DNA of 64,000 nt from Candidatus Multivorans sp. (GCA_965238135.1 OZ250177.1:2336599-2400598); one strand, 5' to 3'. Numbered from the stretch's first letter, positions 1 to 64,000 are shown. Numbers and translations: made by a program. Notes: generated by a model not told the origin, from the sequence alone.

Positions 1-1209
1 TTCGCCGTCCAGAGTGACCGTCACCGGCGCGCCGTTGCCGTTGTTCGGCGCCACCGTGACGACGGCAGGCTGACCGACCAGCACGCGGTCCGGCGCAATC
101 GAGGTCGTGCTCGTCGGCGCCACCTTCATCCCGGCCGAGCACTGGGCGCTCTGGCCGGTGTTCGTTTCGACCGTCACCATGTGCGTGAACGCATCCGCGC
201 CCTCGTGCGTCATCTCCTTCGTGTACGGGGAGGCGAGCGGCTGACCGTCGAGGAGAACCCGAGCCACCTCGGCGCCGTGACCGGCCTTCGGCACCACGGT
301 CAACACGGACGATTGCCCCAGTTCGACCGCGGCCGGCGAGGCGGCGACGCTGCAGCTCGGGCAGCCGACCGCGATCGCGCTGCTCACGGAGTCCTCGAGC
401 GGGTCGCCGCGCGACGACATCGCGGTGCATGTCGCGGTGACCGTGTAGTCGCCCTCGGTCGTGAACGGGAAGGACCCGCCACCGGCGCCCGCTGCCCTTT
501 CGCTGCCGTCCGGCAGCTTGACGGTCACCGAAGCGTTGCCGTCGCTGCACGAACTCTGGAAGTCGAAGGTCTTGTCCGTGCAGGAGAGGCCTCCGATGTC
601 GAGGTCGAGTGTGACCTTGGGCAACGGCTGCTCCGCCAGGAGCGCCAGGTTGCCGCACGATTCGGGCACGATCATCGAGTACCAGCGCCCGTTCGAGTTG
701 AAGCGGATCTCCCAGGCCTCGAACGCTTCGTCGCCGGCCCAGCACAGATTCGTACCGACCCTCGGCGTTCGGCCGCCGTAGCGGAAGAACATCCACTGAA
801 TCCGCCGCCCTGGTTCGAACGTGGCCGACGTGACCCCCTGCCAGGCGGCGACGGCCGCGAACAGATCGTCCGCGTCGCCCGACCAGTTCGCCTCGCCGAG
901 CATCGCGATGATCTCGTCGCGATAGTCCACGAACAGGGCCTGGAGCCCCGCCTGATCTCCCACCGGCGGCGAGAACCGGTTGGCGCCACCGAGGCGAGTG
1001 ATCGACAGAGCGCCCTCACATTGCTGAGCAGTGGCGGGCACGGCGGTCAGACTCAGGCCTCCAACGAGGAGCAGAATCGGGATCAGCCGCACCGAAGTGC
1101 CACCCGAGCGCCCGATGACGGGCGCTCGGAACAAGTCACGGGTGGCGCAAGATCGCGCCACCCGGGTTCGGGCGGCGGCGCAACAAGCGAGCCAACGGCA
1201 CTGGGACAT
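1..1209 (-). CDS. Partial (3'-truncated by window edge) secreted repetitive protein, hypothetical; ATG at 1209 on minus strand
   Basis: Hand-translated minus strand from ATG (revcomp of cat 1207-1209) preceded by GGAGA RBS; open to window start, high GC3 codons, hydrophobic signal-like stretch (VRLIPILLLVGGLSLTAVPATAQQ), repeated V-T-V-A-P-N/K-G segments; not in ORF track because it runs off the edge. Confidence 0.5.
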   Translation of the reverse strand, partial: MSQCRWLACCAAARTRVARSCATRDLFRAPVIGRSGGTSVRLIPILLLVGGLSLTAVPATAQQCEGALSITRLGGANRFSPPVGDQAGLQALFVDYRDEIIAMLGEANWSGDADDLFAAVAAWQGVTSATFEPGRRIQWMFFRYGGRTPRVGTNLCWAGDEAFEAWEIRFNSNGRWYSMIVPESCGNLALLAEQPLPKVTLDLDIGGLSCTDKTFDFQSSCSDGNASVTVKLPDGSERAAGAGGGSFPFTTEGDYTVTATCTAMSSRGDPLEDSVSSAIAVGCPSCSVAASPAAVELGQSSVLTVVPKAGHGAEVARVLLDGQPLASPYTKEMTHEGADAFTHMVTVETNTGQSAQCSAGMKVAPTSTTSIAPDRVLVGQPAVVTVAPNNGNGAPVTVTLDGE

Positions 1210-1360
1210 GACTTCGTCTCCTTGAGTTTCCCAGCCGCGGTCCGCGTGACCGTGCGGGCCGGAGCAGCGTATGTCCAATCATGTCAACACTTAGCCGGGT
1301 TGACAAATGCCGGCGACCAACCGTGGCGCGTGCTTCAACGGCGCCGGCAGGTGCGACGCT

Positions 1361-2860
1361 ATGATACCCGACCGATCGGCCATCCCCGACACCAAAACGG
1401 AAGCCGCGATTGCGGTGCGCGAAGGCGAGAAACGAGTGCATAACCTCGAAAACCGGCCCCTCGGAAGCAGTGAACGACCGCTCCGCGTCGCCGTGATCGG
1501 CTCCGGGCCGAGCGGCTTTTACGCGATCGCGGCGCTGTTCAAGGTGGACGGCGTCGAAGCCGATGTCGACCTGTTCGACCGCCTGCCGACGCCCTTCGGC
1601 CTGGTGCGCGGCGGCGTCGCCCCCGATCACCAGAAGATCAAGAACGTGATCCGGGTCTACAACCGCACCGCACAGCATGAGCGTTTCCGCTTCTTCGGCA
1701 ACGTGGAACTCGGCCCCGATATTTCGGTTGACGATCTTCGCCGGCACTACGACCACATCGTCTACGCCACCGGCAACGAGTCGGACCGCAAGATGGGGAT
1801 CCCGGGTGAAGACCTCCCGGGCGTCCACTCGGCGACCGAGTTCGTTGGCTGGTACAACGGACATCCCGACTTCCAGGATCGCAGCTTCGATCTCGCCGCG
1901 GCGCGTCGGATCGCGGTGGTCGGCAACGGCAACGTGGCCATGGACGTGACTCGGGTTCTGGCCCGCAGCACCGACGAACTGGCCCCCACCGACATCACCG
2001 CCGAGTCGCTTGCCGTGCTCCGTCAAAGCGCGGTCGAAGAGGTCGTCCTGCTCGGCCGCCGGGGACCGGCGCAGGCAGCGTTCTCGCCCCAGGAGATCAA
2101 GGAAATCGGTTCGCTCGAGGGCGTCAGCCTGCTGGTGTCGGAGGAGGAGATGGACCTGGAGGAGATCAGCAGCACCTGGCTGGAGGAAAGCGCCGCGCCC
2201 AGCGCCCGCCGCAACGTCATCTACCTGAGCGAAATCGCCGGCGCCGAAGCGACGGCCGGCGACCGCCTTGTCAGTTGCCGTTTCCTGGTCTCACCGATCG
2301 AACTCCAGGCCGGCGAAGACGGCCGGGTGGCTCAGGTCGTGATCGAGAAGAACGAGCTCTACGCCTCCGACGACGGAACGCCCCGTCCCCGCGGCACCGG
2401 CGAGACCGAGACCCTGGATGTCGACCTCGTCTTCAAGGCGGTCGGCTACCGCGGCGTCCCCCTGCCCGGCGTCCCCTTCCACGAGCGCTGGGGCATCCTG
2501 CCGAACGACGAGGGCCGGCTGCTGCAGTCGGAAGACGGCAGCGTGGTTCCGGGCCAGTACGCCGTCGGCTGGGCCAAGCGCGGCCCGACCGGCCTGATCG
2601 GCACCAACAGCCCCGATTCGACCGCCACGGTCAAGAAGATGATCGAGGACATCGACGGCGTGACCGCCTCGGCCGACCCCGCCAAGGCCCCGGAGAAGGT
2701 CGTCGAACTCCTCCGCGAACGCGGCGTCGACTTCGTGACCTTCGACGACTGGAACCGCCTCGACGAGGACGAGGTCCGTCTGGGCGAGGCTCAGAACAAG
2801 GTGCGAGAGAAGTACACCAACGTAGCGTCGATGATGGCGGCTGTAGGTCGCCTCCGCTGA
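1361..2860 (+). CDS. fprA: NADPH:ferredoxin/adrenodoxin reductase (FprA-like flavoprotein)
   Basis: Rossmann motif VAVIGSGPSGFYAIAAL near N-terminus, second GNGNVAMDV NADP motif, overall FprA/adrenodoxin-reductase architecture; start taken at internal ATG 1361 (ORF opens 1307). Confidence 0.8.
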   Translation: MIPDRSAIPDTKTEAAIAVREGEKRVHNLENRPLGSSERPLRVAVIGSGPSGFYAIAALFKVDGVEADVDLFDRLPTPFGLVRGGVAPDHQKIKNVIRVYNRTAQHERFRFFGNVELGPDISVDDLRRHYDHIVYATGNESDRKMGIPGEDLPGVHSATEFVGWYNGHPDFQDRSFDLAAARRIAVVGNGNVAMDVTRVLARSTDELAPTDITAESLAVLRQSAVEEVVLLGRRGPAQAAFSPQEIKEIGSLEGVSLLVSEEEMDLEEISSTWLEESAAPSARRNVIYLSEIAGAEATAGDRLVSCRFLVSPIELQAGEDGRVAQVVIEKNELYASDDGTPRPRGTGETETLDVDLVFKAVGYRGVPLPGVPFHERWGILPNDEGRLLQSEDGSVVPGQYAVGWAKRGPTGLIGTNSPDSTATVKKMIEDIDGVTASADPAKAPEKVVELLRERGVDFVTFDDWNRLDEDEVRLGEAQNKVREKYTNVASMMAAVGRLR

Positions 2861-2889
2861 GCCCTGGAAGCAGCCCTTGCCGAATCGAT

Positions 2890-2912
2890 GGAGGCGACCT
2901 TAGGTCGCCTCC
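2890..2912. terminator. Perfect 10-bp GC-rich stem (GGAGGCGACC / GGTCGCCTCC) with 3-nt loop between convergent fprA and pruA; likely bidirectional terminator
   Basis: Inverted repeat read directly; lies between stop of fprA (2860) and stop of pruA (2922); flanked by 17-bp direct repeat TAGGTCGCCTCCGCTGA (2844-2860 and 2901-2917). Confidence 0.5.
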
Positions 2913-2921
2913 GCTGATCCC

Positions 2922-4547
2922 TCAGCCCATGTGGGGGTACCGGTAGTCCGTCGGCGCTGCGAAGGTCTCCTTGACGGCGCGCTGGGAGGTCCAGCGCATC
3001 AGGTTGGCCATTGAGCCGGCCTTGTCGTTCGTGCCCGAGGCGCGGGCGCCGCCGAAGGGCTGCTGACCGACCACGGCGCCGGTCGGCTTGTCGTTGATGT
3101 AGAAGTTGCCGGCGGCGTGGCGCAGCGCGGCGCCGATGCTGGCGACCGCCGCGCGGTCGCGCGCGAACACGGCGCCGGTGAGCGCGTACGGGCTCGTCGT
3201 GTCGCAGAGTTCCAGCGCGTCGTCGAGCGCGCCGTCCTCGTAAACGTAGACGGTCAGGACCGGGCCGAAGATCTCCTCGCTCATCAGGCGCGACTTCGGG
3301 TTATCGCTGCGGACGACCGTCGGCTCCACGAAGTAGCCGGCCGAGTCGTCCCGGCCGCCGCCGGAGACCACCTCGTAGGACGCGCCGTCGGCCGCCTCGG
3401 CGAGATAGCCCGAGATGTTGTTGAACGAAGAGCGGTCGATGACCGCGGCCATGAAGTTCGAGAAGTCGACCGGCGAGCCCATCTCCACCGTCGCCAGCTC
3501 GTCGCACAGCCGCTCGCGCACCTCGCCCCAGAGCGACGCCGGGATGTAGGCCCGCGACGCCGCGGAGCACTTCTGCCCCTGGTATTCGAAGGAGCCGCGG
3601 ATCAGCGCCGTGCTCAGAGCCGCCGCATCGGCCGAGGGATGAGCGAAGACGAAGTCCTTGCCGCCCGTCTCGCCGACGATTCGCGGGTACGTTGCGTAGT
3701 GCTCGATCCGGTCGCCGATCGTCCGCCACATGCGCTGGAACACCGGCGTCGAACCTGTGAAGTGGATGCCCGCCAGATGGCGGCTGGCCAGCACCGGATC
3801 GCCCACCGTGGCGCCCGGCCCGGGGACGAAGTTGATCACTCCCGGCGGCAGACCGGCCTCTTCGAGCAGCTTGACCACGTAGTAGCCGGATAGCAGGGCC
3901 GTGGACGCAGGCTTCCACAGCACGGTGTTGCCCATGATCGCCGCCGAAGTCGGCAGGTTGCCCGCGATCGCCGTGAAGTTGAACGGCGTGACCGCGAACA
4001 CAAAGCCCTCGAGGGCCCGGTACTCGACGTAGTTCCAGATCCCGGGTGACGACACCGGCTGCTGGCCGTAGAGCTCTTCCGCGAAGGCAACGTTGAAGCG
4101 CAGGAAGTCGATCAGTTCGCACGCCGAGTCGATCTCGGCCTGGAAGCACGTCTTCGACTGGTTCAGCATCGTCGCGGCATTGACCGTCGACCGCCACGAG
4201 CCGGCGAGCAGTTCGGCGGCGCGCAGGAAGATTGCCGCGCGTTCCTCGAACGGCATCGTGGACCATTCCGGCCAGGCTTCCTGGGAGGCCGCCACCGCCG
4301 CCTCGACTTCGGCGGCGCCGGCCAGGTGGCACGTGCCGAGAACGTGGCCATGGTCGTGAGGGCAGACAACGTCCTGCGTGCGGCCGGTGCGGACTTCGCG
4401 GCCGCCGATCAGGACCGGTATCTCGACCTGCTCGCCGAGCATCCGGTCCACTCGAACCGCAAGAGCCGCGCGCTCGGCCGATCCGGGCGCGTAGTCGAGC
4501 ACGGGTTCGTTACGGGGTGCGGGTACCTGCAAGGTGCCGTTCGGCAT
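2922..4547 (-). CDS. pruA: L-glutamate gamma-semialdehyde (1-pyrroline-5-carboxylate) dehydrogenase
   Basis: 541-aa aldehyde dehydrogenase family protein with P5CDH-type sequence (GETGGKDF, EYQGQKCSA catalytic Cys region, C-terminal RASGTNDKAGS motif). Confidence 0.9.
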   Translation of the reverse strand: MPNGTLQVPAPRNEPVLDYAPGSAERAALAVRVDRMLGEQVEIPVLIGGREVRTGRTQDVVCPHDHGHVLGTCHLAGAAEVEAAVAASQEAWPEWSTMPFEERAAIFLRAAELLAGSWRSTVNAATMLNQSKTCFQAEIDSACELIDFLRFNVAFAEELYGQQPVSSPGIWNYVEYRALEGFVFAVTPFNFTAIAGNLPTSAAIMGNTVLWKPASTALLSGYYVVKLLEEAGLPPGVINFVPGPGATVGDPVLASRHLAGIHFTGSTPVFQRMWRTIGDRIEHYATYPRIVGETGGKDFVFAHPSADAAALSTALIRGSFEYQGQKCSAASRAYIPASLWGEVRERLCDELATVEMGSPVDFSNFMAAVIDRSSFNNISGYLAEAADGASYEVVSGGGRDDSAGYFVEPTVVRSDNPKSRLMSEEIFGPVLTVYVYEDGALDDALELCDTTSPYALTGAVFARDRAAVASIGAALRHAAGNFYINDKPTGAVVGQQPFGGARASGTNDKAGSMANLMRWTSQRAVKETFAAPTDYRYPHMG

Positions 4548-4595
4548 TTCTGTTGATCTCCTGGGAAGGGTGTTTCTGGCTGCGCGGCGCTGGTC

Positions 4596-4976
4596 CTAGA
4601 AACCCGCCGGAGGCGCCGGACCTTCCAACATTCTCCAGGCGAACACGAGAATGCCGGCGATCAGCAGCGTGCCGCCGATCGGCGTGACGGCGCCCAGCCA
4701 CCGCGGCCCGCCGAGGGCAATGGCCGCCACCGTACCCGAGAAGATCAGGGAGCCGGCGAACAGCAACCAGCCGGCGAGTCGCAGGTCGACGCTCGAAACG
4801 CGCCCGGCAAGGCCCAGGATGCACACCACGACTCCGCCGTACATGAAGTAGCGGGCCGCCGTCTCCCACAGCGCCAGGTGCTCCGTGTCGAGAGCGGACC
4901 GCAGCCCGTGGGCGCCGAAGGCCCCGGCGCCCACCGAGGCGGCGCACATCAGTAATCCGACAACCAGCCAGTTCAT
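4596..4976 (-). CDS. DUF423 family small membrane protein
   Basis: 126 aa, 4 TM helices, GAFGAHGL motif typical of DUF423/YgdD-like proteins. Confidence 0.8.
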   Translation of the reverse strand: MNWLVVGLLMCAASVGAGAFGAHGLRSALDTEHLALWETAARYFMYGGVVVCILGLAGRVSSVDLRLAGWLLFAGSLIFSGTVAAIALGGPRWLGAVTPIGGTLLIAGILVFAWRMLEGPAPPAGF

Positions 4977-5022
4977 TCGCAGCAGCCCCAGCCCGTCTTG
5001 GGCGTGGGCTATCGTAGCAACC

Positions 5023-6138
5023 GTGGCAACGCCTCTGACCGCGCTGGAAGAAGAGCTCGCAAAGGTCCTGCCGATCTACGCCGAGAGCCCGTGGCTCCAA
5101 CTGCTGGCGGTCGCGCTGCTCTCGGCGGTGGTCGCCTGGCTGGTTTCGCTCTTCCTCGAGAAGGTGGTCGGACGGGTGTTCGCCCGCACCGCGACCGAAG
5201 TCGACGACCGGCTGCTCGCTGCTGCCCACTGGCCGCTCTTCGTCTCGGTCTTCCTCATCGGGCTGCGCATCGGCATTGAGCGGCTGCAGCTCGCCACCGA
5301 GGCTGAGAGGGCGATCGGCAACCTGCTGCAGACCGTAGCTCTCCTGTTCTGGGCCGTCGGCGGGCTCCGCGTCTCGACTGTCCTGCTCCGGGCGATATCC
5401 CGGCGCCGGCAGCGAGGAACTCTCGTCTCCAGGCACACACAGCCCCTGTTCGAGAACCTGGCCAAAGTAGCGATCGTCCTGCTCGGCGCCTACCTGGCAA
5501 TCAAGATCTGGGGCGCCGACGTCTCGGGCCTCCTCGCCGCGGGCGGCATCGCCGGACTCACGATCGGCTTCGCGGCCCGCGACACGCTGGCGAACCTCTT
5601 CGCCGGCATCTTCATCTTCGCGGACGGGCCCTACAAGATCGGCGACTTCATCACGCTGGACTCAGGCGAACGCGGCATGGTCACCGAGATCGGCATCCGA
5701 AGCACCCGCCTGCTCACGCGTGACGACATCGAAATCACGATTCCCAACGCGGTGATGGGGAACGCCAAGATCAACAACGAGAGCGGCGGCCCCCACGTCA
5801 AGTACCGGATCCGGGTGCGGGTCGGGGTCGCCTACCGAAGCGACGTCGATCAGGTCGAAGCCGTGCAGCTTCAGGTGGCCGCGGACAACGTCAATGTTTG
5901 CCACGAGCCCGAGCCTCGCGTAAGGTTTCGCGCCTTCGGCAACTCGTCCGTCGACTACGAGCTGCTGTGCTGGGTCGAGGAGCCGGTGCTCCGCGGCATC
6001 GTCACACACGAGCTGTTGAAGGCGACGCACAAGGCGTTCGCCACCGCCGGGATCGAGATCCCGTTCAACCAGCACGACATCTACATCAAGGAAGCACCGC
6101 CGCGGCAATCGCGCGGCAGCGAGCCAGCGGTCGACTGA
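5023..6138 (+). CDS. mscS: Mechanosensitive ion channel, MscS family
   Basis: N-terminal TM helices followed by conserved MscS pore helix (GIAGLTIGFAARDTLANLFAGIFI) and beta domain; ORF opens at 4885 but overlaps DUF423 gene on opposite strand, so start placed at in-frame GTG 5023 (uncertain). Confidence 0.8.
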   Translation: MATPLTALEEELAKVLPIYAESPWLQLLAVALLSAVVAWLVSLFLEKVVGRVFARTATEVDDRLLAAAHWPLFVSVFLIGLRIGIERLQLATEAERAIGNLLQTVALLFWAVGGLRVSTVLLRAISRRRQRGTLVSRHTQPLFENLAKVAIVLLGAYLAIKIWGADVSGLLAAGGIAGLTIGFAARDTLANLFAGIFIFADGPYKIGDFITLDSGERGMVTEIGIRSTRLLTRDDIEITIPNAVMGNAKINNESGGPHVKYRIRVRVGVAYRSDVDQVEAVQLQVAADNVNVCHEPEPRVRFRAFGNSSVDYELLCWVEEPVLRGIVTHELLKATHKAFATAGIEIPFNQHDIYIKEAPPRQSRGSEPAVD

Positions 6139-6195
6139 CGAAGACCGCGCCTGACAGCCCACAAGCGGCTGGCCCGCGCTTCAAACGAGAACGGA

Positions 6196-8046
<1,851 letters not shown>

Positions 8047-8064
8047 ACCTAAGCCCATTCGAGC

Positions 8065-9453
8065 TCAACTCGCCAGTGCGCTCCACGTCCGGCGCGGGAA
8101 CCGGCGGCCAAGCCCGCGCTGAATCTCACGCCACTTGCGCTCTTCGTCCGGCGTGATGAAGGTCACCGCCTCTCCGGAACGCCCCATGCGCCCGGTCCGC
8201 CCGACGCGGTGCGTGAAGAGTTGCTGCGAGTCCGGGAGGTCGAAGTTGATGACCTTGCCGATGCCGTCAACGTCCAGGCCTCGGGCAGCCACGTTGGTCG
8301 CCACCAGGATCGGCGCGGCGCCGGAACGAAAACCCCTCATCACGCGCTCACGGGCGCCTTGGCTGAGGTTCCCCTGAAGCGCCCCGACCGGATAACCCAA
8401 CGAGCCGAGCTTCTTGGCCAGTTTCCTGACGCCGTGCTTGGTCCTGCCGAAGACGAGAATCGGGGCGCCGTTTCGTTCGTCCAGCAGCGTCTGCAGCGCG
8501 CTGATCTTGTCGTCCTTCCGGATCGAGAAGATCACGTGCTCCACCGTGGGCACTTGACGGCCGGGGTCGATTTCGACCCTTACCGGGTTGCGCAGATACT
8601 GCTTCGCGGTCTGAGCCACCCAGTTGGGCATGGTCGCCGAGAAGAGCGCCGTCTGCCGTGAAGCGGGCGTGCGGCTGAGGATCGCCTCGACATCGCGGGC
8701 AAAACCCTGGTCCAGCATTTCGTCCGCCTCATCAAGGACGAGGAACCGCACACCTCCCAGATCGAGGGCGCCCTGACGCAGGTGGTCCAACGTGCGGCCA
8801 GGTGTCCCCACGATCACATGGGCTCCCCGCCTCAACGCCGCCTGATCACGCCTTACCGGCCGGCCGCCGTACAACGCCGTCACGCGCAAGCGCGACGAAG
8901 TCAGGCCGGAGAGGACTCCGGCCACCTGGATGGCCAGCTCCCGTGTCGGCGTCAGCACCAGCGCCTGCACCCGCCGTGCAGAGGGATCGCAAAGCTCAGC
9001 GATGGGCGCTGCAAAGGCCAGGGTCTTCCCCGACCCCGTCAGCGCCTGCCCGAGCAGGTCCCGCCCAGCCAACAAATGGGGGATGGCCTGCTCCTGAATC
9101 GGCGTCGGCTCAGAAATACCCATGCGGGCAATCGCCGCCCTGGTCGCACTCGTGAGCGCAATCCCAGGAAACACGCCGCTGCCGTCGGTGTCCTGGCCGC
9201 GATCAGCAGTCGGTCCAACCGGGCGATGGACGCGGTTCACGGCGCCGTTGGCCGGAGCGGTGTTCACGGCGGCAGAAGGGCCGTGGCGACGGTTGGTGAA
9301 GCAGGAGCGGCAGTAGACCGGCCTGCCGGGGGCGGGCCGGAAGGGCACGGTTGTCGAGGTATCGCACTCGGCGCAGACGGCCTCGTGGCTCGGTTTGGGG
9401 CCGGACGGACGTCGGCTGGTCGAGAAAGATTTCTTTGGCATTCTTCTGGGCAT
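8065..9453 (-). CDS. DEAD-box ATP-dependent RNA helicase with N-terminal CxxC-x17-CxxC zinc-ribbon
   Basis: Q-motif/Walker A (TGSGKTLAF), DEAD (VLDEADEM), SAT, HRVGRTGRMG motifs; N-terminal CAECDTSTTVPFRPAPGRPVYCRSC motif. Confidence 0.9.
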   Translation of the reverse strand: MPRRMPKKSFSTSRRPSGPKPSHEAVCAECDTSTTVPFRPAPGRPVYCRSCFTNRRHGPSAAVNTAPANGAVNRVHRPVGPTADRGQDTDGSGVFPGIALTSATRAAIARMGISEPTPIQEQAIPHLLAGRDLLGQALTGSGKTLAFAAPIAELCDPSARRVQALVLTPTRELAIQVAGVLSGLTSSRLRVTALYGGRPVRRDQAALRRGAHVIVGTPGRTLDHLRQGALDLGGVRFLVLDEADEMLDQGFARDVEAILSRTPASRQTALFSATMPNWVAQTAKQYLRNPVRVEIDPGRQVPTVEHVIFSIRKDDKISALQTLLDERNGAPILVFGRTKHGVRKLAKKLGSLGYPVGALQGNLSQGARERVMRGFRSGAAPILVATNVAARGLDVDGIGKVINFDLPDSQQLFTHRVGRTGRMGRSGEAVTFITPDEERKWREIQRGLGRRFPRRTWSALAS

Positions 9454-9519
9454 AGAGAGACAGACTCCTTAGGTCCTAAGGCATAACGAAACAGGCGATT
9501 CGGCGCGGGTGAGAAGCAG

Positions 9520-9537
9520 GGTGAACCAATGTTCACC
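9520..9537. promoter_or_regulatory. Perfect 7-bp inverted repeat GGTGAAC-caat-GTTCACC about 70 nt upstream of the helicase start; candidate operator or 5'-UTR element
   Basis: Read directly in 300-bp intergenic region between helicase (minus) and ADH (plus); TGAACC repeated again 8 nt downstream. Confidence 0.3.
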
Positions 9538-9751
9538 GTTGCGTGAACCTCGGCGCGGCAATCAAGCGCTGTGGTCGTTATGACGACCAGGGGCTGCTAG
9601 CTAGACCCGGCGTAAGCGCGGACCGTACACGACTTCGCCCTCCCAGTCAAAGCGAAGGTCGGTCCGGCGTTCGGTCCGGCGACAGACGGACCCGAGGGAA
9701 TGGCCGCAGCGCCGTGGCGCTAGGATGGCCGCCAGTCGACAATGAGATGAG

Positions 9752-10768
9752 ATGAAGGTCGCGCGCACAACGGCCGACGGCAGCCTGGAACTCGCTGAGG
9801 CGCCCGAGCCGGCGATCAAGGGCGGCGAGGCGCTGATCGAGCTCCTCTGTTGCGGCCTGTGCGGCACGGACCTCTACAAGCTGGCCGACGCCGGACGGAC
9901 GGCGGGAGAAGTGCTGGGGCACGAAGTCGTCGGCACGGTGATCGACAGCCGCACCGATCACCTGAATCCCGGCGACCGGGTCGTGGTCCCACACCATGCA
10001 CCGTGCGGCGAGTGCCGGCTGTGCCGGAGCGGGGCCGAGACGATGTGCCCCCAGTTCGCCGAGAACCTGCTCGATCCCGGCGGCTTCAGCGAACGGATCC
10101 GGCTGCGGGCCCGGGCCGTCGAACGCACCGTGCGACGGCTCGACGACGGACTTGCTGACGAGGCCGCGGTGTTCGTCGAACCGGCGGCCTGCGTGCTGCG
10201 CGGGATCGACCGCGCCGGGTTGCGAAGCGAAGCGCCGGAGGTAGTCGTCATCGGCGCCGGATCGATGGGTCTGCTCCACCTGCTGGTGCTGCGCGCCGTG
10301 TTCCCGGAGAGTCGGATCGTTCTAGCCGAGCCGGACCAGGACCGCCGCAAGACGGCGCGGCGCCTCGGCGCCGATGCTGCCGTCGCACCCGAGCGGATCG
10401 TCGAGGTCTCGGGCAGTGGCAGGCCATCGGGCGGCGCCGACGCCGTCTTCGACACCGCCGGCGGTCAGGCCGCCTTCGACCTGGCCCTGCAGGCCACCCG
10501 GCCGGGTGGGCGCGTCGTCCTCTTCGCCCACGCCGCGCACGACGCCCGCGTCACCTTCGACATCAACGCCGTGTTCAAGTCCGAGCGCCAGGTCATCGGC
10601 GCCTACTCCGGGTCGCCCGCGGAGCAGACCCGCGTGCTCGACCTGCTGAGCCAGGGCGTGTTCGATCCTACGCCCCTGGTCACCCACCGCCTTCCCTTGG
10701 CCCGAGCCGCCGAAGCGGTCGATCTGTGCCGCCGGCACGAAGCGCTCAAGGTACTGTTGCGCCCCTGA
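9752..10768 (+). CDS. Zinc-dependent alcohol dehydrogenase (MDR superfamily, threonine/sorbitol dehydrogenase-like)
   Basis: Catalytic Zn ligands (C..GHE..G), structural-Zn Cys cluster CGECRLCRSG, GxGxxG (VIGAGSMGLL) Rossmann motif. Confidence 0.85.
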   Translation: MKVARTTADGSLELAEAPEPAIKGGEALIELLCCGLCGTDLYKLADAGRTAGEVLGHEVVGTVIDSRTDHLNPGDRVVVPHHAPCGECRLCRSGAETMCPQFAENLLDPGGFSERIRLRARAVERTVRRLDDGLADEAAVFVEPAACVLRGIDRAGLRSEAPEVVVIGAGSMGLLHLLVLRAVFPESRIVLAEPDQDRRKTARRLGADAAVAPERIVEVSGSGRPSGGADAVFDTAGGQAAFDLALQATRPGGRVVLFAHAAHDARVTFDINAVFKSERQVIGAYSGSPAEQTRVLDLLSQGVFDPTPLVTHRLPLARAAEAVDLCRRHEALKVLLRP

Positions 10769-10796
10769 TTCGCCGTCTGCGCGCCGGAGAAGACCC

Positions 10797-11840
10797 GTGA
10801 TCCCGAAGCACCAGACCCAGGCGTTCCTCATCGGCCCCGGCAACCTCGAACTGAGGCAAATGCCCATGCCGGCGCCCGGCCCGGGCGAGCTCCTGATCCG
10901 GGTCGACGCCGCCACCACCTGCGGAACGGACGTGAAAGTGTTCCGCCGCGGCGGCCATCCAACGATGTTGACTCTGCCGGCGCCGTTCGGCCACGAGGTC
11001 ACCGGCACCGTCGTCCGCGCCGCCGCCGGCGCCGCGCGGACAGAGGGCGACACCGTGGTGGTCGGCAACAGCGCCGCCTGCGGCCAGTGCCAGCCATGCC
11101 GGCACAAGCGCGAGAACCTGTGCCGGGAGCTCGTCTACCTGAACGGGGCCTTTGCCGACTACATGCTGATACCGGCCGCAGTCGCCGAGCGCAGTGTCCA
11201 CCCACGGCCGCCCGGCCTCGAGCCGGCCATTGCGGCTCTGGCCGAGCCGCTGGCCTGCGCCGTCCACTGTCTAGAGCGCTCGCTGGCCGGTTGGAGCGGT
11301 CCGCCGACCGAGGCGCGCGCCCTGATCATTGGTTGCGGCCCCCTCGGCCTCATGCTGATCGATCTGTTCCACAGCGTTCGAGCGCACGTCTCCGTGCTGG
11401 ACCCCCATCCGCACCGGCTCGCGGTGGCCGAGACCTTCGGCGCCGCAGAGACGCACTGCGGACGCGCCGGCGACGACGACGCGGCGCCGGGCGAGCTGTT
11501 CGACTTCACCGTCGACGCCACTGGCAGCCCCGCCGGCTGGCGCCAGGCCGTTTCCTGTCTTGCTCCGGGCGGCGTGGCGGCACTCTTCGGAGGTTGCCGC
11601 CCCGGCGCCACCCTGAAGATCGACGCGGAGGCGGTCCACTACCAGGAGCAGACCCTGCTCGGCGTCTACCACTACCGGCCGGTATCGTTCCGCGCCGCGC
11701 TCGACCGGCTGATCGGCGCGCCGGAACGCTACGGCCAACTGATCGAAGCGGAGCTGCCGCTGGATCGACTGACCGAAGCGCTCGATCTGATGATCGCCCG
11801 CCGCGCGCTCAAGGTGGCCATCCGGCCGCACCCGGACTAG
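10797..11840 (+). CDS. Zinc-dependent alcohol dehydrogenase (MDR superfamily), tandem paralogue
   Basis: CGTD..GHE catalytic Zn motif, CGQCQPCRH structural Zn motif, IIGCGPLGL Rossmann motif; GTG start with GGAGAAG RBS. Confidence 0.85.
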   Translation: MIPKHQTQAFLIGPGNLELRQMPMPAPGPGELLIRVDAATTCGTDVKVFRRGGHPTMLTLPAPFGHEVTGTVVRAAAGAARTEGDTVVVGNSAACGQCQPCRHKRENLCRELVYLNGAFADYMLIPAAVAERSVHPRPPGLEPAIAALAEPLACAVHCLERSLAGWSGPPTEARALIIGCGPLGLMLIDLFHSVRAHVSVLDPHPHRLAVAETFGAAETHCGRAGDDDAAPGELFDFTVDATGSPAGWRQAVSCLAPGGVAALFGGCRPGATLKIDAEAVHYQEQTLLGVYHYRPVSFRAALDRLIGAPERYGQLIEAELPLDRLTEALDLMIARRALKVAIRPHPD

Positions 11841-11906
11841 CACCGGCTTCGCGCCGTATACTGCGCGCCGGCGGCCGATCCGTCCGCCACGCAAATCGAG
11901 CAATAC

Positions 11907-13091
11907 ATGGCAGCCGCGGAGCATGACCTGTCGCCCGATCTTGAGGCGGTGCGCCAGGAACTTGAGCAGGTCGACCGGGATCTGCTGAGCGGTTTCCGGC
12001 GACGCGTCGAGTTGTCGCGGGAAGTCGCCGGCGCCAAGATCGCGGCCGCCTTCCCGTTCCGCGACCAGTTGCGCGAGGAGCAGCTACTGACCCGCGTGCG
12101 CACGATCGCCGCCGAACTCGACCTCGACCCGCACCAGACCGAACGCATCTTCCGCCTGCTGATCGAGATGTCGATCGCCGCGCAGCAGGGCTACATCCGC
12201 GATCTCGATAGGGCGCCGCTACGGGTTGCCTACCAGGGCGTCGAGGGCTCCTTCAGCCATCTCACCGCCCAGCGGCAGTACGCCGGCCGTCCCGGCGGCG
12301 TCGTGCTCCACGGCTACAAGCTGTTCCGGGAGGCTGCCGAAGGCGTCATCGGCGGGCGCCACGACATCGCCCTGCTGCCGATCGAGAACAGCACCGCGGG
12401 CAGCATCAACGAGACCTACGACCTGCTGGCGGAAGGCGGCCTCGTGATCACGGCTGAAGTGATCAGCCAGGTCGCGCACTGCCTGCTCGCCCTGCCCGGC
12501 GCCAGGATCGAGGAACTGCGTCTCGTTCTCTCGCATCCGCAGGCGCTCCGCCAGTGCGACCAGTTCTTCCGCGACCACAACTGGCTACGGCCGCAACCCG
12601 AGTTCGACACCGCGGGCGCCGCCGCGCGCGTTCGCGAGAGCAACGACCCGAGCATCGGCGCCATCGCCAGCGAGCCGGCCGCACGCGTCTTCGGTCTCGA
12701 GATTCTCGCCCACAGCATCCAGAACCAGGCCGGCAACTTCACCCGCTTTGTGGAAGTCGCCCGGGAGGCGGCGCCCTGTCCTCCGGAACAGCCCTGCAAG
12801 ACCTCCCTGCTGCTCGCCACCGGGAATCACCCCGGAGACCTGGGCGAGGTTCTACTCAGCTTCTCCCGCCGAGGCGTGAACCTGACCAAGCTCGAATCGC
12901 GGCCGATCCCCGCCACGCCCTGGCGCTACCGCTTCTACCTGGACATCGAGGGCCACGCCGCCTCAGTACCCGTCACCGAAGCGCTGCAGGCGATCGAACC
13001 GAAGACCGCCGAGCTCCGCATCCTGGGTACGTATCCTCGGGCCGAGCTGCCGGCCGCACCCGCCGACGAGGGCGGCGCGGCCGACGACTGA
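11907..13091 (+). CDS. pheA: Bifunctional chorismate mutase / prephenate dehydratase
   Basis: N-terminal CM_2 domain (RRRVELSREVAGAKI), PDT domain with ESRP motif (TKLESRPI) and C-terminal ACT domain. Confidence 0.9.
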   Translation: MAAAEHDLSPDLEAVRQELEQVDRDLLSGFRRRVELSREVAGAKIAAAFPFRDQLREEQLLTRVRTIAAELDLDPHQTERIFRLLIEMSIAAQQGYIRDLDRAPLRVAYQGVEGSFSHLTAQRQYAGRPGGVVLHGYKLFREAAEGVIGGRHDIALLPIENSTAGSINETYDLLAEGGLVITAEVISQVAHCLLALPGARIEELRLVLSHPQALRQCDQFFRDHNWLRPQPEFDTAGAAARVRESNDPSIGAIASEPAARVFGLEILAHSIQNQAGNFTRFVEVAREAAPCPPEQPCKTSLLLATGNHPGDLGEVLLSFSRRGVNLTKLESRPIPATPWRYRFYLDIEGHAASVPVTEALQAIEPKTAELRILGTYPRAELPAAPADEGGAADD

Positions 13092-13099
13092 AGCCCGCC

Positions 13100-14308
13100 A
13101 TGCCACAGCGCGCCGACGTCGTCTGCATCGGAGCCGGGATCATCGGCCTGGCCACCGCTCGCAGCCTCTCCCGCCGTTACAGAGAGCTCGACATCCTCGT
13201 GGTCGAGGCCGAACCACGACCTGCCGTCCATCAGACCGGGCACAACAGCGGCGTCATCCATTCCGGCCTCTACTACAAGCCCGGCTCGCTCAAGGCGCAG
13301 AACTGCGTCACCGGGCGCCGCCGCCTGATCAAGTTCTGCGACCGTCGCGACATCCCCTACGAGATCTGCGGCAAGCTCGTCATCGCGACCGACCGGGAGG
13401 AGATCCCGCGTCTCGACGAGCTGGAACGGCGCGGCCGCGCGAACGGCCTTGCCGGCCTGGAGCGGTTGCCGCCCGAGCGCATCCCGGAGTTCGAACCCCA
13501 CGCCACCGGCGTCGACGCGCTGTGGGTCCCGGAGACCGGCATCGTCGACTACAAGGCCGTCGCGAATGCCTACGCCGACGAGTTGGAGGACGCCGGTGTC
13601 CCGCTCCACCTGCGGACCCGGGTCACCGGCATTGAACCCAGGTCCGATGGCATCGTCATCCAGACCACCGCCGGCGACTTCGAAGCCGGCCACTCGGTCA
13701 ACTGCGCGGGCCTGCAGTCGGACCGGGTCGCCCGCATGGCCGGTCTCGACCCCGACGTCCGGATCGTGCCCTTCCGCGGCGAGTATTTCGACATCGCGCC
13801 CGAACGGCGCGAACTGTTGCGCGGCCTGATCTATCCAGTGCCCGATCCGCGCTTTCCCTTCCTCGGCGTTCACCTGACCCGGCGAGTCGACGGCTCGGTC
13901 GAGGCGGGGCCCAACGCAGTGCTGGCGCTCAAGCGCGAGGGCTACGCCCGCGGCAGCTTCGACGCGCGCGACACCTGGAGCAGCCTCAGCTACCCGGGCT
14001 TCTGGAAGATGTCCCTGCGCTTCTGGAAGGTGGGCATCGGCGAGATGGCCCGCTCCGGCAGCCGCACCCGCTTCGCCCGCGACCTCCGACGCTTCGTCCC
14101 CGACATCCGCGACTCCGATCTGCTTCCCGGCGGCGCCGGCATCCGCGCCCAGGCCCTGGACCGCAAGGGCAACCTGGTCGACGACTTCGCGATCGAGACC
14201 AGCCCGAGGATGCTGCACGTTCTGAATGCGCCCTCCCCCGGCGCCACCGCGTCGCTCGCGATCGGCGACACGCTCGCCGACCGGGCGGCGGAGACGTTTG
14301 GGCTGTGA
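13100..14308 (+). CDS. lhgO: L-2-hydroxyglutarate oxidase/dehydrogenase (FAD-dependent)
   Basis: ATG 9 nt after pheA stop; N-terminal FAD motif DVVCIGAGIIGLATA, HNSGVIHSGLYY motif characteristic of LhgO/YgaF family. Confidence 0.85.
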   Translation: MPQRADVVCIGAGIIGLATARSLSRRYRELDILVVEAEPRPAVHQTGHNSGVIHSGLYYKPGSLKAQNCVTGRRRLIKFCDRRDIPYEICGKLVIATDREEIPRLDELERRGRANGLAGLERLPPERIPEFEPHATGVDALWVPETGIVDYKAVANAYADELEDAGVPLHLRTRVTGIEPRSDGIVIQTTAGDFEAGHSVNCAGLQSDRVARMAGLDPDVRIVPFRGEYFDIAPERRELLRGLIYPVPDPRFPFLGVHLTRRVDGSVEAGPNAVLALKREGYARGSFDARDTWSSLSYPGFWKMSLRFWKVGIGEMARSGSRTRFARDLRRFVPDIRDSDLLPGGAGIRAQALDRKGNLVDDFAIETSPRMLHVLNAPSPGATASLAIGDTLADRAAETFGL

Positions 14309-14421
14309 TGCCTTTGGCGGCGCCGGGAACTTGCGCTGCAGGAACTGGGTGCGCCGCCGCCCCCGCCGGCTTCCGAGAGGAAACGCGCCGCGAAGCGGCG
14401 ACAACAATACCGCGCTAGCGC

Positions 14422-15099
14422 ATGACAAAAACCACCGAAACCAGGTTCCTTGTCTCCCCCGAGCAGGAAGTCAGCGCTCTCCTGCTCGAGCCCGAAAACG
14501 CGCGCTGCCTGCTCGTCTTCGCCCACGGCGCCGGCGCGGGCATGCGCCACGCCACGATCGAGACGTTCGCCCAGGGCGTGGCGCGGCTTGGAATCGCCAC
14601 GCTCCGATTTCGGTTTCCCTATCGTGAGAAGGGCCGCCGCCCCCCGGACCCGCGGCTCCTATTGCAGCGATCCGTTCGGGCGGCGGTGGCCCAAGCCAAA
14701 ACCATGCGGCCCGACTTGCCGCTTCTTGTGGGCGGCCGGTCGATGGGAGGCCGCATGGCCTCAGGCACCGATGCTATCGAAGCCCTCGATGTCGCCGGTT
14801 TCGTCTTCCACGCCTTTCCGCTCCACCCTCCCGGCAAGCCCAGCACATCGCGCGCCGAGCACCTCGAGCAAGTCGCCAAGCCGATGCTCTTCCTGAACGG
14901 CACCCGGGACCGGCTCGCCGACCCGGACCTCCTGACCGGCGTCTGCGATCGGTTAGGTTCCCGCGCCACTCTCCACCGGGTCGAAGGCGGAGACCACAGC
15001 CTGCAGGTGCTGAAGCGGTCGGGCCGCAAGCAAGAAGACGTCGACCAGGAGGTGGCGGAGGCGGTCAGCTGGTGGTGCCGGGACGTGCTGGGCCTGTAG
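14422..15099 (+). CDS. Alpha/beta-hydrolase-fold predicted hydrolase (COG3571/dienelactone-hydrolase-like)
   Basis: 225 aa, VFAHGAGAG, nucleophile-elbow-like GGRSMGGRMAS, C-terminal GGDHSL His region. Confidence 0.75.
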   Translation: MTKTTETRFLVSPEQEVSALLLEPENARCLLVFAHGAGAGMRHATIETFAQGVARLGIATLRFRFPYREKGRRPPDPRLLLQRSVRAAVAQAKTMRPDLPLLVGGRSMGGRMASGTDAIEALDVAGFVFHAFPLHPPGKPSTSRAEHLEQVAKPMLFLNGTRDRLADPDLLTGVCDRLGSRATLHRVEGGDHSLQVLKRSGRKQEDVDQEVAEAVSWWCRDVLGL

Positions 15100-15138
15100 G
15101 GGAAGCGCGATAGCGGTTTCGTGTCCAGTAGCCATCGG

Positions 15139-15519
15139 TCACCACGCCACCCCCAAGCTGCGACCGAGGTCCTCGAACGTCTTCATCCTCTTCAGGCCGA
15201 GCATCCCGAACGCCTCGGTAAACCCCGTTCGGCCCTCAAGCGTGCTCTCCACGAGTGCCCGGGCGAAGCGTTTGCTTACTCGTGCGCCCAACGTCAAGTA
15301 GCCAATGGGCGCATGCGTCGCCTTCGCGAAGCTCTCCAACTGCCTGAACGTAGGCTGCATCTCGCCGCGCTCCCATGCCTCGATCTTCGGGAAGCGCCGC
15401 GACAGATCCTCCATCGTACGACCGGCCCGCTCACGGGCCCATCGCACGAGATCGGGGTTCACAGGGACGCGGATCATCGGTGGAACCTCAGGCTCGCTTG
15501 GCGCCAGGGTCTCGGCCAA
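15139..15519 (-). CDS. XRE-type helix-turn-helix DNA-binding protein (start possibly at internal ATG 15477)
   Basis: HTH-like segment DLVRWARERAGRTMEDLSRRF...QPTFRQLESFAKATHAPIGYL; GC3 and regional GC (~61%) lower than flanks. Confidence 0.55.
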   Translation of the reverse strand: MAETLAPSEPEVPPMIRVPVNPDLVRWARERAGRTMEDLSRRFPKIEAWERGEMQPTFRQLESFAKATHAPIGYLTLGARVSKRFARALVESTLEGRTGFTEAFGMLGLKRMKTFEDLGRSLGVAW

Positions 15520-15724
15520 GACTAAGCAAGCGGTTTGATCTCAGGTCATCCAGGTCACCAATCCAACCTGCCCCACGCATGCGCCTCGCCTCTTCAAGCC
15601 TCAGGGCCTCAGAAGCCGGTGTCCCTGGGGCGGGTTTGAGGGCATCACGCTTCGCCTTCAGCCGTTCGCCGCGCACGGCCTTGGCACGTACCTCGCTGTC
15701 CACGCCTAGCTTCGAGCTAGCCAT
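15488..15724 (-). CDS. Small basic hypothetical protein (78 aa) upstream of the HTH gene; coding status uncertain
   Basis: Only ORF filling the lower-GC islet upstream of the HTH gene; charged, low-complexity, atypical codon usage; no family recognised. Confidence 0.3.
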   Translation of the reverse strand: MASSKLGVDSEVRAKAVRGERLKAKRDALKPAPGTPASEALRLEEARRMRGAGWIGDLDDLRSNRLLSLGRDPGAKRA

Positions 15725-15822
15725 GCGCCAACCCTATACAGATCACACGCGCCTTCCCCATGGGAGCGCCAACGTCCCAGGCTCACAAGGAGACGTTGAC
15801 GGCCCGGTGATACCTTGCCGAC

Positions 15823-16287
15823 GTGCTCGGCACAGGCTTTCTCGGCACAAGGGCCGACGCCTTCGTGGACTCCGCGGTGGTCTTCCTCGTGGCGGCGCCG
15901 TTCCTGATGGCGTACGCGATACGACTCGCCAGGCAGCACCGCTACCGCCGGCACCGTAACCTTCAGGTGACCCTGTTGCTGGCCGGAATCGTGGCCGTCC
16001 TGCTGCTCGAGGGCAGCATCCGCTTCGGCAGCGCCCAGGAGGCCTTCGCACTGAGCTCGGCGACGGGCCCGTGGCGGGCCTGGCTCTTCTATGGGCATCT
16101 CGTCGTCGCCTTCGCGACCGCCATCGCCTGGTTCACACTGGCAGTCCTGTCCTGGCGCCGTTTCACTCGCACCCTGCCGGGCCCCTTCGGCCGGCCGCAC
16201 CGACGCTGGGGGTTGCTCACCTTCATCGGCCTGTTCCTGACCTCAGCAAGCGGCACCGCCTTGTACGTCGTCAGTTTCGCGCTCTGA
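15823..16287 (+). CDS. DUF420 family membrane protein
   Basis: 154 aa with 4 predicted TM helices; sequence pattern of DUF420 proteins; GTG start is the first start after an in-frame stop at 15808. Confidence 0.75.
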   Translation: MLGTGFLGTRADAFVDSAVVFLVAAPFLMAYAIRLARQHRYRRHRNLQVTLLLAGIVAVLLLEGSIRFGSAQEAFALSSATGPWRAWLFYGHLVVAFATAIAWFTLAVLSWRRFTRTLPGPFGRPHRRWGLLTFIGLFLTSASGTALYVVSFAL

Positions 16288-16394
16288 CGACGCGGCAGAC
16301 GGACCGTGCAGATCGCCCTGGCGATGCCGGGAGCGGAAGCCGCCCTTCGCCAGAGCCGGCGTTGATGAAGCGCCGCCTATAATCGCGCCCCATC

Positions 16395-18569
16395 ATGAGA
16401 CCAACTCTTCGCCGGCTTATGCCGGCTCTTCTTCTCCCCCTCTTGGCCTGTTCCTCCGACACCTTCAACCCCGGGCCGGTGGAGTACCCGGAGACCCGGC
16501 AGGCGGACCAGGTCGACGACTACTTCGGGGTCGAGGTCGCTGACCCCTACCGCTGGCTGGAAGACCTCGACGGCGAGGAAACGGCGGCCTGGGTGGCGGC
16601 GCAGAACGCCGTTGCCGAGCCGTTTCTGGCCTCACTTCCGGGCCGGTCCGCGATCGAGGACCGGCTGCGGGAGATCTGGAACTACGAGCGCTGGAGCACG
16701 CCGAGCAAGCGCGGCGAGCGCTACTTCTACCAGCACAACGACGGACTGCAGGACCAGAGCGTGGTCTACGTCGCCGAACAGGTGGACCAGGAGGGCGACG
16801 AGCCCCCGGGCCACGTCCTGCTCGACCCGAACAGTTGGAGCGACGACGCGACGGTGGCGCTGGCCGGGTTCACGCCCAGCCGGGACGGCCGCTTCGTGGC
16901 CTACGCGCAGTCGGACGGCGGGTCGGACTGGCGGAAGTGGATGGTGCACGATGTCGAGAGCGGCGAGGACACCGGCGACCTGATCGACTTCACGAAGTTC
17001 ACCTCAATCTCCTGGATGCCGGACAACTCGGGCTTCTTCTACAGCCGCTATCCCCCGCGGGAAGACGACCCGACGCAGGGTGACGGCTCGAAGGCCGTCT
17101 CCGTGTACTTCCACGCCCTAGGCACGGACCAGGCCGAGGATCGGCTGGTGTTCAGCCAGCCGGAGCATCCGCGTCGCAACCCCTACGCCTCCGTCTCCGA
17201 GGACGGCGCGTACCTGCTGGTCAACCTCCAGGAGGGGTATCTCGAGAACGCCGTCCACTACCGCAAAATCGACGAACCGTATCAGGCGATCCGCCCGCTG
17301 CTCGACCAGTGGGACGCGCTCTACGGCTACATCGTGAACATCGGCCACGTGTTCCTGTTCGAGACGAACAAGGACGCTCCGCGCAACCGCATCGTCGCGG
17401 TGGATGTCGAGGAGAAGGGCACGCCCGGCAACCCGACGCTCCATGAGGTCCTTCCCGAGTCCGAGGACACGCTGTCCTACGTATCCGCGGTCGGCGGCAA
17501 GCTGGTACTCAACTACCTGCACGACGCGCACACCGTCGTGCGCCTTGCCGACCCGAACGGCACCCAGCCCGCGACTCCGACCGGCGAGGTCGAGTTGCCC
17601 GGGATCGGCACTGCCGACGGCTTCGGAGGCCGCTGGGAGGATTCCGAGACCTACTACTCTTACTCCAGCTTCGGCACGCCGTCGCAGATCCACCGCTACG
17701 ACGTCGCCACCGGCGAGAGCGAGTTGATCCGCAGCCCCGCGATCAACGCCGACCTCGACGGCTACGAAACGGAGCAGGTCTTCTACGAGAGCCGCGACGG
17801 CACCCGCATCCCGATGTTCATCACCCACCGCAAGGGCCTGGAGAGGAACGGCGACAACCCGACCCTGCTCTACGGCTACGGCGGCTTCAACATCTCGCTC
17901 ACGCCCAGCTTCTCCTCGTCGCGGCTGGCCTGGCTGGAGATGGGCGGCGTACTGGCGATCCCGAACCTGCGCGGCGGCGGCGAGTACGGCCGCGAGTGGC
18001 ACCTGGCGGGCACAAAGCAGAACAAACAGAACGTCTTCGACGACTGCATCGCCGCCGCCGAGTGGCTGATCGCCGAGGGCTACACCAGTAGCGGGCGGAT
18101 CGCGATCCAGGGCGGCAGCAACGGCGGCCTCCTGGTCGGCGCGACTCTGAACCAGCGGCCCGACCTGTTCGCGGCCGCCCTGCCGGCGGTCGGCGTCCTC
18201 GACATGCTGCGCTACCACCTGCCGAGCGCCAACGCGCGCAACTGGTCGACCGACTACGGTGTGTCGGAGAACGAGGAGGACTTCCGGGCTCAGTACGCCT
18301 ACTCGCCGCTCCACACGGTGCAGGAGGGCGGCTGCTACCCGCCGACCCTGATCACGACCGCCGACCACGACGACCGGGTCGTGCCCTGGCACAGCTTCAA
18401 GTACGCGGCCGCCATGCAGAAGGCACAGGGCTGCGACGAGCCGGTGCTGATCCGGGTCGAGACACGTGCGGGCCACGGCGCCGGCAAACCGACCTGGATG
18501 CAGATCGAGGATGTCGCCGACCAGTGGGCCTTCGCGGCCTGGGCGCTTGGCCTCGAACCGAGCTTCTAG
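16395..18569 (+). CDS. Prolyl oligopeptidase (S9A) with lipoprotein-type signal peptide
   Basis: N-terminal LLPLLACSS lipobox, beta-propeller region, catalytic GGSNGGLLVG nucleophile elbow, C-terminal D and H (GHGAGKP). Confidence 0.9.
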   Translation: MRPTLRRLMPALLLPLLACSSDTFNPGPVEYPETRQADQVDDYFGVEVADPYRWLEDLDGEETAAWVAAQNAVAEPFLASLPGRSAIEDRLREIWNYERWSTPSKRGERYFYQHNDGLQDQSVVYVAEQVDQEGDEPPGHVLLDPNSWSDDATVALAGFTPSRDGRFVAYAQSDGGSDWRKWMVHDVESGEDTGDLIDFTKFTSISWMPDNSGFFYSRYPPREDDPTQGDGSKAVSVYFHALGTDQAEDRLVFSQPEHPRRNPYASVSEDGAYLLVNLQEGYLENAVHYRKIDEPYQAIRPLLDQWDALYGYIVNIGHVFLFETNKDAPRNRIVAVDVEEKGTPGNPTLHEVLPESEDTLSYVSAVGGKLVLNYLHDAHTVVRLADPNGTQPATPTGEVELPGIGTADGFGGRWEDSETYYSYSSFGTPSQIHRYDVATGESELIRSPAINADLDGYETEQVFYESRDGTRIPMFITHRKGLERNGDNPTLLYGYGGFNISLTPSFSSSRLAWLEMGGVLAIPNLRGGGEYGREWHLAGTKQNKQNVFDDCIAAAEWLIAEGYTSSGRIAIQGGSNGGLLVGATLNQRPDLFAAALPAVGVLDMLRYHLPSANARNWSTDYGVSENEEDFRAQYAYSPLHTVQEGGCYPPTLITTADHDDRVVPWHSFKYAAAMQKAQGCDEPVLIRVETRAGHGAGKPTWMQIEDVADQWAFAAWALGLEPSF

Positions 18570-18583
18570 CCGGAGCCCGGAAG

Positions 18584-19000
18584 ATGGCAACGCCCTACCG
18601 GCACACGATCCGCGTCCGCTACGGCGAGGTCGACAAGCAGGGCGTGGTCTACAACGCCCACTACCTGGCGTACATGGACGACGCCCTGGAGAACTGGCTG
18701 CTCGGCATCCGCGAACTCCGGGCGAAGCTCGGTTGGGAGATGATGCTCCGCCGCTGCACGATCGACTTCCTCGGTTCGGTGACCGACGGCGACCTGCTGG
18801 AAATCGACCTGGCCATCCGGCACTGGGGCCGCACCTCCTGGACGCTCGGCTACCGCGGCGCCCACGAGGGGCGGCTCGTGTTCGCCGGGGAAGTGCTGTA
18901 CGTCAGCGTGCACGCCCCGGAGTACACGAAGATGGAAACGCCGGCCGAGATTCGGGCCTACATGGGGCCCGAAACCGACCTGGAAGAGGTAGCGGTCTGA
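18584..19000 (+). CDS. Acyl-CoA thioesterase, 4HBT/YbgC-like hot-dog fold
   Basis: VRYGEVDKQGVVYNAHYLAYMDDALENW motif typical of 4HBT thioesterases; start at internal ATG 18584. Confidence 0.8.
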   Translation: MATPYRHTIRVRYGEVDKQGVVYNAHYLAYMDDALENWLLGIRELRAKLGWEMMLRRCTIDFLGSVTDGDLLEIDLAIRHWGRTSWTLGYRGAHEGRLVFAGEVLYVSVHAPEYTKMETPAEIRAYMGPETDLEEVAV

Positions 19001-19044
19001 GTCCCGACTCCGGTTCGGGCAACGAGCCCCTCCCGTTCGCCGAC

Positions 19045-19668
19045 CTCCAGCCGCTCCCCCGCTCCTGCTACGCCCGCACGGCGCTCGACGTGGCGCCAGC
19101 ACTCCTCAACAAGGTCCTCGTCCGCGGCCGCCGCGCCGCCCGGATCGTCGAAGTCGAGGCCTACGAAGGCGCAAGCGACCCCTCCAGCCACGGTTACCGG
19201 GGCATCACCAACCGCAACCGGACGATGTTCGGGCCGCCGGGCCACCTCTACGTCTACTTCACCTACGGCATGCACCACTGTGCCAACGTCGTCTGCGGCG
19301 AAGAGGGCGTCTGCTCGGCGGTGCTTCTGCGAGCCCTCGCGCCGCTCACCGGCGAAGAGATCATGCGCCGCGCCCGCACGGCCGCGAGCCGCCGACGCTC
19401 CACCAAGCCGCTGCGCACGATCGACCTCTGCTCCGGTCCGGCCCGCCTGTGCCAGGCGTTCGGTTTGAACCGCCGCCACGACGGCGCCGACCTGGTTCAA
19501 GCCGCGACCACCTCGACCCGAGGCCGGCGCCCCATCTTCATCGCCGACGACGGTACGCCGCCCCCGGACGAACCCGGCCGCAGCGGCCGCATCGGCGTCT
19601 CCCAAGCCCCGAACCGACCCTGGCGCTTCTACGTCGACGGCGATCCGAACGTCTCCAGGGTCCCGTAA
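19045..19668 (+). CDS. mpg: DNA-3-methyladenine glycosylase (Mpg/AAG family); start codon ambiguous
   Basis: Conserved Mpg core (RIVEVEAYEG, HGYRGITNRNRTMFGPPGHLYVYFTYGMHHCANVV, GRIGVS). No ATG/GTG/TTG lies in frame between the upstream stop (18998-19000) and the conserved core except GTG 19090; CTG 19045 or GTG 19090 are the candidate starts. Confidence 0.75.
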   Translation, partial: LQPLPRSCYARTALDVAPALLNKVLVRGRRAARIVEVEAYEGASDPSSHGYRGITNRNRTMFGPPGHLYVYFTYGMHHCANVVCGEEGVCSAVLLRALAPLTGEEIMRRARTAASRRRSTKPLRTIDLCSGPARLCQAFGLNRRHDGADLVQAATTSTRGRRPIFIADDGTPPPDEPGRSGRIGVSQAPNRPWRFYVDGDPNVSRVP

Positions 19669-19728
19669 CCGCCACGCGGGTCAAACGGGCGCTACGATGG
19701 AACCCACCCGGTTGAGTTGGGTTGAACC

Positions 19729-20082
19729 ATGCACACCGACGACCGCGACATCACCGCCTACGCGTTCTTCCGGCACATCGCCTCGCTGCCGTTCGTGGAC
19801 AAGGTGGTTCTCTTCGGTTCCCGCGCTCGAGGCGACCATCACGATCGCTCCGACATCGACCTCGCCGTATTCTGCGACGGCGCCGGCGCCGACGACTGGC
19901 GCGAAGTCAAAAACTGTCTGAGAGAGGGCCGAATCGACACCCTGCTCAACGTGGACTGCGTCCGCTTCGACGACAGCCCCGCCGCGCTCAGGGAGCACAT
20001 CCTCGCCGATGGAACCGTGCTCTATGAGCGGCCGGCCTCTCCATCCGCCGGTCTGGCGGCGCCTGAACATCGCGGAGCCTGA
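19729..20082 (+). CDS. Minimal nucleotidyltransferase (MNT/MntA-type, Pol-beta superfamily) - antitoxin-type partner
   Basis: GSRARGDHHDRSDIDLAVF = GS-x9-DxD nucleotidyltransferase motif; 117 aa; immediately followed (4-nt gap) by a HEPN gene. Confidence 0.8.
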   Translation: MHTDDRDITAYAFFRHIASLPFVDKVVLFGSRARGDHHDRSDIDLAVFCDGAGADDWREVKNCLREGRIDTLLNVDCVRFDDSPAALREHILADGTVLYERPASPSAGLAAPEHRGA

Positions 20083-20085
20083 AGA

Positions 20086-20490
20086 TTGAGCAACGCCAAA
20101 CTCGCGAACCGGATTAGCAACGCGGAGCGGAGCCTGCGCCGCCTGCGGGCGGTCGCCGCCAAGCCACTCGACCCGGACAACGAGCGCCTGGACGCGACCG
20201 TTCATCGGTTCAACATCGCCTTCGAGACGCTGATCAAGACCCTTGACGCCCATCTTGAATCGAGGCACCGACTTGGACCGTCAGAGCGCGGCGCCTCCAA
20301 GTTCGACCTGCTCAAGACGGCCTACCGCCTGAGGCTGATCGAGGACGAGCAGGTTTGGATCGACATCCTCGACGCCCGGAACGCGACCTCCCACGAGTAC
20401 GACCAGGACAAGGCGATCGCGCTCTACGAGGAGATCAAGCGCTACGTGCCCCACCTTGAAGGGCTGCTCTCCCGCATAGCGACGCGCTGA
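20086..20490 (+). CDS. HEPN-family protein (HI0074 / nucleotidyltransferase-substrate-binding type, HepT-like toxin-type partner)
   Basis: C-terminal RNATSHEY = R-x4-H-x-Y HEPN catalytic motif; helical 134-aa protein; paired with upstream MNT. Confidence 0.75.
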   Translation: MSNAKLANRISNAERSLRRLRAVAAKPLDPDNERLDATVHRFNIAFETLIKTLDAHLESRHRLGPSERGASKFDLLKTAYRLRLIEDEQVWIDILDARNATSHEYDQDKAIALYEEIKRYVPHLEGLLSRIATR

Positions 20491-20520
20491 GCGGGTTCGG
20501 CGACCGGCGCCGCCCGACAA

Positions 20521-20535
20521 CTGACCGAAGGTCAG
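20521..20535. terminator. Small hairpin CTGACC-gaa-GGTCAG between convergent HEPN and mmsB-like genes
   Basis: 6-bp perfect stem read directly; weak. Confidence 0.25.
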
Positions 20536-21426
20536 CTACCCGGACTTGTAAGCCATTGACCGCAGGCGGACCACCAGGCTCGAGGTGTCCCAGCGCAGGC
20601 CACCCAGTGCCGTGACCTCGCTGTAGAACTGGTCGACGAGCGCCGCAACGGGAAGGTGGGCGCCATTCTGGCGGGCTTCGTCCAAGGCGATCCCCAGGTC
20701 CTTGCGCATCCACTGGACCGCGAAGCCGTAGTCGAACTTGCCCTGGACCATCGTCTCGGCCCGGTTCTCCATCTGCCAGGACCCCGCGGCGCCCGTTGAG
20801 ATCGCGCCGACCACCGCCAGCGGATCGAGGCCGGCCTGCTCGGCGAAGTGGATGCCCTCGGAGAGGCCCTGGACGATGCCCGCGATGCAGAGCTGGTTGA
20901 CCATCTTCGTCAACTGGCCGCTGCCGGCGGGGCCGAGCAGGGTGACCGCCCGGCTGTAGCAGTCGATCACGGCGTTCACCCGCTCGAAGACGTCCGGCTC
21001 ACCGCCGCACATGACGGTCAAGACGCCGTTTTCGGCGCCGGCCTGACCGCCCGAGATCGGCGCGTCGAGGAAGCCGCAACCACGCGCCGCGCAGGTCTCC
21101 GCGAGTTCGCGGGCCAGCCGGGCCGAAGCGGTCGTGTGATCGACGAGTACGCTGCCTTCCGCCATCCCTTCGAGCGCGCCGCCTGGACCCAGGGTCACGG
21201 CTCGAACGTCGTCGTCGTTGCCAACGCAGCAGAAAACGAACTCGGCGCCGGCCGCCGCTTCGGCGGGGGTCGCCGCGCTCTCGCCGCCGTGCTCCCCGAC
21301 CCAGCTCTCGGCCTTTGCCGCCGTGCGGTTGTAGACCACGACCCGCTCGCCCGCGGCCGCCAGGTGGCCGGCCATGGGGTAGCCCATGACCCCCAATCCG
21401 ATGAACGCAACCCGATGACCCGCCAT
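20536..21426 (-). CDS. NAD(P)-dependent 3-hydroxyisobutyrate dehydrogenase family oxidoreductase (MmsB/GarR-like)
   Basis: N-terminal VAFIGLGVMGYPMAGHL Rossmann motif, 6-PGDH-like C-terminal domain; ATG at 21426 with GGAGGAG RBS. The rest of ORF 20536..22542 is antisense to glnS and is rejected. Confidence 0.85.
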   Translation of the reverse strand: MAGHRVAFIGLGVMGYPMAGHLAAAGERVVVYNRTAAKAESWVGEHGGESAATPAEAAAGAEFVFCCVGNDDDVRAVTLGPGGALEGMAEGSVLVDHTTASARLARELAETCAARGCGFLDAPISGGQAGAENGVLTVMCGGEPDVFERVNAVIDCYSRAVTLLGPAGSGQLTKMVNQLCIAGIVQGLSEGIHFAEQAGLDPLAVVGAISTGAAGSWQMENRAETMVQGKFDYGFAVQWMRKDLGIALDEARQNGAHLPVAALVDQFYSEVTALGGLRWDTSSLVVRLRSMAYKSG

Positions 21427-21542
21427 ACTTGCTCCTCCCGTGCTGTTCGCGGCTCTCTGACGCGCGATTCCTTTGGTGCCGGCGATCCTAACCGCGGCGG
21501 GCGGCGCCATCGCTGAACCATCGCCACCTCCAACCAGACCGG

Positions 21543-21690
21543 CGCTCCGCGCCGGATGCGGGCGAGACGCCCGCGTTCCATCCATGCGCCCGATGACGGG
21601 CGCATGGAGTGGTTCGCGGCTGGCACGATCCGCGCCCCATCCGCGCACCGGTACGGAATGGTGCGCGGATCGCGCTACCCGGGTTCCCAG
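21543..21690. repeat. Structured intergenic repeat, copy A (GGATGCGGGCGAGACGCCCG ... CCCGGGTTCCCAGGG termini, internal hairpins)
   Basis: About 85% identical to the segment at 30890..30995; contains hairpins GCGGGCG-aga-CGCCCGC and GCGCCC-gatgac-GGGCGC, plus an extra palindromic insert CCGCGCACC..GGTGCGCGG; lies in divergent intergenic region mmsB / glnS. Confidence 0.6.
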
Positions 21691-21777
21691 GGTCGAAAGC
21701 CGCCAGGCTTCCGCGGCTCCTGAGGGTAATCCGATAATCTCCGCTGCTCCGCAGCAACCGCTTCTGCTCCCGCCGCC

Positions 21778-23481
21778 ATGACCGACGACTCCAGTATCTC
21801 CAAACCGCTCGACTTCATCCGCGAGCAGGTACGAGCCGATGTCGCCGCGGGCAAGCACGGCGGCAGCGTCGTCACCCGCTTCCCGCCGGAACCGAACGGC
21901 TACCTCCACATCGGGCACGCGAAGGCGATCTGCCTCGACTTCGGCGTTGCCCAGGAGTACGGCGGTCACTGCAACCTGCGCTTCGACGACACGAACCCGA
22001 CCGCGGAGGACACCGAGTACGTCGAGGCGATCGAACGCGACGTGCGCTGGCTCGGTTTCGATTGGGGCGCTGAGGCGCTCTATGCCTCCGACTACTTCGA
22101 TCAGCTCTACGACTGGGCGACCGAGCTGATCCGCAAGGGCAAGGCGTACGTCTGCAGCTTGAGCCCGGACGAAGCGCGCGCCTACCGTCGACGCTGGAAC
22201 GAGCCGGGCCGCAACAGCCCGTACCGCGACCGGTCCGTGGAGGAGAACCTCGACCTCTTCGAGCGCATGAAGAGGGGCGAATTCGCGAACGGCGAGCACA
22301 CGCTGCGGGCGAAGATCGACATGTCGTCCTCGAACATGAACCTGCGCGACCCGGTGCTCTACCGCATCCTCCACGCGGACCACCACCGTACCGGCTCCAA
22401 GTGGTGCATCTACCCGACCTACGACTGGGCCCACGGCCAGTCCGACGCGATCGAGGCCGTCACGCACTCGCTGTGCACACTCGAGTTCGAGGACCATCGG
22501 CCGCTCTATGACTGGTTCCTCGATCACATCGATGGCATCCACCAGCCGCAGCAGATCGAGTTCGCGCGGCTGAATCTGACCTACACCCTGACCTCCAAGC
22601 GCAAGCTGAAGCGGTTGATCGACGAGGGCCTAGTCGACGGCTGGGACGATCCGCGGATGCCGACGCTGACGGCGCTCCGCCGCCGCGGCTGCCCGCCGGA
22701 AGCGCTGCGCGAGCTCTGCGCGCGGATCGGCCTGACCAAGAACGACTCGGTCGTCGACTTGAGTCAACTGGAGTTCGCGATACGCAACGAGCTCAACCGG
22801 ACCGCGCCCCGGGTCATGGCCGTGCTACGGCCGCTCAAGGTCGTGATCGAGAACTACGCCGACGACCTGGTCGAGGAACTCGACGCGATCAACAACCCGG
22901 AGGACGCTTCGGCCGGGACCCGCAAAGTGCCCTTCTCCAAGGTGCTCTACATCGAGCGGGACGACTTCCGGCGGAATCCGCCGCGGAAGTTCTTCCGCCT
23001 GGCCCCGGGCCGCGAAGTGCGCCTCCGCTACGCCTACTTCGTCACCTGCACCGACGTGATCGAGGACGAGGCCGGCAACGTCACAGAAATCCGCTGTACC
23101 TACGACCCGGCCACCCGCGGCGGCGACGCACCGGACGGTCGCAGGGTCAAGGCGACACTGCACTGGGTGTCGGCGGCCCACGCGATCCAGGCCGAAGTCC
23201 GGCTCTACGACCGCCTGTTCACGCACCCGAACCCGGGCGGGGCGCCGGGCGAGATCGAGGATCACCTGAATCCCGACTCACTGGAGGTCCTGAACGACTG
23301 CCAGCTCGAACCGAGCCTCGCCGGCGCCAAGCCCGGCGAGCGCGTCCAGTTCGAGCGTCTCGGCTACTTCTGCGTCGATCCGGACAGCCGAAGCGGGGCG
23401 GCGGTGTTCAACCGGACGGTGACCCTGCGGGACACCTGGGCGAAGATCGAGCGGGCGCAGAAGGCGGCCTCGCGATCCTGA
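21778..23481 (+). CDS. glnS: Glutaminyl-tRNA synthetase
   Basis: HIGH motif ([14 protein letters not shown]), class I core and anticodon-binding domains, 567 aa GlnRS architecture. Confidence 0.95.
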
Positions 23482-23744
23482 GTCACTCCATACCGCCCGA
23501 CGACCTGGAAGGTCGGCCCTCACGGCGTTTTGCAGACGAACGCATCGAGGTCCGTTACCGTCGCAGTCGCCTCGGCCGGATCGCTCCCGGTACCCCCGCG
23601 CCACGCCGGCGCCCGGCCACGCCTACAGTGGCTCCGAACGGCAAGGGATCGGGACAAGGCGACGCCTCGTCTAAGGAATCGACACACCCAGCCTCTACAC
23701 TCTCGTTCTACGCCTGACCGAAGGCAGTGCCTGGACGGGTCCGC

Positions 23745-23750
23745 AAGGAG
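23745..23750 (+). promoter_or_regulatory. Ribosome-binding site AAGGAG 7 nt upstream of TTG start of the sbcD-like gene
   Basis: Read directly. Confidence 0.5.
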
Positions 23751-23757
23751 CCCCTGC

Positions 23758-24873
23758 TTGAAGATCGTCCACTTCGCCGACCTCCATCTCGACGCCCGCT
23801 TCGCCTGGTGCGGCGCTTCGGGCGAGACCGCGATCGCAAGGCGCGAAGCCCTCCGGGGGACGCTCTTCGACATCGCACAGCTCGCCCGGAGCGAGAAGGC
23901 GGACGCCCTGTTCTGCGGCGGCGACCTCTACGAGGCGGCTTACGTAACGCCCGACACGGCGAGCTTCCTTCGCAGGCAGTTCGCCGAGCTGGATCCGCTG
24001 CTCGTCTTCATCGCTCCCGGCAATCACGACTACTACGCCTCGGGGCAGTGCTACGCCACGACGAACTGGCCTTCCAACGTTCGCATCTTCCGTGAGCCCA
24101 AGCTGACCCCGGTTGAACTGGCAGACGGCATGACGCTGTGGGGCGCGGCCCACAACAAGCCCGCGGGAACCAACAACTTCCTCAGGAACTTCCGCGTGAG
24201 CGGAGAAGGGATCCACTTGGCGCTCCTTCATGCCGCCGAACGAGGGTGGTTCAGCGAGCAGGGCGAGGGCAAGGCCCTTCACGCCCCGTTCGAGGCAACG
24301 GAAATCGAGCGGGCCGGGCTCCACTACGCCTTCCTCGGCCACTACCACAAGCCCAGGGATCGTGACCGTCACTCCTATCCCGGGAATCCGGAGCCGCTCT
24401 CCTTCGGCGAAGAGGGTGAGCGGGGCGTGATCGTGGCCCGGATCGGAGAGGACGGAGCAGTCACTGTGGATCGTCGCGTACTCTCTCGGACCACGGTGCG
24501 CGATCTCGAGATCGACGTCACGGACTGCGGTTCGAGCACCGACATCCTGGACCTGGTGACCGAAGAGACCACCGGCATGAGCGGAACCCTCCGCCTCTTC
24601 ATGCGAGGCGAAGTGGATCGGGAAGCCGACATCCCCGACCGACGGCAAATCCAGCAGGCTGTAGCGCCGGAACTCGATGCCGTTCTGGTGGCGGCGCCTT
24701 CGATCCGCCACGCGTACGATCTCGAGGCGCTGTGCGACTCCGACCTCGTGGTGAACCGATTCGTCCGCAACGTGAGAGCGGACCCGGAACTCTCTACGGA
24801 GCAACAGGATCGGGTGATCCAGGCAGGGCTCCGGGCCCTCGACGGACGAACCGACCTCGGCGGGGTCCGCTGA
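23758..24873 (+). CDS. Mre11/SbcD-like metallophosphoesterase nuclease (YhaO-like)
   Basis: Calcineurin-like phosphoesterase motifs KIVHFADLHLD, GGDLYE, GNHD, GHYH; TTG start with AAGGAG RBS; 3' end 2 nt from ATG of the ATPase gene. Confidence 0.8.
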   Translation: MKIVHFADLHLDARFAWCGASGETAIARREALRGTLFDIAQLARSEKADALFCGGDLYEAAYVTPDTASFLRRQFAELDPLLVFIAPGNHDYYASGQCYATTNWPSNVRIFREPKLTPVELADGMTLWGAAHNKPAGTNNFLRNFRVSGEGIHLALLHAAERGWFSEQGEGKALHAPFEATEIERAGLHYAFLGHYHKPRDRDRHSYPGNPEPLSFGEEGERGVIVARIGEDGAVTVDRRVLSRTTVRDLEIDVTDCGSSTDILDLVTEETTGMSGTLRLFMRGEVDREADIPDRRQIQQAVAPELDAVLVAAPSIRHAYDLEALCDSDLVVNRFVRNVRADPELSTEQQDRVIQAGLRALDGRTDLGGVR

Positions 24874-24875
24874 TC

Positions 24876-27800
24876 ATGTACTTCGAGAAGATCAGGGCGA
24901 TCGCCTTCGGGCCGTTGCGCGACAAGGTGCTTGAGTTGGCCCCGGGGTTCAACGTCGTGTTCGGCCCCAACGAAGCCGGCAAGTCCACCTGGCACGCCGC
25001 CATCTATGCCGGGCTCTGCGGCGTACGCAGGGGCAAGGGCAGAGAGTGGACTGACGACAAGGCGTTTAGGGACAGGCACAGACCGTGGCGAGGAGGCCAC
25101 GGCTTCAGAGTCGGCGTACAGATCGCCCTCGAGGACGAACGCGCCCGGCGGGTCGAGCTGATTCAGGACCTCGAAAACCGTGTGGCCGAGCGGGTGTCGG
25201 ACATAGTTCTTCCCGGGCGGGACTACGCCGACGAAATCGACTACGACGGCGCGCCGGACGGCTCGAAGTGGCTGGGCCTGACCCGCGAGAACTTCCTGAG
25301 AACGGCGTGCATTCGTCAGGCCGAGACCCTCCGGGTGGCCGAAGAGCAGAACGCCGAAGGCCTCCAGCAAGCCCTCCAAGAAGCGGCAACAGCAGGCTCC
25401 CAGTCCACGCCGACCGCCGCTGTCGGCCTGATCGAGAAGTACCGCACGGACGAGATCGGAAGCGAGAGGGCGCCGACGAAGCCCTTCCGGATAGCAAGAG
25501 ACCGAATGGCGGAACTGCGCGATGACATCCGCGAAGCCCAAGACCAGCGAGCAGAAGGGGAAGAACTCCAGAAGCGCCTGGAGGCGGCACAGAGAGACTT
25601 GGACGACACCCGCTGGATGCTCGCTGAACGCAGGGCGCTGGACATCGAGGAGCAGCTACGTAGGGCCGAGGCGATGGCCAGACACTTCCCTGACGGGCGA
25701 CCGGGGCCAACCGCCGCTGCCAACGAACTTCAGCTCCGGGGCCGGGAAGTGATCGCGGACTTCGAGAAGCGACCCGACCCCGCGCGTCATTCCGAAAGCA
25801 GACTCCACGAAATCGACAGCGACATCGCTGATGCCGAACAGGCGCGCCGGGAAGAGGACGCCCTGCTGACTGAGAACGAGGAAGTCCTCGCTCGCTGTCG
25901 TCACGAGCTTGAGGCAAGGCAGGACGCGCACCAGAAGCTGGCGGGCGAGGTTGCCGGGGGAGCGGCCGAGCTGGAGCACATCGATCAGGAATTGGACAGG
26001 CTCGACTCGCGCCTCGAGGAAGCCAACCGCGGAGCATCCAGCGAACGCGACGCTCTGCGGAGGGCCCAGGAGCATCTCGCCGACATCGCGCAACGGATCG
26101 AGAGCATCCGCGTCCGCAGTGAGCAGACGAGAGCCGAGAGGGCCAGGCTTCAGCGCGAGAAGACGGAGGCCGGCGCGGCGGCGATGGGCCTCGCGGCCAA
26201 GCTCGAGGCGGACGCAGAACGCTTCGAGTCCGTCCAGCGCCAGATCGACGAGATCACGCAGAAGCTGCCGGATCCTCCAGACCTGAGCGAAGAAACGCGC
26301 CAGCGAAGAAGGCCACGAGACCTGCCCGCGCTTCTGGCCGGCATGACGCTGCTTGCAGGGGCCGGCCTGACCGTCTTCGCATCGACACCCGCCGGACCTG
26401 CCCTTCTCCTTGTCGGCGCCGCGGGGCTCGCCCTTTGGGCGTTCCTCGTATCGAGGAGGACTGAACGACGGCCGAACGAGAGCCCGGACGATGGAGGGAT
26501 CCGACACCGGGAGCGACTCAAGTCTCTGCACGCGGAACGTGCAGAGATCGCGGGCCGCAAGGCGCAACTCGAGACTCAAAGGGACGAGTTCGAAGTCCGC
26601 CTTGGCAAGCTCAGGCAGGATCTCGAGGAGCAGGAAGCCCAGGAACGCAGGTTGGAAGACGACCGGAGAGAGACGGAGGCTCCGCAACAAGCCGCCCAGG
26701 CGGATGTCTCTCGTCGCCAGATCCAGATGGCGTCCCTTCAGGAGGCGATCGCCAGGCACCGAGCCGATATCACCAGCCTCTCAGGCCGGCGGGCAGAGAG
26801 CCAAAAGTCGCAGGAGCAGCGGGAGGCCAGTCGCCAGGAAGCGGAGCGGAAGGTCGAAGCCTGCCGCCAGGACCTGAAGGACTCCGAGCAGGTCACGTCA
26901 GACCACCGCGCCGACATCGGCGCACTCAAGACCAAGCGCGAGGAGCTCCTGAAGAGCCGCAGCCGCGCGCTGAAGGATCTCGAGAGGCGCCGCGCCGAGG
27001 ACGCGGATGCCGCCAGCGATGCCGAGCGACAGCTCCGTCAGGTCGGGCAGGAGGTTCTCGGCGAGGAGGCGGCCACGCCGAACCGCACAGCCACCGACGT
27101 GGTGCGCTCGCTTCGTGACTGGCAGCAAAGGCAGGAACAGGCGCGGGCCAACGACCAGGAGCGGCTCGATGCCTATACGAAGTACCGCGAGTTCGTGGGC
27201 GTCCAGGGTATCGGCACCTTGCGCGATGAAGCGCAACGTCGGCAAACGCAGGCCAACGACCTCTCGGCCGCGGCGCCGGAAGCGGAGCGCCCAGGACGCG
27301 GAGATCTAGAGGAAGCGAACGAAGCCGACCTCCAACGCAAGGTCGATGACATCCGCGGGAAAGTCCGCACGCTGGAGGTCCAACTAGAGGAGAGGCAGCG
27401 ACTGCAGAAACCGCTGGCCGACCTGGAGGACGACCTGGAAGCGGAAGAAAAGCGCCTCCACGAGCTGACAACGCTCGACGCCGCGCTGGTGAAAGCCGTG
27501 GAGCACTTGAAGGACGCCGAAGAACGGGTCTACCGTGATCTGGCCCCGAAGCTGCAAATGTCCGTCGAGCAGCACCTCTCGCAAGTGACCGGCGGCGGGT
27601 ACGAAAGCTGCAAGATCGACCCGGACACGCTGGCCCTGGAAGTGCAGTCGCCCGGTGCGGGGCCGGCGCTTGCGAACGGCCTCTCGCTCGGCACCCAAGA
27701 ACAGATCTACCTGCTGCTCCGCTTCGCCCTGGCGGAGCACCTGACCCGACCAGGCCAGAGGTGCCCCCTGATACTCGACGACGTTCTGGCTGCGGCGGAC

Positions 27801-27971
27801 GCGGCGAGGAAACGGGCGATTCTCGACACGCTGCTGGTGCTCGGCGACGAAACCCAGGTCGTCCTGTTCACCCACGAGGACGACGTGCTCCAGTGGGCCC
27901 GCGACTCCCTAGTTGTCGATCGCCACAAGTTGATCGAACTCGACCCTCCTCAATTCGCCCAGCCGGCCTGA
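24876..27971 (+). CDS. Rad50/SbcC-like coiled-coil ATPase with internal transmembrane hairpin (YhaN-like)
   Basis: N-terminal Walker A FGPNEAGKST, very long charged coiled coil, C-terminal signature-like GLSLGTQEQ plus Walker B/D-loop LILDDVLAAADA; two hydrophobic helices (LLAGMTLLAGAGLTVF / ALLLVGAAGLALWAFLV) at ~26320-26455. Confidence 0.8.
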   Translation: MYFEKIRAIAFGPLRDKVLELAPGFNVVFGPNEAGKSTWHAAIYAGLCGVRRGKGREWTDDKAFRDRHRPWRGGHGFRVGVQIALEDERARRVELIQDLENRVAERVSDIVLPGRDYADEIDYDGAPDGSKWLGLTRENFLRTACIRQAETLRVAEEQNAEGLQQALQEAATAGSQSTPTAAVGLIEKYRTDEIGSERAPTKPFRIARDRMAELRDDIREAQDQRAEGEELQKRLEAAQRDLDDTRWMLAERRALDIEEQLRRAEAMARHFPDGRPGPTAAANELQLRGREVIADFEKRPDPARHSESRLHEIDSDIADAEQARREEDALLTENEEVLARCRHELEARQDAHQKLAGEVAGGAAELEHIDQELDRLDSRLEEANRGASSERDALRRAQEHLADIAQRIESIRVRSEQTRAERARLQREKTEAGAAAMGLAAKLEADAERFESVQRQIDEITQKLPDPPDLSEETRQRRRPRDLPALLAGMTLLAGAGLTVFASTPAGPALLLVGAAGLALWAFLVSRRTERRPNESPDDGGIRHRERLKSLHAERAEIAGRKAQLETQRDEFEVRLGKLRQDLEEQEAQERRLEDDRRETEAPQQAAQADVSRRQIQMASLQEAIARHRADITSLSGRRAESQKSQEQREASRQEAERKVEACRQDLKDSEQVTSDHRADIGALKTKREELLKSRSRALKDLERRRAEDADAASDAERQLRQVGQEVLGEEAATPNRTATDVVRSLRDWQQRQEQARANDQERLDAYTKYREFVGVQGIGTLRDEAQRRQTQANDLSAAAPEAERPGRGDLEEANEADLQRKVDDIRGKVRTLEVQLEERQRLQKPLADLEDDLEAEEKRLHELTTLDAALVKAVEHLKDAEERVYRDLAPKLQMSVEQHLSQVTGGGYESCKIDPDTLALEVQSPGAGPALANGLSLGTQEQIYLLLRFALAEHLTRPGQRCPLILDDVLAAADAARKRAILDTLLVLGDETQVVLFTHEDDVLQWARDSLVVDRHKLIELDPPQFAQPA

Positions 27972-28046
27972 CTCCCGACCCGCCACGCGCGGGCAGCGTT
28001 CTTCTTCATTCCGCCACGACCGGTCCAAGGCAAGCGTTGGAAACGA

Positions 28047-29552
28047 CTACGCCGCGGATCCGACGGCCAACCCCTCGAACCGCTTCTGCAGCTTCTTCAT
28101 CCGCTTGCCCGAGATGCCGCCGAGCGCCTCGATCGCGCGGCGGATGCGGGCGCGCACGAGATCAGGGCCAAGAATCTCCATCGACTGGAACAGCGGCAGC
28201 GAGGCCGTCTCGCCCGACATGGCGACGTAGAAGGGTCGGGTCAGGTCGCGCAGGCTGAGGCCGAGCGCGGCCGCCATGCGCCGGAAGTGGTCCTGGATGG
28301 CCTCGGCAGTGAAGTTCTGCTCGCGTTCGAGCACCCAGAGCATGAACTGGAGCGCTTCCGCGACCTGGGCCTCCTCGAGACCCTTGACAGCCAGCTTCTC
28401 CCGCTCGACCTCTGGCGCGTCGACGAACAGGAAGTTCGTGAGACGGCCCCAGTCGCCCAGCGTCTCGAGCCGCGGCTGGGCCAGGGCGGCGATCCCTGCC
28501 AGGCGCTCCTCCGACATGGACCACTCGCGCACCAGCGCCGCCAGGCCGGCGGCGTCGTAGTCCTCGCGCAGGTAGCGGGCGTTCAGCCAACGCAGCTTGT
28601 CGAGGTCGAAGACGGGGCCTCCGAGCGAGATGTCCTCCAGGCGGAAGCCGTCCGCGAGCTGGTCGAAACCGAACTTCTCCTCGCCTTCCGACCGGCTCGA
28701 CACCATCAGGCCCAGGAAGTTCAGCAGCGCCTCCGGCAGGAAGCCGGCGTCCCGGAACCAGGTGATCGAGGTCGGGTTGCGGCGCTTGGAGAGCTTGGAG
28801 CGGTTCGCGTCGTTGTTGCGCAGCAGCGGCAAGTGGCAGAAAACAGGCGGCTCGTAACCCAACGCCTCGTAGAGCCGCAGGTGCTTCGGCAGCGAGTTGA
28901 TCCACTCCTCGCCGCGGATCACGTGGCTGATCGCCATTGCGTGATCGTCGACCACGCACGCCAGGTGGTAGGTCGGGTAGCCGTCGGCCTTGAGGATCAC
29001 CTGGTCGTCGATCAGTTCCCACTCGCGCCGGATCTCGCCGCGCAGCAGGTCCTGCATCACGCATTCGCCCTCGGTTGGCATCCCGATTCGCACGACGTGC
29101 TCTTCACCGGCGGCGGACCTCCGCTCCGACTCTTCCGATGAGAGCCCCCGGCAGCGCCGGTCGTAACCGGGGAAGCGCTGCTGCGCGCGGTTCTCCCGCC
29201 GCATCTCCTCCAGGCGCTCGCGGGTGCAGAAGCAGCGGTAGGCGCTGCCCTCCGCAAGCAGCCGGTCGACCTCGACGCGATACGACTCCAGGCGTTCGCT
29301 CTGGCGGTACGGGCCCTCGTCCCAGTTCAGACCCAGCCAGCGCAGGGCGTCGAGGATCGCGGCCTCCGACGCGCGGCTCGACCGCGCACGGTCCGTGTCC
29401 TCGATCCGCAGCACGAAGACGCCGCCGCGGCTGCGCGCGAAGGCCAGGTTGACCAGCGCTTGGTAGGCGGTGCCGACGTGCGGGTCGCCGGTCGGCGACG
29501 GCGCCACGCGCACCCGCACCGGAGCGCCGGCCCCGTGTCCCGAATCACTCAT
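28047..29552 (-). CDS. gltX: Glutamyl-tRNA synthetase
   Basis: Class I HIGH-type region (PSPTGDPHVGTAY), KLSKR KMSKS-motif, anticodon-binding domain; ATG overlaps stop of upstream TPR gene (ATGA). Confidence 0.95.
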   Translation of the reverse strand: MSDSGHGAGAPVRVRVAPSPTGDPHVGTAYQALVNLAFARSRGGVFVLRIEDTDRARSSRASEAAILDALRWLGLNWDEGPYRQSERLESYRVEVDRLLAEGSAYRCFCTRERLEEMRRENRAQQRFPGYDRRCRGLSSEESERRSAAGEEHVVRIGMPTEGECVMQDLLRGEIRREWELIDDQVILKADGYPTYHLACVVDDHAMAISHVIRGEEWINSLPKHLRLYEALGYEPPVFCHLPLLRNNDANRSKLSKRRNPTSITWFRDAGFLPEALLNFLGLMVSSRSEGEEKFGFDQLADGFRLEDISLGGPVFDLDKLRWLNARYLREDYDAAGLAALVREWSMSEERLAGIAALAQPRLETLGDWGRLTNFLFVDAPEVEREKLAVKGLEEAQVAEALQFMLWVLEREQNFTAEAIQDHFRRMAAALGLSLRDLTRPFYVAMSGETASLPLFQSMEILGPDLVRARIRRAIEALGGISGKRMKKLQKRFEGLAVGSAA

Positions 29553-30831
29553 CCGCGCACCTTCCCTCGGTAGTCCTCGAGCCGCCGACGGAGGGCTCGA
29601 AGCTCCGCCTCGCCGGTTCCGGCCCGCTCCAGTGTTTCGATCACCTGCTCGATCCGCCGTCCAGCGTCATCGTAGAGACCGGCGCCTGCAAGGGCGTCGG
29701 CCAGTTCCAATTGAAGCTGGACCATCAGATCACGCAGGTGGGGCTCGGAGGCGCCGGCGGCGGCCGCCCGGTCCAGCCGCTCAAGCGCGCGGCCGACATC
29801 GTTCGCTCTCATCGCCAGCATCGTGGTCACGAGCAGCATGTGAACATCGGCGGGATCGTCCGCCAGCACGCGCTCCGCCTCGACCGCCGCCTGCTCGAAG
29901 CGCCCGAGCTTGAACAGGGCGCCCGCCAGCACCGCGCGGCCGCCGGCAAGGCCGGCGTCGATTTCGAGCGCGCGCCGCGCCGACGCCGCCGCTTCCTGTG
30001 GCCGGTTCATCCGGTCGTACACGCCGGCGGCGGCAAAGTGGGCCTGGGCGTTGCCCGGTTCGAACTCGATCAGCCGGAGGAGTTCCGCGAGCGAGGCCTG
30101 CAACTGGCCCGTCTCCCGGTAGGTCTTGCTGCGACGAAGGAAGCTCTCCGAGTCCACCGCGAGGACGTCTACCTGGGCCCGGCGCGGGTCGCGGTGGTGG
30201 ATCATCGGCGGCAGGCCCCGCGCCGTCTGCGCCAGACGCCGCGCCCCGTCCCGATCGCCTGCCCGGTGACGGGCGCGCGACAGGGTGGCCACGATGGCCT
30301 GGGTTTCCGGACTCAACTGGTAGGCGCGGTCGAGATGTCGCACGGCCTGGTCGACCTCGCCGCGGGCGAGCGCCAGCCGGCCCAGGCCGAGATGCGCCAC
30401 CGCGTTGTCCGGTTCGAGACGGGCCGCCTGCTGGTAGTGGGCGTCGGCTTCACCGGTCTGGCCCACCTTCTCCAGGCTCGCGGCGAGCCGGACGCGCGCG
30501 GGCGCGTAGCCGGGATCGATCTCGACTGCCCGCCGGTAGAGGCGCACAGCGGCAGCCGGATCGTGGGCATCGGCGAGGACCGCTCGCAGGTAGACCCAGC
30601 GGAAGTCGGCGGGCGCGAGCCGGGAGGCTTCCCTGTAGACGACCCCGGCCTCGTCGTCGAACTGGTGAGCCTGGAGGACCATGCCGAGACGGCCCCAGGC
30701 CGCCGGCGACTCGGGTTGGCGGCCGGCGACTCGAAGTTCGGCCTCGATTGCGTCGCGAACCCGGGGTTCGACGGCGGTGAGGTCGGGTGTGGGAAGGTCG
30801 GCGGCAAACGCCGTGGTGGCGGCGAGGAACA
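29549..30831 (-). CDS. Secreted tetratricopeptide-repeat protein
   Basis: Signal peptide MFLAATTAFAA, then ~9 TPR units (recurrent A..Y/LG..xxxxGxxxxA patterns). ORF extends to 31006 but its first ~58 codons are translation of the intergenic repeat; start set to ATG 30831. Confidence 0.8.
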
Positions 30832-30855
30832 TCGCAGCGCCGGTGCCGAACAACC

Positions 30856-30995
30856 GGATGCGGGCGAGACGCCCGGGTTCCCAGGGCAGGATGCGGGCGA
30901 GACGCCCGCGTTCCATCCGTGCGCCCGATGACGGGCGTACGGAGTGGTTCACGAGTGGCGCGGTATCGCGCCACCCGGGTTCCCATGTATGGACA
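30856..30995. repeat. Structured intergenic repeat, copy B: a 34-bp mini-unit (termini fused) followed by a full ~105-bp unit
   Basis: GGATGCGGGCGAGACGCCCG occurs twice in tandem (30856, 30890); second unit matches copy A through GATGACGGGCG..GGAGTGGTTC..CCCGGGTTCCCA; lies between TPR and CRTAC1-like genes (same strand). Confidence 0.6.
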
Positions 30996-31002
30996 GCGAG
31001 GA

Positions 31003-32748
31003 TCACCGGCCCTCTCCGCGGGCCAGGACAACCTCGCGGCCGCTCGAAGCACCGTCGAACTCCTCGACGGCGCCGCCGGGCCAGGTCACCTCGAAGCGCT
31101 CGACACCGGTGGCGTCGCCGAGGCCAATGTGCATCGGCGCCTCGCCGCCGGTCAGGTAGCCGCCCAGGGGCAGCACGCGACGCCGAACCGGCCGGCCGGC
31201 GATCCAGGCGACGACCGAGGCGCCGAGGGCGGTGCGCCGCAGTTCGGGATCGACCGCCCGCAGACTCACCCAGCCTGCCGCTTCGGCAATCGACTCGTTC
31301 CGGTAGATGCGCGCCGGCCCCTCCAGGTTGCTGACCAGGAGGTCGAGGTCGCCGTCGCCCTCCAGGTCGAACGGCACCAGAGCCCGGCTCACGTCCAGCG
31401 CCGCACCGAAGTCGCCCGAGGCGGCGCTGACGTCGACGAAGGAACCCGCGCCGTCCCCCAGCATCAGCAGGTTCGGTTCCGCGTAGCCGCGCCAGAACCA
31501 GTCGTCACGGCCCGAGAGCGCAGCCGGCCGCCGCTTCACCGCGCCGTTGACCACGGCGAGGTCGAGGTCGCCGTCGTTGTCGGCGTCGAAGAACGCGGTG
31601 CCGAAGCCCGTGTACGGCGTACTCAGCGCGGCCAGGCCGGCCTCGGCCGCCCGGTCGTCGAAACCGTCGGATGCTCCCGGCGCGCCCCCGAGGTTCACGT
31701 ACAGGGTGTTCGTCTCCTCGATCAGGTGGCTCAGGAACAGGTCGAGGTCCCGGTCGCCGTCGATGTCACCCAGTGCTATGCCCATCCCCGCCTCGCCGAC
31801 ACCGAACCGATTGTAGGCCGCTCCCAGCAGCGCCGCGTCGTCCTCGAACGTGTCATCGCCCCGGTTGATCCAGAGTTGGTTCGGGTCGGCGTCATTGGCG
31901 ACGTAGACGTCGGTCCGGCCGTCGTCGTCGAAGTCGGCGGCCGCGACACCCAGGCCGGCGTCCGCGATCAGCGACACACCGGCATCCCGGCTGCGGTTGA
32001 CGAAGCGCTGCCCCCCCTCGTTGACGTAGAAGACATCCGCCTCGCCCTCGAACTGCTGCGGACCGCAGTAGTCGACCCGCCCGCCCTGCACCTGGCACTC
32101 GCGGGCCTCGTTCCACTGGACGTAGCGGGCCACGTAGAGATCGAGCCAGCCGTCGAGGTCGGCGTCGAAGAACACCGCAGAGGTGGACCATGCAGGCGTT
32201 GCCAAACCGAGGGCAGCCGTGGCGTCGGAAAAGCGGCCGCCGCCCTCGTTCCGGTAGAGGACATCGGCGCCGAAGTTCGTCACGTAGAGGTCGAGATCGC
32301 CGTCGTTGTCGATGTCGGCCACGGCGGCGCCCATGCCGTACCCCGGGTTGTCGAGCCCGGAGCCCGCGGTCGCGTCGACGAAGCGGCCGCGCGGCCGCTG
32401 CAGGTAGAGGCGGTTGCGCCCCGCCTCGCCGGCTATCTCGCTGCCCGCGTTCGGGAAGTAGAGGTCGAGCAGACCGTCGGCGTCGGCATCGAACACCGCC
32501 ACGCCGCCGCCCATGATCGCCGGCATCGGGTACGACCCCGCCGACCCGGTCGCGTGGATGAAGTCGAGGCCGGTCTCGGCGGTCACGTCGACGAAGCGGA
32601 CGCCGGCCGGCGTCGCCGCATCCTTCGGCGTGGACGGAGCCTCGGCTGTGACGGAGGCCGGATCCCCGTCTGCCTGGGCGCAGTTCCAGGCCGCCAACAA
32701 AGTGGCGCCGAGGACGAGAGGTCTCATCCACGCCGGCGTGGAGATCAT
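31003..32748 (-). CDS. FG-GAP repeat / ASPIC-UnbV domain protein (CRTAC1 family), secreted
   Basis: Signal peptide; repeated FDADxDGxLDLYV/DxDGDGDLDL calcium-binding beta-propeller blades; C-terminal UnbV_ASPIC-like segment; commonly paired with TPR proteins. Confidence 0.85.
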   Translation of the reverse strand: MISTPAWMRPLVLGATLLAAWNCAQADGDPASVTAEAPSTPKDAATPAGVRFVDVTAETGLDFIHATGSAGSYPMPAIMGGGVAVFDADADGLLDLYFPNAGSEIAGEAGRNRLYLQRPRGRFVDATAGSGLDNPGYGMGAAVADIDNDGDLDLYVTNFGADVLYRNEGGGRFSDATAALGLATPAWSTSAVFFDADLDGWLDLYVARYVQWNEARECQVQGGRVDYCGPQQFEGEADVFYVNEGGQRFVNRSRDAGVSLIADAGLGVAAADFDDDGRTDVYVANDADPNQLWINRGDDTFEDDAALLGAAYNRFGVGEAGMGIALGDIDGDRDLDLFLSHLIEETNTLYVNLGGAPGASDGFDDRAAEAGLAALSTPYTGFGTAFFDADNDGDLDLAVVNGAVKRRPAALSGRDDWFWRGYAEPNLLMLGDGAGSFVDVSAASGDFGAALDVSRALVPFDLEGDGDLDLLVSNLEGPARIYRNESIAEAAGWVSLRAVDPELRRTALGASVVAWIAGRPVRRRVLPLGGYLTGGEAPMHIGLGDATGVERFEVTWPGGAVEEFDGASSGREVVLARGEGR

Positions 32749-33470
32749 CAGTTCACCCCGAGGGCCGGAGCAGCCTCCAACCGCCGGCGCCGACGGGCGT
32801 AGCGCTGGATCATTCCCAGCATCGTCCCCTCGTCGTGGATGCCGCAGAGCGGAAAGGCGTCGAACATCAGCGTCGGCGCGCCCTCGACGCCGGCGGCTAC
32901 CGCGCTCCTCGTGGCTGCCGCCAAGCGGCGGCCGGCGGCAAGGTCGTCAACCGAGGCGACGCCGTGCGTCCCGAAGTGGCCGCGACGCTCGAAGTCGTGG
33001 AACAGCCGTTCGGCTGCGTCTACGGGCCGGCCCGGGGCCACGGCGTCCTGCTCGTGGAACGCCTCAAACACCGCCTGCCGCCACTCCCGCTCAACGGCCG
33101 GGTCAAGCCCGCGGTCGATCGCCATATCGAGCGTCACCGCGACCTCTCCGGCCAGGCGCGAGTCCGGCCAGCGAGCGGGCGGATCAAGTTCGACGTCAAG
33201 CGCCGCCGAGACCTCGATCAGACTCCGCCGCCGCTCGGGATCGAGCAGCCGCCCCCGCTGAAAGCGGCCGATCCCGGTCAGATCGATGGCCTTCCAGCGC
33301 AGCTCGATCCGTTCCTCCGCAAGCTCCTGGTCGATCCGCGCCAGCACCCGGTGGGCAACGTAGCTCAGGCAGGACGAGAAGTCGTAGTACACGAAGACCT
33401 CGAGCGGCGAATCGCCGGAGCCCCGTATGTCCTCCCCGCTCAAGTCCCGTACCCTTCCGGGTTGTCGCAC
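32748..33470 (-). CDS. DsbA-like thioredoxin-fold protein (2-hydroxychromene-2-carboxylate isomerase/FrnE-like)
   Basis: N-terminal VFVYYDFSSCLSYVA motif typical of HCCA-isomerase/DsbA-like family; stop overlaps ATG of the CRTAC1-like gene by 1 nt (TGATG); start uncertain because 33470 overlaps galE 3' end by 31 nt. Confidence 0.7.
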   Translation of the reverse strand: MRQPGRVRDLSGEDIRGSGDSPLEVFVYYDFSSCLSYVAHRVLARIDQELAEERIELRWKAIDLTGIGRFQRGRLLDPERRRSLIEVSAALDVELDPPARWPDSRLAGEVAVTLDMAIDRGLDPAVEREWRQAVFEAFHEQDAVAPGRPVDAAERLFHDFERRGHFGTHGVASVDDLAAGRRLAAATRSAVAAGVEGAPTLMFDAFPLCGIHDEGTMLGMIQRYARRRRRLEAAPALGVN

Positions 33471-34465
33471 TGCCAGCGCCAGGCGTCGGCACAGATGTCA
33501 TCGAGATCGCGCTCCGCCTTCCAGTTCAGGTCGCGTTCGGCAAGCGCCGGATCCGCCCAGACTGCCGTTGCGTCACCTGGGCGCCGGGGCTCCAACGCAC
33601 ACGGAACCTCATGGCCGCTGGCCCGGCGGACGGCATCGACCACTTCGAACACCGTGGCGCCGCGACCTGTGCCCAGGTTGTACTCGGCGCAGCCGGCAAC
33701 GGCCGGCAGATGGTCCAGGGCCCGCAAGTGCCCGGTCGCGACATCCACCACATGGAGATAGTCGCGGATCGCCGTGCCGTCGCGGGTCGGATAGTCGGTA
33801 CCGAAGACGCGGAGCCTCGGCAGCCTCCCCACCGCGACCTGCATCGCGCTCGGCAGCAGGTTCTCCGGCACACCGCGCGGGCCCTCGCCGACCCGGCCGC
33901 TCGGATGAGCCCCGGCGGGATTGAAGTAGCGCAGCGACAAGATGTGCCATCCGTCCTCCGACGCCGCGAGGTCGCGGAGCATCTGCTCGACGCAGAGCTT
34001 CGTGTACCCGTAGGGGTTCGACGCCGCAAGCGGCGCGCTCTCGGCAAGCGGGCACGCCTCCGGCGCCGGGTCGCCATAGACCGTCGCCGACGACGAGAAC
34101 ACGAGCCGGCGCACGTCGCGGCGCCGCATCGCCCGCAGCAGACTGAGCGTACCGCCCACATTCGTGCGGTAGTAGCCGAGCGGATCCGCGCAGGACTCGC
34201 CAACCGCCTTCCTCGCGGCGAAGTGGATCACCGCCGCGCAGCCGCCGTCACCAAACGCCTCGTCCAGCGCCGCGTCGTCCAGTACGTCCCCCTCGACGAA
34301 CCGCAGCCCGCGTCCGGCCAGCTCCTCCACCCGCCGCAGAGCCTCCCGCGAACTGTTCGACAGGTCGTCGATAACCGTCACGTCCCAGCCCGCCGCCAGC
34401 AGCTCGACGCAGGTGTGACTACCGATGAAACCGGCGCCGCCGGTTACCAGGACGCGCTCCGCCAT
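33440..34465 (-). CDS. galE: UDP-glucose 4-epimerase
   Basis: VLVTGGAGFIGSH NAD motif, SSSATVYG, YGYTK catalytic YxxxK, full GalE length; start at ATG 34465 (ORF opens 34522). Confidence 0.9.
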   Translation of the reverse strand: MAERVLVTGGAGFIGSHTCVELLAAGWDVTVIDDLSNSSREALRRVEELAGRGLRFVEGDVLDDAALDEAFGDGGCAAVIHFAARKAVGESCADPLGYYRTNVGGTLSLLRAMRRRDVRRLVFSSSATVYGDPAPEACPLAESAPLAASNPYGYTKLCVEQMLRDLAASEDGWHILSLRYFNPAGAHPSGRVGEGPRGVPENLLPSAMQVAVGRLPRLRVFGTDYPTRDGTAIRDYLHVVDVATGHLRALDHLPAVAGCAEYNLGTGRGATVFEVVDAVRRASGHEVPCALEPRRPGDATAVWADPALAERDLNWKAERDLDDICADAWRWQCDNPEGYGT

Positions 34466-34520
34466 AGGCGGGAGTCTATTGGCGGCGCCCGACCAGTAGA
34501 CTGCCTCCCGAGGCGGCAAC

Positions 34521-34910
34521 ATGGCACAGCGATCGCAGGACTGGTGGAATCAGGCACAGCGCGACCTGGAAACCGCCGGGGAGAACCGAGCGAACGGCCG
34601 TCACGAATGGGCCTGCTTCGCCGCTCACCAGGCAGCGGAGAAGGCCGTGAAGGCGTTGCATCTTGCCCACGGCCAAGAGGCCTGGGGGCATGTCGTGGCC
34701 CGCCTCCTCAGCGACCTGCCGACACCGGCGCCCGAAGAACTCGTCGCCAGCGGTAAGGTACTGGACAACTTCTACGTCCCGGCCCGGTATCCGAACGGAC
34801 ATCCCGAAGGCGCGCCGTTCGAGCACTACGGTCCAATCCAGAGCGAACTGGGGCTGACTCATGCCGGTTACATCCTCGACTTCGTCGATCAAGCGCTGGC
34901 CGAGCGCTGA
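34521..34910 (+). CDS. HEPN domain protein (classical HEPN, PF05168-like), toxin-type partner
   Basis: QAQRDLETAGE...AHQAAEKAVKAL HEPN helices and RYPNGH = R-x4-H motif; followed by MNT gene. Confidence 0.8.
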   Translation: MAQRSQDWWNQAQRDLETAGENRANGRHEWACFAAHQAAEKAVKALHLAHGQEAWGHVVARLLSDLPTPAPEELVASGKVLDNFYVPARYPNGHPEGAPFEHYGPIQSELGLTHAGYILDFVDQALAER

Positions 34911-35223
34911 TGTCGTTCTCGGGGCCCTGAAGGAGTGGGGCGCCCGAGCGGCCGAGCGTCGAGACGATCTCGTGGCCCTCGGCTACTTCGGCTCCTACGC
35001 CCGTGGCGACGCGGGCTTCGCCAGCGACCTTGATCTGATCGCGATTGTCCTGCGGGACGATCGGCCCGCGATGGACAGAGCCGGTGACTGGTCGACGGAG
35101 AAGCTGCCCATTCCCACCGATCTGCTCGTGTACACCGCCCACGAGTGGGAGCGCCTGCAAGCCGAGGATGGCCGTTTCGCGCGGACGCTCAATGCCGAGG
35201 CGCGGTGGCTCTTGAAGCGCTGA
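34861..35223 (+). CDS. Minimal nucleotidyltransferase (MNT), partner of upstream HEPN
   Basis: GSYARGDAGFASDLDLIAI = GS-x9-DxD motif; the only ATG/GTG start is 34861, giving a 50-nt overlap with the HEPN gene. Confidence 0.75.
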   Translation: MPVTSSTSSIKRWPSADVVLGALKEWGARAAERRDDLVALGYFGSYARGDAGFASDLDLIAIVLRDDRPAMDRAGDWSTEKLPIPTDLLVYTAHEWERLQAEDGRFARTLNAEARWLLKR

Positions 35224-35271
35224 CGCCCGGTCGCCGGGACTTCTCGCCTTCACGCGCCAACGCCGCAAGGA

Positions 35272-37823
35272 TCATTGATCCACCGGCGCTCGCACTGCGA
35301 GCGTCACCTCCAGGTCGCCGCCGACCAGGTCGACATTCGAGGAGCCCACTACCATCTCGGCCGACACATCGGTACCGGGCGGCCGTACCTCCAACCGGTA
35401 CTGCACCGCGAAGAGACCATCGAGCACGAAGGTGCCGTCTTCCGCGGTGCGGGTGGACATCCGTCGCCTGGCGGCGTTCGCTACCTCGGCCAGGTCCGCA
35501 CTCTGCGATGGCACGGCGGCGATCCGCATGCCGGCCGCCGGCAGACCCGTCTCGGCGTCCAGCAGCCGGCCCCGCACCGTGGCGGTCCTCGCGTCTAGAT
35601 CGACCCGCGCCGTCTCCGTCACCCGGACTGTTCGGCGTTCACCTACCGCGGCAACCGAGATCTCGTCGCCGACATTGAGGTCGCCGACTACGAAGGCGCC
35701 CCGGTGGTCCGTTTGCACAGTCCAGGTCAACGCCCGCCGCTGGTCGCTCACGAAGACCGTTTCGCCGGCCAGCGGCCAACCGTCAAGGGTCACCGTGCCT
35801 TCGACCCGTCCCTGACGGTCCGCAAACGAGATGTCGACCTCCGTCACGCCGCCCGGTGCAAGCTGAAGCGGAGCACGGCGCGACCGGTCAGCCACCGTGG
35901 CGATGGCGACCACGGTGGCGTCCTTCCAGTCCCCGATCTGCGCTTCGAACACCGGCTCGGCCTCGGTCCCGCCAGCTATGCGTCTCATGCCGAGCCCCAT
36001 TGTCCCGCCCTGCCCGAACGAAGCCCGGACGGATACTCCGACCTCCAAGGCCTCGGCGTGGGTCAGGCCCAGAACCCGGACCCTGAGCAGCCGGGGCGCC
36101 GGCACCGTCAGCTCCACGTAGGGCTGGTCACCCGCAATAGCCGACACTTCGACCTCCGGTCCCTGCGCGTTGTCCCGGCGCGCTCTCAACCGGTAGCGGC
36201 CGGGTTCTATCTGAAACTCGAAATCACCTTCCGGACCGGTTTGTGCATCCCCCCGGCCGTAAGAGAACCGAAGCCCGTCCCCGCGCCATGCATCCACCGA
36301 GGCAGCCGGCACGGGCATTCCATTCTGCCCTGTCACCCGACCGCGTACGGTAACCGGCGTCACGTCGATCGTGATCTCACCGAGAGACGCGGTGACGTCG
36401 ATGTCGCGCCGGCTCGGCCGCGTCAGGCCAGGAACGCTGCACTCGAGACTCACCAATCCCGGCGAGGCTCTAAGAGCGAACCGGCCCGAAGCATCCGTGA
36501 CCGAAACAGCCGACCGGATCGACACCGACGCCCCTGCGACCGCCGCGCCGTCACGGATGACGACGCCCAAAACGTCGATCTCAGGCTCGGGGCTCAGGAC
36601 GAGTTCGAGCGGATTCGACGGCACCTCGGCCAAGGAACGCTCGAGACGCTTGTAACCGCCGGCGCGCGCGGTGAGAACTCCCGCGCCCGCGGGGAATCCG
36701 CTCAGGACGAAGTCGCCGTTCCGGTCGGATTCAGTCCCAGCATCGCCGTCCGGAACCGTCTGATCGAACCGGATGCGGGCGCCTTCGATTCCTTCGCCGG
36801 TCACTTCGTCCGCTACCCGTCCGCTCAGTTCCATCGCCTTCCGAAGCCGAACTTCGACTTCTTCGGCGTCCAGGGAGGCATCCACCGCCACCCGCTGCAA
36901 GCGGGCGTTCACGAAGCCTGGCGCCCGGACCGACAGGGAGACGGCGTGGCCGGGCGCCAACCCTGCGACGCGGAAGCGGCCACCCGTGTCGACGCCCACG
37001 TCGGCGATCCTCTCGCTGCCCACGCCCATCGTGAATCTGGAGGCGGTGCCGAAGTCGACCGTGGCGCCGGCCACCGGCGCGCCGTCCTCGTCGACCACCC
37101 GGCCACCGGCGCACCGTTCCGCCTCAGGACACCCTCGACGATCGGCGCGAGCGTTTCCTCGAGCTCCACGGCGACGCTGCCGCCGGAATCGCACTCGACC
37201 GCCTCGGGCTCGTACCCCGGAGCGCCGACCGCCAGCCTCACGTAGTCCCGCCGCACCCCGGACTCGTAGCGGCTCCTTCTTCCAGCCTCGAACTCGTAGC
37301 GGACGGCCTTGCCGGCCTCGATCCCGCGCAAGGGCGGCCACGTACTCCAGCGGCTCGAGAAGCGAAGGCCGCGCGGACTCTGGCCCGCCATGACCCAGGC
37401 GCTGACCGGCGCCACCAAGGTCAAGGTGCAGAAGGAACTCCTGCCGAACTCCACCGGCGGGAGGAGCGTGTCCGTCTCCGGACCAACCAGCAGAAGAGCC
37501 CTTGAAGCAGAGCCTCGTTGTCCCACCCTGACCCAGCGAGCCCCAGGCTCGTCAACCTCGAACGCAAATCGCCCGTCCAGAGCCTGAACCGCCGCTTCCA
37601 CCGGATAGAGACCCACCGGATCGTCACCGAGGACCGCGGCCAGCAGGTCGTACAGCGGCGGCGCCGGCACCAGCGAAACCTTCACCGACGCGCCGTCCGG
37701 CAGGCCCTCAATCGAGCCCCGCACCTCCACCGACGCCATGGCACTGCCGGCCGCGAGCACTGCCGTCACCAGTCCCGTCGCGGCAGCCACGGAACACCCG
37801 CCGTTCAAGACGCGATACCGCAT
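35272..37823 (-). pseudogene. Secreted multi-domain carboxypeptidase-regulatory-like (CarbopepD_reg) repeat protein, interrupted by a 1-nt frameshift near 37100 (authentic pseudogene or sequencing error)
   Basis: ORF 36909..37823 has signal peptide and ends ...VEGVLRRNGAPVAG then runs into junk. ORF 35272..37341 has an Arg-rich junk N-terminus and becomes a CarbopepD_reg repeat protein from RVVDEDGAPVAGATV (nt 37101) onward. The two frames join at GGCCGGGTGG (G-run). Confidence 0.6.
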
Positions 37824-37945
37824 GAGTCCTCCCCTCGCAGTAGCTACGAATCTACCGAACGACCTGTCCAGACCCGCCCCCCGGCGCGCAGACGCCTGAC
37901 GGCGGTGCTACGATCGCGCGCCGGATTCTGGAAGGAAACCAAGCC

Positions 37946-38926
37946 ATGCAGACACCCGTTCGAGTCGCCGTCACCGGAGCCGCCGGTCAGATCGGCTATT
38001 CGCTGATCTTCCGTATCGCCGCCGGCGAGATGCTGGGGCCGAACCAGCCGGTAAGCCTCCATCTATTGGAGATCCCGCCGGCGATGGACACCCTCGCGGG
38101 CGTGGTCATGGAGCTCCGCGATTCGGCCTATCCGCTGCTCCACGACGTGGTCACCAGTTCCGACGCGAACGAGGCCTTCGACGGCGTGGACATCGCCATG
38201 CTGGTCGGCGCACGGCCGCGCGGACCGGGCATGGAGCGCAAGGATCTGCTGCAGGCGAACGCCCAGATCTTCTCGGTCCAGGGCAAGGCGATCGATCAGG
38301 GCGCCAGCCGCGACGTGCGGGTCGTCGTAGTAGGCAACCCGGCGAACACGAACGCCCTGATCGCGGCCAGCAACGCACCGAGCCTCGACCGGAGGCAGTT
38401 CACTGCGATGACCCGGCTCGACCACAACCGCGCGATCAGCCAGCTCGCCGAGAAGACCGGCGCCCACACCACCCAGGTGCGCCGGATGACGATCTGGGGC
38501 AACCACTCGGCGACCCAGTACCCCGATCTCACGCACGCCCTCGCCTTTGGCCGGCCGGCGCCGGAACTGGTCGACGAGGCCTGGACCCGCGATGAGTTCA
38601 TTCCCACCGTGCAGCAACGCGGCGCGGCGATCATCAAGGCCCGCGGCGCCTCGTCGGCGGCCTCCGCGGTCGCCGCGGCGATCGACCACGTCCGCACCTG
38701 GGTCCAGGGCACCGCCGACGGCGACTGGGTGAGCATGGCGATCCCGGCCGACGGCAGCTACGGGGCCCGGGAAGGCGTGGTCTATTCCTTCCCGGTCACC
38801 ACGAGCGGCGGCGACTACCAGATCGTCCAGGGCCTCGACATCGACGAGTTCAGCCGCGGGCGGATGAAGGCGACGCTGGACGAGTTGTTCGAAGAGCGCG
38901 CCGGCGTCGAAGAACTCCTTCCGTAG
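37946..38926 (+). CDS. mdh: Malate dehydrogenase (LDH-like, NAD-dependent)
   Basis: [14 protein letters not shown] Rossmann motif, catalytic His/Arg region (MTRLDHNRA), 326 aa. Confidence 0.95.
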
Positions 38927-38995
38927 GGGACTGCCCATCATGCGGCGTTATGCTGGCGCGGCGTCCACTTCCAACCGCCCAACACAGAGGACACG

Positions 38996-39523
38996 ATGGA
39001 CCAGACCCTCCACGACCGTCTGAACGCACACCTCCAACTCGAGTTCGAAGCCGCCCACCGCTACCTGTCCATGGCGCTCTGGCTCGAGCGCATGGACCTC
39101 CCGGGCTTCGGCGCCTGGCTGCGCGGCCAGTCCGCCGACGAACTCGGTCACGCCCACCGCATCATCGACCACCTCGCCGACCGCGACCTGCTGGTCAAGA
39201 TCCCCGAGATTCCGGCGCAGCCGACCGAGTGGGAGTCGCCCGAGGCCGCGGTCGCCGGGATCCTCGAAAGCGAGCAGAACGTCACCCACGCGATCGAGGA
39301 GCTCTACGATCTCGCCGAAAGCCTGCACGACCGCGCCGCATCGATCATGCTCCAGTGGTTCATCAACGAGCAGGTCGAAGAGGAGAACGTCGCCCGAACC
39401 CTGCTCGGCAGGTTGCGGCTGATCAAGGGCGACGGCGTCGGTATGCTGATGATTGATCAGGAACTGGCCACGGGCACCGTGCCCGGCGCGATGGCGGCAG
39501 CCGGCGCCAGCGGCGCCGAATGA
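38996..39523 (+). CDS. ftnA: Bacterial non-haem ferritin
   Basis: Ferritin ferroxidase-site helices (QLEFEAAHRYL, DELGHAHRIIDHL, ESEQNVTHAI, WFINEQVEEE). Confidence 0.85.
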   Translation: MDQTLHDRLNAHLQLEFEAAHRYLSMALWLERMDLPGFGAWLRGQSADELGHAHRIIDHLADRDLLVKIPEIPAQPTEWESPEAAVAGILESEQNVTHAIEELYDLAESLHDRAASIMLQWFINEQVEEENVARTLLGRLRLIKGDGVGMLMIDQELATGTVPGAMAAAGASGAE

Positions 39524-39536
39524 CACCAGGAGCGGA

Positions 39537-41147
39537 ATGACGTCAACAGACCAGGATCGCCAGACCCAAGCCCCGCAGGCACCCAGCCGGCGGTACTCCA
39601 ACTACGTCTTGGGCGTCCTCGTCCTGGTCTACGTCTTCAACTTCATCGACCGCCAGATCCTTTCGATCCTGGCGGAGGACATCCGCGCCGATCTGGGCAT
39701 CGACGACGCCCAGATCGGCTTCCTCTACGGCACCGCGTTCGCCGTCTTCTACGCCATCTTCGGCATTCCGATCGGCCGTCTGGCCGACATGTGGACCCGC
39801 AAGAACCTGATCTCGATGGGTCTGGCCGCTTGGAGCCTGATGACGGCGCTCTCGGGCACCGCGCGCGGCTTCACCTCGCTCGCCGCCTACCGGATCGGCG
39901 TCGGCATCGGCGAATCGAGCGCCGGTCCGGCGGCCTTCTCCATGCTGGGGGACTACTACCCGCCGCGGCTGCGCGCCACGGTGACCGCCATCTACTCGAG
40001 CGGCGTCTACATCGGCGCCGGTCTCGGCATCCTGATCGGCGGGCAAGTCGTTGACCGATGGAACAGCGCCTACAGCGACGGCGGAGCGCCGTTCGGCCTG
40101 GTCGGCTGGCAGGTCGCCTTCTTCGCCGTAGGCCTTCCCGGACTCCTCATGGCGATCTGGGTGTGGACCCTGCGGGAGCCCGTACGGGGCCAGAGCGAGG
40201 GCATCGTTACTCCCCCGCATCCCGAACCGTTCAAGGAACTGGGCCGGGAGACAGCCGCCATTCTCCCGCCGCTGACCGTGTTCTCGCTGTACGGCAACGG
40301 CGGCTACCGCGCGGTCGGTTCGAATCTGCTGATCGCGCTCGGGTGCGCCGGCAGCTCCTTCCTCCTGATCCAGATCTTCGGCAGGCCGGCGCAGTGGATC
40401 GCACTCGCGATCGGCGCCTACGCCTTCCTCTCCTGGGTGCAGGGACTCCGGGTGAGGGATCGGCCGACTTTCGAACTGATCTACGGCACGCGGTCCATGA
40501 TCTACGGCATGATCGGCTTCGGCTGGATCGCGTTCGTCGGCTACGGCGCCGGCTTCTGGGCGCCGACGTTCTTCAGGCGAGTTCACGAGCAGAGCGCCGG
40601 TCAGGCCGGCTTGGTCCTCGGTCTCACTGCCGCCGTCGCTGGCTGGCTTGGCGTGGCCGGCGGCGGCTACTTCTCCGACTGGATGAAGCAGCGAAAGGCG
40701 AACGCCCGGCCGCTATGCGGCGCGATCGCCGCCCTGGCTTCGATACCGCTCGGCGCCGCCTTCTTACTCGCCGAGAGCGTGACCACAGCCTACGTCTTCA
40801 ACTTCCTCTTCACGATCACTTCGGCGTGCTGGATCGGTTCCGCCGTTGCGATGGCCAACGACCTCGTGCTGCCCAGGATGCGTGCCACGGCCTCCGCGTT
40901 CTACATCCTCACGATGACCTTCGTCGGCCTCGCCCTGGGGCCTTTCCTGATGGGCTGGATGAGCGGCACGTTCGAGGCCGGCGGCGCCGACTCCGGCCGT
41001 TCCCTGCAGCTCGCCATGCTGATCGGTCTCGGCGCCTACGTCCTCGGCGCGGTGTTCTTCTGGCTTGCCGGCCGCACCGTGGCCAAGGACGAGGAGAGCC
41101 GAATCGAACGCGCCCAGGCTGCCGGCGAAGTCGTCGAAGCGGCCTGA
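39537..41147 (+). CDS. Major facilitator superfamily transporter (Spinster-like)
   Basis: 12 TM helices; MFS signature FNFIDRQILSIL and GRLADMWTRK; ATG 39537 with AGGAG RBS (ORF opens 39453). Confidence 0.85.
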   Translation: MTSTDQDRQTQAPQAPSRRYSNYVLGVLVLVYVFNFIDRQILSILAEDIRADLGIDDAQIGFLYGTAFAVFYAIFGIPIGRLADMWTRKNLISMGLAAWSLMTALSGTARGFTSLAAYRIGVGIGESSAGPAAFSMLGDYYPPRLRATVTAIYSSGVYIGAGLGILIGGQVVDRWNSAYSDGGAPFGLVGWQVAFFAVGLPGLLMAIWVWTLREPVRGQSEGIVTPPHPEPFKELGRETAAILPPLTVFSLYGNGGYRAVGSNLLIALGCAGSSFLLIQIFGRPAQWIALAIGAYAFLSWVQGLRVRDRPTFELIYGTRSMIYGMIGFGWIAFVGYGAGFWAPTFFRRVHEQSAGQAGLVLGLTAAVAGWLGVAGGGYFSDWMKQRKANARPLCGAIAALASIPLGAAFLLAESVTTAYVFNFLFTITSACWIGSAVAMANDLVLPRMRATASAFYILTMTFVGLALGPFLMGWMSGTFEAGGADSGRSLQLAMLIGLGAYVLGAVFFWLAGRTVAKDEESRIERAQAAGEVVEAA

Positions 41148-41174
41148 GGGGCAACGCGCCCGCTGTAACTCCGG

Positions 41175-42227
41175 CTACCGGTTCGGCCCACGCTCCATCG
41201 GCACCGGCTGCCAGCGTTCGAGATCCACCCTGGGCAGCACGGTGGGGTTCACGCAGCTCATCGGCCAGCGTCCGGAAAGCGCCAGCCCGACTTCGCGGCC
41301 GACACGACGACGCGTCTCCGGACGCATGCGGGTCGTGGCCGAGGCGACGTGCGGAGTAAGGATCACGTTGTCCATTCCCAGCAGCGGGTTGTCCTCTAGG
41401 GGGGGCTCTCGCTCCAGCACGTCGAGCGCTGCGGCGGCGATCTGCTTCGTCTCGAGCGCCTCGATCAGAGCCGCTTCGTCGATCGTCGGCCCGCGGCCGG
41501 CGTTGATCACGACGGCGGTCTCCTTCATCGCCTCGAACTGGGGGCCCGAGAGCATGTGCCGGGTCTCGCGGTTGAGCGGCGCGTGCATCGAGAGGTAGTC
41601 GGAGCGTTCCAGCAGTTCGTCGAAACTGACCGGTTCGACGCCCTCGCCCGTCATCTTCAGTTCGCTGACGTAGGGGTCGTGGGCGATCACGTGCATACCG
41701 AAGGGTTTGGCGCGCCGCGCCACCGCCCGGGCCACGTTGCCGAACGAGATCAGGCCCAGGGTCTGTCCCCACAGCCGCGGCACGTCGTTGAGCAGAGGCC
41801 GGCCATGGAACCAGTCGCCGCGCCTGACCATGGAGTCCATCTCGCGCATCCGCCGCGCGCCGGCGAGCAGCAGCGCCATCGTATGGTCGGCTACCTCCTC
41901 GATGAACACGTCGGGGACGTTCGTCACCACGATGCCCGCGTCGGTCGCCGCCTCGACATCGACCATATCGACGCCGACGCTGCCGACACCGATCACGATG
42001 CACCTATTCAGTCCGGCGATCACCGAGCGGGAGATGCGAAAGCCCCAGGAGGTGATGACGGCAGTCGCGTCGGAGGCCTCGGCCAGGAAGTCCTCCTCCG
42101 ACTCTGCAGAAACCTCGACCAACTCCGCTACCGGCAGCAGAGCCTCCAGCTCAAACGTGTAGCGCGTCTCGACCGACGCCGCCTTGGCGATGCCGGGCAG
42201 TTGAACGACGACCTTCTGCTTTCCCAC
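41175..42227 (-). CDS. D-isomer-specific 2-hydroxyacid dehydrogenase (SerA/CtBP-like)
   Basis: GIISFGNVARAVARRA NAD motif, catalytic R/E/H (TPHVASAT); GTG start 42227 with AGGAGG RBS 7 nt upstream, 2 nt after stop of the acyl-CoA synthetase gene. Confidence 0.85.
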   Translation of the reverse strand: MGKQKVVVQLPGIAKAASVETRYTFELEALLPVAELVEVSAESEEDFLAEASDATAVITSWGFRISRSVIAGLNRCIVIGVGSVGVDMVDVEAATDAGIVVTNVPDVFIEEVADHTMALLLAGARRMREMDSMVRRGDWFHGRPLLNDVPRLWGQTLGLISFGNVARAVARRAKPFGMHVIAHDPYVSELKMTGEGVEPVSFDELLERSDYLSMHAPLNRETRHMLSGPQFEAMKETAVVINAGRGPTIDEAALIEALETKQIAAAALDVLEREPPLEDNPLLGMDNVILTPHVASATTRMRPETRRRVGREVGLALSGRWPMSCVNPTVLPRVDLERWQPVPMERGPNR

Positions 42228-42229
42228 GA

Positions 42230-43891
42230 TCAAGCCTCCTGCGCGGCGAGTTCGGCCACCGCCCAATCGCGCAGACCGTTGTAGTCGGCCTTGCCATTCG
42301 CCGCCCGGCCCACGCTGTCGCGCACCAGGACGCGCTTGGGCGCCTTGTAGGACGCCAACTCCCGCTTCACCCAACCGATCACATCCGGCTCGCTGAAGCG
42401 CCCGGGATCGTCGAGTTCGACCACCGCCGTGACCGCCTGTCCGAAGCGCTCGTGCGGCACGCCGACGCATACCGCGTCGCGCACCGAGGGATGGGTCTTC
42501 AAGACCTCCTCCACCTCTTCCGGGAAGATCTTCTCGCCGCCGCTGTTGATGCACACCGAGCCGCGGCCGTAGAGCCTGAGGGAGCCGTCCGCTTCGACGG
42601 TCGCGTAGTCGCCGGCCATCGAGTAGCGCACGCCGTCGACTTCGACGAAAGTGGCCGCCGTCTTCTCGGGATCCTTGTAGTAGCCGAGCGGGATGTGCCC
42701 GGTCACGGCAATCCGCCCCAGCACGCCCGAACCCGGTTCGACCTTCCCGCCGTCGTCATCCAGCACGCAGGCGTTGTCGCCGAGCACAAAGGACGCCGTC
42801 TCGCTGGCCTCGCCGGCGGTCGAATCCGAGCGCCCCATGCCGATCGATTCGGACGACCCCAGGGCGTCCGTCAGCACTGTCTCGGCCGGGCAGTAGCGCA
42901 GGAAGGCGCGCTTGACCTCGGCGCTCCACATGGCGCCGGAGGACACCACGACCTCGAGGCTCGAGAGGTCGAAGCGGCCGGTCTCCTGCTCGAGCGCCTG
43001 CACCATCGGCCGGGCGAACGCGTCGCCGACGATCGCCATCGCGTTGATGCCCTCCGCCGTGATCGTCTCGAGGGTCGCCACGGCGTCGAAGCGGCGGTTG
43101 GCGAGGGTAACCACACAGCCGCCGTTCAGCATCCCGCCCAGTGCGGTAAGGAACCCCGTGCCGTGCATCAGGGGGCAGGCGGGCAGCGAAATGCGCCGCA
43201 TCAGGAGTTCGTCGAACTGGGGCTTCAGCCCCTCGACTCCGCCCGACAAGTCGAAGGGGTCGACGCGACCGTCGTTGCTGAGCTGCCAAAGATCGTCCAG
43301 CCGCCACATGACGCCCTTGGGCATGCCGGTCGTGCCGCCGGTGTAGAGCAGCCACAGGTCGTCTCCACTGCGCGGCCAGGGCGCCTCGTAGACCAGCGAA
43401 TCGCCGGAACCGGAGTCCGCCGCCGCCGCCTGCTCGTAGGGAATCGCCCACTCCGGACAGGGCCCCGAACCGTCGTCGACCCACAGCCAGGTGTGAATCG
43501 CCTGCATCCTGGCCCTCAAAGCCTCGATCCGCGAGGCGAAACAGCCGTGAAAGATGACCGCGACCACGTCCGCGTTGTCCCAGAGATAGAGCAGTTCGCC
43601 CTCGACGTAGCGGTAGTTGGTGTTCACCGGCACCAGGGAGGCCTTGAAGCAGGCCAGCGCCGACTCCATGTACTCGGGCACGTTGTAGAGGTACTGCGCC
43701 ACCTTGTCCTGGCGCTTGACGCCGCGCTCGATCAGCGTCGCCGCCACGCCGTTCGCGCGGCGGTGTATCTCGGCCTGCGTGTAGCGGCGGCTCGGGCCGC
43801 CGCCCAGGGGATCAAGGAACACTTGCGCCGCGGCCTGCGGCCGGTGGCCGGCGATCGCTTCCAGAATGTCCGCGTGATGCCAGTCGCTCAT
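42230..43891 (-). CDS. AMP-dependent acyl-CoA synthetase/ligase (FadD-like)
   Basis: AMP-binding motif LLYTGGTTGMPKGVMW, further AMP-binding motifs, C-terminal conserved Lys region; 553 aa. Confidence 0.9.
   Translation of the reverse strand: MSDWHHADILEAIAGHRPQAAAQVFLDPLGGGPSRRYTQAEIHRRANGVAATLIERGVKRQDKVAQYLYNVPEYMESALACFKASLVPVNTNYRYVEGELLYLWDNADVVAVIFHGCFASRIEALRARMQAIHTWLWVDDGSGPCPEWAIPYEQAAAADSGSGDSLVYEAPWPRSGDDLWLLYTGGTTGMPKGVMWRLDDLWQLSNDGRVDPFDLSGGVEGLKPQFDELLMRRISLPACPLMHGTGFLTALGGMLNGGCVVTLANRRFDAVATLETITAEGINAMAIVGDAFARPMVQALEQETGRFDLSSLEVVVSSGAMWSAEVKRAFLRYCPAETVLTDALGSSESIGMGRSDSTAGEASETASFVLGDNACVLDDDGGKVEPGSGVLGRIAVTGHIPLGYYKDPEKTAATFVEVDGVRYSMAGDYATVEADGSLRLYGRGSVCINSGGEKIFPEEVEEVLKTHPSVRDAVCVGVPHERFGQAVTAVVELDDPGRFSEPDVIGWVKRELASYKAPKRVLVRDSVGRAANGKADYNGLRDWAVAELAAQEA
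42235..42240 (-). promoter_or_regulatory. AGGAGG ribosome-binding site for the 2-hydroxyacid dehydrogenase gene, embedded in the 3' end of the upstream gene
   Basis: Read directly on minus strand. Confidence 0.5.
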
Positions 43892-44099
43892 GGGCGCTGG
43901 AATCTAGCAGGACGGTACGCCGGGGGCTCACACCTCAAGTTGCCAGCGCCGTTTGCACTGCTACTCTGTCCCCGGTAACGCACGGTGCGGGCGGGCGCCC
44001 CTGAACCGGCGTCCTGCGATGACCCCGTCGTCAACCCTGCCCTACAACCCCCTGACTCAGCCTGGAACACCAAGCTCCTTGATGACCTGGGAGACAGTC

Positions 44100-45011
44100 A
44101 TGAAAAGCCCACTCTTCCTCCTCGCCGGCCTGCTCTCGCTGTGTCTCGTCGCAACGCCGGCAGTCGGTCAGGACGCCGCCGAGCTGTTGACCAACGACGA
44201 CATCGTCAGGTTGTCGAAGGCCGGCCTTCCCGCGTCGGTGATCGTCGCCAAGATCACGAGTTCCCGCACCGACTTCGACACCTCCGTCGACGCTCTTGTG
44301 GCGCTCAGCGAAGCAGAAGTGGATGCGAAAGTGCTGGAGGCGATGACGAACGCCGGCGCCCCGGCCGCGCCCACCGCAGACGTTCCGATGGCGGGCACTC
44401 TCGAAGTGGTGACCGCTACGCGAGCGTCGCAGGTCGCGAACGTGGCCTCGATCTTCGAGGGAACGCCCTGCGAAGGCCCTGGCATCTTCCTCTCCGAGGA
44501 GGGCTCGATGGTTGACCTCGAACTGACCCAGCCTACCGCGACGAAGACCGGCAGCGGAGTTCTCTCGAGCCTCACCTACGGCATCAAGTCAACCAAGGCG
44601 AAGGCGATGATCCGCGGCGCCCGTTCGCAGGTCCGCACGAGCCAGCGGCAGCCGACCTTCTACTTCTGTTTCGAGGAGGCCCAGGCCGGCCTGTCCTACC
44701 AGACGACGGGCGCCGTGAACCCTTCCGCGTTCCTGCTGATCGCCTTCGACGTCCTGGTGAAGAAGGACCAGCGCTCCTTCGTCACCGGCAAGCTGAACCT
44801 CTGGACGGGCGCTCAGGGAGGCTCGCCGCCGAAGCAGTTGCGTCAAGTGGAGTACAGCAAGCTCGTGCCGGGCGTGTATGCGGTGACCGCGGAAGCGCTC
44901 GACCCTGGCGAGTACGCCTTCTACTACGGCGGTCAGGCGACGCTCGTCGGATTCTTCGGCGCTGCCTTCAGCGGCGGCTCCGGAAAGGTCTTCGCTTTCG
45001 GCGTCGACTGA
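44100..45011 (+). CDS. Secreted hypothetical protein
   Basis: ATG 44100 with GGGAGA RBS, signal peptide MKSPLFLLAGLLSLCLVATPAVG, high GC3; no family recognised. Confidence 0.6.
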   Translation: MKSPLFLLAGLLSLCLVATPAVGQDAAELLTNDDIVRLSKAGLPASVIVAKITSSRTDFDTSVDALVALSEAEVDAKVLEAMTNAGAPAAPTADVPMAGTLEVVTATRASQVANVASIFEGTPCEGPGIFLSEEGSMVDLELTQPTATKTGSGVLSSLTYGIKSTKAKAMIRGARSQVRTSQRQPTFYFCFEEAQAGLSYQTTGAVNPSAFLLIAFDVLVKKDQRSFVTGKLNLWTGAQGGSPPKQLRQVEYSKLVPGVYAVTAEALDPGEYAFYYGGQATLVGFFGAAFSGGSGKVFAFGVD

Positions 45012-45043
45012 AGCCGTCGCGCATTTCAAAACCCGGAAGGGAA

Positions 45044-46370
45044 AGGGCGGAGGCTCTTCAGGGTTTCGTGTGGAACGTGAGTGAATCGGGGTAGAGGTCG
45101 AGTCCGCCGAGATGGAAGTAGATGGCGATGCGGAAGCGGTCGCGATTTCGGTAGCCGCGCGCGGATTTCTTGAGCCATTGGATGACCGAGTTGATGCCTT
45201 CGAGGCGGGCGTTGGTGACCCCTCGCTCGATCGCGTTCAGCACCCCTTCCAGATGAGCCTTCAGCATCCGGGCCACTCGCTTCATCGGCTCCAGGCGGCT
45301 GCGGATCGCCCACGAGTACCAGCCCTCGAAGGTCGCTCGCGCCTCGGCGCGGTCCCGTGTCTCCCACATCATCATCGCCACTTCCTTCAAGTGCCAGCAG
45401 CGTGCCGTCTTCGACCTACCGTAGATCAGTTCCCTGAAGCGGACCCAGGAGCGGTCCGGCACCCGGTCCGGGTGGTACAGCCACAGGTAGCGCGTGCCGG
45501 CAAGACGCTCGTCGCCTCGGCCTTGCAGAATCCGGTGCTCCGCTCGGCGCACCTCGTCCACTGCTCCGCCGAGGTGCGCCGCGACGTGGAACTTGTCGAA
45601 CCGAGCTTCTGATCGCCGTCCGGCAAGCCGGACACCGTGGCAGAGATGTACGCAGCCCACATGTCCATCGCCACCGTCTCGATCCTCGAACGCTCAGCCT
45701 CCGACAACGACTCGTAGTACGAAGACAGGGCCTCCTTGCCGCGACCGTCCGCCACGTGGTGCACACGCGGCTCACCCTCGAGATCCGCCACCACCGTCAC
45801 GTACTCGTGACGCTTCTGAAACGACGTCTCGTCCACCCCAAGACGGCGACACCCCGGCGCCGGACCGCGGCGCTCGAGGCCGCGCTTCACCGCCCTCTGC
45901 ATCACCCCGTCCACCTGGTCCCAGCTCAAGTCCAGCAGCCGAGCCACCGCCGACATGCTCGCCGCGCCCAGCCAATCGATCACCAGCGCCTCGAACAGTG
46001 CCGTGAAACGCGAACCAGGGTCCGACCACGGCACGCGGATCGTCCGCACCCCGTGCTCCGCGCACCGCACCCGAGGTACGTCCGCGGTCAGGATCGTCCG
46101 GTACTGGCACGTCGGCAGATGACGCCAACTCCGACGACGAGAGTCGTGCCGCCTTGCACCGCCGCCGCACTCCGGGCAACTCAACGACTCCCCGCCGCCA
46201 CGAACCACGAACACCTCCACCTCGCCAGCCTCGAGCCGCAGCTCGACGCCGGTCACTTCCCAGGGTTTCTCGATACCCAGAATCCGACCGTACAAGTCTG
46301 TGTCGCGCATCCAGAAAGACTACGGCATCTCCACCATGAACCCGGAAGAGCCGGAATCATGAAGGGAACA
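45044..46370. mobile_element. ISL3-family insertion sequence (~1.33 kb) flanked by 8-bp direct repeat GAAGGGAA
   Basis: Terminal GGCTCTTC...GAAGAGCC imperfect inverted repeats (45052-45078 / 46336-46362, ~17/23 match); exact 8-bp direct repeats at 45036-45043 and 46371-46378, each 8 nt outside the GGCTCTTC cores; encodes ISL3 transposase. Confidence 0.75.
45058..46310 (-). pseudogene. ISL3-family transposase split by a -1 frameshift near 45640
   Basis: ORF 45426..46310 = N-terminal half (MRDTDLYGRILGIEKPWEVTGVE..CPECG..VAMDMWAAYISA); ORF 45058..45660 = C-terminal half (RFDKFHVAAHL...NARLEGINSVIQWLKKSARGYRNRDRFRIAIYFHLGGLDL). Confidence 0.75.
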
Positions 46371-49058
46371 TTGCATCCAGACGGGCTCCACTACCTTCTG
46401 CGCAGAGTGGCCCAGGCGGCTGGATCATCCAGCGAGCCAAACCTCAGGCTGCTCGGACTGGGCTTCGCAGCACTGCTGGTTGCAGGGGCGTTCCAGACGG
46501 CGCCTGCGAGCGCTGTCGTCTATGTCGTGCCGACCGACGAGAGCTTGGTGGACCGGTCACCCGTGATCGTCTTCGGCGAGATCCTCAGTGCCGGTCCGGG
46601 GCCGGTTGGCAGCGGTCCGACCACGGACTACCTGTTTGCGATCGAGGAAGTGCTCAAGGGTTTCGTTGCCGGCAGCGCGATCATGGTCCGGCAACCCGGC
46701 GGCGTCGGCGTCGACGGCACCGCGATGAAGGTCATGGGTCTGCCGATGCTGGCAGAGGGGGACCGGGTCTTGCTCTTTCTGCGACCGGAGGAATCAGGCG
46801 CCCATCCCATCGTCGAGTACGCCCTTGGAATGTTCTGGGAAGTTGACATGGGCGGTCGGCCGATGCTGCTGCGCGAGCCGTCGCTGCAGGCGTGGGCGCC
46901 GATGCCGGGAGGCGACTCAAGGGTCGCCGAGCCGGCACGCAGGGATCGGCTCCGGGACGGCGCACGCTTTCGCCACTGGATCGCCGATCGGGCCGCAGGC
47001 GTCGAGAGGTCGGCCGACTACTTCGAGAAAGAGCCGCCGGAGGGTCCCGTGGCGGTCCAGTCGCCCTATCGTCTCTGGAGAACACAAGCCGATTGCCTGC
47101 ATGATCTGATGCCGATCCGTTGGCAAGACTTCGACCTCGGGAAGAGCCTCCGCATGACCGTCCACTCAGGAGGACAGGTCGGTGTTCCAGGTGGTGGCAC
47201 GGCCGGAATACGGACCGCAATGAGGGCTTGGAACAACGACCTCGAGAGTCATGTCCGCCTCGCCACCGCAGGTACCGCGACACCAACCGAGGAGAACACC
47301 CAGCCGGACTCTGACCGTTACTGGATTCCCTTCGAGGATCCGTTCGATCAGATCGACGGATCCTTCGATGAAGAGACAGGCGGCACTCTTGCGGTCACTA
47401 TCAATTACTGGTTCTGCGGTGGACAGGTTCCCGTACATAGCACGCTCGGCGATCCACCCGTCCAGGCCCTGCAGATCGGTTACACGCAGCTCATCACTCA
47501 GGACGGCTACGGCGAACAATGGGTGGCCTTGAACGAGAATCCCCAAGAAGCGCACGAGGAGATCATGGCGCACGAACTCGGCCACGTGCTGGGCATCGGA
47601 CACTCTTGCGGTTTCGGCGTTTACCCTTGCCCGGACGACGGCGCGATTGCCGAAGCGATCATGCGTGCCTATCCACATGCCGACGGCCGCGGAGCGCGCC
47701 TGAGCAGCGACGACTTGGCTGCGCTGCGCTATCTCTACCCGATGTCCAGCGGCACCGGAGGCGAGCCGGACGCTCTCGTTTGCAGTGGCGTGACCTGTCT
47801 CCTGCAAGGAGAACGCTTCAGGGTAAAGGCCTGGTACTCGTCGGATGGCGGTCCGAACCAGGGAGCCGGAGCGATAGCGGCCGCAATAGGAGGCTCCGCC
47901 GGCCTGTTCACTTCCAACAGCGACAGTGCCGAACTCCTGGTCAGGATCGCCGATCAATGCAGCGCGAGCGGCTACCGGGCGGTGTACACCGGCGCCGCCT
48001 CGGACGCGGACTTCAGAGTTGCCGTCAGAGACACCGACACCAACGAACTCAAGTGGTTCCGTTCACGCGACGGGCAGGCTGTCGCGGACGCCGAGGCGTT
48101 CTTGTGCGGCGTCGGCGAGACCTCGGAACCGGACCTGGTCGTTTCGTCGGCTTCCGTAAGTGACAGCAGCCTCGATGCCGGAGCGACTTTCACCTTGAGC
48201 GCGACGGTCCGAAACCAGGGTGACGGCCGCTCCAGCTCGACTACTTTGCGCTACTACCGCTCGTCGAACTCGACGATCACCGCGTCAGACACCGAGGTTG
48301 GTACGGATGCAGTAAGGGCTCTTTCCGCCTCGGGCACGAGCGGCGAGTCGATCGTTCTTACCGCGCCTTCGACCCCCGGCACGTACTACTACGGAGCCTG
48401 TGTCGAGTCCGTTTCCGGCGAGTCGAACACGGGCAACAACTGCTCCAGCGGCGTCAGAGTGACCGTCAGTAGCGCTGGCAGCGTAACCGAGTACAGGTAC
48501 GACGACGGGACGCCGATCGGTTTTGTGCCAGCCGACGACGGCTTTCATCTAATCGAGTACGCTCAACGCTTCCGTTTGCCCCGGAGTGGAACCGTCGAAT
48601 ACGCGGTTGTCTGTGTCGGCAGACGCACTACAGGTGGCAGCAACGATCAGCCCCTTGAGCTGAACTTCTACACTGACTCCGGCAGTCGCCCAAGCCGCGA
48701 GCTGGCGAGCTACCAGGCCACTCCGCGGCTTGCCAGGGGAACTTCGGCGTGCAGGAGACTGGCCCTGCCCGGCAGCGGACTCCGTCTCGGCAGCGGCAAC
48801 ACGTGGGTCGGCCTGTCCTGGAGGCTTTCAACCGGCATGGTCATCGCAGCCGACACCAGGGCCACAGGCAGCACGAGCCTCAGCGCCAGAGTACAGGTAA
48901 CACCCATCTCGTCACTGAGTCCCTGGCTGGCCCTGAACGACCTCGAAGTCGTCTTCATCCGCCTCGGAGTCAACCACGGCGGAAGCACGGCCACCACCGC
49001 CCCAACTTCCGCCCATGCCTCCGGACTGTCGGAGAGCGCTCTTCGGCAAAGATTCTAG
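46369..49058 (+). CDS. Secreted zinc metalloprotease (metzincin, HExxHxxGxxH) with C-terminal CARDB-like and beta-rich domains
   Basis: HELGHVLGIGH zinc-binding motif, signal-peptide-like LRLLGLGFAALLVAGAFQTAPASA, CARDB-like segment; ATG 46369 is formed at the IS junction (IS-terminal AT + first G of target duplication). Confidence 0.8.
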
Positions 49059-49070
49059 GGAGGCCGCCCC

Positions 49071-49319
49071 CTACATGCTGCGGCGGTACTCGCCGCCGAC
49101 CGGGTACAGCGCGTTCGAGATCTGACCCAAGGAGCAGTGCTTCACGGACTCCATCGGTTCCTGAAACACGTTGCCGCGCCGCCGCGCCACCTCTTGAAGC
49201 CGCTCCAGGCTCGCCGCTGAGCCCCCGCCGTGGCGGCGGTGGAAGGCAGCAAGGCTCCCCATCTGCTGCTGCTCCTCGTCCGTCAAACGGATGAGCTCGG
49301 CCTCGACCGGCCAGATCAC
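49071..49319 (-). pseudogene. Displaced, diverged duplicate of the 3' end of icmF (last ~82 codons), open frame retained
   Basis: DNA ~80-85% identical to 51363..51610 beginning exactly at the stop codon (CTACATGCTGCGGCGGTACTCGCC); peptide ...[42 protein letters not shown] vs IcmF C-terminus ...[42 protein letters not shown]. Confidence 0.7.
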
Positions 49320-49400
49320 CTACTATGGTGGAGAATCAACATCGGGTCTTCAGAGGATCATTCCCGCTGCCGACAATGAGGCCCATACAGGGAGGTAGGC

Positions 49401-51329
49401 ATGGAGACGAAGAGCTTGGCCATAAAGAGTCCTTTCGTATCGATCCGAGGCGCGCGTAGGAGTTTCGCGGCGTCGATGTGCGCTCTCTCGACGGTTGCAT
49501 TCCTGCTGGTGGCGGCACCGCCGGCCTCGGCGCAGAAGAACAACGTCATCCTGTTCGTTGGCGACGGCATGGGGGTGTCGACTGTCACGTCCACTCGCAT
49601 TGCGACGGTTGGCGTCGACGGGGAGCTGGCTCTTGACCGCATGCCCTATACCGCCATCTCGCGGACTGCGTCGGCCGACTACATCACCCCCGACAGCGCC
49701 GCCACCATGTCGGCGATGATGACCGGCGTCAACACGAATTCCGGCGTGATCGGCTACGGCGCAACCACCGAGTACGCGGACTTCAACGGCAATGGCAACG
49801 GCCCGCCATTGACCAACATCGGCGAGTTGGCCACATCGCGCGGTTACGCGGTCGGGATCGTCACGACGACGCGCGTCACCCACGCGACGCCGGCGGCCGT
49901 CTTCGCGCATGTCAACGACCGCGGCCTGGAGAACGAGATTGCGGCGCAACTGGTACCGGGCGGAGCAGGCTACAACGGGAGGCTCGGAGAGGGGCTCCAC
50001 GTCATCTTCGGAGGCGGCAGGCGGTATTTCCTTCCCACTTCGGCGACCGACGAGGAGGGAAGTGCGGGACGGCGAACGGACGGCCGGGACTTGCGCGCCG
50101 AACTGCGGCAGCGAGGCTATCGCTACGTTTGGAACAAGCAGGGGTTCGATGCGCTGGGCCGGTCCGGACGGGCGGTTGGTCTGTTCGAGTCGAGTCATAT
50201 GGAGTACGAGTCGAACCGGGGGTCGGACACCGGCGGCGAGCCGAGCCTGGAGGAGATGACGAAGAAAGCGATCGAGATCCTGGCCGCTACCGGCAAGCCG
50301 TACTTCCTCATGGTGGAAGCGGGGCGAATCGACCATGCGCACCACGAAGGGAATGCCTTTCGCGCTTTCACCGATACCCGCATGTTCGATCGTGCGATCA
50401 ATGCCGCACGGCAGGCTGTCGATCTCAGAAAGACGCTGATCCTGGCGACCGCCGACCACAGCCACGTCTTCACGATCGCCGGCTACCCGATGCGACCGCT
50501 CACCGATCTGCGCTACAACCCCCGCTCGGTCCCGGCGTCGTTCCGCAACCGGCCGCACAACGGCATCCTGGATACGGTCTACGGCCTGGACAGTACGGGC
50601 GCCATCGTCGAGAACGGGGACAATGACGGCGTTCCCTACACCGTCCTCGGCTATGCCAACGGGCCTGGGTATCGGAGGGGTTCGCGCGTCGATCCCAATA
50701 GCGACACCACGCCGGGTGTCGGCGGCGTCGTTCCCTCTAGTGCCAACGACTCGGCGTACCGGCAGGAGGCAACGGTACCGCTGTTTGCGGAGACGCACGG
50801 CGGCGAAGACGTCATGATCTACGCGGTCGGCCGCACGGCAGAGAACGTGCGTGGCACTGTGCCCAACACGCAGGTGTTCGAGTGGATCAAGGACGGTTTC
50901 TCCGGGAGGAGCACCGGCACACCGCAACCCGACCCGGATCCTGACCCGGATCCCGATCCGGATCCGCCGCCGCCGGCGACTCCGGCCTGCACCCCGACAA
51001 CCACGTCACTCGAATTCGACGGTGGCTACAAAGTCAGCATGTGCTACCTCACGCCCAGCGGGGAGGAAGGCCAGGCCAAGGCCGACATCTGGGCCTCCGA
51101 CCAGTCCGGCATCCTGTGGTTCTTCGACCGCAGCAACGCCGAGGTCCTCGTCAAGGTGCTCGACGGTTGCAAGCACAACGGCTACCGCTGGGTCTTCGTG
51201 GCGCCGGTCACCACCCTCGAGTTCGACCTCTGGGTGACGGGACCCGACGGCAGCCGCTGGACGCACAGCAACCAGCAGGGTGTGACCGCCGCCACCAAGA
51301 GCGACATCAAGGCGTTCCGTTGCCAATAG
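49401..51329 (+). CDS. phoA: Secreted alkaline phosphatase (PhoA family) with PD-repeat linker and ~115-aa Cys-flanked C-terminal domain
   Basis: Signal peptide; LFVGDGMG, active-site Ser region TPDSAATMSAMMTG, metal ligands (DHAHH, ADHSH); linker PQPDPDPDPDPDPPPP; C-terminal domain homologous to the C-terminus of the giant protease at 55622. Confidence 0.85.
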   Translation: METKSLAIKSPFVSIRGARRSFAASMCALSTVAFLLVAAPPASAQKNNVILFVGDGMGVSTVTSTRIATVGVDGELALDRMPYTAISRTASADYITPDSAATMSAMMTGVNTNSGVIGYGATTEYADFNGNGNGPPLTNIGELATSRGYAVGIVTTTRVTHATPAAVFAHVNDRGLENEIAAQLVPGGAGYNGRLGEGLHVIFGGGRRYFLPTSATDEEGSAGRRTDGRDLRAELRQRGYRYVWNKQGFDALGRSGRAVGLFESSHMEYESNRGSDTGGEPSLEEMTKKAIEILAATGKPYFLMVEAGRIDHAHHEGNAFRAFTDTRMFDRAINAARQAVDLRKTLILATADHSHVFTIAGYPMRPLTDLRYNPRSVPASFRNRPHNGILDTVYGLDSTGAIVENGDNDGVPYTVLGYANGPGYRRGSRVDPNSDTTPGVGGVVPSSANDSAYRQEATVPLFAETHGGEDVMIYAVGRTAENVRGTVPNTQVFEWIKDGFSGRSTGTPQPDPDPDPDPDPDPPPPATPACTPTTTSLEFDGGYKVSMCYLTPSGEEGQAKADIWASDQSGILWFFDRSNAEVLVKVLDGCKHNGYRWVFVAPVTTLEFDLWVTGPDGSRWTHSNQQGVTAATKSDIKAFRCQ

Positions 51330-51362
51330 GAATGGACCCTGGCAGTTGCTGCGGGACGGCGC

Positions 51363-54300
51363 CTACATGCTGCGGCGGTACTCGCCACCGACGCGGTACA
51401 GCGCGTCCGAGATCTGGCCGAGCGAACAGTGCTTCACCGTCTCCATCAGTTCCTCGAACACGTTGCCGCGCCGCCGCGCCACCTCTTGCAGACGCGCTAG
51501 CGCCGCCGGGGCCCGCTCGCCGTGGTGGCGGTGGAAAGCGGTGAGGCTCTCGATCTGCTGCTGCTTCTCGCCGTCCGTCGAGCGGATGAGTTCCGCTGCG
51601 ACCGTCTCCGCGAACTCCTGGCCCTCGGCGAGGAAGGTGTTCACGCCGACCACGGGCAGGCTGCCGTCGTGCTTCTTCGTCTCGTACTCCATGCTCTCGT
51701 CCTGGATCTTGGAACGCTGGTACATCGTGTCCATCGCCGCCAGCACGCCGCCGCGCTCGGCCAGGCGCTCGAACTCCAGGAATACTGCCTGCTCCACCGC
51801 ATCGGTCAGTTGATCCAGGGCGAAGGACCCCTGCCACGGGTTCTCGCTCCGGTTGAGACCGAACTCCCGGTTGATGATCATCTGGATCGCCAGCGCCCGC
51901 CGCACGGACTGCTCGGTCGGCGTCGTGATCGCCTCGTCAAAGGCGTTCGTGTGCAGCGAGTTGCAGCGGTCGAGGATGCCGTAGAGCGCCTGCAGCGTGG
52001 TGCGGATGTCGTTGAACTGGATCTCCTGCGCGTGCAGCGAGCGACCGGAGGTCTGGATGTGGTACTTCAGCATCTGGCTGCGCGCCGAGGCGCCGTACCG
52101 CTGGCGCATCGCCCTCGCCCAGATGCGGCGCGCCACGCGGCCGATCACGGCGTACTCGGGGTCCATGCCGTTCGAGAAGAAGAAGGACAGGTTGGGGGCG
52201 AAGTCGTCGATCGCCATGCCCCGCGCCAGGTAGTACTCGACGATCGTGAAGCCGTTGGCGAGTGTGAACGCCAACTGGGTGATCGGGTTCGCCCCGGCCT
52301 CGGCGATGTGGTACCCGCTGACCGAAGCGCTGTAGTAGTTACGGACGTTGTGATCGATGAAGAACTGCTGGACATCGCCCATCATCCGCAGTGAGAACTC
52401 GGTTGAGAAGATGCAGGTGTTCTGCGCCTGGTCCTCCTTCAGGATGTCCGCCTGCACCGTGCCCCGCACTCGCCCCAGGGCATCCGACCGGATCCGCTCG
52501 TAGATCTCGCGCTCCACCAAACGGTCGCCGGCGATGCCGAGCAGCGCCAGACCCAGGCCGTCGCTGCCTTCCGGCAACTCGCCGCGATAGACCGGCACGT
52601 CGCCGTCGTAGCGCCGGCTGATCTCTGCTCGAGCGCGCTCAAGGCCGCCGGTCTCCTGCAAATGGCATTCGACCTGCTGGTCGATCGCCGCGTTCATGAA
52701 GAAGGCGAGGATGGTCGGCGCAGGGCCGTTGATCGTCATCGACACCGAGGTCGCCGGATCGCATAGATCGAAGCCCGAGTACAGGCGTTTCATGTCGTCG
52801 ACCGTGGCGATCGACACGCCGGAGTTCCCGACCTTGCCGTAGATGTCGGGCCGCAGCCCCGGGTCCGAACCGTAGAGGGTGACCGAGTCGAAGGCCGTCG
52901 ACAGGCGGGAAGCCGGCTGCCCGCGCGACACATAGTGGAAGCGCTTGTTCGTGCGTTCCGCGATCCCCTCGCCGGCGAACATCCGGGTCGGCTCCTCGCC
53001 GCGCCGCCGGTAGGGATAGACGCCGGCGGTGTACGGATAGGCGCCCGGCAGGTTGTGCTTCATCAGGAAGCGCAGCAGGTCGCCCCAGTCGGAGTAGCTC
53101 GGCAGCGCCAGTTTCGGCATCCGCAGGTGGCTGAGGGTCGTGACGTAGTTGTCGCCCGTGATCTCGCGGCCGCGGACCGGGTAGCTGTAGCGCTCCGAGC
53201 GAGCGGCTGCCGCACGCTCGGGCCACTCCGCTAAGAGCTCCACCGCCTCAGCGCCGACTTCAAGAAGCGCCTCCTGGTAGCTCGTGCGCAGACGCGCGAC
53301 GCTCTCGTCCGGCGCGGTTTCGAGGACTGCCGATGGGTATGCGGCAAACGGCTTCGGCAGCTCCGGATCCTCCAGCTCGGCAAGCGCCCGGTAGCACGAC
53401 TGCGCCTTCGAGGCGGCCACAGCGCGAAGCTCGACATCGGCCTCGGCAGCCCGCGCGGCCTCCGCGATCTCGGCCAGGTAACGGCTGCGATGGTCGGGAA
53501 TCAGGGCCGCCGCCCGCGGTGCGCGTTCGTCGATGTCGATCTGCGGGGTCCAGGCGACCTCGTCCAGATCGAGCCGCTCGTGCAGCAACCGGCAGACATT
53601 CCAGAACATCCAGTTGACGCCGGGGTCCTGGAACTGGCTGGCGATCGTCGGGTAGACGGGCACCTCCTCGTCACCGGTCTGGAAGGCAAGGCGGTTGCGG
53701 CGCCACTGCTTGCGGATGTCGCGCAGCGCGTCCTGGCCGCCCCGCCGATCGAACTTGTTCAGCACGATCACGTCCGCGAAGTCGAGCATGTCGATCTTCT
53801 CGAGCTGGCTCGCCGCGCCGTAGTCCGAAGTCATCACGTACATCGAGAGATCCACCAGATCGACGATCTCGCTGTCGCTCTGACCGATGCCCGCGGTCTC
53901 GACCAGGACCAGGGAGAACCCGGACGCCTTGAGCAGCGACACCGCATCGCCCAGCACTTCGCTGGTCGCGCGGTGCTGGCGTCGCGTCGCCATCGACCGC
54001 ATGAACACCCGGTCGCTGCGCAAGCTGTTCATGCGGATTCGGTCGCCGAGCAGGGCGCCGCCGGTGCGACGCCGGGTCGGGTCGACCGCCAGCACGGCAA
54101 TCCGCCGCTCGGCGACGGCAGCCGGGAAGCACAGAACAAAGCGGTTCAGCAGCTCGTCGGCGACGCTGCTCTTGCCGGCGCCGCCGGTACCGGTCAGGCC
54201 CACGACCGGCACGCCGGCCCCCGCAAGCTGCCATTCCTTGCGCAGGCGCCGCAGCTCGGACTCGTTCACGGCGCCGCGCTCGATCGCGGACAGCAGCCGT

Positions 54301-54827
54301 GACAGGTTCCCGTCGCCATCCGGATTCGCCGCCACCCGCACCGTGAACCGCGGCTCGGGCGCCGGCCGGCGCTTCGCGTGGACGCGTTCAACGACATCGT
54401 CGATCATCGCCGGCAGGCCCATCTTCAACCCGTCGTCCGGGTGGTACACGCGTTCGACGCCGTATGCCTGCAGCTCGGCGATCTCCTCGGGCGTAATCGT
54501 GCCGCCGCCGCCGCCGAAGACCAGGACGTGCCCGGCGCCCTCCTCGGCCAAGCGGTCGATCATGTACTGGAAGAACTCGATGTGGCCGCCCTGGTAGGAA
54601 CTGATCGCGATCGCATCCGCGTCCTCCTGCACCGCGGCGCGCACGATCTCGTCGACGCCGCGGTTGTGGCCCAGATGGATGACCTCGGCGCCGCGATCCT
54701 GGATCATCCGCCGCATGATGTGGATCGCCGCGTCGTGACCGTCGAACAGCGACGCCGCGGTCACGAACCGCAGCGGGCTGGCATCCCGGGCGGGACTGGA
54801 ACTGCGTCTCGGTTCGGGTGTGGTCAT
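51363..54827 (-). CDS. icmF: Fused isobutyryl-CoA mutase (B12-binding domain + MeaB-like G-protein + mutase catalytic domain)
   Basis: N-terminal B12-binding DGHDAAIHIMRR, central MeaB GTPase (GLTGTGGAGKSS, NKFDR), C-terminal methylmalonyl-CoA-mutase-like TIM barrel; 1154 aa. Confidence 0.9.
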   Translation of the reverse strand: MTTPEPRRSSSPARDASPLRFVTAASLFDGHDAAIHIMRRMIQDRGAEVIHLGHNRGVDEIVRAAVQEDADAIAISSYQGGHIEFFQYMIDRLAEEGAGHVLVFGGGGGTITPEEIAELQAYGVERVYHPDDGLKMGLPAMIDDVVERVHAKRRPAPEPRFTVRVAANPDGDGNLSRLLSAIERGAVNESELRRLRKEWQLAGAGVPVVGLTGTGGAGKSSVADELLNRFVLCFPAAVAERRIAVLAVDPTRRRTGGALLGDRIRMNSLRSDRVFMRSMATRRQHRATSEVLGDAVSLLKASGFSLVLVETAGIGQSDSEIVDLVDLSMYVMTSDYGAASQLEKIDMLDFADVIVLNKFDRRGGQDALRDIRKQWRRNRLAFQTGDEEVPVYPTIASQFQDPGVNWMFWNVCRLLHERLDLDEVAWTPQIDIDERAPRAAALIPDHRSRYLAEIAEAARAAEADVELRAVAASKAQSCYRALAELEDPELPKPFAAYPSAVLETAPDESVARLRTSYQEALLEVGAEAVELLAEWPERAAAARSERYSYPVRGREITGDNYVTTLSHLRMPKLALPSYSDWGDLLRFLMKHNLPGAYPYTAGVYPYRRRGEEPTRMFAGEGIAERTNKRFHYVSRGQPASRLSTAFDSVTLYGSDPGLRPDIYGKVGNSGVSIATVDDMKRLYSGFDLCDPATSVSMTINGPAPTILAFFMNAAIDQQVECHLQETGGLERARAEISRRYDGDVPVYRGELPEGSDGLGLALLGIAGDRLVEREIYERIRSDALGRVRGTVQADILKEDQAQNTCIFSTEFSLRMMGDVQQFFIDHNVRNYYSASVSGYHIAEAGANPITQLAFTLANGFTIVEYYLARGMAIDDFAPNLSFFFSNGMDPEYAVIGRVARRIWARAMRQRYGASARSQMLKYHIQTSGRSLHAQEIQFNDIRTTLQALYGILDRCNSLHTNAFDEAITTPTEQSVRRALAIQMIINREFGLNRSENPWQGSFALDQLTDAVEQAVFLEFERLAERGGVLAAMDTMYQRSKIQDESMEYETKKHDGSLPVVGVNTFLAEGQEFAETVAAELIRSTDGEKQQQIESLTAFHRHHGERAPAALARLQEVARRRGNVFEELMETVKHCSLGQISDALYRVGGEYRRSM

Positions 54828-54875
54828 GCTACGGTGCGCTCGCGAAAGACGCCTGTTGGAAGTCTATCGCCGCCG

Positions 54876-54884
54876 GGAAGGAGG
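54876..54884 (+). promoter_or_regulatory. Ribosome-binding site GGAAGGAGG 6 nt upstream of TTG start at 54891
   Basis: Read directly. Confidence 0.5.
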
Positions 54885-54890
54885 TCATCC

Positions 54891-55550
54891 TTGAACGCTT
54901 CGCACGCCCTTTCCACCTTGGCCGTCCTGGCCGGCTTGGCCGGCCTGCTCCTGACGGGAGCGCCCGCTGTTTCTCAACAGGACGCGGGGTCACGCCGAGC
55001 TGACTCCAGCCCGGCGGCCAGCGAAGCAGCCGACGCCGAAGCCGCAGCAGCAGCACGCCGGGAGCGTTTGCGGCGCTTCCGCTACGGCAACCTCGCCGAA
55101 ATCGAGCTGGGCGGCAAGCAGGTGATGATCTCCTACCCCGACTTGGCAGCGGACAGTGACGATCACCGCACGTTCGAGGCGCTACAAGCCGGTGAAGTTT
55201 CGTCCTGGAAGAGCGGCAAGGCCATCAAGCTCACCGCCCACACGTCGCTCTCCTTCGCTGGCGTCGTCGTGCCATTCGGCAACGCTTCGCCCAACTATCC
55301 GGGCGTCTACAGCCTATGGCCCAAGCGCACCGCGGACGGCTGGAGTCTGGTGTTCAACCACGACGCCGACATCTGGGGCACCCAACGCGACTCTGCCAAG
55401 GATGCGGCCGAGGTACCTCTCGAACACTCCCGAACCGACAACCCCACCGACAAGCTCGTCGTCGAGTTCCTGGAGGTCTCGCCGGGCGCGGTTCTTCGCA
55501 TCGCCTGGGGCAGCCACCAGTTCCTGGCAGCGCTCGAGAGAGCCAAGTAG
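54891..55550 (+). CDS. Small secreted protein, DUF2911-like
   Basis: TTG start with strong RBS; signal peptide LSTLAVLAGLAGLLLTGAPAVSQQ; 219 aa; pattern resembles DUF2911 periplasmic proteins (tentative). The upstream part of ORF 54378..55550 is antisense to icmF. Confidence 0.6.
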   Translation: MNASHALSTLAVLAGLAGLLLTGAPAVSQQDAGSRRADSSPAASEAADAEAAAAARRERLRRFRYGNLAEIELGGKQVMISYPDLAADSDDHRTFEALQAGEVSSWKSGKAIKLTAHTSLSFAGVVVPFGNASPNYPGVYSLWPKRTADGWSLVFNHDADIWGTQRDSAKDAAEVPLEHSRTDNPTDKLVVEFLEVSPGAVLRIAWGSHQFLAALERAK

Positions 55551-55621
55551 GCGGAACTCCGCGCCGGCAGCGCCGCCGGGGAGGTCCTTTTCAGATCCGA
55601 GAAAGCCGACATCCGGCGGCG

Positions 55622-58600
55622 CTACGGCTCGCAGCCCTCCGCGAACGCCGTCGCATCCGTGATCGCCGGCGCCGGCAGGCCCGGCTCGTTCCGGTACTCC
55701 TTCGCCGTACCCGTCACCGTGTCCGTCACCCGGATCAAGTACCCCAGATCCGTCGTCGAGGCCCCGAACACCCACACGTGACCGTTCAGTGCACAACCGT
55801 CCAGCACCTTGATCAGCACTTCCCAGTTGTCCCGGTCGAAGAACCGGAACAGACCCGAGTCGTTCGTCCCAGCATGGACCACGATGCCTCTACCGCTGTG
55901 CCCTTCGCCGTTCCACCAGTCCACGACCACGGAGTAGCGCGAGTCCTGAAGGCACCGCGTCTCCGGGTCCGCCTCGCACGTCCCCGCCGGGTCGCTCGAC
56001 TCCACCAGGAAGGTCCGCGACGCCGTCGACTCCCGCATGCCGTCACTCACCCACAGCGTCACCTCGTAGAAGCCCGGCTCAGACCAACTGCGATCCAACG
56101 TTCGCGCACCCAACTCCGCACCGTCACCGAAATCCCACCTCCGCGACTGAATCGGCCCGTTGCTCCTATCCGTGAATCGCACCGACTGCCCGGTGACAGC
56201 CCGGCACAGCTCGGCGTCGCACGCGGCGCCACCCACATCGATGGTGGCCATCGGCGGTGTGTCGTCGTCCTGGATCGACACCGTCGTCCCGGCGCCGCCG
56301 CTCACCCCCGACGGCAGATCCCCGAAACCAACCACGACCGACTCGCCGTAGTCCTCATCGCTGTCGTCCGTCGCCGAGAACTCGAACTCCCGGGTCGTTG
56401 TGCCGCTACTGAACACCACGCTCGCGGGCACACCCGAATAGTCGGCATCCATCGCTCCGCCCAGGTGCGTGTGTACCAGCGGAATCGTCAACTCCCGCTC
56501 CGGGTCCCCGCTCAACTGCACCGACACCCGAACCGTCCCGCCTTCCGACACCTCGTAGCCCGACGACCCGAACGACACCGATACCTCCGGATCGTCGTCA
56601 TCCCGAATCGTCCCCGTCACTTGTAGTTCGGCGCCGCCGCCGGCCAGCGACGCGTTCGCCGGGTTGCGAAGCGTCAACGTGAATGTCTCCGCTTCTGCCT
56701 CGTCGTTACCATCGTCCGTGATCGCAACGCGAATGAGCTGGGCCGCAGTCGTCCTGGCGGGAAACGTCAGTGTGCCGCTCGTCGCCGTGAAGTCCGAACC
56801 CGCGCGCGCGCCGGCGGAACCCGCTCCATCCGCTGTGGCGTAGTCCACCGTCACCGCCGAACTGCTCGCCGCGCTCAGCATCACGGCGAACACGACCGCC
56901 CCGGCGCTCTCCGATGCCTCAGACCCTTCGACCGACACCATCGGCCTGGGGCTACCGCTACCGCCACCGCCGCCACCGCCACCGCCACCGCGATCCCCAT
57001 CGTTGTCCAGGATCGCCAACGTGGTTCCACCGCCACCGCTGACCCGCGCCGGCAGGGTCCCGAAACTCAGCACAACCGCTTCGCCGTCGTCATCTTCGCT
57101 GTCGTCTGTCGCCGTGAACGGGAACTCCCGTTCCGTCTCCCCGCTCGCGAACACGACGCTCGACGGCAACCCCGAGTAGTCGAGTTCCTCCACTCCGCCT
57201 CGGGGCGTCTTCACCAGGGGAATCACCACCCGTCGCTCCGGATCGGCGCTCAGATTCACGCTCACCTGCACGCTGCCGCCCTCGGTCACTTCATAGCTCG
57301 TCTTGCCGAACGACACCACCACCTCGGGATCGTCGTCGTCACGAATCGTCCCCACCGCGGTCAGACGCGGCCCGCCGCCCGCAAGCGGCGCGCCCCGCGC
57401 GTCGAACAGCCTCAACGTGAACGTCTCCTCTTCCTCCTCGTCCACAAGGTCGTCGACGACCACTATATGGATCTCCCGAACTCCCGTCGTCCCGGCGGGG
57501 AAGGTCAGCGTGCCGTACACCGCCGTGTAGTCCGAGCCCACTGACGCCCTGTCGTCACCGGGCACCCCGCCCAATGACGCGTACTTCACCGTCACCTCGG
57601 CGCTGCTCGCGCTACTCAGCGCCACCTCGAACACCATCTCACCTACGCCCTCCGTCGCCCACGCGTCCTCGACCGACAGCGTCGGGGTGTCGTTCTCCAC
57701 GATCGTCACCTTGACCGAAGGAACCGGCACTAAACCGTAGTCGCCGCCGCTGGCCGCGTGGCGGATGGTCACCGGAGCGTCCGCCACACCGTCCGAGTCG
57801 TCGGCCGCCGTCACTTCGATCCCCTGCGCCCGGCTCCAGTTGCTCTGCGTGAACGTCAGCACCGTCCTGTCCACCGACACATCCGTGTGCGCCAGGTCCG
57901 TCGTCAGCCGGACTTCCACGGCCGCCGTCGGCTGCGAAGTCAACACCACCGTGTAACTCCTCGTACCGGCCTCCGGCACCAACAAACTCGGTTCCGAGAT
58001 GACCACCGCGCGCCGGTCGGTTTCGCCGATGGTGACCGTCACCGCGTCCACGGAGACATCCTGGTAGCCGCCGCCGCTCGCCGTATGGCTGATCGCCACC
58101 GGAGCGTCCGCCACCGCGTCCAGGTCGGCGACCGCCGTCACCTCGATCGTCTGCGCCAGCCTCCAGTTGTTCGTCGTGAAGGTCAGCGCCTGCCTGTCCA
58201 CCGACACGTCCGTATTCGCCGGCACCGTCACCGCCAGCGTCACCGGGGCGCTCGGCCGCGAATGCAGCGCCACCGTGTAGGTCCCGGTCGAGCCCTCCCG
58301 CAGACTCAGCGCCTGGGGCGCCACCGTCGCGCCGGGCGGACGGGGCGCCTGGTCGCCGAACTCCTCCCACGTCGCCTTCCCGTCCCCGTTCACATCCACC
58401 GACAGAATCGGGTACTGGGTGGCCGACCCGAAGTGCCAGGGGGAGTCGGTCACACCGTCGCCGTCGAGATCCACGTTCCAGGTCCGATAGATCCCGCTAT
58501 AGCCCGTGGGTGTCTGCAACTGTGCCGTCGTCTTGCCCTGGCCATGGGATCCGGTCGTCTGTCCGGATGTCTGGGTATCCCAGTAGCTCGCGCGGATCTC

Positions 58601-61600
58601 GCCGGAGCGGTACTCCCCGACCAGACCGCCGACATCGACCGAACCACCCGACACGAGACCGGTGGCATAGCTGACGATGACCGGACCGCGGGACGAGCCG
58701 ACCAGACCGCCGGTACGCTCGGTACCCGAGACGCCGCCGGTGGCGTAGCTGGCGGTGATGGCGCGGAAGGAACTCCCGACCAGACCGCCGACAACAAACT
58801 CACCCGACACCTGGGCAGTGGCATAGCTGCCGGCTATGGGGCCGCTGGATTTCCCGACCAGACCGCCGACCTGGTCAGGCAGTTGGTCGGGATCGTCCTG
58901 GCCCGCCACGCTGCCCGTCACGTAGCTGCCGGTGACGGCGGCCTGGGAAAACCCGACCAGACCGCCGATCCAGCCCCAGCCCGTCACATCCACGCCGATC
59001 AGACCGACGTTGCGGATGACGGCGGACTCATGCCAGGTCACGCCGAACAGGCCGACCATCGGCTCATTCCGCTCGATGAACAGGTTGGCGATGGCATGCC
59101 CGTTGCCTTCGAAGGTCGTCGCGAACGCCTCGTGGAAGGCGACGGAGCGTTGCCGAGGGGAAACGCTGAAACCACGGATCGGCACCCAGCCGGCGCCGGC
59201 GTTCCAGTACGCGTCGCCCGCATCGGCGGCGCCGTTCCTGTTGGTGTCGAAGTCCAGGTCGGCGAGCAGCTCGTACCCCCCGCACCCAGCGCCGCCGTCG
59301 CAGCCCATCCCTTCGACGGCGTCCGGAAAGGCCGCGGCGTAGGTGACGATCCCACCGGCCGCGGGGGCGCCGTCACCATTCAAGTCATGGCGCACGGCAT
59401 TGAGCTGCGCCAGGGTCCTGATATCGATCAGCCCGTCGTCATCGCTGTCGTAGTCGACGGCGGTCGCCGTCCACACCGCGACCGGAAACGACTGCGTCGC
59501 GCTCGTGTTCGATCCGCCGGCGTCGGTCGCCGTCACTGTGATCGTCGCGCGCCCTGCGGCTGCCGGCGCAATCGTCACCAGCGCTCCTGACACGCTCGTC
59601 GTGGCGATGGACGTTGAGGACGAGGACGCCGTGTAGGTCAGAGCATCGTCGTCCGGCTCCCGGAACGCCCCCGAGACGTCCACCACCAGCGTCGGCCCTC
59701 CTACGCGCAGCGTTCGGAGCGCCAACGCCCCCACCGCCACCGGCGACTGGTTGGCCACACCCGCGATCACCGCAACCGCCCCACTGCGCGTCGCTTCGCC
59801 GCCAGCGACCACGGCCGCCACCTGGTACGTATAGGCCGCGCCGGCGGTCACATCGGTATCGGTGTACGGCGAGTTGCCGACTCCCTCGGCAAGGGTCTCG
59901 AGGGTGGCGCCGTCGTCGCGGGTCAGGGTGTAGGTGACGCCCGGCGCCGGATTCCAGTGGCTCGCATCCACCGCCGTCCAGCTCAGGACCACCCGGGCCG
60001 CCCCGGCCGTCGTGGTCGCGGTCAGGGCCGGGCCGGCCCGAAGCTGATAGCCGAACTCCTGCCATGTCGCTCGCCCGTCGCCGTCCGTATCCGCCGACAG
60101 GGCCGGGTACTGGGTGCTCGTGCCGAAGGTCCAGGGGTGGTTGGGCAGGCCATCGGCGTCCAGGTCCGCGTCCCACGCCCGATAGATACCCTCGTAGCCG
60201 GTGGGGGTCTGCAGGGCGGCGGTCGTCAGGCCTCTGGCGAAGCCGCCGCCCGAGCCGATTCCCACGCGTACCCCGGAGGTCTCCAGATCCCAGTAGCCCT
60301 GGCGAACCCGCCAGGTGGAACCAAACACGTAGCCAATCAACCCACCAACTTCCGACGCGCCCGAGACTGCTCCCGTCGCGTAGCTGGCGGTGACGTTGAA
60401 GCTGCCTCGGCCAATCAGGCCGCCGGACCAGAAGGGTGCGGACACGGGCCCGGTGGCGTAGCTGCTCGTGATTTCGCCGCCGCCTCGTCCGACCAGGCCG
60501 CCGGCGACGTTCGTGCTCGCCGACACGCTGCCCGTGGCGTAGCTGCTCGTGATGTAGCTGCTCACCGACCCGACCAGGCCGCCAACGCTGGATTGCCCCG
60601 TTACAGTGACACTGGCGGCGCTGTTCAGAACGCCTGTCGGGCCCTGGCTGACCTCACCGGCGTAGCCGATCAGGCCGCCCACACGAATACGCCCGGACAC
60701 CTGGCCCGCGGCCTGGCAGCGTTCGACGTGCCCCGCGACCCCGGCCAAGCCGCCGACCGTATCGTCGCCGGTCACGTTCACACCGACCAGGCGGAGATCG
60801 CGAAGCGTTCCGTCGGCATGACCGAACAAGCCGACCGCCCTCAGCGCGGGCCGGTCGACGTACAGATTGGCCAGGGTATGGCGATTCCCCTCGAAGACGG
60901 CCGTGAAGGAGGCGTCGCTGTCGTTGTAGTAGGCGCTGCCTGTGTGGAAACCGATCGGCTGCCAGCCGGCACCATCGTTCCAGTACGTGTCGCCCGCATC
61001 CGCGGCGCCGCTCCCGTCGGTGTCGAAGTCCAGGTCCGCCGTCAGCTCGTAGCCGACACACCCGCCCCCGTCGGGGCAGCCCATGCCCGCCTTGCCATCG
61101 GGGAAGGCCGAGAAATACGCGGGCCAGGACGCCGCCATGTCCACCCCGCCGTCGCCGTCGAGGTCGTAGCGCAGGGCATCGAGCTGCGCCAGGCTGGCGA
61201 CCTCGATGAGACCGTCATTGTCGGCGTCGTAGTCCTGGTCGCCCGCCGTGACGGCAACCGTGAAGGTCCGCGTCGCTTTCAAGCCACCGGGGTCGGTCGC
61301 GCGCACCCTCATCGTCGCGGTGCCCGGAGCCACCGGCGTCAGCGTCAGTTGGGACCCGGTCAAGGCAGTCGTCACCCGGTCGGAGCCGATCAACCGCACC
61401 CCGTAGGTCAACACGTCGCCGTCCGGATCGGTGAACGCGCTCGCCAGGTCGATCGTCACCGCGGGGCCGCCCGCCGCCAACTCCCGGTCGGCCAGCTCAC
61501 CCACCGCGGTCGGCGCCTTGTTGCGGTCCGCCACCGCGACCGCCACCGCCGCCACCGCGGCCGGCGCCATCACGATGCCGGCGCCGGAATCTCGATCGAC

Positions 61601-63427
61601 GCCGGTTGCCTCGATATCGAGCGCCGACCCCGTCATCGCTGTGCGGAGCGCCGACTGCGTCACGTTGTTGGGGCCGCCGGCCGCCTCGAGCATCAAGGCC
61701 GCGATCGCCGCCCCGTGCGGCGCCGCCGCCGACGTGCCGGAGAACGGCGAGAAGCCGGGCGTCGACGTCGACACTCCATCGGCCGTGACGCCGTCCGGCT
61801 TCGCCACTTCCCTCCCGCCGGTCGACGAGAAGTTGCCTGCCGTGATCGCCGTGCCGTCCGGCTGGAAAAAGATCCGGCGCGGTCCGTCCGAGCTGTAGGT
61901 GCGGACGGACTCCGTGCCATTGAAGATGCCGCCGGCGCCGGCGGCGGTCCGGGCGTCGACGGCCCCCACGGTGATCGCGCTCGCTGCCGCAAAGTGCCCG
62001 AACACGTTGCCGGCGGTCGCCTCCTCCAACTGCCCTCCGATGGCGCTGAGGCGCAGGTAGCGATCCGCGTCCGCAGCATCGACCTTGACGACGACGAGAA
62101 AGGCGTCGGCGTGGTCCCGCGCCTGCGAGCTGATGGACTCGATCGGGTCCTGCGTGCCGTCCTGCGTATCCGTCGAGCTCGCAAGGACGTTGTCGTCCGC
62201 GTCGACCAGGAAGAGGTCGTAGTCGTTCGCGGACGCCCCCAGCGGGTCGGCCCACTGGAGAACGAACGAAGAGAGGCTGTCCTTGGTGATCTGGTTCTCG
62301 ACCGCGCTGGCGCCGAAGTCGTGCCGGACGCCGACCGCTTCGCCGTCCACGGTCATCGGGCTCCCCGCGGCGTAGTCGCCCTCCCAGACCCCGGACGTGC
62401 CATCGTTCAGATTGCCGGAATTGCCGGCAGCGGTGATGTAGGCACAACCTCCGGCGACCGCGGCGTTGACCCCCTGCGCCACGACGCCGTCCTGCAAGGT
62501 CGCCTCGGTAAAATAGAAGATGTCGTCGATGACGATGTCCGCCCCCGCCTCGCACAGCGACTCGACGTTCGCCGCGAACTGCGCCTGACCACCCTTCCCG
62601 GTGGCGAAGTACAGCTCGGCGCCCGGCGCGAGGTCATGGACGATCTCGAGCATCGCCGTCCCCTCGTCGCCCGATCCCGCCTGCCCGGGCAGCACCGTCA
62701 CCCGATCCGGAAGGTCGCCCGACGCCTGCCGGGTCGACAGCGTCCGGACGCCACTCGAAATGACGCCGATCCCGATGCCGGCGCCGTCGACGCCATGCGT
62801 CTGGCGCGCCGTGTTCGCCCCGTGAGCGACATCGCCCTCGGATGTGTTGACCGCCTGACTTCCGACGACAACCAGCGCCTCCGCGCGGAGGTCGGATGGA
62901 AACCCCCGCGTGAGGCTCGGTGTAGCCGCCTGGTCGGCAGCGCGGATGAACTGAACCGCGTCGAGTGCGGCGAGCGGCTCCACAGCGGCCAGCGGAAGGC
63001 GCGCCCGGATGGCCCGGTACTTCACCACGCTGTTGATCACGGTACCGCCCAGGGATTCGATGCGCGCCAGGACTTCGGTCGTGACGTCGGCCCGGATGTC
63101 CACCGTCACGCCCTCGTCCGCGGCGCGATCTTCCGGCTCACGCCCGTGTACAACATCGCCGGTCGTCGACGGCGCGATGGCGGCGGCCCGCCTCGCGGCG
63201 TCAGCCGCGTCCAGGAGCCGCGAGCCCACCTTCCGCTGCGCAGGCGTCCGCCGCGCTTTCGCCGCCAGCACCGCTTCGATCGACTGCCCGGCCGTCGCCT
63301 GGGGCGCGTCGTCGGTCTGTGCATGGGCGGTCCCAGCCAAGGCCAGCAGCGCCAGCACCTCCAGCAGTCGCCGGCCGGCCCGACCCGGCCGGATATCGCA
63401 CGGAGGAGTTCGCTGACGGTGGGACAT
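55622..63427 (-). CDS. Giant (~2600 aa) secreted multidomain protein: N-terminal subtilisin-like S8 peptidase, two GLUG-repeat blocks, four Calx-beta domains, PKD domain, Cys-flanked C-terminal domain shared with PhoA
   Basis: Subtilase Ser motif GTSAAAPHGAAIAAL and Asp/His regions; repeated SYATG.VSG....GGLVG units; Calx-beta-like GTLTFPAGTTG..I.V.DD..E..E.F.L.L x4; PKD WDFGDG...YEVTLWVSDG; start placed at ATG 63427 preceding signal peptide (ORF opens 63607). Confidence 0.85.
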   Translation of the reverse strand: MSHRQRTPPCDIRPGRAGRRLLEVLALLALAGTAHAQTDDAPQATAGQSIEAVLAAKARRTPAQRKVGSRLLDAADAARRAAAIAPSTTGDVVHGREPEDRAADEGVTVDIRADVTTEVLARIESLGGTVINSVVKYRAIRARLPLAAVEPLAALDAVQFIRAADQAATPSLTRGFPSDLRAEALVVVGSQAVNTSEGDVAHGANTARQTHGVDGAGIGIGVISSGVRTLSTRQASGDLPDRVTVLPGQAGSGDEGTAMLEIVHDLAPGAELYFATGKGGQAQFAANVESLCEAGADIVIDDIFYFTEATLQDGVVAQGVNAAVAGGCAYITAAGNSGNLNDGTSGVWEGDYAAGSPMTVDGEAVGVRHDFGASAVENQITKDSLSSFVLQWADPLGASANDYDLFLVDADDNVLASSTDTQDGTQDPIESISSQARDHADAFLVVVKVDAADADRYLRLSAIGGQLEEATAGNVFGHFAAASAITVGAVDARTAAGAGGIFNGTESVRTYSSDGPRRIFFQPDGTAITAGNFSSTGGREVAKPDGVTADGVSTSTPGFSPFSGTSAAAPHGAAIAALMLEAAGGPNNVTQSALRTAMTGSALDIEATGVDRDSGAGIVMAPAAVAAVAVAVADRNKAPTAVGELADRELAAGGPAVTIDLASAFTDPDGDVLTYGVRLIGSDRVTTALTGSQLTLTPVAPGTATMRVRATDPGGLKATRTFTVAVTAGDQDYDADNDGLIEVASLAQLDALRYDLDGDGGVDMAASWPAYFSAFPDGKAGMGCPDGGGCVGYELTADLDFDTDGSGAADAGDTYWNDGAGWQPIGFHTGSAYYNDSDASFTAVFEGNRHTLANLYVDRPALRAVGLFGHADGTLRDLRLVGVNVTGDDTVGGLAGVAGHVERCQAAGQVSGRIRVGGLIGYAGEVSQGPTGVLNSAASVTVTGQSSVGGLVGSVSSYITSSYATGSVSASTNVAGGLVGRGGGEITSSYATGPVSAPFWSGGLIGRGSFNVTASYATGAVSGASEVGGLIGYVFGSTWRVRQGYWDLETSGVRVGIGSGGGFARGLTTAALQTPTGYEGIYRAWDADLDADGLPNHPWTFGTSTQYPALSADTDGDGRATWQEFGYQLRAGPALTATTTAGAARVVLSWTAVDASHWNPAPGVTYTLTRDDGATLETLAEGVGNSPYTDTDVTAGAAYTYQVAAVVAGGEATRSGAVAVIAGVANQSPVAVGALALRTLRVGGPTLVVDVSGAFREPDDDALTYTASSSSTSIATTSVSGALVTIAPAAAGRATITVTATDAGGSNTSATQSFPVAVWTATAVDYDSDDDGLIDIRTLAQLNAVRHDLNGDGAPAAGGIVTYAAAFPDAVEGMGCDGGAGCGGYELLADLDFDTNRNGAADAGDAYWNAGAGWVPIRGFSVSPRQRSVAFHEAFATTFEGNGHAIANLFIERNEPMVGLFGVTWHESAVIRNVGLIGVDVTGWGWIGGLVGFSQAAVTGSYVTGSVAGQDDPDQLPDQVGGLVGKSSGPIAGSYATAQVSGEFVVGGLVGSSFRAITASYATGGVSGTERTGGLVGSSRGPVIVSYATGLVSGGSVDVGGLVGEYRSGEIRASYWDTQTSGQTTGSHGQGKTTAQLQTPTGYSGIYRTWNVDLDGDGVTDSPWHFGSATQYPILSVDVNGDGKATWEEFGDQAPRPPGATVAPQALSLREGSTGTYTVALHSRPSAPVTLAVTVPANTDVSVDRQALTFTTNNWRLAQTIEVTAVADLDAVADAPVAISHTASGGGYQDVSVDAVTVTIGETDRRAVVISEPSLLVPEAGTRSYTVVLTSQPTAAVEVRLTTDLAHTDVSVDRTVLTFTQSNWSRAQGIEVTAADDSDGVADAPVTIRHAASGGDYGLVPVPSVKVTIVENDTPTLSVEDAWATEGVGEMVFEVALSSASSAEVTVKYASLGGVPGDDRASVGSDYTAVYGTLTFPAGTTGVREIHIVVVDDLVDEEEEETFTLRLFDARGAPLAGGGPRLTAVGTIRDDDDPEVVVSFGKTSYEVTEGGSVQVSVNLSADPERRVVIPLVKTPRGGVEELDYSGLPSSVVFASGETEREFPFTATDDSEDDDGEAVVLSFGTLPARVSGGGGTTLAILDNDGDRGGGGGGGGGGSGSPRPMVSVEGSEASESAGAVVFAVMLSAASSSAVTVDYATADGAGSAGARAGSDFTATSGTLTFPARTTAAQLIRVAITDDGNDEAEAETFTLTLRNPANASLAGGGAELQVTGTIRDDDDPEVSVSFGSSGYEVSEGGTVRVSVQLSGDPERELTIPLVHTHLGGAMDADYSGVPASVVFSSGTTTREFEFSATDDSDEDYGESVVVGFGDLPSGVSGGAGTTVSIQDDDTPPMATIDVGGAACDAELCRAVTGQSVRFTDRSNGPIQSRRWDFGDGAELGARTLDRSWSEPGFYEVTLWVSDGMRESTASRTFLVESSDPAGTCEADPETRCLQDSRYSVVVDWWNGEGHSGRGIVVHAGTNDSGLFRFFDRDNWEVLIKVLDGCALNGHVWVFGASTTDLGYLIRVTDTVTGTAKEYRNEPGLPAPAITDATAFAEGCEP

Positions 63428-63533
63428 TTCCGGCGGGAACCTGCGCGGTAGACGGCACGAGGTGGCCGTGGAGGCGCGCGGAGTCGTACTCGTCGTTGTA
63501 CGCCCCGGCAACCTCAGCCCTCTGGGGGCCGCG

Positions 63534-64000
63534 CTAAGCCTTCGTGACCCCCGGCACCGCCACCGCATAGCGGCCATTCTCATCGGGCAGCGTCGGAGGG
63601 GCGGCATCCCAAGCGTAGGTCGCAGGCGCCAGCGACTCGTTCGACTCGATCGTTTCCTTCCAGGTGATCTTCTTTCCGCTGTAGGTCGCCATGCGGCCCA
63701 TCACCGAGGTCATCGTGGCAACGGCGCCGTTCTTCGCTTCGTTGAACGGCTTGCCCTCGCGGATCGCCTCGAACAGACGATCGTGCTCGACCTGGTAGGG
63801 GCTCTTCTCGTCTTCCGGCGCCCGGTGGTTCCAGCCGCCGGGCGCCTTGATCAGCCCCGATGCCAGACTCGCCCGGCCCTTGCTGCCGTGGGCGTATTCG
63901 GCGACCTGGTCCCAGCAGTTCTGAATGTGCCGGCACTGGCTGAGCATCACGGCGCCGTCGTCGTAGGTGTACTCGACGAAGTGGTGATCGAAGATCTCGC
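63534..64000 (-). CDS. Partial (5' end beyond window) Gfo/Idh/MocA-family oxidoreductase, C-terminal region
   Basis: The six-frame track lists a 138-aa ORF (63534..63950); by eye the minus-strand frame stays open to the window edge. Its C-terminal sequence (HDRLFEAIREGKPFNEAKNGAVATMTSVMGRMATYSGKKITW) resembles Gfo/Idh/MocA C-terminal domains. Confidence 0.55.
   Translation of the reverse strand, partial: EIFDHHFVEYTYDDGAVMLSQCRHIQNCWDQVAEYAHGSKGRASLASGLIKAPGGWNHRAPEDEKSPYQVEHDRLFEAIREGKPFNEAKNGAVATMTSVMGRMATYSGKKITWKETIESNESLAPATYAWDAAPPTLPDENGRYAVAVPGVTKA

Follow-up and report, generated by a model that had tools for sequence, protein, structure and literature searches.

Results

A predicted extracellular domain shared by three probably exported proteins

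The data are best explained by an extracellular domain of about 115 residues that folds autonomously, carries two disulfides and belongs to a family we did not find described. Three copies of it are encoded in the 64-kb window (the whole stretch of DNA analyzed). According to the ORF listing and translation, the alkaline phosphatase PhoA is encoded at 49401..51329 on the plus strand (642 aa). Its Pfam Alk_phosphatase core covers residues 47-496 and follows an N-terminal signal-like segment (residues 1-44, ending in AAPPASA before a Q) that contains RRSF. A Pro/Asp-rich linker, PQPDPDPDPDPDPDPPPPATPA (50922..50987, plus strand), joins the phosphatase core to domain copy 1 (50988..51326, plus strand), which forms the C-terminus of PhoA (C530-Q642, 113 aa; profile E=2.7e-48). 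The whole window is identical to part of a 4.45-Mb metagenome contig at ENA (ERZ26167216, ctg495886), on which the same PhoA protein is encoded. Copy 2 (55625..55978, minus strand; profile E=1.3e-77) makes up the last 118 aa of a giant exported protein (55622..63427, minus strand) of about 2600 aa, counted from M61 of the mechanical ORF (55622..63607). Both proteins stop shortly after their last cysteine, PhoA after one further residue and the giant protein after two (...AFRCQ and ...EGCEP, respectively). These two C-termini had originally been predicted to be homologous, and they are so far beyond chance, the tails sharing 38% identity over 109 aa (BLASTP, E=3e-19).

The prediction that two proteins share the domain was correct for this pair, but a third copy had been missed. 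When the tails were compared with the window by tblastn, copy 3 (47781..48110, plus strand) was found at an internal position of an M10-like metalloprotease/CARDB protein (46359..49058, plus strand; 900 aa from MKGTL; mechanical ORF 45756..49058). It is located between the zinc-metalloprotease region, which contains the HELGHVLGIGH zinc motif (47571..47603, plus strand), and a CARDB domain (48129..48446, plus strand) that is followed by about 200 more residues. Copy 3 is divergent, with 22% identity to copy 1, and scored E=4.1e-17 with a profile built without it. No ORF other than these three matched the domain profile in the whole 64-kb window. The copies represent different subtypes: copy 1 is of the 'C2-prime' subtype with the second Cys in strand 2 (SMCY), copy 2 belongs to the majority subtype and has CxxxxxxxCL at its N-terminus, and the subtype of copy 3 recurs as 4-copy tandem arrays in two relatives (P0189 and P0201).

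All three carriers have signal-like N-termini. The in-frame stretches at the upstream ends of the two mechanical ORFs (45756..46358 and 63428..63607) are probably non-coding, and the likely starts are 46359 (MKGTL), which fits the public-collection gene call of 899 residues for the metalloprotease, and 63427 (MSHRQ) for the giant protein.

Although all three copies lie inside 18 kb, there is next to no probability that the resemblance arose by chance or through a recent duplication restricted to this locus, given the E value of the pairwise comparison, the thousands of relatives elsewhere and the different subfamilies to which the window copies belong. Local duplication had been named as an outcome that would speak against a shared tag, and it was ruled out by the nearest relatives in other genomes, which showed 79-83% identity to the window copies in a word-indexed protein search (limited to proteins no longer than about 1.75 times the query), as against 22-38% among the window copies themselves.

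Composition of the giant protein and other genes of the window

In addition to copy 2, the giant protein comprises a signal-like segment, a subtilase-like region, Big_9, GLUG repeats, four Calx-beta domains and a PKD domain (PKD_4, residues 2474-2532; 56006..56200, minus strand) immediately upstream of the copy. This order of PKD followed by the domain is a recurrent pairing, found in many relatives. Apart from the subtilase-like region, the protein (Big_9, GLUG, Calx-beta, PKD) is adhesin-like in look. The label 'giant subtilase', under which the protein had been introduced, should be used tentatively. Alignment to subtilisins was confined to the surroundings of the Ser motif (GTSAAAPH; E=3e-5 in the PDB search, E=1e-4 against BPN'), and no Pfam match to Peptidase_S8 (PF00082) was obtained at E<=0.01. 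The sites where the Asp and His motifs are expected read, by eye, VISSG and DEGTAMLEIVHDL (DEGT); the subtilase-like motif segments lie at 62750..62767, 62630..62650 and 61715..61738 (minus strand). Judged from these residues, the catalytic triad could be degenerate or a sedolisin-like (E-x3-D) variant.

The gene between the two domain-bearing genes phoA and that of the giant protein encodes IcmF, a fused isobutyryl-CoA mutase/GTPase (51363..54827, minus strand; NCBIfam equivalog, 1629 bits), and appears to represent unrelated housekeeping metabolism. Elsewhere in the window, a GlnRS-type and a GluRS-type class I Glx-tRNA synthetase are encoded less than 8 kb apart (21778..23481, plus strand, and 28047..29552, minus strand), with an SMC/AAA-like gene (1079 aa) and a metallophosphatase gene between them. 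An FG-GAP/ASPIC protein (31003..32748, minus strand) and a protein with six CarboxypepD_reg repeats (35272..37341, minus strand) are apparently exported and free of the domain; thus, not every exported protein of the organism is tagged. No secretion or sortase genes were found in the 64-kb window, the remainder of which consists of housekeeping genes, icmF and genes for domain-free exported proteins.

Predicted fold, cysteines and conserved residues

The AF2 model of the PhoA copy was all-beta (pLDDT 94.5, pTM 0.86) and agreed in strand order with that of the giant-protein copy (pLDDT 96.3, pTM 0.89), both having some ten beta strands and a single short helix that starts at the LDGC cysteine. 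A Foldseek search with the domain model returned nothing at E<=1e-3. As judged from the model, the structural resemblance to known proteins is at the level of the fold class only, and a close solved relative is absent.

Four Cys positions were evaluated in 426 non-identical domain copies. C1 was present in 98% of the copies, C2 in 65% and an alternative C2', located eleven alignment columns further on and used by PhoA, in 31%; C3, the cysteine of KVLDGC, was found in 98%, and C4, situated 1-4 residues after the AF motif, in about 96%. The cysteines were lost in pairs, C1 together with C2 in five copies and C3 together with C4 in six, whereas loss of a single Cys was almost never seen. This pattern of co-loss indicates two disulfides, C1-C2 and C3-C4, and hence that the domain would fold and reside outside the cytoplasm. 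Of the structure that had been anticipated, the all-beta part was borne out by the AF2 models of the two copies; the single terminal disulfide thought to bracket the domain was not, two separate pairs taking its place. The RRSF sequence in the signal region of PhoA (residues 19-22, 49455..49466) resembles a twin-arginine motif, which would be odd for this protein because its C-terminal domain would need two disulfides; export may be by Sec or by Tat.

The domain signature can be written as C-x(~38)-SGL-x2-FF-x3-N-x-E-x-L-x-KVLDGC-x2-N-x3-WVF-x-A-x2-T-...-D-x2-AF-x(1-4)-C. Among residues outside the core, N50, E52, K56, D59, N64, T75 and D106 were highly conserved (88-98% of about 426 copies). 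This conservation bears on the idea that the domain serves structure or folding, for instance as a stabilizing cap, as an intramolecular chaperone, as a propeptide-like module or as an oligomerization domain, and has no specific external ligand. Such a role would suit a compact, disulfide-stapled and confidently predicted domain that is carried C-terminally, singly or in pairs, by proteases and phosphatases, in the manner of the pre-peptidase C-terminal domain (PPC). We nevertheless regard it as quite unlikely, since conservation of N50, E52, K56, D59, N64 and D106 at this level in diverse copies suggests a conserved interaction site and not a mere scaffold, and since the domain also occurs on non-enzymatic adhesin-like proteins and in arrays of up to four copies. 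PPC (PF04151) is comparable in that one or two beta-sandwich copies are attached C-terminally to secreted proteases and hydrolases of marine bacteria; however, our domain gave no PF04151 match and is also found on adhesin-like non-proteases and at N-terminal positions.

Size of the family and its hosts

When a 22-sequence alignment of the domain (A1) was used for an exhaustive HMMER search of 1.84 billion representatives, 10,290 clusters (50% identity) were matched at E<=1e-3, of which 4,242 reached E<=1e-30. A more distant subfamily was also recovered, by the word-indexed search. In the full proteins, no Pfam or NCBIfam model extended over the domain at E<=0.01, and none of the 22 isolated domains matched a model, with noise only even at E<=10. 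The domain was likewise uncovered in multi-copy relatives. A profile search of PDB sequences with the domain found nothing. The profile searches against Pfam and NCBIfam that had been suggested as a check thus matched no characterized family, CBMs included, and the domain proved to be real and unnamed. Members of the family are called 'hypothetical protein' in the databases or bear names borrowed from their partner domains, the cluster names of the representatives gave little taxonomic information, and literature searches on the lineage, on eukaryotic-like proteins, on C-terminal domains and on the KVLDGC motif yielded no description. The domain is therefore widespread, and neither an annotation nor a description of it was found in the databases and literature searched.

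In a scan of species-representative genomes, the best 80 loci were all from metagenome-assembled genomes (MAGs) of Acidobacteriota, the host bins being Thermoanaerobaculia, 'Candidatus Multivorans/Multivoraceae', sponge 'Holophagales' and one coral Vicinamibacteraceae. With the narrow search pattern used, a single chromosome (OX638294.1) accounted for 12 of these best 80 loci. Overall, at least 578 domain copies were confirmed. Hosts of the distant subfamily were mostly marine Thermoanaerobaculia, Acidobacteriota or unclassified MAGs. A few matches were attributed to Alphaproteobacteria, Chloroflexi and Deltaproteobacteria, which may be binning errors; those from Alphaproteobacteria and Chloroflexi were partial proteins on contigs of at most 5.6 kb, and the one from Deltaproteobacteria lay on a 201-kb contig. 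Where a host is named, it nearly always belongs to the marine or host-associated Acidobacteriota, and the domain is found many times per genome, on a variety of exported proteins.

Domain architecture of the relatives

For the architecture statistics, the top 150 representatives were used; 'small' matches consisting of PKD plus the domain, mostly gene-call fragments, were left out. Two copies per protein were found in 143 of the 150 and four copies in the other 7, in a sample that is biased towards multi-copy proteins because these score highest. The extreme C-terminus is favored, as had been predicted: in 123 of the 150 (82%) the last copy lay within 10 residues of the C-terminus, the median tail being 1 residue. 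A first copy near the N-terminus followed by a long tail was seen in 17 of the 150, and internal copies only in 10. The 79 related loci contained 119 domain-bearing ORFs, often as two to four genes in a row. Of these ORFs, about 75% stop 0-3 residues after the domain and the others carry 100-800 more residues. Modules placed C-terminal to the domain in relatives include FGE-sulfatase, FG-GAP/VCBS and NHL.

The partner domains comprise fn3, cadherin, CARDB, Calx-beta, TSP3, reprolysin and matrixin, as well as alkaline and purple acid phosphatases. PD/PE-type linkers are common among the relatives, and those resembling the PhoA linker were scored as Trypan_PARP low-complexity matches. The diversity of partners and the low-complexity linkers agree with the original view that the domain is joined by linkers to unrelated exported proteins. 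An N-terminal hydrophobic segment was present in 99 of the 139 representatives that start with Met. At the other end, a hydrophobic 15-mer was found within the last 40 residues in none of the 150 representatives, which is in good agreement with the predicted lack of a TM helix and basic tail.

These architectures can be read in terms of protein sorting. The domain would then be the recognition signal of an undescribed secretion or surface-attachment route in marine Acidobacteriota and, much like the C-terminal domain (CTD) of the T9SS, would be recognized in the periplasm as a folded beta domain and thereafter cleaved or attached covalently. Such a route would account for the terminal position of the last copy in most representatives, for the large share of ORFs ending directly past the domain and for its attachment through linkers to functionally unrelated exported proteins. 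Further points in its favor are the many loci on OX638294.1, the additional domain-bearing ORFs in the flanks of the best loci, the N-terminal signal-like segments of the carriers, which make a second step at the outer membrane plausible, and the restriction to one lineage, as is usual for sorting systems. On balance we consider this reading unlikely. A dedicated C-terminal sorting tag is expected to be terminal and single, and it fits poorly because the internal copy of the window, the N-terminal copies and the arrays of two to four copies are left unexplained; such internal, N-terminal and tandem arrangements are common. Moreover, no member matched Por_Secre_tail, PEP-CTERM or any other sorting model of NCBIfam or Pfam, no conserved cleavage motif was seen at the domain boundary, where there are only variable linkers, and no candidate machinery was detected in the window or the 79 flanks. 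Of the sorting tag proposed originally, the terminal bias, the promiscuous fusion, the many carriers per genome and the lineage restriction thus stand; the internal, N-terminal and tandem copies, the absence of matches to sorting models and the lack of nearby machinery speak against it. Secretion by a T1SS of the RTX type was rejected, as the carriers combine signal-like N-termini with conserved disulfides.

Genomic neighborhoods of related loci

No convincing recurrent partner or sorting enzyme was found in the flanks of the 79 related loci. The flanks contained syntenic neighbors only, namely a GT1 glycosyltransferase, a radical SAM/SPASM protein, an Asp/Asn beta-hydroxylase, a TolC-like fusion, a LuxR-type regulator and an HNH protein. 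T9SS core genes (PorU/PorV/SprA and others) were absent both from these flanks and from the 64-kb window.

In seven syntenic loci (including L012, L015, L018, L021, L027 and L033; ~3.3-5.5 kb), a domain-bearing gene is followed by one whose product combines a very long (GD)n repeat with an Asp/Asn beta-hydroxylase domain. Because the domain has invariant Asn and Asp residues, their post-translational hydroxylation is conceivable, and the linkage to the beta-hydroxylase may be mere synteny. Another group (L038-L047, ~0.4-6.3 kb), conserved in several genomes, has three consecutive genes whose products end in the domain, followed by genes for a GT1 glycosyltransferase and a radical SAM/SPASM protein. 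A fusion of ABC substrate-binding-like and TolC-like efflux parts is encoded directly downstream of 1114-aa proteins ending in two domain copies (L069, L070 and L077; 3427..5997); this arrangement is confined to three orthologous loci.

Discussion

In our view, the domain constitutes a new family with a familiar mode of use. One close parallel in use is the CTD of the T9SS, which is likewise a folded, beta-rich C-terminal domain of about 100 aa found on many unrelated exported proteins with N-terminal signal peptides, with many carriers per genome and a lineage-restricted distribution. In contrast to the T9SS CTD (TIGR04183/PF18962; type B, TIGR04131), our domain gave no match to these HMMs, has two conserved disulfides, frequently occurs in tandem, internal or N-terminal copies and is found in Acidobacteriota. 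T9SS is not known to occur in Acidobacteriota. The positional rule of the T9SS CTD, a single copy always at the extreme C-terminus, is also broken by our domain, even though 82% of the 150 representatives end with a copy. The signals of the PEP-CTERM/exosortase, LPXTG/sortase and GlyGly-CTERM/rhombosortase systems resemble it in being C-terminal elements on many exported proteins of one genome. However, those consist of a short motif, a TM helix and a basic tail, whereas ours is a globular domain of 115 aa that has no hydrophobic tail (none among the 150 representatives) and no NCBIfam match.

In a further, improbable reading, the domain would serve as a cargo tag for some undescribed pathway of outer-membrane secretion or surface attachment in marine, sponge- and coral-associated Acidobacteriota (Thermoanaerobaculia), like the T9SS CTD in function and unrelated to it in sequence and fold. 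Such a tag would mark dozens of host-matrix adhesins and hydrolases per genome.

A modular extracellular binding or anchoring module is more likely to fit the anatomy of the domain than a secretion tag, and the domain may well be such a module. This reading is based on the position-independent and tandem occurrence, the stabilization by disulfides, the Pro-rich linkers, the adhesin and hydrolase partners and the conserved polar and aromatic signature. Tandem repetition and position independence are typical of binding modules that act through avidity. The carriers would cross the inner membrane by means of their own N-terminal signal peptides, and the domain would then fold and become oxidized outside the cytoplasm. 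There it would hold a wide range of secreted enzymes and adhesins on a single common ligand, probably a repetitive one; candidates are polysaccharides or matrix components, the envelope or EPS of the bacterium itself, and a host matrix. By analogy, the domain might be used like CBMs, SLH, LysM or dockerin modules. It differs from these in that it matched none of their Pfam models and in its much stronger C-terminal bias. That preference, stronger than is usual for CBMs and resembling that of sorting domains, counts against a binding module.

With more than 10,000 clusters (50% identity) lacking a Pfam or NCBIfam model and a close solved structure, the family represents a real annotation gap. 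Much of the 'eukaryote-like' protein set that the dominant Acidobacteriota symbionts of sponges and corals export carries the domain, including cadherin, fn3, Calx-beta, TSP3, reprolysin, matrixin and phosphatase proteins. If it were indeed a sorting signal, it would define a previously unrecognized route of secretion or attachment in the Acidobacteriota, a major phylum. Once its ligand, or the machinery that recognizes it, were known, it would become clear how these uncultured bacteria present their enzymes and adhesins, and their surface and secreted proteins could be predicted from sequence.
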